A stretch of DNA of 64,000 bases from Anthoceros angustus (taxonomy: Eukaryota; Plantae; Anthocerotophyta), in assembly GCA_010909165.1 (NCBI GenBank), contig MU008170.1, positions 992,001-1,056,000 on the forward strand. The letters are read 5' to 3'. Under the pieces are notes generated by a model. It had not been told where the DNA came from, did not search any database, and was given only the letters and a program-made list of their open reading frames with translations. The translations under genes and the position numbers were made by a program. Positions 1 through 64,000 of this stretch are shown piece by piece (position 1 is the first letter of the stretch; each line of letters begins with the position of its first letter).

Positions 1-70
1 GATGGTGGTTACCATGTGTTTTGCCTAAATCCACCACTAGTTGAGGTCCCGGATCACTATTGTACAAGAA
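1..70 (+). pseudogene. C-terminal half of PHD finger from Ty3/Gypsy pol fragment (unit A)
   Basis: DGGYHVFCLNPPLVEVPDHYC matches the PHD H-x2-C...C pattern; full context visible at 40613-41020. Confidence 0.75.
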
Positions 71-134
71 AACCAGCTACAACGGGCATAAACCATCCGA
101 GGCTTCAGCGGGGAGGCGGGGTGGAGAGGAAGAG

Positions 135-410
135 GACTCATTTTTGCTACATGTTAGATGAGATAGCTAGGACATACTCGGACAGCCCCAATGTTCGATG
201 AGATAGCTAGGACATACTCGGGGCAGTCCCATGGCAACAAGTATACTGGGGCAGTCCAGCTCCGGCTATACTCGGGGCAGTCCAGCTCCGGCTATACTCG
301 GGGCAGTCCCATGGCAACAAGTATACTGGACAGCCCCAATGTTCGATGAGATAGCTAGGACATACTCGGGGCAGTCCCATGGCAACAAGTATACTGGGGC
401 AGTCATAGTC
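135..410 (+). repeat. Short dispersed/tandem repeats (GATGAGATAGCTAGGACATACTCGG; TATACTCGGGGCAGTCC) following a purine tract
   Basis: Motifs recur several times here and in homologous blocks ~41100-41310, ~45650-45860, ~52370-52600; purine tract at ~107-130 is PPT-like. Confidence 0.7.
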
Positions 411-1721
411 CCAACTCTAGCTTCTTTAGGTTCCAATCTCTTTTGGGTTTGTAGAAATGATCACCGTCAGAACAACTATACTTGGGATGGTCCCAGTAGA
501 GAACACTCGGACACCGGTTAGGGATGGAGTGAGTGACCCTTCGGCCAAGTGTTTGAGTGTCTTTGGCTGGAATTGCTATGGTGCGTGAAGAGTGGTACAG
601 ATGGGATGGTTCTAGTGGCAATTTCACCTCTTTCTATGATAAGCTCGTCGTCACTCTAAAAACTCCTACGCTCCCACTAATTGTCTGTACGTGTTGTGAC
701 CAATGTCAAGGGACAAACTATAGGAGGAAGTAGGGGTAATCTATGCTACTGAAGAGAAAGACACTGAGGAAGAGCCAAAGCACGACTTCCACCCCAACTA
801 CGTAGAGATACTAAGGAGAAGAAGTTGGGACAGAAGGTCCTTGTTCTTTGATGACACCAACTCAAGATCTGACACCTTGTAGCACTGTAGAAATGATCAC
901 CCTGCTAACAACACACAATAGTCAGTTCTGTTTTAAACTAAGCAGACACTTGAATGCTGTAGGAGTCTAAGACTCCAAGCATCTCCTTTGAATAAGTCAT
1001 GTTTTTACCTTAGGGAGGGCTTTAGTAAGCGGTCGCATTAGATCCGTGGGGATGTATTCAAGACGATCGACTTAAAGCGCATCTCGGATGAAATGGTAAT
1101 GAATCTCGATGTCCTTGATACGTGCACCGGGACTCATGGCGCCGCGATTGTTGCGTCCGAGATTGTCGTGTATGCGTGTCGGGAGTGTCCTCTCCCAAGA
1201 CTCGATGCCGCGAGTGGAGCGATAACTTAAGAAGGTTCCACATAACGTATAAAAATATGGTATATGGATTATATAAAAATATGGTATATGGATTATATAA
1301 AATGGGTTACATAGGACTTTGAGCCTCCTTTGGCTTTGGCTTCTATGGATTGAGTATTTGAACTAAGTTTTCTAGCTAGTGACCATGAAGCGACTTCATG
1401 TCATCGTAATGACTTCGTCCGTCGTACCATATGGTGATGGTATGTGAGTCATTCTTGCACCTTCACCAGCTCATACCTCGCCAGGGCATGACACCGCCGC
1501 ACCTGTGTCGCACCTTCCACGTCGATACCGCTACCGTCCAATGCTCCGCACTTGGGCACCACCAACACCTGCGGCACACTCGACACTTCAGACAACCTCA
1601 CCGATGAAAACACGAGGCACGCATGGAAAGCTAACCCCTCACCATCCCTCCCTTCACAATTGTCCTGTGCAAACCCGGATCCTCTATATGAGAGGCGCCT
1701 CACGAACCGAGCCAAGAAGGA

Positions 1722-2008
1722 CTTGCGCTTTCATCCACTAAAGTTGAGTATAAGGCCACAGGTGACGCATGGAAGGAGTTAGAGTGGGAAAGGCAACTTT
1801 TGGAATGAATCCACTTACCTCAAAGTGCTCCCACTAAGCTTCTATGTGAAAGCATGTAGGCTATTGCCCTTTTTCCAATCCTTGGTTTCATGCAAGAACC
1901 AAGCACATTGAGCTAAACCACCATTATATCCATGGCGTGAAAGGGGCATTGTGAAAGTGGAATACATTAGTCTTGATGAGAATCATTAATATTTTTACAA
2001 AGGGCCTT
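1722..2008 (+). pseudogene. Ty1/Copia pol RNase H fragment (unit A)
   Basis: LALSSTKVEYKA...HARTKHIELNHHYI...IFTKG, frameshifted; canonical Copia RNase H motifs. Confidence 0.85.
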
Positions 2009-2365
2009 AAAGCCAAAGCATTTCAAGCATATGGCTGCCCTTGGGCTCGGAGTGTTCACTCGCCCTATGTCGAGTTGATATCTACCTTGTTGTCGTGGCG
2101 GGCTGATTCTTATTGCCTCTAGGGCTCTGGAGCCTGCTCCGCCTTCTTCCTGCTCAAAATGACGTATTCATCAGCATCTGGTAGTCTCTAAGGTTGAAGC
2201 TACACTATGAAATCTAGGCGTGAGAGGTATCAGACATATGGGTCATGTTTTAGGAGGTCATATCTTTTTTTCTTTTCTTTTGTGATTTCTTGGTTTGGTT
2301 GTAGCTGAAGGTTCTAGTCATTTTTCGCTTTCTTTGTGAGGGATTTTTGGTTTGTTTTGTTTCTA

Positions 2366-2378
2366 CACTACAAGAAAA
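2366..2378 (+). repeat. CACTA left terminal inverted repeat
   Basis: CACTACAAGAAAA read directly, preceded by CTA. Confidence 0.9.
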
Positions 2379-2667
2379 TGAGGGTTTTAGCGGTTTTACA
2401 ACGGGTGTTACAACGTGGCGTTGTAAACCGAGAGCTTCATGGCGTTGTAAACCGAGAGCTTCATGGCGTTGTAAAATTGCGACATGGCGGTTCGGTGCCA
2501 TGTCATTAAAGTGGTGATGTGGCGCCACATCATCGCCACATCACCAAGTGATGACATGGCATGTTGTTGCCACATGGCCCTTCATTGCCACATCATCAGG
2601 TGATGACATGGCATAATTTGATGACATGGCCCTCATTGCCACATCACCATGTGATGACGTGGTGCCA

Positions 2668-4260
2668 TTTTACAAAACCATTTACAACATCCCAATTGCA
2701 AAAGGAATTACAACATCTAAGTTTGAGACGTCTCGGTGTGGGTACAACGCGCTTTACAACGACCTGTTTTACAAAACCATTTACAACATCCCAATTGCAA
2801 AAGGAATTACAACATCTAAGTTTGAGACGTCTCGGTGTGGGTACAACGCGCTTTACAACGACCTGTTTTACAAAACCATCTACAACATCCCAATTGCAAA
2901 AGCAATTACAACATCTAAGTTTGAGACGTCTCGGTGTGGGTACAACGCTTTACAACGACCTGTTTTACAAAACCATCTACAACATCCCAATTGCAAAAGC
3001 AATTACAACATCTAAGTTTGAGAGGCGTCTCGGTGGGTACAACGCGCTTTACAACGACTTTTACAAAACCATCTACAACATCCCAATTGCAAGCAATTAC
3101 AACATCTAAGTTTGAGACGTCTGGGGTGGGTACAACGCGCTTTACAACGACTGTTTTACAAAACCATCTACAACATCCCAATTGCAAAAGCAATTACAAC
3201 ATCTAAGTTTGAGACGTCTCGGTGCGGGTACAACGCGCTTTACAACGACCTGTTTTACAAAACCATCTACAACATCCCAATTGCAAAAGAAATTACAACA
3301 TCTAAGTTTGAGACGTCTCGGTGCGGGTACAACGCGCTTTTACAACGACCTGTTTTACAAAACCATCTACAACATCCCAATTGCAAAAGAAATTACAACA
3401 TCTAAGTTTGAGACGTCTCGGTGCGGGTACAACGCGCTTTACAACGACCTGTTTTACAAAACCATCTACAACATCCCAATTGCAAAAGCAATTACAACAT
3501 CTAAGTTTGACGTCTCGGTGCGGGTACAACGCTTTACAACGACTTTTACAAAACCATCTACAACATCCCAATTGCAAAAGCAATTACAACATCTAAGTTT
3601 GAGGCGTCTCTGTGGGTACGCGCTTTACAACGACCTGTTTTACAAAACCATCTACAACATCCCAATTGCAAAAGCAATTACAACATCTAAGTTTGAGACG
3701 TCTCGGTGTGGGTACAACGCGCTTTACAACGACCTGTTTTACAAAACCATCTACAACATCCCAATTGCAAAAGCAATTACAACATCTAAGTTTGAGACGT
3801 CTCGGTGGGTACAACGCGCTTTACAACGACCTGTTTTACAAAACCATCTACAACATCCCAATTGCGAAAGCAATTACAACATCTAAGTTTGAGACGTCTC
3901 GGTGTGGGTACAACGCTTTACACGACTGCTTTACAAAACCATCTACAACATCCCAATTGCAAAAGCAATTACAACATCTAAGTTTGAGACGCCTCGGTGG
4001 GTACAACGCGCTTTACAACGACTGCTTTACAAAACCATCTACAACATCCCAATTGCAAAAGCAATTACAACATCTAAGTTTGAGACGTCGGGTACAACGC
4101 TTTACAACGACTGCTTTACAAAACCATCTACAACATCCCAATTGAAAGCAATTACAACATCTAAGTTTGAGACGCCCTGTGGGTACAACGCGCTTTACAA
4201 CGACTGCTTTACAAAACCATCTACAACATCCCAATTGAAAGCAATTACAACATTTAAATT
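2668..4260 (+). repeat. Left subterminal array, 99-bp unit x ~16
   Basis: Period of 99 between TTTACAACGACC at 2753 and 2852; each unit carries ~5 TACAAC/TACAAA motifs, typical of CACTA subterminal repeats. Confidence 0.9.
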
Positions 4261-4499
4261 ACAACGCCTTTTAAGTATATATATATGTAAAGACTTTAAA
4301 CAAAAATACATATTATTAATAACACAAATATCTATTTTCAGCTTCTTTAAATGGGGCATATTTACAACAAGTGTTTTACAACGTCCTTTGTTGTAAATTT
4401 TGTATCTTGCACCTTGTTGTGCATTAGTGGGACACACGAGAAATGGAATGCTACTACCAAATGCAAGCGATTCTAAACCCCAAAATGAACAGATCCTCA

Positions 4500-5150
4500 C
4501 ACAAATCCACACATTCAACTCACACAAACTCACAACGGCCCACACAAACTCGCACAAACCCACACGGGCTCTCACATAATCAGCTCACAGCTCTCACGCT
4601 CATAGGCTCGCCCGCTCACAGCTCACAGCTCTCGCTCACAAGCTCACAAGCTCTCGCTCACAGCTCTCACAGCTCTCGCTCTCACGCCTCACAAGCTGTC
4701 GCTCTCACAGGCTCACAAGCTTTCGCTCTCGCTCTCACAAGCTCATAGGCTTTCACAGCTCACAGCTCTCGCTCTCACGCTCATAGGCTCACAGACTCTC
4801 CCTCTCACAGTTTCACAGCTCACAGACTCTCCCTCTCACAGCTCAAGGCTCAATTTTCAAGGCTCACAAGCTCACAGCTCACAAGCTCTCACAGTGCTCA
4901 TAGGCTCTCCACCGCTCACAAGGCTCGCACACACTCTTGCAGGCTCGCACAAACTCACACACACACACTCACACACACACACACACACACACACACAAAT
5001 AACACACAAACATAGAAGCCATTCCCCGGACACACAGACTCCCACAAACAAACATGGGGCCATTCCCCAGACACACACTCACAAACATTGGGGCCATTCC
5101 CCAGACACACACAAAGGGACATTCCCACAAAAGCCGATGTCGATATCAAT
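4500..5150. repeat. GCTCACA/CT-rich low-complexity tract and (CA)n microsatellite
   Basis: Direct reading; (CA)n near 4955-5000. Confidence 0.85.
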
Positions 5151-5162
5151 TTCTAAGAGTTT

Positions 5163-6560
5163 CTAAGGAGCAACTAAAAGAAAGCACCAAACTAGAATTC
5201 CTCGCTCCTTGATCTCTTCAAATTGGACTTGTTGAAGCCTCATTTCCTTCCTCTTCATGCTCTTCACCCTTGATGACTTGAGCTCTTTGGCGTAGTCCGG
5301 ACCTAGCTTCACAAGGCGTTGAGCTTCAAGTTCTGTCGTCGATTCGATGAGAGGCCATGAGACTGAAAAACTTTTCCCTGCATTTAGAGAGGGATACCTC
5401 AACCTCTTCAAATTCTTCCACCTCTTCCACGAGATGGAGTGGTTCAACTTCAACAAGTACTTCATCAGGGCTTCGTTCCACACCGGTGCTGACCACACTT
5501 GGGGAGGTTAAGGCTTCCCCACCCGAGGGGGCGGAGGCCACACCCGATTCTGCAAGAATCGAATATGTTACCAAGAAGCCAGGTGTTACAACAAACAGAC
5601 TTGAAAGATCTTCTATAAGAACTACAGAGGAGAAAGATCCTCACTTAACCCGGGCTTCAATCTAGGCACCAAATTGTCCAAAAACCAGCCGTCATCGTCC
5701 ACTTGCTTGCGCTCCAATGCCGATACGGCTCCTATGGCAAATCCAAAAACGAGTTAAAATAGGACAATCAAAACTTGCAAAGACATCAAATCAAAATCTT
5801 ACCATCCAAATCATCATCTTTGTAACCAGCATCCTTGAGGTCCCGCCACAATTGTTTGGCACCTATTCTGGGGTTGGAGCCAAACGCTCCGGATGAGGAA
5901 GATTGGCGGCCGTCAATATGTTTCAAGTTTTATTATCCAATTTCCGGCCTTCTTGCCACCTCTCTCTTGCTCCGTGGGGCGTCTACCAAAGAGTTGGTAA
6001 AACCGATTTGTAAACTTCACAAACCCACCATTACCAAAGTGGGCATACGGTGGGCATCCGAGTTCAACTTCCTCAACATTGCTATGCGTTTTGTGCGAGA
6101 CATCTCCATCCCGGCCTTGGCTTTTCATTCTCCACAATGCGATCCCAATCGGTCACCGAGATATCACGAGGCTTATACTTAGGTGGATGATTACCCTCAA
6201 GAAATTGTCTTGCGCATCTTGCAAGATTGTTCTTCCAATTGCGCAACATGGTGTTGAACATTTGGTCACACACATGAGCCATGCTCCAAATCCCACCAAC
6301 ATCTCTTGAATGGCTGCCTCCACAATTGCTTGTGTCTCTAGTTTCTCTCCCGGTTGCCAATCAATGGATCCATGAAGTGCCGCATTACCCACCTCAACCG
6401 AAATTGGAGCACTTCATAGTATGAATCTTCTTTAATCCAACGACACACATGAGAAGGAAAACATCGAATATGCTTGTACATGCCGTGCGAGCATGTGGCT
6501 GTAAGTGGCATGTATAGGCCACATGCTTGTCTGAGCACATGCCTCTGAGCATGTGGCATG
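5163..6560 (-). pseudogene. CACTA TnpA/PttA-like (Transposase_24-type) protein, frameshifted
   Basis: Joined frames give ...QMFNTMLRNWKNNLARCARQFLEGNHPPKYKPRDISVTDWDRIVENEK...PYAHFGNGGFVKFTNRFYQLFGRRPTEQE, resembling the RxWK...DW..IV...HxxG pattern of En/Spm TnpA-like proteins; recognised by eye only. Confidence 0.55.
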
Positions 6561-6599
6561 TACATCCTTGTACAGTTAGCCAAGCAGCCACACACCGCA

Positions 6600-7280
6600 T
6601 GTTTAGCTTGAGACCAAACGAGAAACACACTGCTTAGGCTTGAGAGACCAAAGGAGAAACATGGGCGATCAAGGCCACACACACACACTTTAGGCTTGCG
6701 AGACCAAAAGAGAAACATGGGCGATCAAGGCCACACACCGCCAGTTTAGACTTGAGAGACCAAAAAGAAACACGGCGATCAAGGCCACACACACACTGCT
6801 TAGGCTTGAGAGACCAAAAAGAAACACGGCGATCAAGGCCACACACTGCATGTTTAGCTTGAGACCAAAGAGAAACACACACACTGTTTAGGCTTGAGAG
6901 ACCAAAGGAGAAACATGGGCGATCAAGGCCACACACCGCCAGTTTAGGCTTGCGAGACCAAAAGAGAAACATGGGCGATCAAGGCCACACACCGCCAGTT
7001 TAGACTTGAGAGACCAAAGAGAAACATCGGCGATCAAGGCCACACACTGTTTAGGCTTGAGAGACCAAAAAGAAACACAGGCGGTCAAGGCCACACACAT
7101 GTTTAGCAGCGGACCAATAGAAAAATCTGGCGATCAGGCCACACACTTGTGGCTTTAGGCTTGAGAGACCAAAAAGAGAAACATCGGCAGTCAAGGCCAC
7201 ACACTTGCCTGTTCAGGATTGAGAGACCAAAAGAGAAACATTGGGCAGTCAGCAGTCAAGGCCACACACCTGCCTGGACA
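6600..7280. repeat. Minisatellite (TTAGGCTTGAGAGACCAAAAGAGAAACA...GGCGATCAAGGCCACACAC), probably intronic
   Basis: About 10-12 imperfect ~55-65-bp copies. Confidence 0.8.
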
Positions 7281-7464
7281 AGCTTATGAAAGTAAAAGCA
7301 AGGAGTCAGTTTCAACTAAAACCAGTAAACACCTAATTCTAGATGAATGTCCGACTGTGGAATGACGTGCGTGCATTTGGGCAGTCTCCCTTTAATTCGA
7401 TTTCTCCTTGGCAATTGCGGCGGATCTCCGTCCGCCATCTCCCTCCTCCACATGGATTTTCCAC

Positions 7465-7790
7465 TTCTTGGCTGCTCCATCAGGCTGCACTTCTTCAAAG
7501 CTGAGAACCAACATTGACGGAAGGGTTAGGAGTAGGAGTGGTGGAGGTGGCATGGGAGTACTGGGCTGGATTGAAGGTCCGGTAAGTTTTGAGCCAGTGT
7601 CACGGACAAGGGAGGAAGCGAGCTTGGCTGCTCCATCAGGCTGCACTTCTTCAAAGCTGAGAACCAACATTGACGGAAGGGTTAGGAGTAGGAGTGGTGG
7701 AGGTGGCATGGGAGTACGACACCGTGGATTGAAGGTCCGGTAAGTTTTGAGCCAGTGTCACGGACAAGGGAGGAAGCGAGCTTGCCTTCT
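7465..7790. repeat. Tandem duplication of ~160 bp
   Basis: CTTGGCTGCTCCATCAGGCTGCAC...GGAAGCGAG occurs twice. Confidence 0.85.
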
Positions 7791-7799
7791 TCGCAGCTA

Positions 7800-8400
7800 T
7801 CATCTTTCTCAAAAGGTCTGCGTGTGCACATAAGCCACCGCTGGTGGCCCTTGTTCTCTCATCCGAAGACCTAAGAGGAGGTGGTGGTGACTTGAGGCAG
7901 TCGGTTCGCTTCTCCACGGCAGCGGCACGAGCTCTTCCACAGCGCCATGGGATTAGCGGCGCCGGTACTCCTCCACGGCATCGAGGCGGCCTCCTCCTCC
8001 ACGGCATTAGGAGGCTGCTCCTCCTCCACGGCATCGGAGGAGGCTGCTCCTCCACGCATCGGGAGGAGGCGCTTGTTCTCCACCGCCAGGCGGTGGCCCT
8101 TGTTCTCTCATCACACACAAGTGAGAAAAGAAAAGCCATCGTTTAGAGCTCATTATCATCACCGACCCTAGAGCTCGCGGTAACTAGTTGAAGGCGGTGA
8201 TTCAAACACAGGCTGCGGTGCGATCATTGCGCTTGGACAAAGCCGTTGATGCACAACTCACATTTCGAGGCGGCCTCCTCCTCCACGGCATCGGCTTCCG
8301 CTCCTTTGAGACGCCCTCCCGCTTCTTTGCCTTCACGGTGGCCCATTTTTACGCACGCTAGGCTTGTCGACAAGCGGAAGCGGCTCCTTGGCTTGCTGTC
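7800..8400 (-). pseudogene. Low-complexity Glu/Ala-rich coding-like segment, possibly a 5' exon of the TnpA-like gene
   Basis: ORFs 7651-8139 and 7871-8083 with AVEEE repeats; same strand and upstream of the TnpA-like fragments; linkage inferred. Confidence 0.3.
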
Positions 8401-9114
8401 TACTAAAACCCAACCACCGAGCCGTTAGAGGCGGATCCTTCCACCACGGCATCCACTGCGTCCCCACCACTAATCTTGTTGTGGCCAAAGTCTTGTTTCC
8501 TTATCGCGTTACGCATGACAATGCAAACCCAACCGCACTTGCGTGTAGTGCGCACCATCTACATTGCAAGGTGGTTGGGGTTAGTAGAAAGGCGCTTAGC
8601 AACCTTTGCCCATGAAAGTGCGTGCCTAAAAAGCACCAAGCATAAGAGATTGGGGATGCACACAAACCTTCTTGATCCAAGGAATTCAATTTCGTAAGCC
8701 CTAATTGTGTTGTAGGTCGAATTGCGTCACTAACTAAACACGAGCTTGTGTGTAGTCACTAACTAAACACCATGTGCCGTTGTTAGAGCTTGTGTGCAAT
8801 ACACAACGTGTCTGCCGACCAAGATCTCGGCGTGAGAGAGGGAGGCGGCCGACTCAACATGTGACCGCCGCCGCTAAGCAAAGTCGGGCAATCTCTCTCA
8901 AGCAATCCTTGAAGCTGCCCGCAAAGCCAAGTCGACAATCTTAAGCAAACAGTGCGGCCTTGTGTCTGGATGGACGTCAAATTCCGCTCGTGCTTCTTCT
9001 TCCCGCGCTTTACAAAGCCTTCCCGCACTTCTCATGACCTTCCCGCGCTTCTAAAATGTGCAGAGGCATGGTTGGCTTCCCGCGCTTCTCTCAAACACAT
9101 AGACTCTCAATTAT

Positions 9115-9460
9115 AATACACACAGGCTCTCATCACACACCCCGATGGCAGGCTGCATGGCCTCAATTACACTACATACAGAAGCTCCCACTCGTCACAC
9201 ATCCCGATGGCAAGCCCGGCTCTCACACACCCCGATGGCTGGCCCCATGGCCCTCAATTACACTAGCTACACAAGCTCCCCCACCTCACACACCCCGATG
9301 GCAGGCCGCATGGCCCTCAATTACACTAGCTACACAAGCTCCCCCACCTCACATACCCCGATGGCAAGCCGCATGGCCCTCAAGTACACTAGCTGCACAA
9401 GCTCCCCCACGTCACACACCCCGATGGCAAGCCCGGTTCTCACACACCCCGAGGGCAATC
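9115..9460. repeat. ~62-bp tandem repeat (CACACACCCCGATGGCAGGCCGCATGGCCCTCAATTACACTAG...)
   Basis: About 5-6 copies read directly. Confidence 0.85.
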
Positions 9461-10409
9461 GACATACACAGGCTCTCAACACATACGTCGCAGTATGTAA
9501 ACATCTACTTGTACAGACATGAACCCGCCTTTATATCAGGATTTGTGTGCAAGCATGTTCCTTGGACAAGATCTTGCATGCATTGCACCCGCCTCACGCC
9601 ATGTGCACTGCGTCACCTACCTCGTGCACTGCAGTGCTGGTGAGTTTGTATGAAACGACTTTGAAACTACTATTTGCAACGCTCCGTTGTTAAGTCGGAA
9701 CGATTACCATTTACAACACACTCGTTGTAAAATTAGAAACTATTACTATTTACAACGTTCAGTTCACTTTTACGTTCTAAAATCTCTAGTAGGTAAAAGT
9801 GGTACACATATGGAACTGCACAAAAGGAAACTAAGAGACCCCTCTCTTCTACCGTGCGGCTCGGCTCTTACATTTCTCAAGAAAGGTCGGCCACGGGCGC
9901 TTAGGATCCATGTCATGCGCACAAACCGATCCCCTACATTCTTGTGTACATACGTATCTGATTCACCTTAGTTCATGGTAGGCAAAGAAAGATGCTCACC
10001 TCACTGGTGCCCAAGGTGGATCGAAATGGCTATGGAAATTTGTGCATGTTCACCGAGGGGTGGTGCTTTTTGAACATATGGTTGGAAAGAGGAGGTCATC
10101 ACGGTAATTGTGGTGTTGAGAACATTGCGGTCGATTTTCTTGTAATTAGAAATTCATAATAAAAAAAACGCCAAAATGGGGCAAAAGGCAGCCTTGGGTT
10201 AAGCATGCTCGGCTCCACGGCCTGCAGCCTGCTGTGCAAAAGTTCTCGGCTTCTTCCGTGGCGAACACTTCCAGGGCTTAGTTGAGAAAACTAGATTGCA
10301 AACTAGCCGGTGGAGTGGAGCCAGTGGCCGGGGGCGTAACGACGAATCCCGCGCCTCGAGAACCAAGTAATAAACTTCGGGTGAGGTTTAGGCGCTGGGC
10401 CTGTCTGGT

Positions 10410-10763
10410 ACACATACTCCGTGATGCTCGCACGTATTCACATCCCATCGTAACAATCCCTTCATAATCACGCAATGTGCGACTTTATGTACTTGTTCCA
10501 ACTCGACAACTCAATTTGGAGCGGGTAGACATTTCTACCATGGGACAATGCACATCAGCCATGTCATTGACCACCGTTGCAAACTCAAACACTTTTATCC
10601 TCCTTGATACTCCGGTGGCAAATAGCTCGTCATCCCGATCAAACTCAATCGGACACAATATTGGAGGAGTGGAAGAGGTCCCCATGCCGCAACTCTGCAA
10701 TTACCGAAGGCGTAACGGTGAAAGCATATGAGTGATGAGGTTTTGATGGTGACCCATGCAAGC
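10410..10763 (-). pseudogene. COP1: Captured COP1 (E3 ligase) fragment, start of WD40 domain
   Basis: Joined frames give VIAELRHGDLFHSSNIVS.IEFDRDDELFAT.GVSRRIKVFEFATVVNDMADVHCPMVEMSTRSKLSC.SWNKYIKSHIA.DYEGIVT.WDVNT..SITEY, closely matching plant COP1; preceded by a TTTGTAG acceptor-like site; no RING, coiled-coil or remaining WD repeats. Confidence 0.9.
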
Positions 10764-11351
10764 CTACAAATAAAGCTTTAATGCTTCTTTCCTTTTGAGG
10801 GAAACCATTGGCATGAAAATGGCAAGATATGACAACGGAGTGCTTGAGCAGGGGCTGCTTAGCGTAGTGTGCTCCTCGGAGATATTTTGATGGCGAGATA
10901 GAGGATTGTATGGAGCGTAGCTATGTTGTCCCTTAGGTGCTTTCAAGGCTATTGCTTGGGACTCGTGCCCCTTTAATGTGTAAAAGATCCGGTGGGAATG
11001 AATAGAATAAGGGCTAAAGGGCAATGCTTCCTCGGCCATCCACTTGAGCCCGAGTCTTAAAACCTCGATTCGCCCCTCCTTAAACGGTGCTAAAGAATTT
11101 AAGTCTTCTTGGCACTCATCATCATGCCGATTGTTGATGTTGCCGATGAAGCGGCTAGGCGGTACCTAATGAGAGTTCAATCCTCGATCGCACACCGTAA
11201 CGCATTTCGAGGTTCCGCATTAACACCGCCCACACCCACTCATGCATAATCGCCGAGACAGTTGAAAGACCCACATATGGTTTCTTTGACGCCATGGAGT
11301 TTGAGAGTAAGGGGCTCCTTGGGGCTGTCACTTTGTTCCTGCTTTCCAGCG

Positions 11352-11508
11352 AACTCGGTTGTGAACTCCGATTGTGAACTCGGTTGTGAACTCCGATTGT
11401 GAACTCCGATTGTGAACTCGGTTGTGAACTCCGATTGTGAACTCGGTTGTGAACTCCGATTGTGTTTGTCCGACCCGATTGTGAACTCGGTTGTGAACTC
11501 CGATTGTG
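11352..11508. repeat. 12/13-bp minisatellite GTGAACTCCGATT / GTGAACTCGGTT
   Basis: About 11 alternating units read directly. Confidence 0.9.
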
Positions 11509-12409
11509 TTAAGCGACCCGGCCGTCAAGTGCGTTTTGAGCAGCGATGGCGGACAACTGGCGAGCCGGCCGAGAACCATCCGGAGGTGATGGCGCCGACA
11601 ACTGGCGAGCCGGCCGAGGACCTTCCGGAGGTGGATCCCAGTCGGAGGAGATGCGTGATGAAGAGGAGGTGATGCACATGAATTGTGCAAACTTTGACCC
11701 TTGTGACAAGGGTTGTGTAACATTGCGTCCGCTTCCTAGCCTTCCTCGGAGAAAGAGAAGGGTCCCACCCTTCCGGATGGAACTCGTCCTTGTTTTTGGT
11801 CACATGCTTCCACGCTGCACGCCTTGATGCAGCTATCATCACAGTTGGTACTACTCTCGATCCGGGGTCTCCAAGGGCTTACTTTTGTGAAGAAAGCGGA
11901 ACTCGGATGACTCGACTTGACCGGGAGAAATCTGATCTTGTGCCCGAACCTAATCATCTCCTTCTATCGTAAGTGTAAAAGTCTGAGTGATCTGCTTTGC
12001 ATGATAAATGCTAATAAGGTAGATTTTTGTTGAGGCTCAAGGTTTTAATCGGCATCACGAATGGAGCATGACGAGCCACCTTACGCTTTTGTGAAGACTA
12101 TGCTCCTGATACGGACCAGGAGCCGGATCTGAGTGATAATGAACTCATCACAAATGTGGTTTCTGTAGTCTACCCAAGTCACGCGAGGTTGGCAAAGACG
12201 ATCTGCCTATCAGACTGATGTAAAGCTGTCTGAGCTTTTGATATAAAGTTGCTCACACATTTCACAATCTTGAGTCCCACGCAAATAAGGAAAGGCTTGC
12301 GCCCAGCCTTAAGTAAGCTAAGGCTATATCAATAGCACACTACGGTGCTTTACAACGAATGCTTTGCAAATTGCCCAAACTGTTGCAATGCTAGCTAGCG
12401 CTTTGGACC

Positions 12410-12990
12410 GACTGCCTGCACTTGTAAGAGGCCAAGCCGCCTTCCATCGTGCGTGGCGAGGGCCTTCCATTGTGCGTGGCGAGGGCCTTCTCATAGCAAG
12501 GGTCAGCACCATCCGCGCGATGCTAGATAGCTACAAGTCCGTTGCAGTAGGTCGGTGCTCTTTGCAAAGCGTTTTCAGAGTATTGTCGAAGTTGCATGCA
12601 ATTGCTCATGATTAGAATTGGCTGCTGCGAGTGCGTTGCAAATGTTGCTGCGAGTGCGTTGATAAGAGAGCGTTGCAAATTTCCCAAACCGATTTGCAAC
12701 GCCTCGTGTTGTAAAGCGCTTTGGATTGACCGCCTAACAAGCACCGACTGTAAGAGGCCTTTCTCTTGTCCCAGCTACTAACCATCCACTACATAGCTAG
12801 AAGGGCCTTCCATCGTGCGTGGCGAGGGCCTTCTAGTAGCAAGGGTCAATAAAAAACGGTGCACACCTAAATCGACCATCCGCGCGATGCTAGATAGCTA
12901 CAAGTCCGTTGCAGCAGTCTATGCTCTTTGTAAAGCGTTTTGAGTATCGCGTTATCGGTTGCATGGAATTGCTCTAGATTAGAATTGGCT
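12410..12990. repeat. Local direct duplications upstream of TnpD (GGCCTTCCATCGTGCGTGGCGAGGGCCTTC; CATCCGCGCGATGCTAGATAGCTACAAGTCCGTTGCAG)
   Basis: Segments near 12440-12620 recur near 12800-12990. Confidence 0.7.
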
Positions 12991-13143
12991 CGATTTATGC
13001 GGATTTACGCCGACACGGAGGTTGGAGCGAGGGCCGGAGCACTTCATCGAAGGTAGCCTGCACTTTCCAACGTGCTCAGTGAAGACAGGGCAAGTGTTGT
13101 CGAGCTTAAGCTAACCCACGATCATTGTTGAGGGTAGGTCCTT

Positions 13144-13447
13144 ATGGATCGCGTTCGTAGATTTAAGCGCCCAAATATCCAATATATTTTCCAAAAATGT
13201 TGGTGCAAAGAGTGCAAGGGGCGAGTTCAGCGAGCTAACCAAGTACGTAAACATTTGCGCAAGAATGGACCTTACCTCCCACAGAATGAAGTCCCCGGTG
13301 GAGAACCGCAAGGAGATGAAGAACGAGGAGGAGAAGGAGGACGAGGAGGAGAAGAACAACGAGGAGGAGAAGGAGGACGAGGAGAAGGAGGAGGAGAGAA
13401 GGAGGAGAAGAAATAGCGAACAAGGAGAACCACCCGTAGCCACAACT
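13144..13447 (+). CDS. tnpD: TnpD exon 1: transposase-associated domain plus Gly/Glu linker (one frameshift)
   Basis: CWCKECKGRVQRANQVRKHLRKNG resembles the CACTA transposase-associated CxCxxC...VxxHL motif; followed by a GTGAGT donor at 13448. Confidence 0.65.
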
Positions 13448-13667
13448 GTGAGTTGCAGTCCTTTTCTTCTATGCTAGGAAATAAACTAATGAAGTAATTA
13501 TGGAGCCCTTTTCTTCTATGCTAGAAAATACAATAATAAAGCAATTATATAATATTATCTATAGAATAATTCTGATGTGGCATACTAATTGTGGTAAGTA
13601 TGTTTCTCTTGTTATATTAAAGGTAGTTTAATTATTCATATGTGTAATTATGGTTGTTTTTTTATAG

Positions 13668-14490
13668 TTGGAAGGAGTTTCGAGCTGTTTGCATGTTATA
13701 ACAAGTACAGAACGTAGGAGTGGACACATGGTTTTACGGTGTAGGAAAACGTTTGAATGGAAAGGGCGGACATGGACCCTTTATTGCACCTCCTTATCAT
13801 CCAAAAGAGGGGAAGATCCAAAGTCTCATGATGCTATTGTTTTATACAAGCATCTTTTGAAAGGCGTGTACCCTAGAGAATGGGAATGTGGGAGAAGGGA
13901 CCTATTCCTATTAACAAGTCATTTCTATATTGGGGCGAAGGTGGATAGTGAAGGAGGCAACAAACCCGGCCATGGGGTTGGGTTTATTTTCCATGGAGAA
14001 AATCGTAGTGAGAAAAGATAATGTGAATGGAGTTCCTTTGTTTGTGTTTGGGGTCCAAAGTATACAGGAGAATATAACAAGATAGTGAACTACAACAGTT
14101 ACCGATTTCAAGTATGCATTGACTTTCAATAGACTCGCGTAAAGATGTTAATGATGGCCCAATTGAGTACCTCGATGGGCATGTTGCATATGGGAATGTG
14201 GCGGGATATATGAATAGTAGTAGTGGAAATATCGCAATCAAGCAAAATTGCATTTGGGAAGAAAGGTCGGATGGGCATGAGCTACTAAGTGACGACCATC
14301 TTGATTGGATTTGCACTTGGGCGGTGAGGACCATTAATGCTGGGAAGAGTTGTTTGTTGATTACAATTGGTATAACCCGAACCATTTGAAGCCAAAAGGA
14401 AGGCCGTGCGGAAGAGTACATAGACACATTAAATTACGCATGATGGAGTGGAAGAAATTGAAGGCAAAGTTGATGCACGAGGATGTGGAA
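13668..14490 (+). pseudogene. Exon encoding a SET-like domain within the CACTA transposase gene (about 4 frameshifts)
   Basis: AT-rich intron 13448-13667 ends in TTTTTATAG; joined frames give GHGLGLFSME...YLDGHVAYGNVAGYMNSS...NCIWEE...WAVRTINAGEELFVDYNW, i.e. the SET GxGLF, GNxAxxxN(H/S)S and GEELxxDY motifs. Confidence 0.8.
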
Positions 14491-14754
14491 TAGTTTTTGT
14501 TGTAGGATGTAGAAGAGTTGATGTTGAGGGTCTTGTACCTTGTGTATATTGACTATATCTCGCAACAAAACAATTAGTATATCTCGACTTGACTTCTTAA
14601 CCTTTTAGTTTTGCATGTTGTTCAATATTTTCCTTAATAATAGTGGTTATACTAAAGTTATTAAATTATAATATAATTTTTCTATATAGTACTACAATAT
14701 TTTATATACTTATTTGATATTTATTTTGTGCGTGTGATTGAATAATCGATTGAA

Positions 14755-17700
14755 GAGGAACAAGATTTTATTGAGGTTGATGATCATTTTGAGGTTGATG
14801 AAGAACATGTCAACATTCATCCCGACGAACAAGTGACCATAGAGTTGGTGGAGGCACTTGGTGGGGTTTCGCATCGCAAATGACTAAAGAACAGTCGATT
14901 CCTTGCACGAGGAATTAAAGGCGATGCACACCGCAGAACTACGCCTCTATGGGTTGGAGCCGAGATAAGTTTATTGGCATTCATTTTATTGTTATTGAAC
15001 ATCCAAAGGAGGCATGGCTGGTCGGATGCATCTTTGAATTCAATTTTATCATTACTAGGCAAATTAGGCCTCCCGATTGGCAACAAGTTGCCAAAAGTAG
15101 GGCTGAAATTAGAAAGATGCTTAAGGGGTTTGGCCTAACATATACATCCATACATGCTTGTCAAGATGATTGTATGTTGTTCACAGGCGAGTTTTCTGAA
15201 TTGCTATTCTGCAAGATGTGTGGGAAACATAGGTATCGAACTGACACGAAGAACGAGCGTGTACCCGTTAAGCTACTTCGATATTTTCCATTGATTCCTA
15301 GATTGAAACAAATGTTTAGATGTCCGGAGCTAGCAAGTATGATGTCATGGCACGCCACAAATAAGTCTAATGATGGGATTATGCGGGTCCCATCAGATAG
15401 CTATGCATGGGAACATGTGGACAACACTTATCCAGAGTTTGCTAAGGAGACGCGCAACATTCGATTAGGACTTGCTACGGATGGGATTAATCCCTTTGGG
15501 CACCAAAGTTCTAGGTATTCTATATGGCCTGTGCTTCTTGTCAATTATAACCTGCCTCCTTGGTTATCTATCAAGAATGGGCATATATTGTTGTCAATGA
15601 TTATTCCCGGTCCGAAGCAAGTCAAGATGCGATATATATTTTCAACCACTCATCGAAGAGTTGAAGGTACTGTGGGAGGAAGGTGTGGTCGTACAAGATG
15701 CTTCTATGGCTATTGGAAATGCTCAAAGACAATTTAAATTGAAGGCCTTATTGTTGTGGACGATGCATGATTATCCAGGATATTCTTTCACTTCTAAAAT
15801 GCAAACAAAAGGGAAGCGGGCATGTCCAATATGTTGGGACAAATTAGAAGCAAGAAAGTCAATGTTCACAAACAAAATGACGTATGATAAGAATTTTAGA
15901 AAAAAATTTACCAGAGGAACACAAGTTTAGAGTGGAAGAGCGGGATTCATTCAATGGAAAGGTGAGATGGAAATTATTCATCCGGACTATGCACCAACTC
16001 CGGAGGATATTATGATCGAAAGCTTTAACCGGAAATATGCAAAAGACAATGGTGAAGACAGGGTGTTACTAGCGACGAGCCTTCAATTTTCGGGAGCTTC
16101 CATCTTGGGAGGTATGTATGCATGCATATGGGGTCTTGCAAGTATTACCCTTTTCAAGAATATTTTAATTATATTATTGGTAGCATCGGTAGGTAGACTA
16201 ATAGCTATTCATGAAGGTTAACTTTTAGTCATGCTATTTGGTGGTTGCGATATTGTTGATCGACACTTATTTGATATCATGCACATTGGAAAGAATGTAA
16301 GTCAATGATTTTGGCACACATATGTGGGAATCAAGATTCCCTTGGTAGTCGAGAGATCTTGAGTATTCAAATACCAAACAAGATTGGTGGCCCCATGCGA
16401 GGCCATCGCTGTTGGAAGGAGACAAAGAGGCCAAAACATTGTAAATGGGGTGCAAGGTAACTGGCGAACCAGGGACGGACATTTATAACGACACCAAGAC
16501 TCGGTTCTTGGACATGGCAAAAGAGGCGAATGTATGCTAATGCAGAGGAAAAATTGAGAACAAGGATTTGCAGCATACGTACTCCTGGTATGGGTCAAAT
16601 TTGAGCGTTGTTTTTCTAAAGGGAGAGAAGAGGAATTTGTGGTTAAAGTCTCATGATCATCACCATCATTACGGATTTGTGGCCAATTGTCTTGAAAGGA
16701 TTAATACATCATGATGTTCACAAGGCTATATGTGATCTTGCCGAGCTATTCGGTGGCTTTGTTCAAAAGAAATTGCGAAGGATGAAATTCCAGCTATGAA
16801 GGTGAAAAGTGTGGAGATCATGTGTGTGTTGGAGGGAATTTCCAACGACTTTTCCGACAAGTCAAGTACATGTTGTTGTTCATCTTGTGCGGGAGGTTGA
16901 ATTATGTGGACCAACTCGATATCGATGGATGTATTTCTTAGAAAGGCACATGAAAGTGTTAAAGGGACTTGTTCGACGAAAGCCCGACCGAAGGTAGCAT
17001 GGCTTTAGGATACTTAGCACAAGAGATAATGTTTTATAGCTCGAGTTCTTTGGAAATACACATGAAGAGGCACCAAGAGTGTGGAAATCGAAGATGATGT
17101 CACCCAATGTGGGTGTTATTGCAAGGAATGGCAAAATTATGACCGAATGATGTGGAAATGCAAGATGAGGAAAGTGTTAGTGGAAAACTCAGCTGTACTC
17201 AAAAATGGCGAAAAGTGTATGACGGTATAGACGACGAGCAACGTCCTTTTGCGTAATGGTTGATAGATGAAGTTAAAGTAGCGAAGAAAGGGAAATGCGG
17301 TACAAACCTATGGGTTGGATGTGGCGCAATTGTGCGAGGACCTCCTCGGTGCGATCATATAAAATGATGTGGGCATATGGAAATCATATAAGGACTATAG
17401 ATGCGAGATAGGGAAAGAATACATGTGATAGCATTATAAAACATCTATATAGCCAAGCATGTGTTTCACATCGCGGGGACACCGAACCTATTATAGCAGA
17501 TTTTCCCTATCTTTGGAAAGGTGGAAAAGATTTTGGAGGTGGACTTAGGGCCGTCTAAAAAGTAAATGTGTTGAAGGTGAGATGGTTCAAGGCTCAATGG
17601 AACAAAGAGCACACACCATCAAAACAGATACATCTCGTATGTTCATGGTTAACGATGTCATGTTATCCAATGATAAGTTGGAGGATGAGCCATTTGTACT

Positions 17701-17900
17701 AGTATCGGAGAAAGTGGAGCAAGTCTTTTGTATGAGAATTCTAAAATGCATGGAAAAATTGTGGTGGGTACAAGCGCACGTGGAAGACGATAGTACAAGG
17801 TGAGGCTCAAGACGAGGATAACATGAGTCAAGATGATGAGGATGGATATCATAGGTGAGGATGATGAAGACAATGATAGCGTGAGCGATAATGACCAATG
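14755..17900 (+). pseudogene. tnpD: CACTA TnpD transposase (Transposase_21 + DUF4218 + DUF4216 regions), frameshifted
   Basis: HACQDDCMLF, LRYFPLIPRLKQMF, RNIRLGLATDGINPFG, YSIWPVLLVNYNLPPW, LLWTMHDYPGY, HVVVHLVREVELCGPTRYRWMYFLERHMKVLKGLVR, DEPFVLVSEKVEQVF. Confidence 0.92.
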
Positions 17901-18340
17901 AGTTACATAGTAGAGTTGGAGTAATAGACTTGTTATGTGGAAGGAGAAGGCGGGGAAGGGAGATGATAGAGGGATAAGGAGTGGGGAGACGATAGAGGGA
18001 TAAGGAGTGGAGAGGGTGGGAGGATAGATAGGTAATTGATAGGTTGAAAAATATTTTAAAGCTTTTCTTATAAGTATAAAAAGTATCCCAAGTCTTAAAT
18101 ATTTCACTTATTTAATTATAATTATGGTGAGTACAAGCGCACGTGGAAGACGATAGTACAAGGTGAGGATGATGAGGATGCGGATATCATAGGTGAGGAT
18201 GATGAAGATGACGATAGTATGAGCGGATGATGACCAATGAGTTACATAGTAGAGTTGGAGTAATAGACATGTTATGCGGGGCAAGGAAGGGTACAATGCG
18301 AAAGAGGTAAAGAGGGAGAGCGATGGGAGGATAGATAGAT
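17763..18340. repeat. Direct duplication of the TnpD 3' end (~360-bp period)
   Basis: GTACAAGCGCACGTGGAAGACGATAGTACAAGGTGAGG...ATGACCAATGAGTTACATAGTAGAG near 17768 and 18131. Confidence 0.85.
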
Positions 18341-19599
18341 AGTTGATATAGGTTGGTGTTCAAAAATATTTTTAGTTTTTCTTAAAACATGCTAGGTCAC
18401 CGTTGGGGTTCCGTTGGGAGCACCATGGATGTGGGCATATGGAAATCATCAATGTTGCAAAGCGTGATACCATGGTCCATTTCATCGAATGCATCCAAAA
18501 ATATTTTAAAGCTTTCATCGAATGCATCCAAGGCAACGGACTTGAACTCGGATGCATATTAATGCGACATGGGTACGACATCCGAGATAGTTAGTGCGTA
18601 GGCTCTTGCCACCGCGCGTCCTTCTTCAAATTGCACATCCACATCGTTGGACTTCCGTTGGGGTTCCGTTGGGGTTCCGTTGGGGTTGGGGTTCTACTCG
18701 ATGCGGATATCATAGGTGAGGATGATGACCGATTGTTGCGATGGCGTAGTTCTGCGCCAATTTCGATGATCGACCTCTTCCGGCTTCTTGGTAGCGGTGA
18801 TGGCCGCACTAGAATTGGGCCACAAATCAATCTCTTTTCTTTGAGTGTGGTATCGATCTTGGCCGTTTGCCTCGGCGAGTCCCGGAAAGAGTAAAGAAGA
18901 CAAAGACGTTGATGATTTCTGCGGCGGATACCCGCCTTTGTTCCGATGGCACTCAAGCGGGAGCCGTTTTGTATCGGGTTCCACCTTTCACGGCTTCTTG
19001 TGGCGGGCGGCGGTGTACTCGGGCCGCCTTTGGCTTGTCCTGGAAAACCGCAGAGCCTTCGACCATTGTTGAGGACACATAGTAAACAAGGTGAGGACAT
19101 AGCCCGCTTGCTTCACAAGATGGTTGTGATACAAGTCTCCCGTTGCCGCCATGCGAACAAGTGGCGCCATCTGGCGGCTTGGGGTTCCCGCCCGATGTAG
19201 GGAAGTTGTCCCTACTCAAATTGGCGCTAAGTACCTCGAGAGGAGTCGGTGCGAATCCTCCTTCCGAGTTTTGGAGAATAAGTCGACAAATTTTGGACAC
19301 TCGGAGAGCAGAGAACGACGCCCACGCCACCGGATCATCTTATGGAGGAGGAATGGGAGCACCATGGATGTGGTCTTGGCGAGTGGGGATAATCGCTTTC
19401 TTGATTCAAGAATCTCGGTTCTCTCTCGGTTCATCCATCATATGCTATGATGGACATTGAACGACGACCCCTACGTTACATGGATCGTCTTAATTGGCAA
19501 GTGGGGATGACTGTCTTGATTTCAAAGAACCTCGGTTTAGTCTTCACTATGATGGACAACTAGTGGTGATTCCTAACCTTTCTTGTAGTCTTGCTTGCT

Positions 19600-19900
19600 T
19601 TGTCGGGGATATGGTGACATGGAATGCCCTTATGGGTACAAGCAAGGGCTCGGCTGCTGGAGAATGTAGTGGTGGGCACCTACCGTGGACATGTATGCAA
19701 AATTTTGGTGAATCGGAAAATGCCGCCAAGTTTTTGGCTTGAGCGACCCATGAAAGAGGATGCAAAATATGGTGAGCTGGAAGATGCAAAAGGGGCAATG
19801 CTGCACTCACAAATTGTGGAAGGAACGCGATTGCACTCATAGATGGTGGTGCATGTCTCTTGCCTAAGGGTGTTGCCCGATTTTGCAAATGGAATCGAAT
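19600..19900 (+). pseudogene. Scrambled PLS-type PPR gene fragments
   Basis: DMVTWNALMG, LENVVVGT..DMYAKFGESENA, LHSQIVEG in different frames. Confidence 0.6.
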
Positions 19901-20639
19901 GTCATGCGCAGAAGAGATCCTTCAATGGCTTGCCGAATCAGCAAAATTCGAGCATTAAGAAGGCGGTGCAACATGCTCCACACACCATCATTCACCATGC
20001 ATGTCAACAACCTCCTCCTTCCAAGCTTGGGCAATAATGTCTAACAAAGACCGCCTCTAAACGCGCAGGCCGTAATCACGGCACTGGAAGAGAACTCAAG
20101 CTTGAAGTCTTCCATGCGTCTTCCACATCTCTCCATCGTTGAAAATGCCATTCCCCAACCGCTCTTCCGATGCGGAAGGATTCCTTGCCCGCATGAACTT
20201 GATGGTGCGTTCACATTTTGAAGCGAGACAAACACATGTGTGTCACAAGCATCCAAGATGCTCGAATCGCATCCCATTAGGTAGTACACCGTTAGGATTC
20301 ACGATCCATTACCTTAGGGAAGTTCTCGGTTGCCTCTTAGAATGTGCCAATTTTACCCCTGATCTACCTAACATGCATATATAGCCCTACATGCAATATC
20401 TAGAAAACGGAATTCCCATGGTTCAAGGAAGTTGCCTTCCTCGGCCCTCGAAATAGGTTTCATCTACATGCTACTTTTCCCAAGGACCAAGGAACATCCT
20501 TCCGAAACCCAAGACCAAGGACTAGGTTTCATCTACATACCATTTTCCCAAGGACCAAGGAACATCCTTCCGAAACCCAAGACCAAGGACTAGGTTTCTA
20601 TCTACATGCTACTTTTCCCAAGGACCAAGGAACATCATT

Positions 20640-21020
20640 CAACTTGTTTATTGCCAAGTCTGGTGGACATGTACGCAAACCGTGGTGAATCGGAAGAGGC
20701 AAACACGGTTTTCGATAGGTTAAGTGAAAGGATGTCGTGACATGGACGGCCCGATAGTTGGGTATGCAAATCATGGGCTTGGCCAAGAGGCGCTTGTTCA
20801 GATGGACAAATGGAGAAGGAGGGCGATTGTGGGCAACCATGTTACCTTTGCTTGCCTCAAGGTGGTGCATGTCTCTTGCACAAGGTGGTGCACTCACAAA
20901 TTGTGGAGAGAGGCTAGATAACACACTTGTGGGCACTTGCCCGGTGGACATGTAGGCAAAGTGTGGCGAAGTAGAAGATGCGCATCAAGTTTTCAATGCT
21001 TGAGCATTCTCGCCTTGCAA
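20640..21020 (+). pseudogene. PLS PPR fragment, unit B copy 1 (5' part deleted)
   Basis: VDMYANRGESEEANTVFDRL..DVVTW...VGYANHGLGQEAL..QM. Confidence 0.8.
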
Positions 21021-22368
21021 ACGTGCGATCTTGCAACTTTGTTGTCCACTCGCATTTTCTCATGGCTTCAACATCGAGCATAATGCCACACTACATCTCT
21101 TTCACATTTCACATGGATGCAACATGCTCCACACACCATCATTCAACTTGTTTGACTAAATGACACATGAAGAGCAAACCAAAAGAGCGAGGAGAAGAGG
21201 CTGATGGAAGCGAGATCGGTAGAATACCCAAGTCGCTTTAATGGCTCCAGTACTTTAGTGTATTCATGGATGCTAGTTCATATGGCTTCTCGCATCAAGT
21301 TTTCAATGCTTGAGCATTCTCGCCTTGTCATACATTTTACAATGTGAATTTGGTGAAGTTGTTTGACTAAATGACACATGAAGAGGCGCATGTCTCTTGC
21401 CTCAAGGTGGTGCATGTCTCTTGCTTGAAGGTGGTGCATCTCTTGCCCGAGGGTGTTGTGGAGTCGGGTGAAAGCTGCAGATGCATTGCGTCCGCTTCCT
21501 AACTCTTGCTATGATTTATGTGAGAGCAAGCAAGTGTGCCGCCTTGGGGAACCGTGGCTTGTGTCTTGAGGATTGAGGAGGTGGCTCGTGAATTTGTCAA
21601 TGGCACTACGCACAATGTGAATTTGTCAATGGCACCGAAGCCCGATCGAGGCGATACAACGTGCAAGATCGCTTTGCAATGGACTTTGTATATGAGACTA
21701 CGTTGTGAATTTGGTGTAAAACGCGAGGCTGATCCGGCCTTGTCATACATTTTACAACATACAAGTGCGCTTTACAGCGGGCTGTGTTGTAAATTAGACT
21801 ATGTTGTAAAAGTTGTGGGAGGCCTATCTTGGCCTCTCTTAAACGCTTTACAATGTACAGTGAGGTTTGCAATGGATCGTGTTGTAAATTAGATTAGGTT
21901 ATGCGTATGTTGTAAAACATGAGAGAGGCGATCTGGCCGTCTCAAACATTTTACAACATACAAGTGCGCTTTGCAATGGACCGTGTTGTAAAACACGGTC
22001 CGTTGCAAAGCCCAATTGAATGCTTTGTCTTCGAAGCTGGGAGGAGGTGACCGATCGGAGAGAAGCTGGGAGGAGGTGACTGATCGGACAGAGGTGTGTT
22101 TGGGTATACCTCTTCACTCCCACTTGTTGATCATTTTGGAAAGTGATGCTCCAACAACCGGATCATCTCCAGTCCTTGTAGGATGGAGTCGGGTGAAAGC
22201 TGCAGATGCATTGCGTTCAGCTGCGTTACGCCCCCCAGCTCCTCGCTTCGGTATATATTCGAGCGTGCCAGTGAGAAACCAGTCCTCACCAGGTGCGTTA
22301 TATTCCTCTTCTTCATCTTCACGCTCTGTGCAATTGGAGAAGGGGTTGTGGAGCGTAACCTGATCGAG

Positions 22369-23130
22369 ATGTCGTCCTCCTCTAAGGATGCGAACCCCCG
22401 CCAGCCAGCAAGAGACTCCCTAGGCCGCTTTGCAGCAAGCAAGGCGGCTAGGACAACTGCCTCCTCTGCTGCTCGCAAGGGACCCGCTGACACTGCTGCT
22501 GCGGGAAGCTCAGAGCCGACCAAGAAACGGGAGCGCCCTCCTGGCACAACGCGGCAGGTGCTGAGGACTAGGCGCGAGGCCATAATCGGGGAGGACATGG
22601 GAGGTCCTCCATTGCGACGCTTAGCTTCCACAATTTCTCCCACGCGTGCCCCTCGCCCTGCGCAAGAGGGAGCTCGGGGCCTCACACATGGGCTGAGGCT
22701 ATGTCTGACGGAGGAGGTGAGGCCCTCACGGCCTCAGAATTTCCCTCGAGGTAACCCTGATAAGGATGTGAAGATTGTGAGCCTAGGCACTGTGCAGCAG
22801 CCAGGCTCTCCTATCTGGTATCGATGCAAGCATACTGGTCTGGTCATGAAACGGATCAGAGTGCGTAGTTACAGCCTGCTGTTCCCTGGTCATGTTGTAA
22901 GCCGCTACAGTAAGTGACCTGGGTTTTGCTTCATCTCTGCTCCTACTCCCACTCGCTCTAAAGCTATCTAATTGCTTTGTGTCTTGACTGCAGGATCTGT
23001 CTTGAGGATTGAGGAGGATCTTGTTCCTCCCGAAGATGACATGTGCGTGAGGACTCGATGCTACGAAGGCCTCCAGATCCCTCCGACTCGAGAATCCAAA
23101 GGAAGAGTCCTCCAGACGCGAATGGATTAG
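22369..23130 (+). CDS. Unknown Ala/Arg/Ser-rich ORF (~225 aa if intron 22910-22993 is spliced), unit B
   Basis: Open from ATG 22369; GTAAGT at 22910 and CTGCAG at 22993 keep the frame open to TAG 23128-23130; other copies frameshifted and the donor position is ambiguous; no homology recognised. Confidence 0.35.
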
Positions 23131-23149
23131 GTAGCAGGGCATGTAGGCT

Positions 23150-23280
23150 AGTTGGGGTTAGATAGGAAAGTTCCGGACTCTCCTAACCCCGGACCTCGAA
23201 CATGCTTCTCGTGCAGCTCTTTTGAAAGAGCTTTCGTTAATATATCTGCGGGGTTTTCTTGTGTAGGCACATACTCCGGT
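23150..23280 (-). pseudogene. Ty1/Copia pol C-terminal tail fragment (also ~27595-27720, ~29390-29520, ~33890-34020)
   Basis: EYVPTQENPADILTKALSKELHEKH, canonical Copia RNase H end. Confidence 0.85.
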
Positions 23281-24779
23281 TGCTTGACTAACCTTCCGCT
23301 TGCGTTTGGGATCGTGTTTGAGCTCGGAAGTGAGATCAAGATTCGGAAGTGAGATGAGGAGTCAAAGTGTGAGCTCCTCTTCACTCGAGAAGGTCACCAG
23401 AGGATCCTTCAACCTTAGCGACTAAGGATCTAAATACTCCTATGTGTTTTCGGAATCACCTCAATGCCGCCATTACACTAATGACATTTCGTCACGCATA
23501 CAGTCCTTCAACCTCTTCCGGATCTGCGGTGACATTTCAACATTTCAACATGCCTCTACATTTCGGATGTTACGACTAACCATGCTTCGTGAAATCCCTC
23601 AGATTGGTTTTTCAGCAATTCGCATACTATGTAGATTATCGCAAGTGAAGGCCTATCGAAACTCTATACCTATTGCGTCTATTAGAAATTAGCTCGGCGA
23701 GGCGCCATCGGGCGCTGGATTGGCCATTTCATTAGGCTGACTTTGTCGCTAATATGCAAGAACTCGCATATCATTGTATTACAAATCTTTATATGTAGCT
23801 CGCTAATCAGTAGCTTGTCCTAGTGTATCTCCATTGAATTGCGTAGCAATCCAAAGGAAGTACACTAGGATTCCTACCTAGATTCGCAGTTGCTATAAAA
23901 TTTTCAACCGTATACCCCGGCCTAGGTTGAACTCACTACTCCGACCATGGAGTAGCGAGATTGTATACATGTCCCGAGGCCCTTGATGAGTCGGCCAATT
24001 TTACCCCTGCAGTCTACCTAACATGCATATATAGCCCTACATGCAATATCTAGAAAACGGAATTCCCATGGTTCAAGGAAGTTGCCTTCCTCGGCCCTCG
24101 AAATAGGTTTCTATCTACATGCTACTTTTCCCAAGGACCAAGGAACATCCTTCCGAAACCCCAAGACCAAGGACTAGGTTTCTATCTACATACCATTTTC
24201 CCAAGGACCAAGGAACATCCTTCCAACCTCAAGACCAAGGACTCGAAATAGGCTTCTATCTACTTGCTACTTTCCCAAGGACCAAGGAACATCATTCAAA
24301 CCCCAAGACCAAGGACTTGAGTCTGCTTTCTTCCCAAACCCCAAAGACCAAGGACTTGAATCCTACCTATTTGAATAGATAGGACTACGGACTCGTGTAG
24401 CGGACTTGAGCGGCCACCGCTTCTCGGTGTGACCACACCAAGTAACCGGCCCTCCCATCACCACTTCCTAGGACTCCCCTCTTGTGCGTGGGAAACTAGG
24501 CGAGGTAAGAGGAGCTCTCGCTCACGACATTCTGCAAGGAGTCCGGTGAGGTCCTCGGGTTAAACAACATGTTCAAGCCGACTTGTTGGATGAGAAGCTT
24601 GTTTCTTTGAATATGCAGTGGGTCATTGTGCTTCTCCTTCCAAGTCGAGCTCTCGGCAAAGCGAGCACAGGAGGTGTGCGGATTGGATATGGGAGTCGTG
24701 ACACTGTAACCATCGACGTTATGTGAGTAGGGAAAGCTTCGAGGCCGTTGGAGCTCAGAAAATCTAGCGTAGATAGACT

Positions 24780-25560
24780 ATTCTATTCCTCACCCATCTT
24801 ATATGTCGTGCTAAAACTTTGTGCGATAAGAAGGACATGGTTGTGGGATGACGCGTTCATGATCTCACATCAAACTTGGGTACGAGTCAATCACATACTT
24901 GGGGAACCATATCTTGCGATGTATGTATCCGGAGGTAGGCTACGGAGGGTGGGCAAACCAAATCCCTTCATGTGGTTTTCAATAATCTCCGCACATGCTA
25001 CACATGGGGAGCCTAATGAGGCGATACAACTTTACTATGCGATGTGTCGCTCGGTGTGAAGGCGGATGCCCACATCTTTGTAGCACCCTTCAAGCTTGTG
25101 CATTTGTGGACACGGAATCTAGCGAAAAGTGCGCATGATATGTTGCAGTGACATTCCACCGAACTTGTTTATTGCCAATCGGTGGACATGTACGCAAACC
25201 GGTGAATCGGAAGAGGCAAACACGGTTTTCGATAGGTTAGCGTAAAGGATGTCGTGACATGGACGGCCCCGATAGTTGGGTATGCAAATCATGGGCTTGG
25301 CCAAGAGGCGCTTGTTCGTATGGACAAATGGAGAAGGAGGGCTGATTGTGGGCAACCATGTTACCTTTGCTTGCCTTCCAAGGCTGTGCAAACGCAAGTG
25401 CCTTACGGTGCACTCCGCATTGTGGAGAGAGGGCTAGATAACACACTTGTGGGCACTTGCGGTGGACATGTAGGCAAAGTGTGGCGAAGTAGAAGATGCG
25501 CATCAAGTTTTTCAATGCTTGAGCATTCTCGTCTTGCAAAGCGTGCGATGTCGGTTGCAA
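24780..25560 (+). pseudogene. 5' part of a PLS-class PPR gene, unit B copy 2
   Basis: KPNPFMWFSIISAHATHGEPNEAIQLYYAM, DVVTWTAPIVGYANHGLGQEALVRM, NHVTFACL, IVERGLDNTLVG. Confidence 0.85.
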
Positions 25561-28500
25561 CTTTGTTGTCCACTCGCATTTTCTCATGGCTTCAACATCC
25601 ATCTGCATAATTGCCACACTACATCTCTTTCACATTTCACATGGATGCACATGTGGGGGAAAGCGTAGAACATCAACACAGGCGTCCCGGATAGCGACAA
25701 CCAAAAGAGCGAGGAGAAGAGGGCTGGCGATGGAAGCGAGATCGGTAGAATACCCAAGGCTTAATGGCTCCGGTACTCCTTAGTGTATTCATGGATGCTA
25801 GTTCATATGGCTTCTCGCATCAAGAAATCACGTTACGATTCTGATGTCCAATTTTTGGTGGAAGTTGTTTGACTAAATGACACATGAAGAGGACTGCATG
25901 TCTCTTGCACGAAGGTGGTGCATGTCTCTTGCTTGAAGGTGGTGCATCTCTCTTGCCCGAGGGTGTTGTGGAGTCTTGGTTGCGGCACTCCGCCTGCCGT
26001 TCCTAACTCTTGCTATGATTTATGTGAGAGCACGAAAGCAAGTGGTACGACTTGGGGAACCGTGGCTTGTGTCTCTCTCAGCCGGTGGCTCTGTGAATTT
26101 GTCAATGGCACTACGCTTACAATGTGAATTTGTCAATGGCACTGGAAGCCCGATCGAGGCGTATACAACGTGCAAGATCGCTTTGCAATGGACCTTGTAT
26201 ATGAGACTACGTTGTGAATTTGGTGTAAAGCGTGCGAGGCTGATCCGGCCTTGTCATACATTTTACAACATACAAGTGCGCTTTGCAATGGATCGTGTTG
26301 TAAATTAGACTATGTTGTAAAATTCGTGGGAGGCCTATCTTGGCCTCTCTTAAACGCTTACAATGTACGTGAGGTTTGCAATGGATCGTGTTGTAAATTA
26401 GATTAGGTTGTACGTATGTTGTAAAACATGAGAGAGGCGATCCGGCCGTCTCAAACATTTTACAACGTACAATTGGGCTTTACAGCGGACCGTGTTGTAA
26501 AACACGGTCCGTTAAAGCCCAATTGAATGCTTTGTCTTGGGAGGAGGTGACCGATCGGAGAGAAGGCGGGAGGAGGTGATCGGACAGAGGTGTGTTTGGG
26601 TATACCTCTTCACTCCCACTTGTTGATCATTTTGGAAAGTGATGCTCCAACAACCGGATCATCTCCGGTCCTTGTAGGATGGAGTCGGGTGAAAGCTGCA
26701 GATGCATTGCTCACCGCCGCCCCCTCGCCGGTATATATTCGAGCGTGCTGAGAAACCAGTCCTCACCAGTGCGTTATATTCCTCTTCTTCATCTTCACGC
26801 CTGCAATTGGAGAAGGGGTTGTGGAGCGTAACACGGTCGAGATGTCGTCCTCCTCTAAGGATGCGAACCCCGCCACCGAAGAGACTCCCTAGGCGCTGCG
26901 GCAAGCAAGGCGGCTAGGACAACCTCCTCTGCTGCAAGGGACCCGACACCGCTGCTGCTGCGGGAAGCTCGAGCCGACCAAGAAACGGAGCGCCCTCACA
27001 GCTGTGGCAGTCGAGGACTAGGCGCGAGGCCATAATCGCGGAGGACATGGGAGGTCCTCCATTGCGGCGCTTAGCTTCCACAATTTCTCCCACGCGTGCC
27101 CCTCGCCACTGCGCAAGAGGGAGCTCGGGGCCTCAGCCTGTGGGCCCGAGGCTATGTCTGACGGAGGAGGTGAGGCCCTCACGGCCTCGAATTTCCCTCG
27201 AGGTAACCCCGATAAGGATGTGAAGATTGTGAGCCTAGGCACGTGCGTGCCAGCTCTCCTATCTGTATCGATGCAAGCATACCGTCCGGTCATGAAACGG
27301 ATCGTGTTGTAAAACATGAGAGAGGCTGATCCCCGGGTCATGTTGTAAGTCGCCTGAAGTGACACGGGTTTTGCTTCATCTCTGCTCCTACTCCCACTCG
27401 CTCTAAAGCTATCTAATTGCTTTGTGTCTTGAGGAGGATCATCTTGAGGATTGAGGAGGATCTGTTCCTCCCAAGATTACATGTGCGGTGAGGACTCCGA
27501 TGCTACGAAGGCCTCCAGTCCTCCGACTCGAGAATCCAAAGGAAGAGTCCTCCGAGACGACCAACTGAGGATTAGGTAGCAGGGCATGTAGGCTAGTTGG
27601 GGTTAGATAGGAAAGTTCCGGACTCTCCTAACCCCGGACCTCGAACATGCTTCTCGTGCGGCTCTTTTGAAAGAGCTTTCGTTAATATATCTGCAGGGTT
27701 TTCTTGTGTAGGCACATACTCTTGCTTGAAGGTGGTGCATCTCTCTTGCCCGAGGGTGTTGTGGAGTCTTGGTTGCGCTCCTTCTGTGCCGTTCCTAACT
27801 CTTGCTATGATTTATGTGAGCACGAAAGCAAGTGGTACGACTTGGGGAACCGTGGCTTGTGTCTCTCTGTTGCCGCCGGTGGCTCCGTGAATTTGTCAAT
27901 GGCACTACGCTTACAATGTGAATTTGTCAATGGCACTGGAAGCCCGAGGCGTATACAACGTGCAAGATCGCTTTGCAATGGACCTTGTATATGAGACTAC
28001 GTTGTGAATTTGGTGTAAAACATGAGAGGCTGATCCGGCCTTGTCATACATTTTACAACATACAAGTGCGCTTTGCAATGGATCGTGTTGTAAATTAGAC
28101 TATGTTGTAAAATTCGTGGGAGGCCTATCTTGGCCTCTCTTAAACGCTTACAATGTACGTGAGGTTTGCAATGGATCGTGTTGTAAATTAGATTAGGTTA
28201 TGCGTATGTTGTAAAACATGAGAGAGGCTGATCCGGCCGTCTCAAACATTTTACAACGTACAATTGGGCTTTACAGCGGACCGTGTTGTAAAACACGGTC
28301 CGTTAAAGCCCAATTGAATGCTTTGTCTTGAGGATTGAGGAGGTGACCGATCGGAGAGAAGGCGGGAGGAGGTGATCGGACAGAGGTGTGTTTGGGTATA
28401 CCTCTTCACTCCCACTTGTTGATCATTTTGGAAAGTGATGCTCCAACAACGGATCATCTCCGGTCCTTGTAGGATGGAGTCGGGTGAAAGCTGCAGATGC

Positions 28501-31099
28501 ATTGCGTTGCGTTCGCCCCGACTCCTCGCCGGTATATATTCGAGCGTGCTGAGAAACCAGTCCTCACCAGTGCGTTATATTCCTCTTCTTCATCTTCACG
28601 CCTGCAATTGGAGAAGGGGTTGTGGAGCGTAACACGGTCGAGATGTCGTCCTCCTCTAAGGATGCGAACCCCGCCACCGAAGAGACTCCCTAGGCGCTGC
28701 GGCAAGCAAGGCGGCTAGGACAACCTCCTCTGCTGCAAGGGACCCGACACCGCTGCTGCTGCGGGAAGCTCGAGCCGACCAAGAAACGGAGCGCCCTCCC
28801 ACGCTGTGGCAGTCGAGGACTAGGCGCGAGGCCATAATCGCGGAGGACATGGGAGGTCCTCCATTGCGGCGCTTAGCTTCCACAATTTCTCCCACGCGTG
28901 CCCCTCGCCACTGCGCAAGAGGGAGCTCGGGGCCTCTGACCGTGGGCCCGAGGCTATGTCTGACGGAGGAGGTGAGGCCCTCACGGCCTCGAATTTCCCT
29001 CGAGGTAACCACGATAAGGATGTGAAGATTGTGAGCCTAGGCACGTGCAGCTCAGCTCTCCTATCTGTATCGATGCAAGCATCTTGTCGGTCATGAAGCG
29101 GATCGAGTGCGTGAGGACTCCGATGCAAGCATCTTGTCGGTCATGTTGTAAGTCGCTCTGATGGTGACACGGGTTTTGCTTCATCTCTCCTACTCCCACT
29201 CGCTCTAAAGCTATCTAATTGCTTTGTGTCTTGATGCAGGATCTCTTGAGGATTGAGGAGGATCTGTTCCTCAAGATTACATGTGCGTGAGGACTCCGAT
29301 GCTACGAAGGCCTCCAGTCCTCCGACTCGGAGAATCCAAAGGAAGAGTCCTCCGAGACCCAGTCAGGATTAGGTAGCAGGCATGTAGGCTAGTTGGGGTT
29401 AGATAGGAAAGTTCCGGACTCTCCTAACCCCGGACCTCGAACATGCTTCTCGTGCGGCTCTTTTGAAAGAGCTTTCGTTAATATATCTGCAGGGTTTTCT
29501 TGTGTAGGCACATACTCCGGTTGCTTGACTAACCTTCCGCTTGCGTTTGGGATCGTGTTTGAGCTCGAAGTGAGATCAAGATTCGGAAGTGAGGTGAGGA
29601 GTCAAAGTGTGAGCTCCTCTTCACTCGAAGGTCACCAGAGGATCCTTCAACCTTAGCGACTAAGGATCTAAATACTCCTATGTGTTTTCGGTGGAATCAC
29701 CTCAATGCGCCATTACACTAATGACATTTCGTCCGCAGGTCCTTCAACCTCTTCCGGATCTGCGGTGACATTTCAACATTTCAACATGCCTCTACATTTC
29801 GGATGTTACGACTAACCATGCTTCGTGAAATCCCTCAGAGATTGGTTTTTCAGCAATTCGCATACTATGTAGATTATCGCAAGTGAAGGCCTATCGAAAC
29901 TCTATACCTATTGCGTCTATTAGAAATTAGCTCGGCGAGTCGCCAGCTGGCCCTGGATTGGCCATTTCATTAGGCGACTTTGTGCCGCTAATATGCAAGA
30001 ACTCGCATATCATTGTATTACAAATCTTTATATGTAGCTCGCTAATCAGTAGCTTGTCCTAGTGTATCTCCATTGGAATTGCGAAGGCGCAATCCAAAGG
30101 AAGTACACTAGGATTCCTACCTAGATTCGCAGTTGCTATAAAATTTTCAACCGGTATACTCCACGGCCTAGGTTGAACTCACTACTCCACCATGGAGTAG
30201 CGAGATTATACATGTCCCGACCGGGCCCTTGATGAGTCGGCCAATTTTACCCCTGATCTACCTAACATGCATATATAGCCCTACATGCAATATCTAGAAA
30301 ACGGAATTCCCATGGTTCAAGGAAGTTGCCTTCCTCGGCCCTCGAAATAGGTTTCTATCTACATGCTACTTTTCCCAAGGACCAAGGAACATCCTTCCGA
30401 AACCCCAAGACCAAGGACTAGGTTTCTATCTACATACCATTTTCCCAAGGACCAAGGAACATCCTTCCGAACCCAAGACCAAGGACTCGAAATAGGCTTC
30501 TATCTACTTGCTACTTTCCCAAGGACCAAGGAACATCATTCAAACCTCAAGACCAAGGACTTGAGTCTGCTTCTTCCCAAACCCCAAAGACCAAGGACTT
30601 GAGTCCTACCTATTTGAATAGATAGGACTACGGACTCAGTAGCGGACTTGAGCGGCCACCGCTTCTCGGTGTGACCACACCAAGTAACCGCCTCCCATCA
30701 CCACTTCCTAGGACTCCCCTCTTGTGCGTGGGAAACTAGGCGAGGTAAGAGGAGCTCTCGCTCACGACATTCGGTGCAAGGAGTCCGTGAGGTCCTCGGG
30801 TTAAACAACATGTTCAAGCCACTTGTTGGATGAGAAGCTTGTTTCTTTGAATATGCAGTGGGTCATTGTGCTTCTCCTTCCAAGTCGAGCTCTCCAAAGC
30901 TCGAGCACAGGAGGTGTGCGGATTGGATATGGGAGTCGTGACACTGTAACCATCGACGTTATGTGAGTAGGGAAAGCTCGAGCACAGGAGGTGTGCGGAT
31001 TGGATATGGGAGTCGTGACACTGTAACCATCAAGACGTTATGTGAGTAGGGAAAGCTTCGAGGCCGTTGGAGCTCAGAAAATCGCGTAGATAGACTATT

Positions 31100-31880
31100 C
31101 TATTCCTCACCATTATATGTGCTAAAACTTTGTGCGATAAGAAGGACATGGTTGTGGGATGACGCGTTCATGATCTCACAAACTTGGGTACGAGTCAATC
31201 ACATACTTGGGGAACCATATCTTGCGATGTATGTATCCGGAGGTAGGCTAGGAGGGTGGGCAAACCAAATCCCTTCATGTGGTTTTCAATAATCTCCGCA
31301 CATGCTACACATGGGGAGCCTAATGAGGCGATACAACTTTACTATGCGATGTGTCGCTCGGTGTGAAGGCGGATGCCCACATCTTTGTAGCAGCCCTTCA
31401 AGCTTGTGCATTTTCTTTGTGGACACGAATCTAGCGAAAAGTGCGGCATGATATGTTGCATGACATTCCACCGAACTTGTTTATTGCCAATCGGTGGACA
31501 TGTACGCAAACCGTGGTGAATCGGAAGAGGCAAACACGGTTTTCGATAGGTTAGCGAAAGGATGTCGTGACATGGACGGCCCGATAGTTGGGTATGCAAA
31601 TCATGGGCTTGGCCAAGAGGCGCTTGTTGTATGGACAAATGGAGAAGGAGGGCCGATTGTGGGCAACCATGTTACCTTTGCTTGCCTTCCAAGGCTGTGC
31701 AAACGCAAGTGCCTTACAAGGCGGTGCACTCCTGATTGTGGAGAGAGGACTAGATAACACACTTGTGGGCACTTGCAGTGGACATGTAGGCAAAGTGTGG
31801 CGAAGTAGAAGATGCGCATCAAGTTTTTCAATGCTTGAGCATTCTCGCCTTGCAAAGCGTGCGATGTCGATTGCAACTTT
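31100..31880 (+). pseudogene. 5' part of PLS PPR gene, unit B copy 3
   Basis: Colinear with 24780-25560. Confidence 0.85.
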
Positions 31881-32782
31881 GTTGTCCACTCGCATTTTCT
31901 CATGGCTTCAACATCCGATCCTGCATAATTGCCACACTACATCTCTTTCACATTTCACATGGATGCAACATGGGGAAAGCCGTAGAACATCAACAGGCGT
32001 CCCGGATAGCAACCAAAGAGCGAGGAGAAGAGGGCTGGCGATGGAAGCCGAGATCGGTAGAATACCCAAGGCTTAATGGCTCGGTACTCCTTAGTGTATT
32101 CATGGATGCTAGTTCATATGGCTTCTCGCATCAAGAAATCACGTTCTGAGTTACAGTGTCCAATTTTTGGTGGAAGTTGTTTGACAGCTAAATGACACAT
32201 GAGGAGGACTGAATGTCTCTTGCCTGAAGGTGGTGCATGTCTCTTGCTTGAAGGTGGTGCATCTCTCTTGCCCGAGGGTGTTGTGGAGTCTTGGTTGCGG
32301 CCCGCTTCTGTGCCGTTCCTAACTCTTGCTATGATTTATGTGAGAGCACGAAAGCAAGTGGTACTTGGGGAACCGTGGCTTGTGTCTCTCTCTGCCCGGT
32401 GGCTCGTGAATTTGTCAATGGCACTACGCTTACAATGTGAATTTGTCAATGGCTGGAAGCCCGGAGGCGTATACAACGTGCAAGATCGCTTTGCAATGGA
32501 CCTTGTATATGAGACTACGTTGTGAATTTGGTGTAAACGTGCGAGGCTGATCCGGCCTTGTCATACATTTTACAACATACAAGTGCGCTTTGCAACGGGC
32601 TGTGTTGTAAATTAGACTATGTTGTAAAATTCGTGGGAGGCCTATCTTGGCCTCTCTTAAACGTTTTACAATGTACAGGTGCGGTTTGCAATGGATCGTG
32701 TTGTAAATTAGATTAGGTTGTACGTATGTTGTAAAACATGAGAGAGGCCTGATCCTGGCCGTCTCAAACATTTTACAACGTA

Positions 32783-32840
32783 CAATTGGGCTTTGCAACG
32801 GACCGTGTTGTAAAACACGGTCCGTTGCAAAGCCCAATTG
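32783..32840. other. Perfect 27-bp inverted repeat with 4-nt loop (imperfect copies at 21968-22011, ~26469-26525, ~28260-28316)
   Basis: CAATTGGGCTTTGCAACGGACCGTGTT-GTAA-AACACGGTCCGTTGCAAAGCCCAATTG read directly. Confidence 0.9.
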
Positions 32841-35800
32841 AATGCTTTGTCTTCGAAGCTGGGAGGAGGTGACCGATCGGAGAGAAGCTGGGAGGAGGTG
32901 ACTGATCGGACAGAGGTGTGTTTGGGTATACCTCTTCACTCCCACTTGTTGATCATTTTGGAAAGTGATGCTCCAACAACGGATCATCTCCGGTCCTTGT
33001 AGGATGGAGTCGGGTGAAAGCTGCAGATGCATTGCGTTTCAATTCCTCGCCGGTATATATTCGAGCGTGCGGTGAGAAACCAGTCCTCACCAGTGCGTTA
33101 TATTCCTCTTCTTCATCTTCACGCCTGCAATTGGAGAAGGGGTTGTGGAGCGTAACACGTCGAGATGTCGCCCTCCTCTAAGGATGCGAACCCCGCCAGA
33201 GACTCCCTAGGCCGCTGCGGCAAGCAAGGCGGCTAGGACAACGCCTCCTCTGCTGCAAGGGACCCGGCCGACACTGCGGGAAGCTCGAGCCGACCAAGAA
33301 ACGGAGCGCCCTCCACAACGCGCAGTCGAGGACTAGGCGAGGCCATAATCGCGGAGGACATGGGAGGTCCTCCATTGCGCGCTTAGCTTCCACAATTTCT
33401 CCCACGCGTGCCCCTCGCCACCGCAAAGAGGGAGCTCGGGGCCTGCCTGGGCCCGAGGCTATGTCTGACGGAGGAGGTGAGGCCCTCACGGCCTCGAATT
33501 TCCCTCGAGGTAACCCCGATAAGGATGTGAAGATTGTGAGCCTAGGCAGCAATGCCCGCTCCTATCTCGTATCGATGCAAGCATACCGGGTCGGTCATGA
33601 AACGGATCGAGTGCGAGTTACTGCCCTCGGTCATGTTGTAAGTCGCCATGAAGTGACTGGGTTTTGCTTCATCTCGCTCCTACTCCCACTCGCTCTAAAG
33701 CTATCTAATTGCTTTGTGTCTTGACCGCAGGATCTGCCTTGAGGATTGAGGAGGATCTGTTCCTCTGAAGATTACATGTGCGTGAGGACTCGATGCTACG
33801 AAGGCCTCCAGTCCTCCGACTCGGAGAATCCAAAGGAAGAGTCCTCCGAGATGTAACTGAAATGGGATTAGGTAGCAGGCATGTAGGCTAGTTGGGGTTA
33901 GATAGGAAAGTTCCGGACTCTCCTAACCCCGGACCTCGAACATGCTTCTCGTGCGCTCTTTTGAAAGAGCTTTCGTTAATATATCTGCAGGGTTTTCTTG
34001 TGTAGGCACATACTCCGGTTGCTTGACTAACCTTCCGCTTGCGTTTGGGATCGTGTTTGAGCTCGGAAGTGAGATCAAGATTCGGAAGTGAGATGAGGAG
34101 TCAAAGTGTGAGCTCCTCTTCACTCGAAGGTCACCAGAGGATCCTTCAACCTTAGCGACTAAGGATCTAAATACTCCTATGTGTTTTTCGGTGGAATCAC
34201 CTCAATCGCCATTACACTAATGACATTTCGTCACGCATACAGTCCTTCAACCTCTTCCAGATCTGCGGTGACATTTCAACATTTCAACATGCCTCTACAT
34301 TTCGGATGTTACGACTAACCATGCTTCGTGAAATCCCTCAGATTGGTTTTTCAGCAATCGCATACTATGTAGATTATCGCAAGTGAAGGCCTATCGAAAC
34401 TCTATACCTATTGCGTCTATTAGAAATTAGCTCGGCGAGGCCACTGGCGCTCTGGATTGGCCATTTCATTAGGCTGACTTTGCCGCTAATATGCAAGAAC
34501 TCGCATATCATTGTATTACAAATCTTTATATGTAGCTTAATCGTAGCTTGTCCTAGTGTATCTCCATTGGAATTGCGTAAGGCGCAATCCAAAGGAAGTA
34601 CACTAGGATTCCTACCTAGATTCGCAGTTGCTATAAAATTTTCAACCGTATACTCCGGTTGCTTGACTAACCTTCCGCTTGCGTTTGGGATCTTTGTGTT
34701 TGAGCTCGGAAGTGAGATCAAGATTCGGAAGTGAGGTGAGGAGTCAAAGTGTGAGCTCCTCTTCACTCGAAGGTCACCAGAGGATCCTTCAACCTTAGCG
34801 ACTAAGGATCTAAATACTCCTATGTGTTTTTCGGTGGAATCACCTCAATCGCCATTACACTAATGACATTTCGTCACGCATGGTCCTTCAACCTCTTCCA
34901 GATCTGCGGTGACATTTCAACATTTCAACATGCCTCTACATTTCGGATGTTACGACTAACCATGCTTCGTGAAATCCCTCAGATTGGTTTTTCAGCAATT
35001 CGGCATACTATGTAGATTATCGCAAGTGAAGGCCTATCGAAACTCTATACCTATTGCGTCTATTAGAAATTAGCTCGGCGAGGCCACTGGCGCTCTGGAT
35101 TGGCCATTTCATTAGGCGACTTTGTCGCTAATATGCAAGAACTCGCATATCATTGTATTACAAATCTTTATATGTAGCTCTTCGAGCTTGTCCTAGTGTA
35201 TCTCCATTGGAATTGCGAGGGCGCAATCCAAAGGAAGTACACTAGGATTCCTAGATTCGCAGTTGCTATAAAATTTTCAACCGGTATACTCCCGGCCTAG
35301 GTTGAACTCACTACTCCACCATGGAGTAGCGAGATTGTATACATGTCCCGACCAGCCCTTGATGAGTCGGCCAATTTTACCCCTGCAGTCTACCTAACAT
35401 GCATATATAGCCCTACATGCAATATCTAGAAAACGGAATTCCCATGGTTCAAGGAAGTTGCCTTCCTCGGCCCTCGAAATAGGTTTCTATCTACATGCTA
35501 CTTTTCCCAAGGACCAAGGAACATCCTTCCGAAACCCCAAGACCAAGGACTAGGTTTCTATCTACATACCATTTTCCCAAGGACCAAGGAACATCCTTCC
35601 GAACCCAAGACCAAGGACTCGAAATAGGCTTCTATCTACTTGCTACTTTCCCAAGGACCAAGGAACATCATTCAACCTCAAGACCAAGGACTTGAGTCTG
35701 CTTCTTCCCAAACCCCAAAGACCAAGGACTTGAGTCCTACCTATTTGAATAGATAGGACTACGGACTCGTAGCGGACTTGAGCGGCCACCGCTTCTCGGT

Positions 35801-36149
35801 GTGACCACACCAAGTAACCGCCTCCCATCACCACTTCCTAGGACTCCCCTCTTGTGCGTGGGAAACTAGGCGAGGTAAGAGGAGCTCTCGCTCACGACAT
35901 TCGGTGCAAGGAGTCCGGTGAGGTCCTCGGGTTAAACAACATGTTCAAGCCGACTTGTTGGATGAGAAGCTTGTTTCTTTGAATATGCAGTGGGTCATTG
36001 TGCTTCTCCTTCCAAGTCGAGCTCTCCAAAGCCCGAGCACAGGAGGTGTGCCGGATTGGATATGGGAGTCGTGACACTGTAACCATCGACGTTATGTGAG
36101 TAGGGAAAGCTTCGAGGCCGTTGGAGCTCAGAAAATCGTGATAGACTAT

Positions 36150-36910
36150 TCTATTCCTCACCATCTTATATGTCGTGCTAAAACTTTGTGCGATAAGAAG
36201 GACATGGTTGTGGGATGACGCGTTCATGATCTCACATCAAACTTGGGTACGAGTCAATCACATACTTGGGGAACCATATCTTGCGGATGTATGTATCGGA
36301 GGTAGGCTACGGAGGGTGGGCAAACCAAATCCCTTCATGTGGTTTTCAATAATCTCCGCACATGCTACACATGGGGAGCCTAATGAGGCGATACAACTTT
36401 ACTATGCGATGTGTCGCTCGGTGTGAAGGCGGATGCCCACATCTTTGTAGCACCCTTCAAGCTTGTGCATTTCTTTGTGGACACGAATCTAGCGAGAAAA
36501 GTGCGGCATGATATGTTGCATGTGACATTCCACCGAACTTGTTTATTGCCAATCGTCGGTGGACATGTACGCAAACCGTGGTGAATCGGAAGAGGCAAAC
36601 ACGGTTTTCGATAGGTTAGGCGTAAAGGATGTCGTGACATGGACGGCCCCGATAGTTGGGTATGCAAATCATGGGCTTGGCCAAGAGGCGCTATTTTTGT
36701 ATGGACAAATGGAGAAGGAGGGCGATTGTGGGCAACCATGTTACCTTTGCTTGCCTTCCAAGGCTGTGCAAACGCAAGTGCCTTCTGAAAGGCACCGCAC
36801 TCTGATTGTGGAGAGAGGACTAGATAACACACTTGTGGGCACTTGCCCGGTGGACATGTAGGCAAAGTGTGGCGAAGTAGAAGATGCGCATCAAGTTTTT
36901 CAATGCTTGA
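36150..36910 (+). pseudogene. 5' part of PLS PPR gene, unit B copy 4
   Basis: Colinear with 24780-25560; MDMYANRGESEEANTVFDRLGVKDVVTWTAPIVGYANHGLGQEALFLYGQM. Confidence 0.85.
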
Positions 36911-37160
36911 GCCCAAAGGATGTGGTGACTTGGAATGCCACGATTCTTTGGGTATGGATGAAAGGGCTTGGTCAAGAGGCGCTATTTTTGTATGGACGAA
37001 TGCAACAGGAGGGCTGCTTGTGGTGATGAGGTTACTTTTGCTTGGCTTTTGAAGGCATGTGCAAGCATTGGTGCCTTCTGAAGGCGTAGCGCACTCACTT
37101 GTGCAAAGAGGACATTTGGATAACGTGCTTGTGGGCGCTTCGGTGGACTGGATGCCAAGA
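36910..37160 (+). pseudogene. Additional, distinct PPR motif fragment
   Basis: PKDVVTWNA..LG..GLGQEALFLYGRMQQEG..DEVTFAWLLKACASIGA across frames. Confidence 0.7.
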
Positions 37161-37179
37161 TGCATGCCTCGTTTTGACA

Positions 37180-38600
37180 GCTAGGAAAATTCTTACACCG
37201 ACATTTTACAATGCTGGCACTATTTATAAATCGATAAATTTGTATAACATTTTACAATGTATTTGCAATGAACATGCCACATCGCAATTTCACTAATATA
37301 TAGCCTCATAAATGACATAAATCGGAAAAGGTCTCTTCCACATATTTACAACGTCTTTTACAAGCATGCCACATCGCAATCTTACTAATATATAACCTCA
37401 TAAATTACATAAATAAGGAAAAGGCATGCCACATCGAATCTTACTAATATATAACCTCATAAATTACATAAATAAGGAAAAGGCATGCCACATCGAATCT
37501 TACTAATATATAACCTCATAAATTACATAAATAAGGAAAAGGTCTCTTCCAAAATTTTACAACGGCATTTGCGACAAGCATGCCACATCGACAATCTTAC
37601 TAATATATAACCTCATAAATTACATAAATAAGGAAAAGGCATGCCACATCGCAATCTTACTAATATATAACCTCATAAATTACATAAATAAGGAAAAGGC
37701 ATGCCACATCAATCTTACTAATATATAACCTCATAAATTACATAAATAAGGAAAAGGTCTCTTCCAAAATTTTACAACATGCCATGTCAACATGCCACAT
37801 CAGCAAATAATATATTTATTCATGGATATTGGCTGGCTTGTGCATTTTACAACCATAGTTACGACGCATGTGCCACGTCAAGAATATACAATAAAATGAA
37901 TAATCCAATAATATAACATAAATTGGAGAAACCATTTTACAATGATATTTGCAATGAGCTTGCCATGTCAGCAAATAATAAATTTATTTATAGATATTTA
38001 TATAAAATGGTTTTCATGCGTTTTACAACCATAGCTACAATGCATGTGACACGTCAAGAATACAAAAAAAAAGATAATCCCATAACTAACATAAATCCAG
38101 AGAAACATATTTACAACATCATTTGCAACGAACTTGCCACATCAGCAAATAATAAATCTATTCATAGATATTCCAATAAATGGTATTATTCCAAAAATCA
38201 AGTCTTGCACAATTTACAACCACATCTACAACAAACATGGTTTACAACGCCTTTTACAAGTACCGTTTACAACATCCTTTATGCCACGTCATTATAAATT
38301 CAACAAAATGTAGTTTTATTAACAAATAACCCCCATAGTTTTCTAAATCAAAAGAGTTTATGCACAATTAACAACGTCATGTACAACGAGCAAGCCATGT
38401 CAACAAACCCCGTTGTAAAATTTGTGTCAACATGCCATGTCAACAAATCCCGTTGTAAAATTTGTCAACATGCCATGTCAACAAACCCTTGTAAAATCCA
38501 TGCCACATCATATTAGTTAGGAACCCTTGTTGTAAATGTTCAAAAACTTACAAGGCTTTGAGTATAGTAAGAGTGTTGTAGTTTCCTCTAACTAAACTTA
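37180..38600. repeat. Right subterminal region: AT-rich, TTTACAAC/GTTGTAAA motifs and a ~58-bp tandem repeat (~37360-37760)
   Basis: GCATGCCACATCGCAATCTTACTAATATATAACCTCATAAATTACATAAATAAGGAAAAG x ~6; many TTTACAAC motifs. Confidence 0.85.
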
Positions 38601-38621
38601 GACCCATTTGTAAAAGGTAGC

Positions 38622-38634
38622 CCTCCTTGTAGTT
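38622..38634 (-). repeat. CACTA right TIR (degenerate as read)
   Basis: Reverse complement reads ACTACAAG-GAGGG...TTTTACAA.TGGGT versus left ACTACAAGAAAATGAGGG...TTTTACAACGGGT; terminal base is T rather than the expected G. Confidence 0.65.
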
Positions 38635-39850
38635 TTCTAGCTTCTTTGGGACGTTTTTCCTCTTTTGTTTTGTTTTCCTTTGTTATTTTGGGTTGGGTTG
38701 TAGTTGAAGGTTCGGTCTCTTTTCGGATAATTTTGAGGTTTTTGGTTGTTTTGTCTCTAGTTTCTTATTTTGGGAGGTTATCAATGCTATTTTCCAATTT
38801 TTGGGTTGGGTTGTAGCTTTAGGTTCCAATCTCTTTTGATTTTGTGAGGGCTTTTGGTTCTCTTGTTTCTAGCTTCTTTAGGTTCCAATCTCTTTTGGTT
38901 TTTGAGGGCTTTTGGTTCTCTTGTTTCTAGATTCTTTAGGTTCCAATCTCTTATCGGATTTTTGAGGGCTTTTGGTTCTCTTGTTTCTAGCCGTTTTTGG
39001 GAGGTTATTTCCTCTTTTGTTTATCTTTTCCTTTGTTATTTTGGGTTGGGTTGTAGCTGAAGGTTCGAGTCTCTTTTGATTTTGTGAGGGCTTTTGGTTG
39101 TTTTGTCTTTAGCTTCTTATTTTGGGAGGTTATCATTGTTATTTTTTATTTTGGGTTGGGTTGTAGCTAAAGGTTCCAATCTCTTTTCGGATGTTTGTGG
39201 GGCTTTTGGTTCTCTTGTTTCTTTTTGTGTGAGGTTATTTTTTATTTTGCTTTTCTTTTTGGGTTGGATTGTAGTTGAAGGGTCCAATCTCTTTTGATTT
39301 TGTGAGGGCTTTTGGTTCTTGTATCTAGCTTCTTTAGGTTCCAATCTCTTTTCGGATTTTTGTGAGGGCTTTTGGTTCTCTTGTTTCTAGCTTTAAGTTC
39401 CAATCTCTTTTCGGATTTTTGTGAGGGCTTTTTGGTTCTCTTGTTTCTAGCTTCTTTAGGTTCCAATCTCTTTTCGGATTTTTGTGAGGGCTTTTTGGTT
39501 CTCTTGTTTCTAGCTTCTTATTTTATTTTTGTGAGGTTTTTTGATTGTTTTGTCTTTAGCTTCTTATTTTTTGGATTTTTGTGAGGCTTTTGGTTCTCTT
39601 GTTTCTTTTTTGGGAGGTTATCATTGTTATTTTTTATGTTTTTGGTTGGGTTGTAGTTGAAGGTTCCAATCGGTCTTTAGATTTTGTGAGGTTTTTGATT
39701 GTTTTGTTTCTAGCTTCTTTTTGGGAGGTTATTTTGTTATTGTTTTCCTTTTGGGTTGGATTGTAGCTGAAGGTTCCATCACTTTTGGATTTTTGAGGGC
39801 TTTTTGGTTCTAGTGTCTCTTTTGGGAGGTTATTTATTTTGCTTTTCTTT
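38635..39850. repeat. T-rich ~60-bp satellite block (also ~43090-44425, ~47740-48590, ~49950-51110, ~54370-55530)
   Basis: TTTTGTGAGGGCTTTTGGTTCTCTTGTTTCTAGCTTCTTTAGGTTCCAATCTCTTTTCGGA monomer and variants. Confidence 0.9.
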
Positions 39851-40612
39851 TGTGATCTTTTGGTTGTTAGTGGATATCTTCCATTGCTTATGATCATGAG
39901 ATATCTACGTGTGGTCCTCGTCTAATCAAAGCAATGGGAGTAGGCAAGAGACTTGGCCTCGAGCTTTGCAACTCTCGAGTTTCGGGACCGCCTCGGAGGC
40001 GTCTCTCAACAAGTGCAAGAGCACTTGTTTTGTCCCATGTTGGATTACATTCCCACACATCTTTTCGAGCAAGCTTTCCCCATAAAAACAAGGAGATCCC
40101 TACATGTATATAGCGCCCAAGTCATATGGGGTCCCCAAAGCCGACCTCCCACCACATGAGGCTCAACGTGCACCACCTCACTTTTGCTGTCGGCAATAAC
40201 CAGAGCTTCCCTCCATAAAGATAGGGCTCAACTAAAGTTGGGGCCCCTTAGACCGCCAACCTCATATTCTGGTGCCCCACCACCCCTCGGCGCAAACTTT
40301 TGCTCCGCTTTCTTTTTGGGTTGTAGAAACCCTTCTAAATAGCACGCGCCTTAAGTCGGGGCCCCTTAGACCGCCAACCTTGACCCTTGGTGCCCCACCA
40401 CCCCGAGCAAACTACTTCTCCCCAGCCCCACCATAAATCCCCACCTCCACATGTATAGCGCCCACCTTAAGTCAAGGCCCCTCGAAATGCCAACCTCATA
40501 TTCACGGTGCCCCAACACCCCAGTCGCTCTTCTCCTTCGCTTTCCTTTTGGTTTATAACTTCCCTCAAGAAGGAGTGTCGCTTCCCTCAAAACGATGCGT
40601 CGGAATGTAATC

Positions 40613-41020
40613 CAACATGGGTATGCTCACACACGGGATGGCAATTTCCAGCCAAAGTCGAAGAAATTTCAGGGTGGAGACTTCATTTACTTGCAGAGTC
40701 AAACAGGAGATACCTTCGACACCGCTAGCAGCCGACGCATGCTGCAAGTGAAGGAGGTTAGACCTAATGGGGGTACTCTTGCTACGGTGATGGGCCGACG
40801 ATCGACAACATGAAGAATTGTGCGGTCTATCACCTCCCAAACCTGGACCCAACTATTGTTACCAGCGATTGGGTCCCTCCGCTTGATTACCCATGCCAAG
40901 TATGTAGGCCTCCGGATGATACAGGCGATGCCGTTTTGTGATCACTGTGATGGTGGTTACCATGTGTTTTGCCTAAATCCACCACTAGTTGAGGTCCCGG
41001 ATCACTGTTGTACAAGAAAA
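40613..41020 (+). pseudogene. Ty3/Gypsy integrase C-terminus plus PHD finger fragment (also ~45172-45560, ~51902-52290)
   Basis: YAHTRDGNFQPKSKKFQGGDFIYLQ...LQVKEVRPNG...NMKNCAVYHLP...YPCQVCRPPDD...FCDHCDGGYHVFCLNPPLVEVP; same architecture as the pol tail at 60561-61129. Confidence 0.8.
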
Positions 41021-42572
41021 CCAGCTACAACGGGCATAAACCATCGAGCTTCAGGGGGGGAGGCGGGGTGGAGAGGCAGAGGACTCATTTTTGCTACATG
41101 TTAGATGAGAGTTGGGACATACTGGACAGCCCCAATGTTCGATGAGATAGCTAGGACATACTCCGGACAAGTATGCTACACTCCAGCTCGGCTATACTCG
41201 GGACCACCTCAGCTATACTCGGGGCAGTCCCATGGCAACAAGTATACTGGGCGGCCCAACCTCCATACCACGATCCCTGGTATACTCGGGGCAGTCATAG
41301 TCCCAACTCTATTATTCTGATCTACTTTAGTGATCAGCCCCAGAACAACTATACTTGGGATGGTCCCGAGAGAACACTAAGGACAAGCGATTAGGGATGG
41401 AGTGAGTGACCCTTTCGGCCAAGTGTTTGAGTGTCTTTGGCGGAATTGCTATGGTGCGTGAAGAGTGTGCGGATGGGATGGTTCTAGTGGCAATTTCACC
41501 TCTTTCTATGATAAGCTCGTCGGCACTCTAAAACTCCTACTCTTGTTGTGGTTAGAGGTAGCACGAAGAGCTCCCACTAATGTCGTCAATGCGTGTTGTG
41601 ACCAATGTCAAGGGACAAACTATAGGAGGAAGCGGGGTAATCTATGCTCAAGAGAAAGACACGAGGAAGAGCCAAAGCACGACTTCCACCCCAACTACGT
41701 AGAGATACTAAGGAGAAGAAGTTGGGACGGAAGGTCCTTGTTCTTTGATGACACCAACTCAAGATCGACACCTTGTAACTTGTAGAAATGATCACCACCG
41801 CTAACAACACACAATAGTCGATTCTGTTTTAAACTAAGCGGACACTTGAATCTGTAGGAGTCTAAGACTCAAGCATCTCCTTTGAATAAGTCATGTTTTT
41901 ACCTTAGGGAGGGCTTTAGTAAGCGGTCGGTGCATTAGATCCCGTGGGGATGTATTCAAGAGATCGACTTAAAGCGCATCTCGGATGAAATGGTAATGAA
42001 TCTCGATGTCCTTGCGTGCACCGGGACTCATGGCGCCGCGATTGTTGCGTCCGAGATTGTCGTGTATGCGTGTCGAGTGTCCTCTCCCAAGACTCGATGC
42101 CGCGAGTGGAGCGATAACTTAAGAAGGTTCCACATAACGTATAAAAATATGGTATATGGATTATATAAAATGTGTTACATAGGACTTTGAGCCTCCTTTG
42201 GCTTTGGCTTCTATGGATTGAGTATTTGAACTAAGTTTTCTAGCTAGTGACCATGAAGCTTCATGTCATCGTAATGACTTCGTCCAGCCATATGGTGATG
42301 GCATGTGAGTCATTCTTGCACCTTCACCAGCTCATACCTCGCATGACACCGCCGCGTGTGTCGCACCTTCCACGCCGATGGTTCCCAATGCTCTGCACTT
42401 GGGCACCACCGCAACGGCACACTCCGACACTTCAGCCCGGCGACAACCTCACCGATGAAAACACGAGGCACGCATGGAAAGCTAACCCCTCACCATCCCT
42501 CCCTTCACAATTGTCGTGCAAACCGGATCCTCTATATGAGAGGCGCCTCACGAACCGAGCCAAGAAGGGTCG

Positions 42573-42850
42573 CTTGCGCTTTCATCCACTAAAGTTGAGT
42601 ATAAGGCAGGCATGGAAGGAGTTAGAGTGGGAAAGGCAACTTTTGGAATGAATCCACTTACCTCAAAGTGCTCCCACTAAGCTTCTATGTGAAAGCATGT
42701 AGGCTATTGCCCTTTTTCCAATCCTTGGTTTCATGCAAGAACCAAGCACATTGAGCTAAACCACCATTATATCCATGGCGTCAAAGGGGCATTGTGAAAG
42801 TGGAATACATTAGTCTTGATGAGAATCTGACTAATATTTTTACAAAGGGC
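42573..42850 (+). pseudogene. Copia RNase H fragment in unit A (also ~47225-47505, ~53850-54126)
   Basis: Colinear with 1722-2008. Confidence 0.85.
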
Positions 42851-45800
42851 TGCCAAAGCCAAAGCATTTCAAGCATATGGCTGCCCTTGGGCTCGGAGTG
42901 TTCACTCGCCCGTCGAGTTGATATCTACCTTGTTGTCGCCGGCTCTGATTCTTATTGCCTCTAGGGCTCTGGAGCTGCTCGCCTTCTTCACTCAAAATGA
43001 CGTATTCATCGATCGGTACTCTCAAGGATGAAGCTACACTATGAAATCTAGGCGTGAGAGGTATCGGACATATGGGTCATGTTTTAGGAGGTCATATCTT
43101 TTTTTCTTTTTTTGTGATTTCTTGGTTGGGTTGTAGCTGAAGGTTCTAGTCATTTTCGCTTTCTTTGTGAGGATTTTGGTTTGTTTTGTTTCTAGCCGTT
43201 CTTTGGGACGTTTTTCCTCTTTTGTTTTGTTTTCCTTTGTTATTTTGGGTTGGGTTGTAGTTGAAGGTTCGGTCTCTTTTCGGATAATTTTGAGGGTTTT
43301 TGGTTGTTTTGTCTCTAGTTTCTTATTTTGGGAGGTTATCAATGCTATTTTCCAATTTTTGGGTTGGGTTGTAGCTTTAGGTTCCAATCTCTTTTGATTT
43401 TGTGAGGGCTTTTGGTTCTCTTGTTTCTAGCTTTAGGTTCCAATCTCTTTTTGGATTTTTGTGAGGGCTTTTGGTTCTCTTGTTTCTAGATTCTTTAGGT
43501 TCCAATCTCTTTTGATTTTGTGAGGGCTTTTGGTTCTCTTGTTTCTAACCGTTTTGGGAGGTTATTTCCTCTTTTGTTTATCTTTTTTTTTGGGTTGTAT
43601 GAAGGTTCTAGTGTCTCTTTTGATTTTGTGAGGGCTTTTGGTTGTTTTGTCTTTAGCTTCTTATTTTGGGAGGTTATCATTGTTATTTTTATTTTGGGTT
43701 GGGTTGTAGCTAAAGGTTCCAATCTCTTTTCGGATGTTTGTGGGGCTTTTGGTTCTCTTGTTTCTAGCTTCTTTTTGGGAGGTTATTTTTGTTATTGTTT
43801 TCCTTTTGGGTTGGATTGTAGCTAAGGTCCAATCTCTTTTCGGATTTTTGTGAGGGCTTTTGGTTCTCTTGTATCTAGCTTTAGGTTCCAATCTCTTTTT
43901 TTTGTGAGGTTTTTGGTTCTCTTGTTTCTAGCTTTAAGTTCCAATCTCTTCGGATTTTGTGAGGGCTTTTGGTTCTCTTGTATCTAGCTTCTTTAGGTTC
44001 CAATCTCTTTTCGGATTTTTGTGAGGGCTTTTGGTTCTCTTGTTTCTAGCTTTAAGTTCCAATCTCTTTTTTTTGTGAGGGCTTTTGGTTCTCTTGTTTC
44101 TAGCTTCTTTAGGTTCCAATCTCTTTTCGGATTTTGTGAGGGCTTTTGGTTCTCTTGTTTTATTTTGGGAGGTTATCATTATTATTTTTTATTTTTTGGT
44201 TGGGTTGTAGCTGAAGGTTCCAATCGGTCTTTAGATTTTTGTGAGGTTTTTTTGATTTTTTTGTTTCTAGCTTCTTTTTTGGGAGGTTATTTTTGTTATT
44301 GTTTTTCCTTTTGGGTTGGATTGTAGCTGAAGGTTCCAGTCACTTTTTGGATTTTTTGAGGGCCTTCGACCGTTTTGGTTCTAGTGTCTCTTTTTGGGAG
44401 GTTATTTATTTTTGCTTTTTCTTTTGTGATCTTTTGGTTGTTAGTGGATATCTTCCATTGCGTATGATCATGAGATATCTACGTGTGGTCCTACGTCTAA
44501 TCAAAGCAATGGGAGTAGGCAAGAGACTTGGCCTCGAGAGCTTTGCAACTCTCGAGTTTCGGGACCGCCTCGGGAGGCGTCTCTCAACAAGTGCAAGAGC
44601 ACTTGTTTTTGGTCCCATGTTGGATTACATTCCACACATCTTTTCGAGCAAGCTTTCCCCATAAAAACAAGGAGATCCCTACATGTATATAGCGCCCAAG
44701 TCATATTGGGTCCCCAAAGCCGACCTCCCACCACATGAGGCTCAACGTGCACACCTCACTTTTGCTGTCAATAACCACGAGCTTCCCTCCATAAAGATAG
44801 GGCTCAACTAAAGTTGGGGCCCCTTAGACCGCCAACCTCATATTCTGGTGCCCCACCACCCCTCGGCGCAAACTTTTGCTCCGCTTTCTTTTTGGGTTTG
44901 TAGAAACCCTTCTAAATAGCACGCCTTAAGTCGGGGCCCCTTAGACCGCCAACCTTGACCCTTGGTGCCCCACCACCCCAGCCTTTCCATCGCGGTAACC
45001 ATAAATCCCCACCTCCACATGTATAGCGCCCACCTTAAGTCAAGGCCCCTCGAAACGCCAACCTCATATTCTGGTGCCCCAACACCCCGGCGCTCTTCTC
45101 CTTGCTTTCCTTTTGGTTTATAACTTCCCTCAAGAAGGAGTGTCCCTCAAAACGATGTGTCGAATGTAATCCAACATGGGTATGCTCACACACGAATGGC
45201 AATTTCCAGCCAAAGTCGAAGAAATTTCGGTGGAGACTTCATTTACTTGCGTGTCAAGCAGAGATACCTTGACACCGCTAGCAGCATCTTGCAAGTGAAG
45301 GAGGTTAGACCTAATGGGGTACTCTTGCTATGATGGGCCGCGACGATCGACAACATGAAGAATTGTGCGGTCTATCACCTCCCAAACTGGACCCAACTAT
45401 TGTTACCGATTGGGTCCCTCCGCTTGATTACCCATGCCAAGTATGTAGGCCTCCGGATGATACAGAGCGATGCCGTTTTGTGATCAACATGATGGTGGTT
45501 ACCATGTGTTTTGCCTAAATCCACCACTAGTTGAGGTCCGGATCACTATTGTACAAGAAAACCAGCTACGGGCATAAACCATCCAGCTTCAGGCGGGGAG
45601 CGGGTGGAGAGGAAGAGGACTCATTTTTGCTACATGTTAGATGAGCAGTTGGGACATACTCGGACAGCCCCAATGTTCGATGAGATAGCTAGGAGATCCC
45701 TACATGTATAGCGCCCACCTTAAGTCAAGGCCCCTCGGCGCCCAGCTATACTAGCGGCCCCTTTATACCGGAGTCCCATGGCAACAAGTATACTCGGGCG

Positions 45801-48800
45801 GCCCCAACCTCGGCCATACTTGGGATACAGCTACAGTATACTCGGGGATCATAGTCCCAACTCTAGCTTCTTTAGGTTCCAATCGGTCTTTAGATTTTGT
45901 GAGGGCTTTAGTGGGATCATCCCCAGAACAACTATACTTGGGATGGTCCCAGAGAGAACACTAAGGACACCGCTTAGGGATGGAGTGAGTGACCCTTCGG
46001 CCTCAAGTGTTTGAGTGTCTTTGGCCGGAATTGCTATGGTGCGTGAAGAGTGCAGATGGGATGGTTCTAGTGGCAATTTCACCTCTTTCTATGATAAGCT
46101 CGTCGGCACTCTAAAACTCCTCCTCTTGTTGTGGTTAGAGGTAGCACGAAGAGCTCCCACTAATTGTCGTGTTGTGACCAATGTCAAGGGACAAACTATA
46201 GGAGGCGGGGTAATCTATGCTTCAAGAGAAAGACGAGGAAGAGCCAAAGCACGACTTCCACCCCAACTACGTAGAGATACTAAGGAGAAGAAGTTGGGAC
46301 GAAGGTCCTTGTTCTTTGATGACACCAACTCAAGATCGACACCTTGTAGCTCAGAAATGATCACCGCTAACAACACACAATAGTCGATTCTGTTTTAAAC
46401 TAAGCGGACACTTGAATGTGAGAGTCTAAGACTCAAGCATCTCCTTTGAATAAGTCATGTTTTACCTTAGGGAGGGCTTTAGTAAGTCATGCATTAGATC
46501 CGTGGGGATGTATTCAAGACAGATCGACTTAAAGCGCATCTCGGATGAAATGGTAATGAATCTCGATGTCCTTAATGCGTGCACGGGACTCATGGCGCGC
46601 GATTGTTGCGTCCGAGATTGTCGTGTATGCGTGTCGGAGTGTCCTCTCCCAAGACTCGATGCCGCGAGTGGAGCGATAACTTAAGAAGGTTCCACATAAC
46701 GTATAAAAATATGGTATATGGATTATATAAAATGGGTTTAAAAAGGACTTTGAGCCTCCTTTGGCTTTGGCTTCTATGGATTGAGTATTTGAACTAAGTT
46801 TTCTAGCTAGTGACCATGAAGCTTCATGTCATCGTAATGACTTGGCTTTGGCTTCATGGATTGAGTATTTGAACTAAGTTTTCTAGCTAGTGACCATGAA
46901 GCCCATGTCATCGTAATGACTTCGTCCGTCGTACCATATGGTGATGGTGTGAGTCATTCTTGCACCTTCACCAGCTCATACCGCCAGCATGACACCGCCT
47001 CGCACTGTGTCGCACCTTCCACGTCGATCGGCCGTCCAATGCTCCGCACTTGGGCACCACCACGAACACTGCACACTCGACACTTCAGCCCGTGACAACC
47101 TCACCGATGAAAACACGAGGCACGCATGGAAAGCTAACCCCTCACCATCCCTCCCTTCACAATTGTCGTGCAAACCGGATCCTCTATGAGAGGCGCGCCT
47201 CACGAACCGAGCCAAGAGCACTCGCTTGCGCTTTCATCCACTAAAGTTGAGTATAAGGCCACAGCGGGCATGGAAGGAGTTAGAGTGGGAAAGGCAACTT
47301 TTGGAATGAATCCACTTACCTCAAAGTGCTCCACTAAGCTTCTATGTGAAAGCATGTAGGCTATTGCCCTTTCTCCAATCCTTGGTTTCATGCAAGAACC
47401 AAGCACATTGAGCTAAACCACCATTATATCCATGGCGCCGAAAGGGGCATTGTGAAAGTGGAATACATTAGTCTTGATGAGAATCAAATATTTTTACAAA
47501 GGGCCCGCCAAAGCCAAAGCATTTCAAGCATATGGCTGCCCTTGGGCTCAGTGTTCACTCGCCTATGTATCAGTTGATATCTACCTTGTGAGCGCCTGTT
47601 GATTCTTATTGCCTCTAGGGCTCTGGAGCTGCTCGCCTTCTTCTGCTCAAAATGACGTATTCATGATGGTAGTCTCTGGGGATGAAGCTACACTATGAAA
47701 TCTAGGCGTGAGAGGTAATTTCATATGGGTCATGTTTTAGGAGGTCATATCTTTTCTTTTCTTTGTGATTTCTTGGTTGGGTTGTAGTGAAGGTTCTAGT
47801 CATTTTCGCTTTCTTTGTGAGGATTTTTGGTTTGTTTTGTTTCTAGCCGTTTTGGGACGTTTTTCCTCTTTTGTTTTGTTTTCCTTTGTTATTTTTGGGT
47901 TGGGTTGTAGTTGAAGGTTCGGTCTCTTTTCGGATAATTTTGAGGTTTTTTGGTTGTTTTGTCTCTAGTTTCTTATTTTGGGAGGTTATCAATGCTATTT
48001 TCCAATTTTTGGGTTGGGTTGTAGCTTTAGGTTCCAATCTCTTTTCGGATGTTTGTGGGGGCTTTTGGTTCTCTTTTTCGCTTTTTGTGTGAGGTTATTT
48101 TTGTTATTGTTTTCCTTTTTGGATTGTAGCAAGGTCCAATCTCTTTTGATTTTTGTGAGGCTTTTGGTTCTCTTGTATCTAGCTTCTTTAGGTTCCAATC
48201 TCTTTTCGGATTTTTGTGAGGGCTTTTGGTTCTCTTGTTTAGCTTTAAGTTCCAATCTCTTTTCGGATTTTGTGAGGGCTTTTGGTTCTTGTTTCTAGCT
48301 TCTTTAGGTTCCAATCTCTTTTCGGATTTTGTGAGGGCTTTTGGTTCTCTTGTTTCTAGCTTCTTTAGGTTCCAATCTCTTTTCGGATTCAATCGGTCTT
48401 TAGATTTTTGTGAGGTTTTTTTGATTGTTTTGTTTCTAGCTTCTTTTGGGAGGTTATTTTTGTTATTGTTTTTCCTTTTGGGTTGGATTGTAGCTGAAGG
48501 TTCCAATCTCTTTTTGGATTTTTGAGGGCCTTGTTGGTTCTAGTGTCCTTTTGGGAGGTTATTTATTTTGCTTTTCTTTGTGATCTTTTGGTTGTTAGTG
48601 GATATCTTCCATTGCTTATGATCATGAGATATCTACGTGGTCCCACGTCTAATCAAAGCAATGGGAGTAGGCAGAGACTTGGCCTCGAGAGCTTTGCAAC
48701 TCTCGAGTTTCGGGACCGCCTCGGAGGCGTCTCTCAACAAGTGCAAGAGCACTTGTTTTGTCCCATGTTGGATTACATTCCCACACATCTTTTCGAGCAA

Positions 48801-49559
48801 GCTTTCCCATAAAAACAAGGAGATCCCTACATGTATATAGCGCCCAAGTCATATGGTCAAGGACCTCCCACCACATGAGGCTCAACGTGCACACCTCACT
48901 TTTTGCACAGGCAATAACCACGAGCTTCCCTCCATAAAGATAGGGCTCAACTAAAGTTGGGGCCCCCACAATATGAGCCACAGTGCCCCACCACCCCTCG
49001 GCGCAAACTTTTGCTCCGCTTTCTTTTGGGTTGTAGAAACCCAACCCTTCCCTCCATAAAGATAGGGCTCAACTAAAGTTGGGGCCCACAAGCTCGCAGC
49101 CACAGTGCCCCACCACCCGCGCAAACTTTTGCTTTTCTTTTGGGTTGTAGAAACTAACCAGTAGCTTCCTCCATAAAGATAGGGCTCAACTAAAGTTGAG
49201 CCCCAAATGCCAAGTCAACCTGTGACCATCGGGCGCAAACTTTTGCTCCGCTTTTTGTAGAAACCCTTCTAAATATACCTTAAGTCCCCTTACCAACCTT
49301 GACCCACGGTGCCCCACCACCCCAGGCAAACTACTTCTCCACTTCCGTATCGGTAACCATCCCCACCTCCACATGTATAGCGCCCACCTTAAGTCAAGGC
49401 CCCTCAGCGCCAACCTCATCTTTCCTGGTGCCCCAACACCCCAGTCGCTCTTCTCCTTGCTTTCCTTTTGGTTTATAACTTCCCTCAAGAAGTGTCGCTT
49501 CCCTCAAAGCGATGTTGAATGTAATCCAACATGGGTATGCTCACACGGACGTCCCGAGC

Positions 49560-49950
49560 GAAGAAATCAAACCAAATCCCTCACAGCGAAAAATGACTAG
49601 AACCTTCACTACAACAAAACCGATCACGAAGGATATACCTCAAAACATGACCCATATGATACCTCTCCCTAGATTTCTAGTGAACTATTCAGGACCTCAT
49701 CTTGATATCGTCATTTTGAGCGGGAAGGCGGGCAGCTCCGACTAGACTGAATTAACTAAACCCAACCCTTCTGATTCTCCCAAAATGGCTAAAGACCATA
49801 GCCCTCATCCAGGGCTGCTTGAGCTGCCCATGGGATGCGTAACCTGGCTAGAAACAGGAACCAGCCCTTCCGGGTTGGAACTACACTAGAAACGAGAACC
49901 ACTCTGGATCCAAGAGATTGAACCTAGCTGAAACAGAGACAGCCCTCACT
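49560..49950 (-). repeat. Short inverted, noisy copy of unit-A sequence
   Basis: AAAACATGACCCATATG and AAAATGACTAGAACCTTC are reverse complements of the 43070-43160 region. Confidence 0.75.
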
Positions 49951-52900
49951 TTTTATTTTTGGTTGGGTTGTAGTTGAAGGTTCGAGTCTCTTTTCGGATT
50001 TTTGAGGTTTTGGTTGTTTTGTCTCTAGTTTCTTATGGGAGGTTATCAATGCTATTTTCCAATTTTTGGGTTGGGTTAGCTTTAGGTTCCAATCTCTTTT
50101 CGGATTTTTGAGGGCTTTTTGGTTCTCTTGTTTAGCTTCTTTAGGTTCCCATCTCTTTTGATTTTGTGAGGGCTTTTGGTTCTCTTGTTTCTAGATTCTT
50201 TAGGGAGCTTTTGGTTATTGTTTCTAGCTTCTTTAGGTTCCCATCTCTTGGATTTTTGAGGCTTTTTGGTTCTCTTGTTTCTAGATTCTTTAGGTCCAAC
50301 CTCTTATCAGTTTTTATGAGGGCTTTTTGGTTCTCTTGTTTCTAGCTTCGTTTTGGGAGGTTATTTCCTCTTTGTTATCTTTTCCTTTTTATTTTTGGTT
50401 GGGTTGTGAAGGTTCGAGTCTCTTTTGATTTTGTGAGGGCTTTTTGGTTGTTTTGTCTTTAGCTTCTTATTTTGGGAGGTTATCATTGTTATTTTTATTT
50501 TTGGGTTGGTTGTAGAAGGTTCCAATCTCTTTTCGGATGTTTGTGGGGGCTTTTGGTTCTCTTGTTTCTTCTTTTGTGTGAGGTTATTTTTGTTATTGTT
50601 TTTCCTTTTGGTTGGATTGTAGTGAAGGTCCAATCTCTTCGGATTTTGTGAGGGCTTTTTGGTTCTCTTGTATCTAGCTTCTTTAGGTTCCAATCTCTTT
50701 TTGGATTTTTGTGAGGGCTTTTTGGTTCTCTTGTTTCTTCTTGAGTTCAATCTCTTTTTGGATTTTGTGAGGCTTTTGGTTGTTGTTTCTAGCTTCTTTA
50801 GGTTCCAATCTCTTTTCGGATTTTGTGAGGCTTTTGGTTCTCTTGTTTCTAGCTTCTTATTTTGGGAGGTTATCATTGTTATTTTTATTTTTGGTTGGGT
50901 TGTAGCTAAAGGTTCCAATCGGTCTTTAGATTTTGTGAGGTTTTTGATTGTTTTGTTTCTAGCTTCTTTTGGGAGGTTATTTTTGTTATTGTTTTTCCTT
51001 TTGGGTTGGATTGTAGAAGGTTCCATCACTTTTGGATTTTTGAGGGCCTTGACCGTTTGGTTCTAGTGTCTCTCTTTTGGGAGGTTATTTATTTTTGCTT
51101 TTCTTTTGTGATCTTTTGGTTGTTAGTGGATATCTTCCATTGCTTATGATCATGAGATATCTACGTGTGGTCCCACGTCTAATCAAAGCAATGGGAGTAG
51201 GCAGAGACTTGGCCTCGAGAGCTTTGCAACTCTCGAGTTGGGACCGCCTGGGCGTCTCTCAACAAGTGCAAGAGCACTTGTTTTTGTCCCATGTTGGATT
51301 ACATTCCACACATCTTTTCGAGCAAGCTTTCCGAAAAACAAGGAGATCCCTACATGTATATAGCGCCCAAGTCATATGGGGTCCCCAAAGCCGACCTCCC
51401 ACCACATGAGGCTCAGCGTGCACACCTCACTTTTGCACATCGGCAATAACCCGAGCTTCCCTCCATAAAGATAGGGCTCAACTAAAGTTGGGGCCCCCAC
51501 AAATATAGCTTGACGGTGCCCCACCACCTAAAAACTTTGCTCCGCTTTCTTTTGGGTTGTAGAAACCCTTCTAAATAGCACGCCTTAAGTCGGGGCCCCT
51601 TGTACCTGGTGACCACCTGCAAACGCTCCGCTTTCTTTTGGGTTGTAGAAACCCTTCTAAATAACCACTTAACCGAGCCAACCTTGCCCTGCACCACCCC
51701 AGGAGCAAACTACTTCTCCCACTTAATGTAACCATAAATCCCCACCTCCACATGTATAGCGCCCACCTTAAGTCAAGGCCCCTCGGCGCCAACCTCATCT
51801 TCCACAGTGCTAACACCCCATGCTCTTCTCCTTGCTTTCCTTTTGGTTTATAACTTCCCTCAAGAAGGAGTGTCGCCTCAAAACGATGTGTCGAATGTAA
51901 TCCAACATGGGTATGCTCACACCCAATGGCAATTTCAGCCAAAGTCGAAGAAATTTTGGTGGAGACTTCATTTACTTGCGTGTCAAGCAGAGATACCTTC
52001 GACACCGCTAGCACCGACGCATCTGCAAGTGAAGGAGGTTAGACCTAATGGGGTACTCTTTTCGTGATGGACGCTTTGACGATACAACATGAAGAATTAT
52101 GCGGTCTATCACCTCCCAAACTGGACCCAACTATTGTTACCCGATTGGGTCCCTCCGCTTGATTACCCATGCCAAGTATGTAGGCCTCCGGATGATCTGA
52201 GTGATGCTTTGTGATCACCGTGATGGTGGTTACCATGTGTTTTGCCTAAATCCACCACTAGGGAGGTCCGGATCACTATTGTACAAGAAAACCAGCTACA
52301 GGCATAAACCATCCGAGCTTAGCGGTGGGGGCGGTGGAACAGAGGACTCATTTTTGCTACATGTTAGATGAGAGCGGTTGGACATACTGGACAGCCCCAA
52401 TGTTCGATGAGATAGCTAGGACATACTGGGGCGGCCCGGCCCATGGCAACAAGTATACTCGGGGCAGTCAGCTCGGCTATGGGCCTCGGTCAGCTATACT
52501 CGGGGCAGTCCCATGGCAACAAGTATACTCGGACAGCCCCAACCTCGGCCATGAGGGCGATCCGCTCTGGTATACTCGGGGCTCATAGTCCCAACTCTGC
52601 TACACATCCCGCTCTGACTTTAGTCGGGGATCCATCAATAACTATACTTGGGATGGTCCCGTAGAACACTAAGGACAAGCGATTAGGGATGGAGTGAGTG
52701 ACCCTTTCGGCCGAAGTGTTTGAGTGTCTTTGCTGGAATTGCTATGGTGCGTGAAGAGTGCAGATGGGATGGTTCTAGTGGCAATTTCACCTCTTTCTAT
52801 GATAAGCTCGTCGGCACTCTAAAAACTCCTACTCTTGTTGTGGTTAGAGGTAGCAAGAGCTCCCACTAATTGTACAATGTCGTGTTGTGACCGTGTCAAG

Positions 52901-55739
52901 GGACAAACTATAGGAGGCGGGGTAATCTATACTCAAGAGAAAGACGAGGAAGAGCCAAAGCACGACTTCCACCCCAACTACGAGAGATACTAAGGAGAAG
53001 AAGTTGGGAGAAGGTCCTTGTTCTTTGATGACACCAACTCAAGATCGACACCTTGTAGCATAGAAATGATCACCACCTAACAACACACAATAGTCGATTC
53101 TTTTTAAACTAAGCGGACACTTGAATCTTTGTAAGTCTAAGACTCAAGCATCTCCTTTGAATAAGTCATGTTTTTACCTTAGGGAGGGCTTTAGCAAGGT
53201 GTCACCATTAGATCCCGTGGGGATGTATTCAAGAGATCGACTTAAAGAAGCGCATCTCGGATGAAATGGTAATGAATCTCGATGTCCTTGCGTGCACCGG
53301 GACTCATGGCGCACGCGATTGTTGCGTCCGAGATTGTCGGTACGTGTCGGGAGTGTCCTCTCCCAAGACTCGATGCCGAGTGGAGCGATAACAGAAGGTT
53401 CCACATAACGTATAAAAATATGGTATATGGATTATATAAAATCGTATTACAGGACTTTGAGCCTCCTTTGGCTTTGGCTTCTATGGATTGAGTATTTGAA
53501 CTAAGTTTTCTAGCTAGTGACCATGAAGCGACTTCATGTCATCGTAATGACTTTCCGTGCACCATATGGTGATGGTATGTGAGTCATTCTTGCACCTTCA
53601 CCAGCTCATACCTCGCCCGAAAGCCCCAGTGTCGCCTTCCACGTCGGTATCTGAAGCGTCGTCCAATGCTCCGCACTTGGGCACCACAGCGCCTCGGCAC
53701 ACTCCACCGCCATTGACGACAACCTCACCGATGAAAACACGAGGCACGCATGGAAAGCTAACCCCTCACCATCCCTCCCTTCACAATTGTCCCGCAAACC
53801 GGATCCTCTATATGAGGCGCCTCACGAACCGAGCCAAGGCGAGCGGTCTGCGCTTTCATCCACTAAAGTTGAGTATAAGGCCACGCATGGAAGGAGTTAG
53901 AGTGGGAAAGGCAACTTTTGGAATGAATCCACTTACCTCAAAGTGCTCCCACTAAGCTTCTATGTGAAAGCATGTAGGCTATTGCCCTTTCTCCAATCCT
54001 TGGTTTCATGCAAGAACCAAGCACATTGAGCTAAACCACCATTATATCCATGGCGTCGTGAAAGGGGCATTGTGAAAGTGGAATACATTAGTCTTGATGA
54101 GAATCACTAATATTTTTACAAAGGGCTGCCAAAGCCAAAGCATTTCAAGCATATGGCTGCCCTTGGGCTCGAGTGTTCACTCGCCTATGTATCGAGTTGA
54201 TATCTACCTTGTCGTGGCGGGCACTTGATTCTTATTGCCTCTAGGGCTCGGAGCACCTCCTTCTTCTGCTCAAAATGGCGTATTCATCAGTCGGTAGTCT
54301 CAAGGATGAAGCTACACTATGAAATCTAGGCGTGAGAGGTATCAGACATATGGGTCATGTTTTAGGAGGCCATATCTTTTTTTCTTTTCTTTTGTGATTT
54401 CTTGGTTGGGTTGTAGCTGAAGGTTCTAGTTGTTTTTCGCTTTCTTTGTGAGGGATTTTTGGTTAGTTTTGTTTCTAGCTTCGTTCTTTGGGACGTTTTT
54501 TCCTCTTTTGTTTTTGTTTTCCTTTGTTATTTTTGGGTTGGGTTGTAGTTGAAGGTTCCGGTCTCTTTTCAGATAATTTTGAGGGTTTTTTGGTTGTTTT
54601 GTCTCTAGTTTCTTAATTTGGGAGGTTATCAATGCTATTTTCCAATTTTTGGGTTGCGTTGTAGCTTTAGGTTCCAATCTCTTTTCAGATTTTTGTGAGG
54701 GCTTTTTGGTTCTCTTGTTTCTAGCTTCTTTAGGTTCCAATCTCTTTTGATTTTGTGAGGGCTTTTTGGTTCTCTTGTTTCTAGATTCTTTAGGGTCCAA
54801 TCTCTTATCGGATTTTGTGAGGGCTTTTGGTTCTCTTGTTTCTACCGTTTTGGGAGGTTATTTCCTCTTTTGTTTATCTTTTCCTTTGTTATTTTGGGTT
54901 GGGTTGTAGAAGGTTCGAGTCTCTTTTCAGATTTTGTGAGGGCTTTTTGGTTGTTTTGTCTTTAGCTTCTTATTTTGGGAGGTTATCATTGTTATTTTTA
55001 TTTTGGGTTGGGTTGTAGCTAAAGGTTCCAATCTCTTTTCGGATGTTTGTGGGGGCTTTTGGTTCTCTTGTTTCTTGCTTTTTTGTGAGGTTATTTTTTG
55101 TTATTTTTTCCTTTTGGGTTGGATTGTAGTTGAAGGGTCCAATCTCTTTTGATTTTGTGAGGGCTTTTGGTTCTCTTGTTTCTAGCTTCTTTAGGTTCCA
55201 ATCTCTTTTCGGATTTTGTGAGGGCTTTTTGGTTCTCTTGTTTCTATTGCTTTAAGTTCCAATCTCTTTTCGGATTTTTGTGAGGGCTTTTTGGTTCTCT
55301 TGTTTCTAGCTTCTTTAGGTTCCAATCTCTTTTTGGATTTTTGTGAGGGCTTTTTGGTTCTCTTGTTTCTAGCTTCTTATTTTGGGAGGTTATCATTGTT
55401 ATTTTTTATTTTTTGGTTGGGTTGTAGCTGAAGGTACCAATCGGTCTTTAGATTTTTGTGAGGTTTTTTTGATTGTTTTGTTTCTAGCTTCTTTTTTGGG
55501 AGGTTATTTTTGTTATTTTTTTTCCTTGGGTAAGTAAGAAAGCGTTTTTCATAACGTTCCAGATACCCTTATTTTCCGGCCGCCGCTATTGATGGCTTCC
55601 GGCCGTTCATTTTAACTCTATGGTAGGTGGCATATGCATTTGGCGGCATAGTAGCGAGAATAACTTGGGCCCCTCCATTACTTGAAATCTATTTAGGATT
55701 TGGCAATCAAGTGATTTGTCTCTCAACGGCTTCCCGCCT

Positions 55740-57200
55740 CCTCTGCGGTCAAGTCATGTACCACACACCACCACCTTTTATCACACTTGATAGATGCGTA
55801 ACCTTGACTCTGAGTCCAACACAATGCTCCACTTCACACACTCCGAGGCAGGCGATGTGGGTTTCCGTGTTATGTGCCCTTTCATTCCTTGACCACTACC
55901 TTGATTGCTATGTTATTAACAAAATGTAGATGTGCGGGGTCAAGCGGATGAAGATTTCGGGCAAAATCAAGATGTTTCTGATTCAAAGAGTCCACACGAT
56001 CCCGTAAACAAAGTGAAAAGGCAAGTCTTGGTGGCCCCTCAGTCTCGCCGAGCAAATGCAAAGTCCTTGCGCTCTCCATACAAAGTATGTATTCTTTGGC
56101 CGATAGGTGAGTCGTCGGGTATCGTCTTCGTCATACTCATTGGCATAGGTTTGTGTTGGTGGCTCGATCCGTAGATGCGTGTTGCGAGGTCGAGGTGGAG
56201 AAGAACTCACTCCGCAGTCTCGTATTAGGCTTGCCGTATCGTGATCACATAAACAAACACGTGGTTGGTCAAACTACCTTGCAAGCGATGTGCAATCGAT
56301 AGTGCGAAGGACGCGCCATGAGCAGCGGGTGTGTGGGCCTTATGTTGGGTATGGGTTAAAGAACAGCCGAAGCCACGGACCACATATTCAGGTCCTTGTT
56401 CCTCCATACATGGGCATAAGGACAATAACTCGGACCTCGTTACGGTAGCGTTTATTCTGGTGGCGCGAGAGTGGGGTTGCTGCCGCTTAAAACCGAACCC
56501 GAATTGAAGTCCTTCTTCTGCGGTCAAGTACCACACCACCACCTTTTATCACACTTGCCGCGGTAGTCGAAGAACCTTGAAAGCGCCACGAGTCCAACAC
56601 AATGCTCCACTTCACACTCCCAAGACGCAGGCGATGTGGGTTTCCGTGTTATGTGCCCTTTCATTCCTTGACCACTACCAACGATTGCTATGTTATTAAC
56701 AAAATGTAGATGGTCAAGAATGGGAAAGATTCGGGCAAAATCAAGATGTTTCAGCCCAAAGAGTCCTCAACTTTCGTAAACAAAGTGAAAGGCAAGTGCT
56801 GGCCGCCTCCGTCTCCGCCAGCAAATGCAAAGTCCTTGCCGCTCCCAGCCAAAAGTATGTATTCTTTGGCCGATAGTGAGTCGTCGGAGTCGTGCCTCGG
56901 CCTGCCATACTCATTGGCATAGGTTTGTGTTGGTGGCTCGATCCGTAGATGCGTGTTGCGTGTCCGTGGTGGAAGAACTCACCTACGCCTAAGTATTAGG
57001 CTTGCCCGATGCATGATATAAACAAACACGTAGTTGAGTCAAACTACCTTGCAAGCGATGTGCAATCGATAGTGAAGGACATCGCGAACGCGCCGGGTGT
57101 GTGGAACTGTATGTTGGGTATGGGTTAAAGAACATCAAACGCAGCACACATATTCCACCTCCCATACATAGATAAGGACAATAACTCGACCTCACACGCT
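55740..57200. repeat. Tandem duplication of a ~780-bp unidentified segment
   Basis: CTGCGGTCAAGT...CCACCACCTTTTATCACACTTG near 55742 and 56518, colinear thereafter. Confidence 0.85.
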
Positions 57201-57229
57201 GCTTGTTACTGACGGCGCGAAATTAGGGT

Positions 57230-59780
57230 TTTGCCAGCCCTTAAAACCCAACCAGAAGTCCTTCTTCTACACAAAGTTCCGAAGCCGCAAATGGCGAACG
57301 CCGAGCTCTTCCAGCGGGCGTCTGCGATTCAAGCGAGGCGCGTGGTTTTCCCAACAATTTGCCGTCGAGACCCTCGCCGGCCGACTCTCCATCCTTTCAG
57401 GAGGGCCTTGCAGGTGAGAATTCCTAGTTTGAAATAGAATTGGTGCTTGCTTAATCCGGATTAGGCGTGTTTGATGCCTATCTTTGGGTCTTTGCGAGAC
57501 AATGGCGGCCGCCTTGATGAAGGACCTCACCGATCGAGGCCTAACCACGGAGACTTGTTGGGCCGCGGAGGCGGGAGAAATCTAAAAGCAAGAAGGGGCG
57601 AAATCGACAACCCACGGATCCTCCACGCGCGGATGGATCTCTACGCGCAAAATTTTGGACGCTTTCCAACCAATTGAGCAAGGTGGAGGAGCGGGAAGGG
57701 GCGGACAAGTCTAGAGTCACTCAATTCTGCGAAGGCAAGCACCACAAAACCTTGGGTTGGCGGTGGAAAATCAGCATCCAAAAAGTTGAGGTGGGAAATC
57801 CAGATCCAATTCCCTCCCCATACTCATATGAAATGTCTTGTTCTTGCGAGGCATAGACAAGCTTGAGGACACTATGTATGCGGCGAGAATGGTTGTTGAC
57901 ACAAGCGGAGGAGGCCGGATGAAGGCGGCATGCTATGGGCGCGACTCTTTGAAGCTTTGGGTTTTAGGTTCAGCGGTGCCTTTGGCAAACCAAAGGGCAA
58001 GGTGATGGGTCCTGTGGGCAACTTTGGATGGAGGCGATGAGACCCGAGGCTGCGGATTCCCATGCACTTAAGGCCTTATGAAGTGGGCGCATTGCAACAT
58101 TATCGAGATGATTACAGCATGTGTCATTGAAAGTGGCATGTTTGCACGAGGAAGAAATGTGAGCCAAAGGAGTTGTCCGGCACTTTTTGAGCGGCGTTCG
58201 GGCGAGAATGTGAGTACACTTCTTAATTCGATTCATTCTCCATCATCGTTGATTGCATTGTGCGGCTAGCAATTACTTCTTTGCTTGTGTGGACGATGAG
58301 AACATTTCACAGTGCTTGTGTGAGGTGATTACGAGCTCCATTATCATCGTAGAGATGTCACCGAGGAGGACAAAGCGAGGACTTCAAACCGCTGGAAGTA
58401 GAAGACAATGAGGCGAGTTGGACCTTGATGAGGAGGATGGGCCTATTCGGAGTTCTTTGGGTCATTCGGATCTGGAGGCATTTGAAGAGGATGATGGGGA
58501 GGCCGGTGATGGAGGGAGGTTTGTCTTTGCGAAGTTAGCCATGACTTCCTCCACGGTCGCTCGAGTCATCCAAGCACCATGCGGGAGGAGTCCCCGTGGC
58601 TACATGGAAGCAGGGCCGGAGGCGCTCAGCTTGGGGCATGCGGCGCCCGACTATGGTGAGAGGAGGAAGAGGCGCGGCATGCCGGGCCGCCTGTGAGCAC
58701 AATCTGCAGATGGAGGCGAGGTGGGCCGGATGCCGGGCCCGCCTCACGTGGTGGAGTGAGGAAAGGGCGCCAAGATGCCGGGCGCCAGTGAAACCTTTGA
58801 GTGGCTTGGCGGAAGCATGGAAGGCGCTTAGGGAAGCGTGAGAAGCGGAAAAGCATGCATGATGAGGAAGGTGGTGGGCCTGGCGGAGTCCGGTGCGGGC
58901 GTTCGATGAGCAGCGGAAAAAGTTGAGCGTCCAAGCGGCAACAATGAGATTCCAACATTGCATGTCTCAACAGATGGAAAAGGACTGGAAGCCTCTATGA
59001 TGCATGAGGATTATTTGCGAAGTCGGGGTTTGCATATGCGAAGAAGGTGGTGCGAAACAAGCAGTGCTAAAGGAGAATTTGAGGCAGCTTCGCTTTCTAA
59101 CCCGTGCATGGGTGCGTCACAATCGCCAAGGGATGAGGCTTGGGCGAACTACCCGGCTCGTGTCATGTCAAGTCGGGTCTTGATACATGATGTCACATGT
59201 AAGTACATCTGCGGATGATTGTGGCGTATGCTCATATGCATGGGCATGGGGGTGATGGGCATGCCACACTCCGCCATGAGCGGGCATAGCGGCGGTCAGT
59301 TTGAAGGAGCGGTGTGATCACGGCGGTTATAGTTCCGCCGAGAACAGATGGAGTCATGCGCCCCAAGCAAGTTGCCCATGGTGGCGGTTATGCGGTAGGC
59401 GGAAGGGATAAAGGCGCAATCCACGAGAAGGGCCAGTTAGCGATGTTTGTTAAATGAGCAGGTACCATCTCCCATGTGGGCGGTGAATGTAGGGCTTTGG
59501 GAGTGAGAAGGATAGCGGTGAGAATGTTTGGGCGGCAATCAGCGGATGTGTGTTGTGAGTCTCGGAATGAGTTTTGCACATCACAATCCCCTTCTTTTGT
59601 TCTCTGGGCTCCATTACGGCCCAACGTCGTGAAGACGCGGGCGCCAGCACCACAAGCAACGTAGCCAAAGGGGCCCACGGATGCCGGACAAGATAAGTAA
59701 ATGGTGGTGGAGGAGAATCATGGACTTTCCTTGCTTTGTTTATCTTGCGATCATTCCATGTTGAGTTGGCGCTTTGGCGG
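57230..59780 (+). other. Unidentified GC-rich coding-like region with acidic and coiled-coil-like patches, frameshifted
   Basis: Fragmentary ORFs (DLDEEDG...AFEEDDGE; RAFDEQRKKL); possible donor CAG|GTGAGA near 57414; no family recognised. Confidence 0.3.
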
Positions 59781-60560
59781 AACTAGAGTGTCGCGCAGTA
59801 AGCACTTGAATTCATATAAGCACTTCGCGAACAACCAAACAAATCTAATCACGCGGAATATGGGTGCAAACCAAATACAAGGGAGGAGTAGCTCGCACGG
59901 TGGCACAAACACACCTCCACGGCGCAATTCCCAGTCATAGCTTTGGCCTCCTCACCGCTCTTGCATTGCATGCTCTGAAGCTATGATGATGGCTTGTCCT
60001 CAATGGAAGGTCTATATAGACCACAGCGTGGCATTCCTAAGATATCCTATTGGCATCGACGTATGCCGGAAATATCCTAAGAATACACTATAATATGCGA
60101 AATATGCCAAGCATATTGAGCTTATCCAAGCTATTGTATCCTAAGAATACACTATAATATGCAAGGAATATGCAAAGCATATTACTTGAGCTTATCCACT
60201 TAGCTATTGCTAACCATGTTTAATTAACATCTAATGGTGCAATTAACATAAGCACATTAGATTAATTAACACTAATCAAGCGGCAATTAACATAAGCACT
60301 TTAGATTAATTAACACTAATTACTTACTTAAAGATAAGTAATTAGATTAATTAATGCTAATCAAACACTAAACCCAAGTGCGAGATTAGTATCACTGGCA
60401 CGGTACAGCGCGAGGTAAGCACTTGAATTCATATAAGCACTTCCTCGACCAACAACCAAGCAAACAAATCTAATACGCAGGATATAGGTGCAAACCAATC
60501 CCCCACGATAATGTGAGACTCCAAGTCAGAACATTATCATTAGTAGAACTACGTCGCACC

Positions 60561-61129
60561 TCATGTAGTGCATTGTGCACAAAACCAATCTTCCTCGGGA
60601 ATGTCAGAGGTGGTTGAACACAAAACATGTGGTATCCCCTATTGCACCGATCACAAAGAAGCATTACATCATCATCATCATCGTCCACAAACGACACTCC
60701 AAGTCTTTGGGTGGGCACATTGTAGGCCGTAGTTGAGGGTCCAAATTGGGTAAGTGGCATGGTGCGCGATTCTTGAGGTGATCCTTCCATCTTGACCATC
60801 GGATCCTTGAGCTCAAGCACTCCATCTTTGCCTACTACGACCATAAGATGACTGCTGGTGGATACCTCCAAGGTGTTGCACGGCTTCCGATGCGGTAGAC
60901 ATAATCTCAACCGAACTTGCGCACCTTGGGTTTCCATGTCCCTCCTCGTGTGTAAGCATAGCGCGATTGATCCATGTTGCGCTATGGCAAGGTTCTCCAT
61001 TGCCATGGGCATGATCCGTTGAAAAGCTCGCCCGCCTTTCCGGTCTCGTAGGCAATCATCCGCATTGCGCCAATCCACGGTGCTTGTAGCCTTGCTTGCC
61101 TCACGTTTGGCAAAATGGTTGTCGCCCAT
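60561..61129 (-). pseudogene. pol: Gypsy integrase C-terminal region plus PHD finger
   Basis: MPMAMENLAIAQH...DDDDVMLLCDRCNRGYHMFCVQPPLT then (frameshift) IPEEDWFCAQCTT-stop at 60561-60563. Confidence 0.88.
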
Positions 61130-61149
61130 ACAACAAGTAGTATGGTGAA

Positions 61150-61760
61150 AAATTGCTCAAGGCTGCTTGATTGCTCACCCTGTGCCTAGCACTAGGTATG
61201 GCATCCCTTCATCCCATGTCTTGGTCATTTGTGAGACAATATTTGCGCAAGGCCGCTTGAAGGTGCACCAAGCGTTCGGCAAGTCCATCGGCTTGAGGAT
61301 GATCTCTCGGCGTCGTCGATGATCAATCAAGCTCTGTCAAGCAAGTCTTGAAATTCCCCGAATTCTTTGCCTGATCGGTGAGAACCTCGCATGCTCCATA
61401 TCGACTAGAGCGGAAGCCAAGAACGCCTTCTGGTAAGAGTCACGCTTGGGTAAGATGGCAACCTCGCACCACTTGCTGAAATGCTCCACCATTAGCATGA
61501 CATGCTTGTTTCCGATGCGTCTCGGCATGTCGGCATGAGATCCACACTCCACACAGAAGAGTCCTCGGATCGGCGAGTGAAGCACAACATCATTGGTGTG
61601 AACCTTGCCTTCACTCGATCGCACACTCGCACTCGACAGCCTTTCCACATCTCCATACATCCTTGCCCAAAAGTGTGTGGGCTGAGCATCTTGTAGGTGC
61701 GCTTAGCACCAAAATGCCCTAAGCCTTCATGCACAGGTGATGAGTCTCACCCTCCTCCGG
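61150..61760 (-). pseudogene. pol: Gypsy integrase zinc-binding and core fragments
   Basis: HEGLGHFGAKRTYKML; NKHVMLMVEHFSKWCEVAILP. Confidence 0.85.
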
Positions 61761-62029
61761 CTTGGGTACAATTCTATCTCCGAGAATCACGGACATACAT
61801 TATGTCCTCCTTCCAATAATGAGCCACCTTCTCGCGTAGCTTGGCGCCGAGATGAAAGCCCTTGTGGCAATTCCCGACCTTAGGAAGGTCACCGCTATTG
61901 CATCCGCCCGGATGTCCGGACTCTGCATACAAAGCGATGAGTGGAGGTATCTTGACATCCTCATGCGGCATGGCCAACATGGTATCTGGACTACTCTCCC
62001 AGGTTGCTCGTCATCGAATCTTGCACGGC

Positions 62030-63110
62030 CCCTGTAGTGTCTTCGTTAGGTAGAGGATTCCTTGACAACCCATCGATTAGAGTGAACTCTACCCTGTTCG
62101 ATGACAAAGTCATACTCACGGAGAATGAGAGCCCACCTCGCCGCCCGTAAGCTTGGCGTTCGTCATCAACCAATGCAAGGGTTGATGGTGGTGATTAGTC
62201 GAAATTGATGTCCAAACAATGCGGACGAAAGTGTCCGATTGCCCTGCTCTGCAAGACATTCTCCTTCATAGGCGAGTAGTTGGACTCACTTTGGTTGTTG
62301 CTCCGACGGCATAGGCAATGACATGTTCCTCTTCCTTGTCATTGATCTGCGCCAAGGCCCCTATCCGTACTTGCCAATCGATTAAAAAATCGAGCAGCTT
62401 GAAGTTTGGATGACCAAGAATTGGCGAGCTCATGAGTCTACCCTTCAACTCCATGAAAGCGACTCCTCCTCTTGAGTCCAACGCCAAGTCACCAACTTCT
62501 TCAACAAGTCATTCAATGGTGCGCAATCCGCTCATCCGCGGAATGAACTTCCTGTAGTAACACCAAACCCAAGAATGCCCTCAACTTGAGATGTCGTTTG
62601 GCACAGGAATGCGCGATTGCCTCCACCTTGGTGGCATGCGGCGAGATCCGTCGCGTGATCCAATGACCCAAGTACAACACCTTATCCTCTCCAAATCGAC
62701 ACTTCCTGGATGGGCCTTCAACCACGCGGCCGATCTAGCAAAAGGCTCGAAGATGTTGTAGATGCTCCTCAAAGGTATTCTGAAGATGATGACGTCATCA
62801 ATGTAGCACTTGGCGAAATGCAAGTCCTTGAGCTCATTGTCCATGTACCTTTGGAAGCTGCGTTGGCGATGTCTTCAACCCAAATGGCATGTAATTCCAC
62901 TCGTACAAGCAATCTACGCCCCCGAGCGTTTTCTTCTTGTCTTCTTCGGCAATCTCTACTTGGTGAAACCCTAGCCTCAAGTCCAATGTTGAGAAGAACT
63001 TGGCAGACCCAATGGTGTCGAAGATCTCTTGAGTCGGCATGGGATAGTGGTCATGTGGGATTCGCTCGTTCAACGGCCGATAGTCACCACACATTCTCCT
63101 CTCGTCCACA
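62030..63110 (-). pseudogene. pol: Gypsy reverse transcriptase and RNase H fragments
   Basis: MCGDYRPLN, FFSTLDLRLGFHQV, MPFGLK, CYIDDVIIF, VLYLGH, EEHVIAYA, LIDGLSR. Confidence 0.92.
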
Positions 63111-64000
63111 ATCCATTCTCATCCTTCTTTTGAAGCCATCGCGGTGCGTCTGCGAGTTAGATCGTCGAATCAGCCCTAGCTTGAGAAGCTCTTGGCATCG
63201 ATTCTCAACCAAATCCCACTCGGCCTTGAGCCACATGCCTCTGCGGAACCTTTGGTTCATCCGTGGTCATTCTATGTGGAACTTCCCTTTGGTGTACTTC
63301 CCCATCTCTCATAGCGTGAAAGCAAACACATGTCGCGATGCCTCCAACAACTCCTTTAGGCGGCGTTGATTGCTCTTCAACTCGGGCCTGTTAACCACTC
63401 ATGTGGGCTGGCTCGAGATGCACGCTTCCTCGTGCTCGCTCTCCTTGCCCTCAAACTCGCCTTCTCCTGTTGAGATGCGAGTGCGAATATCCTTCACCCG
63501 AACCCGGACCCGCCCCTTCTTGGTTTGAAGTTGGTAAGCGACTCCAGCTAAACAACGGTCATCATGTTCACGTCAAATGCTTGCCCAAGCAATCGACACC
63601 GTTCCTTCTCGGTCACTCCGGTGTCTTCGTGGCTCGGCATCAAATCCATGGCCAACTCCCTCTCTGTGGTATTGGCTCTCCCAAACCTCGCCATGTCATC
63701 CACCACAACGCCGGGGCCATGGTTCTGAAGGCGTAAGACTTGGACTTAGACACAAAGGTTGGCCAAGCCGCCATGGGGTGTCCAGGCGTGTTCACAGGAA
63801 GTCGGCGGCTTGTCGATCTTGATGACTTGTTGGGCATGCCTTCCGATGCTAGCACATCCTTGACAACATGATTAGGTCGCTTGGTGAGCGACCTCGCACA
63901 CTTCAAATGTTCCAAGGAGCAAGGTTAGTCCACATGGACCTCAACCTATGAGCCCTCGAACCAAATTGAGTGCATCCAATAGAAGCTCGACCCAACACTC

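Follow-up and report, generated by a model that had tools for sequence, protein, structure and literature searches.

SETMAR (Metnase) originated when a host gene took up a defunct mariner transposase, which is now part of a single fusion protein. Transposons that carry chromatin enzymes of their own are rare, and are of direct relevance to the ways in which mobile DNA evades or influences silencing by the host. Elements bearing SET domains have so far been reported from oomycetes and red algae. The giant Plavaka elements of red algae, which belong to the EnSpm/CACTA superfamily, carry three accessory genes, one of which, PAG2, is an accessory SET gene (PF00856) that also incorporates an N6-adenine DNA methylase (PF01555) (bioRxiv 10.1101/2025.02.11.637652). 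The original prediction for the locus described here was made with no knowledge of a described SET-bearing CACTA element, a view superseded by the red-algal accessory gene in this preprint. SET genes are also reported for the HarbingerS and MuDR elements of Phytophthora (cited in PMC12730594), while Helitrons with captured SET sequences are reported in the Bostrychia preprint (bioRxiv 10.1101/2025.02.11.637652). The En/Spm element consists of one transcription unit, from which alternative splicing generates TnpA and TnpD with a shared 5' sequence (PMC2613891). The literature search retrieved no paper on a land-plant Tnp2-type CACTA element with a conserved zinc finger-SET exon.

The DNA analysed here, referred to as the window, is the whole 64,000 nucleotide stretch of Anthoceros angustus contig MU008170.1. 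The CACTA lineage present in the window has a conserved SET exon, lysine-methyltransferase-like in character, which lies between the zinc finger exon of its transposase and the remainder of the transposase. An accessory coding unit of this Tnp2-type lineage is probably represented, in degenerate form, by positions 13144-14493. The features of the element are listed below, with related loci and proteins given by their handles (L and P, respectively).

12338..12357, + strand: candidate 5' terminus CACTACGGTGCTTTACAACG, unique in the window (0 expected by chance).
After the 5' terminus to ~12950: subterminal repeat motifs of the TTTACAAC/TTGCAA type.
13144..13290, + strand: core of exon 1, with an ATG (13144) and a Transpos_assoc-like zinc finger, CWCKECKG...HLRKNGPYLPQNE (PF13963, E = 0.012).
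13291..13447, + strand: tail of exon 1, GA-rich, acidic and of low complexity, in a frame that differs from that of the zinc finger, and ending in the donor ACAACT/GTGAGT.
13448..13667, + strand: intron-like AT-rich segment of 220 nt, GTGAGT ... TTTTTTATAG, with the acceptor ttttttatag.
13668..13974, + strand: pre-SET part of the SET exon, aligning with L001, L008 and P0011.
13975..14125, + strand: N-terminal half of the SET core, GLGLF...LFVFG, PKYTGEYNKIV..YRF and KYALTFN, with shifts at 14050-14053, ~14108 and ~14125.
14126..14341, + strand: C-terminal half of the SET core, YLDGHVAYGNVAGYMNSS ... WICTWAVRTINAG, with HMMER matches to P0002 and P0004 and a tblastn match to the SET domain of L016.
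14342..14493, + strand: G-run shift, EELFVDYNW, basic tail and TAG stop (14491-14493), aligning with P0002 and with the C-termini of L001 and L004.
14494..14757, + strand: AT-rich spacer, in which three-frame translation revealed neither an open frame nor a second zinc finger, with a phase-0 AG at 14756-14757; probably the 3' part of the intron ahead of the transposase exon.
14758..15071, + strand: acidic linker and N-terminal region of TnpD, EEQDFIEVDD...IELVEALGG; RHGWSDASLNSILSLLGKLGLPIGNKLPK, with matches to the same region in L004, L007 and L016.
15072..15900, + strand: Transposase_21 (Tnp2) catalytic region, in two frames split at ~15631 (PF02992, E = 7e-36 and 1.4e-14; tblastn to L016 and L010).
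16562..17513, + strand: fragmented DUF4218 and DUF4216-like transposase remnants (PF13960, E = 2.5e-14; tblastn).
21700..22022, - strand: subterminal repeats in inverse orientation (GTTGTAAA / TTTACAA...), forming inverted pairs with 12692-12940.

Transposase_21 and DUF4218, both downstream of the SET exon and on the same strand, identify this as a Tnp2-type CACTA element, with the DUF4216-like remnants placed at 17340-17513 by tblastn. The element has a candidate CACTACGG terminus at 12338 and subterminal repeats on both of its sides, and the inverse repeats at 21700..22022 probably represent its 3' subterminal region. A 3' inverted repeat or CACTA terminus matching the 12338 end was searched for in the window and not found, and no TnpA-like ORF could be recognised at 17900-22000.

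Three blocks of SET motifs had been predicted between the zinc finger and the transposase, and all three were recovered on the + strand where they had been placed. These comprise GLGLF (13975-13989), YLDGHVAYGNVAGYMNSS (14168-14221) and AVRTINAG (~14318-14341), the latter followed in the next frame by EELFVDYNW (14344-14370). The first of these had been read as GHGLGLF, a string which mixes two frames; frame 1 of the window reads NPAMGLGLF, which is found as an identical string in L001 and L008 and needs no join. When aligned with MLL1, the GxG loop involved in SAM binding is present (MGLGLF, 13972-13989, against GRGLF), as is the catalytic tyrosine motif, which follows the frame change at 14342 (EELFVDY, 14344-14364, against EELTYDY). 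The NH(S/C) pseudoknot motif is replaced by MNSS in the window and by INSS in nearly all aligned family members, so that, relative to the INHS of MLL1, the asparagine is retained and the histidine is substituted by serine. The alignment bears out both the NSS reading and the missing post-SET cysteines that had been noted in the original prediction. The post-SET cysteine cluster is a feature of the SET1/MLL and SUV39 classes and is not universal among SET domains. Most members of the family end within ~15 residues of the YP(V/L)N end, while in the subfamily to which the window copy belongs a more extended basic tail, of ~40 residues in the window, contains a single cysteine and no CxCxxxxC cluster.

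The SET exon of the window can be read only as seven pieces, with breaks near 13882, 13931, 14050, 14108, 14125 and 14342. Four of the six breaks fall in G-runs (13882-84, 13931-34, 14050-53 and 14342-44), and the addition of one G to each restores the reading observed in the relatives. The two breaks outside homopolymers are a loss of ~11 nt near 14108, which removes a conserved PAIR before KYAL, and a shift near 14125. The pre-SET part alone spans three frames, reading SGHMVLRCRK...YPREW, then GMWEKGPIPINKSFLYWG and then RRWIVKEATNPAM, with the shifts at the G-runs 13882-13884 and 13931-13934. AVRTINAG is connected to EELFVDYNW by one further G in the GGG run (14342-14344); the single restored G that had been proposed for the last motif is thus correct for this run, but does not suffice overall, as at least six changes of frame are required over the stretch. 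A 164-nt short-read contig from the same organism (word depth 198) contains an extra G behind 13881 and is otherwise identical over 13774-13935, in a comparison from which the repeat at 13314-13413 was excluded. Either the assembly has lost a G at this position or, the family being multi-copy, the variant is private to the window copy. Exon 1 is likewise frame-shifted within its GA-rich stretch, as the zinc finger and the donor at 13447 are in different frames. The transposase is also broken, being split at ~15631 and with a stop in the linker, and the 14758..15071 region, which includes a stop and a frameshift, has no ATG ahead of the linker. As assembled, the window copy is dead, and neither of the two predicted proteins could be made from it. 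The exons and frame pieces of the window were treated as separate queries.

The SET identity of the family was determined by profile and structural comparison. A Pfam search with the window's own SET pieces yielded no SET match, and a PDB search with an 87-aa piece yielded noise only. Exhaustive HMMER search of representatives with the same 87-aa piece gave four matches, of which P0002 and P0004 are true relatives and P0001 and P0003 were rejected as repetitive proteins. Profile searches expanded these to a family of 71 proteins, most of which are 110-212 aa in length and contain PF00856. The window pieces align over their full length with this 71-member family, and the resemblance can thus not be ascribed to chance. 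The piece at 14168-14344 matches the SET domain of the intact relative L016 by tblastn (E = 5e-4). Among the relatives, the intact protein of L007 matches PF00856 over the whole model (E = 3e-9), and the model is also reached by pieces of close relatives, namely P0002 (E = 0.0015) and the C-terminal piece of L001 (23.3 bits; threshold 22.4). Comparison of the family profile, with the window pieces included, against the PDB matched 68 chains at E <= 0.01, the best of which is MLL1 across the whole domain (E = 2.9e-8). Among the 60 chains listed out of these 68, all 60 are SET-domain proteins and nearly all are lysine methyltransferases. The structure prediction that had been proposed as a check on the SET assignment likewise gave a SET fold; AF2 modelling of P0017, an intact relative, from 58 sequences reached a pLDDT of 87.5, and the best Foldseek matches of the model are SET8, MLL1, EZH2 and NSD1 (E ~1e-7; TM up to 0.74). 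A first structure model from a 12-row alignment (pLDDT 44.9) was discarded, while the ESM Atlas matches of P0004 to unrelated bacterial clusters with GDSL lipase labels were taken as noise. When the pre-SET part of L001 was used as a query for homologues, only L001 itself was recovered. The family is thus identified as SET at the level of sequence and predicted fold, and the window copy is assigned to it through the alignment only. Methyltransferase activity is putative in view of the NSS found throughout the family, and may have been changed or lost. SET domains of the PR type also lack the NH motif, and some of these are active, so that the change from NHS to NSS is compatible with either the presence or the absence of activity.

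The association of this SET exon with a CACTA transposase extends well beyond the window. The order zinc finger, SET exon with its own stop, Transposase_21 and DUF4218, all on one strand, is found in L009, which is a degraded copy on a 530-kb contig, in L010-L015, a single element seen in six samples, and in L016, with DUF4216 also present in this order where the contig extends that far. L016 belongs to a more distant subfamily and is fully open, with transposase exons of 507, 299 and 292 codons. In L004, of the window-type subfamily, and L007, of a more distant subfamily, the zinc finger, SET exon and start of the transposase are followed by the end of the contig. A metagenome scan with the transposase gave five loci, one of which has upstream flank. 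Five element lineages besides that of the window (L004, L007, L009, L010-L015 and L016) thus share this architecture across several samples, which excludes a one-off capture by the window copy. The SET gene occurs within the element, beside its transposase, in many copies and lineages. The proposal that a SET-like module belongs to this CACTA family is thus upheld by the order of zinc finger, SET and Transposase_21 in the window and in the five further lineages, and the SET-TnpD co-occurrence that had been suggested as a check was found beyond the window copy, with its recurrence ruling out a decayed host gene captured in one copy. Among four window-type relatives dN ranges between 0.23 and 0.34, while dS is >1 or saturated, and dN/dS is ~0.1–0.3 where dS is measurable. 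These values, below one as the original prediction had sought, represent a pattern of purifying selection on the predicted coding sequences. The linkage between SET and CACTA is real and old.

The relation between the SET exon and the transposase was considered on the basis of the zinc finger and the splice phases. The zinc finger of the window reads CWCKECKG...HLRKNG. Exon 1 had been described as transposase-associated, and PF13963 (Transpos_assoc) is indeed its top Pfam match; however, the match is subthreshold (E = 0.012) and a frame shift lies within the exon. The same region of the PF13963 profile is matched by L007 (E = 2.5e-4) and L001 (E = 0.085), and the exon 1 donors of the relatives occur at the position corresponding to the donor in the window. 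In a relative without a SET exon, L017, the open frame of the zinc finger (RCPCVKC...) continues through the linker into TnpD. This fusion shows that the zinc finger upstream of the SET exon is the N-terminus of the transposase itself. No second zinc finger occurs between SET and TnpD in the SET-bearing elements compared.

The splice sites were predicted by eye and phase only, and as the loci are related to each other, the agreement among them is not independent. One sequencing run, taken as a candidate for RNA, was found to contain none of the stretch. The donor of the zinc finger exon is conserved after the residues SIL, at phase 0, in four lineages (GTTAGT, GTAAGT, GTACGT and GTATGC). In the window, the predicted donor ACAACT/GTGAGT (13447/13448) is at phase 0 in its local frame, and the TAG of the predicted SET acceptor at 13667 is an in-frame stop that opens the frame from 13668, also at phase 0, so that both of the phases given in the original prediction were confirmed in the local frames. 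The intron-like segment between these sites (13448..13667) holds a duplicated 18-nt motif. The acceptors of the SET exon are at phase 0 in L007, L010, L016 and the window, while the best acceptor of the degraded L009 is at phase 2. In L008, the intron between exon 1 and the SET exon is reduced to 15 nt which are read in frame, and the junction is that predicted for L001 and L004. The transposase exon starts at a phase-0 (C/T)AG after intron-like sequence, with the TAG serving as the frame-bounding stop in three lineages. Between 28 and 59 open codons without an ATG follow this acceptor (the count starting at the last in-frame stop or acceptor and ending at the first ATG or linker motif). The transposase acceptor of the window, gaagag/GAA, is weak. 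In-frame ATGs are present within the acidic linker of L004 and L010, and are possible starts for a transposase that lacks the zinc finger.

The reading that is favoured on this evidence, with somewhat better than even confidence, is that the window holds a degenerate zinc finger-SET unit within the transposase transcription unit, in which a common first exon is spliced either to SET or to the transposase. The SET exon would lie inside this unit, between the ancestral N-terminal zinc finger exon and the exon for the transposase body, and one promoter and one first exon would yield two products, as the splice phases suggest. Splicing of exon 1 to the SET exon would produce a small accessory protein comprising the Transpos_assoc-like zinc finger, a linker and the compact, stop-ended SET domain. 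Where the SET exon is skipped, an ordinary transposase with zinc finger and TnpD would result, in parallel to the TnpA and TnpD products of En/Spm. The wording splice isoform, used as one option in the original prediction, fits the predicted phases, while its other option, SET as an internal coding exon of the transposase, is not supported, given that the SET exon has its own stop in every locus and that the upstream GT is not conserved.

A possible but distinctly less probable alternative is that there are two independent genes, where a zinc finger-SET gene has taken over the finger exon and has its own terminator, and a finger-less transposase has a promoter of its own in the 250-550 bp spacer and an internal ATG as its start. 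The stop that ends the SET exon in all loci and the ATGs in the acidic linkers of L004 and L010 would be expected under this arrangement. It accounts poorly, however, for the ~47 codons, open and lacking an ATG, that precede the first Met in L007 and L016, and for the opening of this frame exactly at a phase-0, acceptor-like (C/T)AG behind T-rich, intron-like sequence. Furthermore, the SET-less relative retains the finger on its transposase, and loss of the finger would remove a conserved transposase domain.

More doubtful still is a single fusion protein of zinc finger, SET and TnpD, made through a donor just ahead of the SET stop. A phase-0 GT does occur two to nine codons before the stop in the window (GAT/GTGGAA, 14484/14485), L007, L010 and L016 (xxx/GTGAAT), and splicing from each of these to the phase-0 transposase acceptor would keep the frame. 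However, this GT derives from the Val codon of the conserved ...VN end, and many members end in ...YPLN, with Leu in place of Val, where a GT is not expected (as judged from the protein alignment only). A GT is missing near the stop in L004, the donors GTGAAT and GTGGAA are both weak, and the position of the SET stop varies while the stop itself is always present. A continuous SET-transposase frame of the type seen in SETMAR was thus not found in any of the loci, all of which have the stop after SET and no conserved donor before it; a constant stop and a non-conserved GT make the fusion unlikely. That the window copy alone captured a fragment of a host SET gene, or that the resemblance is due to chance, could explain why the heavily broken window copy has no significant Pfam or PDB match of its own, but is scarcely credible against an architecture repeated in five further lineages and several samples, 71 homologues, a profile match to MLL1 at E = 2.9e-8 and the dN/dS pattern of purifying selection.

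If the shared first exon is accepted, the same zinc finger would be present in both products and would bring the SET protein to the binding places of the transposase. At or near these places the putative zinc finger-SET protein could bind SAM and methylate a lysine, whether of a histone, the transposase or a host factor, and such methylation could set the chromatin state of the element or regulate transposition, with counter-silencing, self-regulation or targeting as conceivable outcomes. It is only tentatively suggested that the two proteins with one first exon represent a system in which a lysine-methyltransferase-like module is sent to transposase-recognised sites, as a self-targeted modifier of chromatin or transposase. 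Such a modifier would have arisen by insertion of an exon into a land-plant CACTA transposase gene. The SET protein of the family is, independently of this suggestion, conserved, under selection, of SET fold and tied to the zinc finger of the transposase. The model is testable, in that it entails one DNA-recognition module common to the cutter and the putative writer, and the family-wide change from NHS to NSS would be compatible with an active enzyme, an enzyme of changed specificity or a reader-like pseudoenzyme. Intact relatives such as L016 provide the material for cDNA, DNA-binding and methyltransferase work, while the window copy serves as a decayed witness only.

Several known systems share one or another aspect of this arrangement, and what is distinctive here is the position of the SET exon, between the zinc finger exon and the catalytic body of the transposase. 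New is further the evidence from the SET-less relative and the splice phases, which points to the first exon being the transposase's own. SETMAR likewise has a SET and a transposase domain spliced together at one locus, whereas the SET exon of the window family is located on a mobile, multi-copy element and has its own stop, with a fused ORF not supported. VANC of the VANDAL (MuDR) elements is similar as a transposon accessory protein considered to act on the epigenetic state of its element; however, it lacks a SET domain, works through DNA hypomethylation and bears no sequence relation. The HarbingerS, MuDR and Helitron elements resemble the window family as DNA transposons with an accessory SET histone-lysine-methyltransferase gene, but belong to other superfamilies and other hosts (oomycetes), and, as cited, they are not described as having an exon shared with the transposase. 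In En/Spm a Tnp2-type transposase and a smaller accessory protein also derive from one unit, as would be the case in the window family if the predicted splicing is correct; TnpA, however, is DNA-binding and encoded downstream of the transposase ORF, while the accessory exon of the window family is upstream and encodes SET. PAG2 of Plavaka is likewise an accessory SET gene inside a transposon of the CACTA superfamily, which is long-conserved and has been proposed to modify the chromatin of its own element. In contrast to PAG2, the window family is of the land-plant Tnp2 type, and its compact SET is combined with the zinc finger exon of the transposase and placed before the transposase body, a distinction that is drawn from the description of PAG2.

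Of the reading-frame breaks in the SET exon of the CACTA element (window 13668-14493, + strand), four are located in G-runs, each of which lacks one G. Across the 4.8 kb between window positions 13100 and 17900, runs of G or C reach four nucleotides at most, while those of A and T extend to seven. Together, this disparity and the four breaks suggest that homopolymers are systematically under-called in the assembly.

An AT-rich intron-like segment (13448-13667, + strand) separates the SET exon from the zinc-finger exon. In L008, a relative of the window-type subfamily, the corresponding intron comprises only 15 nt (gtaatgcctgaacag; L008:110-130), with the donor and acceptor ends retained and an in-frame read-through, and looks like a near-complete intron loss at the zinc-finger/SET junction. 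The intron-like segment of the window itself carries, within 13448-13560, a direct duplication of approximately 18 nt, ccttttcttctatgctag[ga]aaat, the copies of which lie 54 nt apart.

The sequence on either side of the element contains the following features:

Window 2366: second CACTA-type terminus, CACTACAAGAAAATGAGGG
Window 2665-4118: tandem array, fourteen copies of a 97-99-bp unit
Window 21600-36000: repeat families D11, D13-D15 and D18-D20
Window 21957 and 32783: inverted pair, 62 nt

Short GTTGTAAA/TTTACAAC repeats follow the terminus at 2366, and the stretch 2366-4120 resembles subterminal sequence belonging to another element, whose ends differ. On the 3' side, several segments of 140-300 bp recur approximately 4.5 and 6.2 kb apart, their copies being 96-100 % identical; in combination with the inverted pair, these segments suggest that a young repeat, either tandem or segmental, adjoins the CACTA element. 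Further downstream (38650-55530), T-rich repeats of 57-120 bp form four or five blocks, with AT skew as low as -0.43. The recurrence of these blocks every ~4.5-6.6 kb suggests a larger unit arranged in a tandem array.

In the SET-bearing element L010-L015, the transposase exons are fully open; its zinc-finger exon (..RDL*LWE..) and its SET exon (..FMG*GLY..) each contain a nonsense codon (L010:5876-6741, and likewise L011-L015). As this element is identical in six metagenome samples, it probably represents one genomic locus of one host. A transposase relative without SET, L017 (49 % identity; L017:1527-3334), encodes the zinc finger and transposase contiguously in a single open frame, and provides a useful comparison for the ancestral state.
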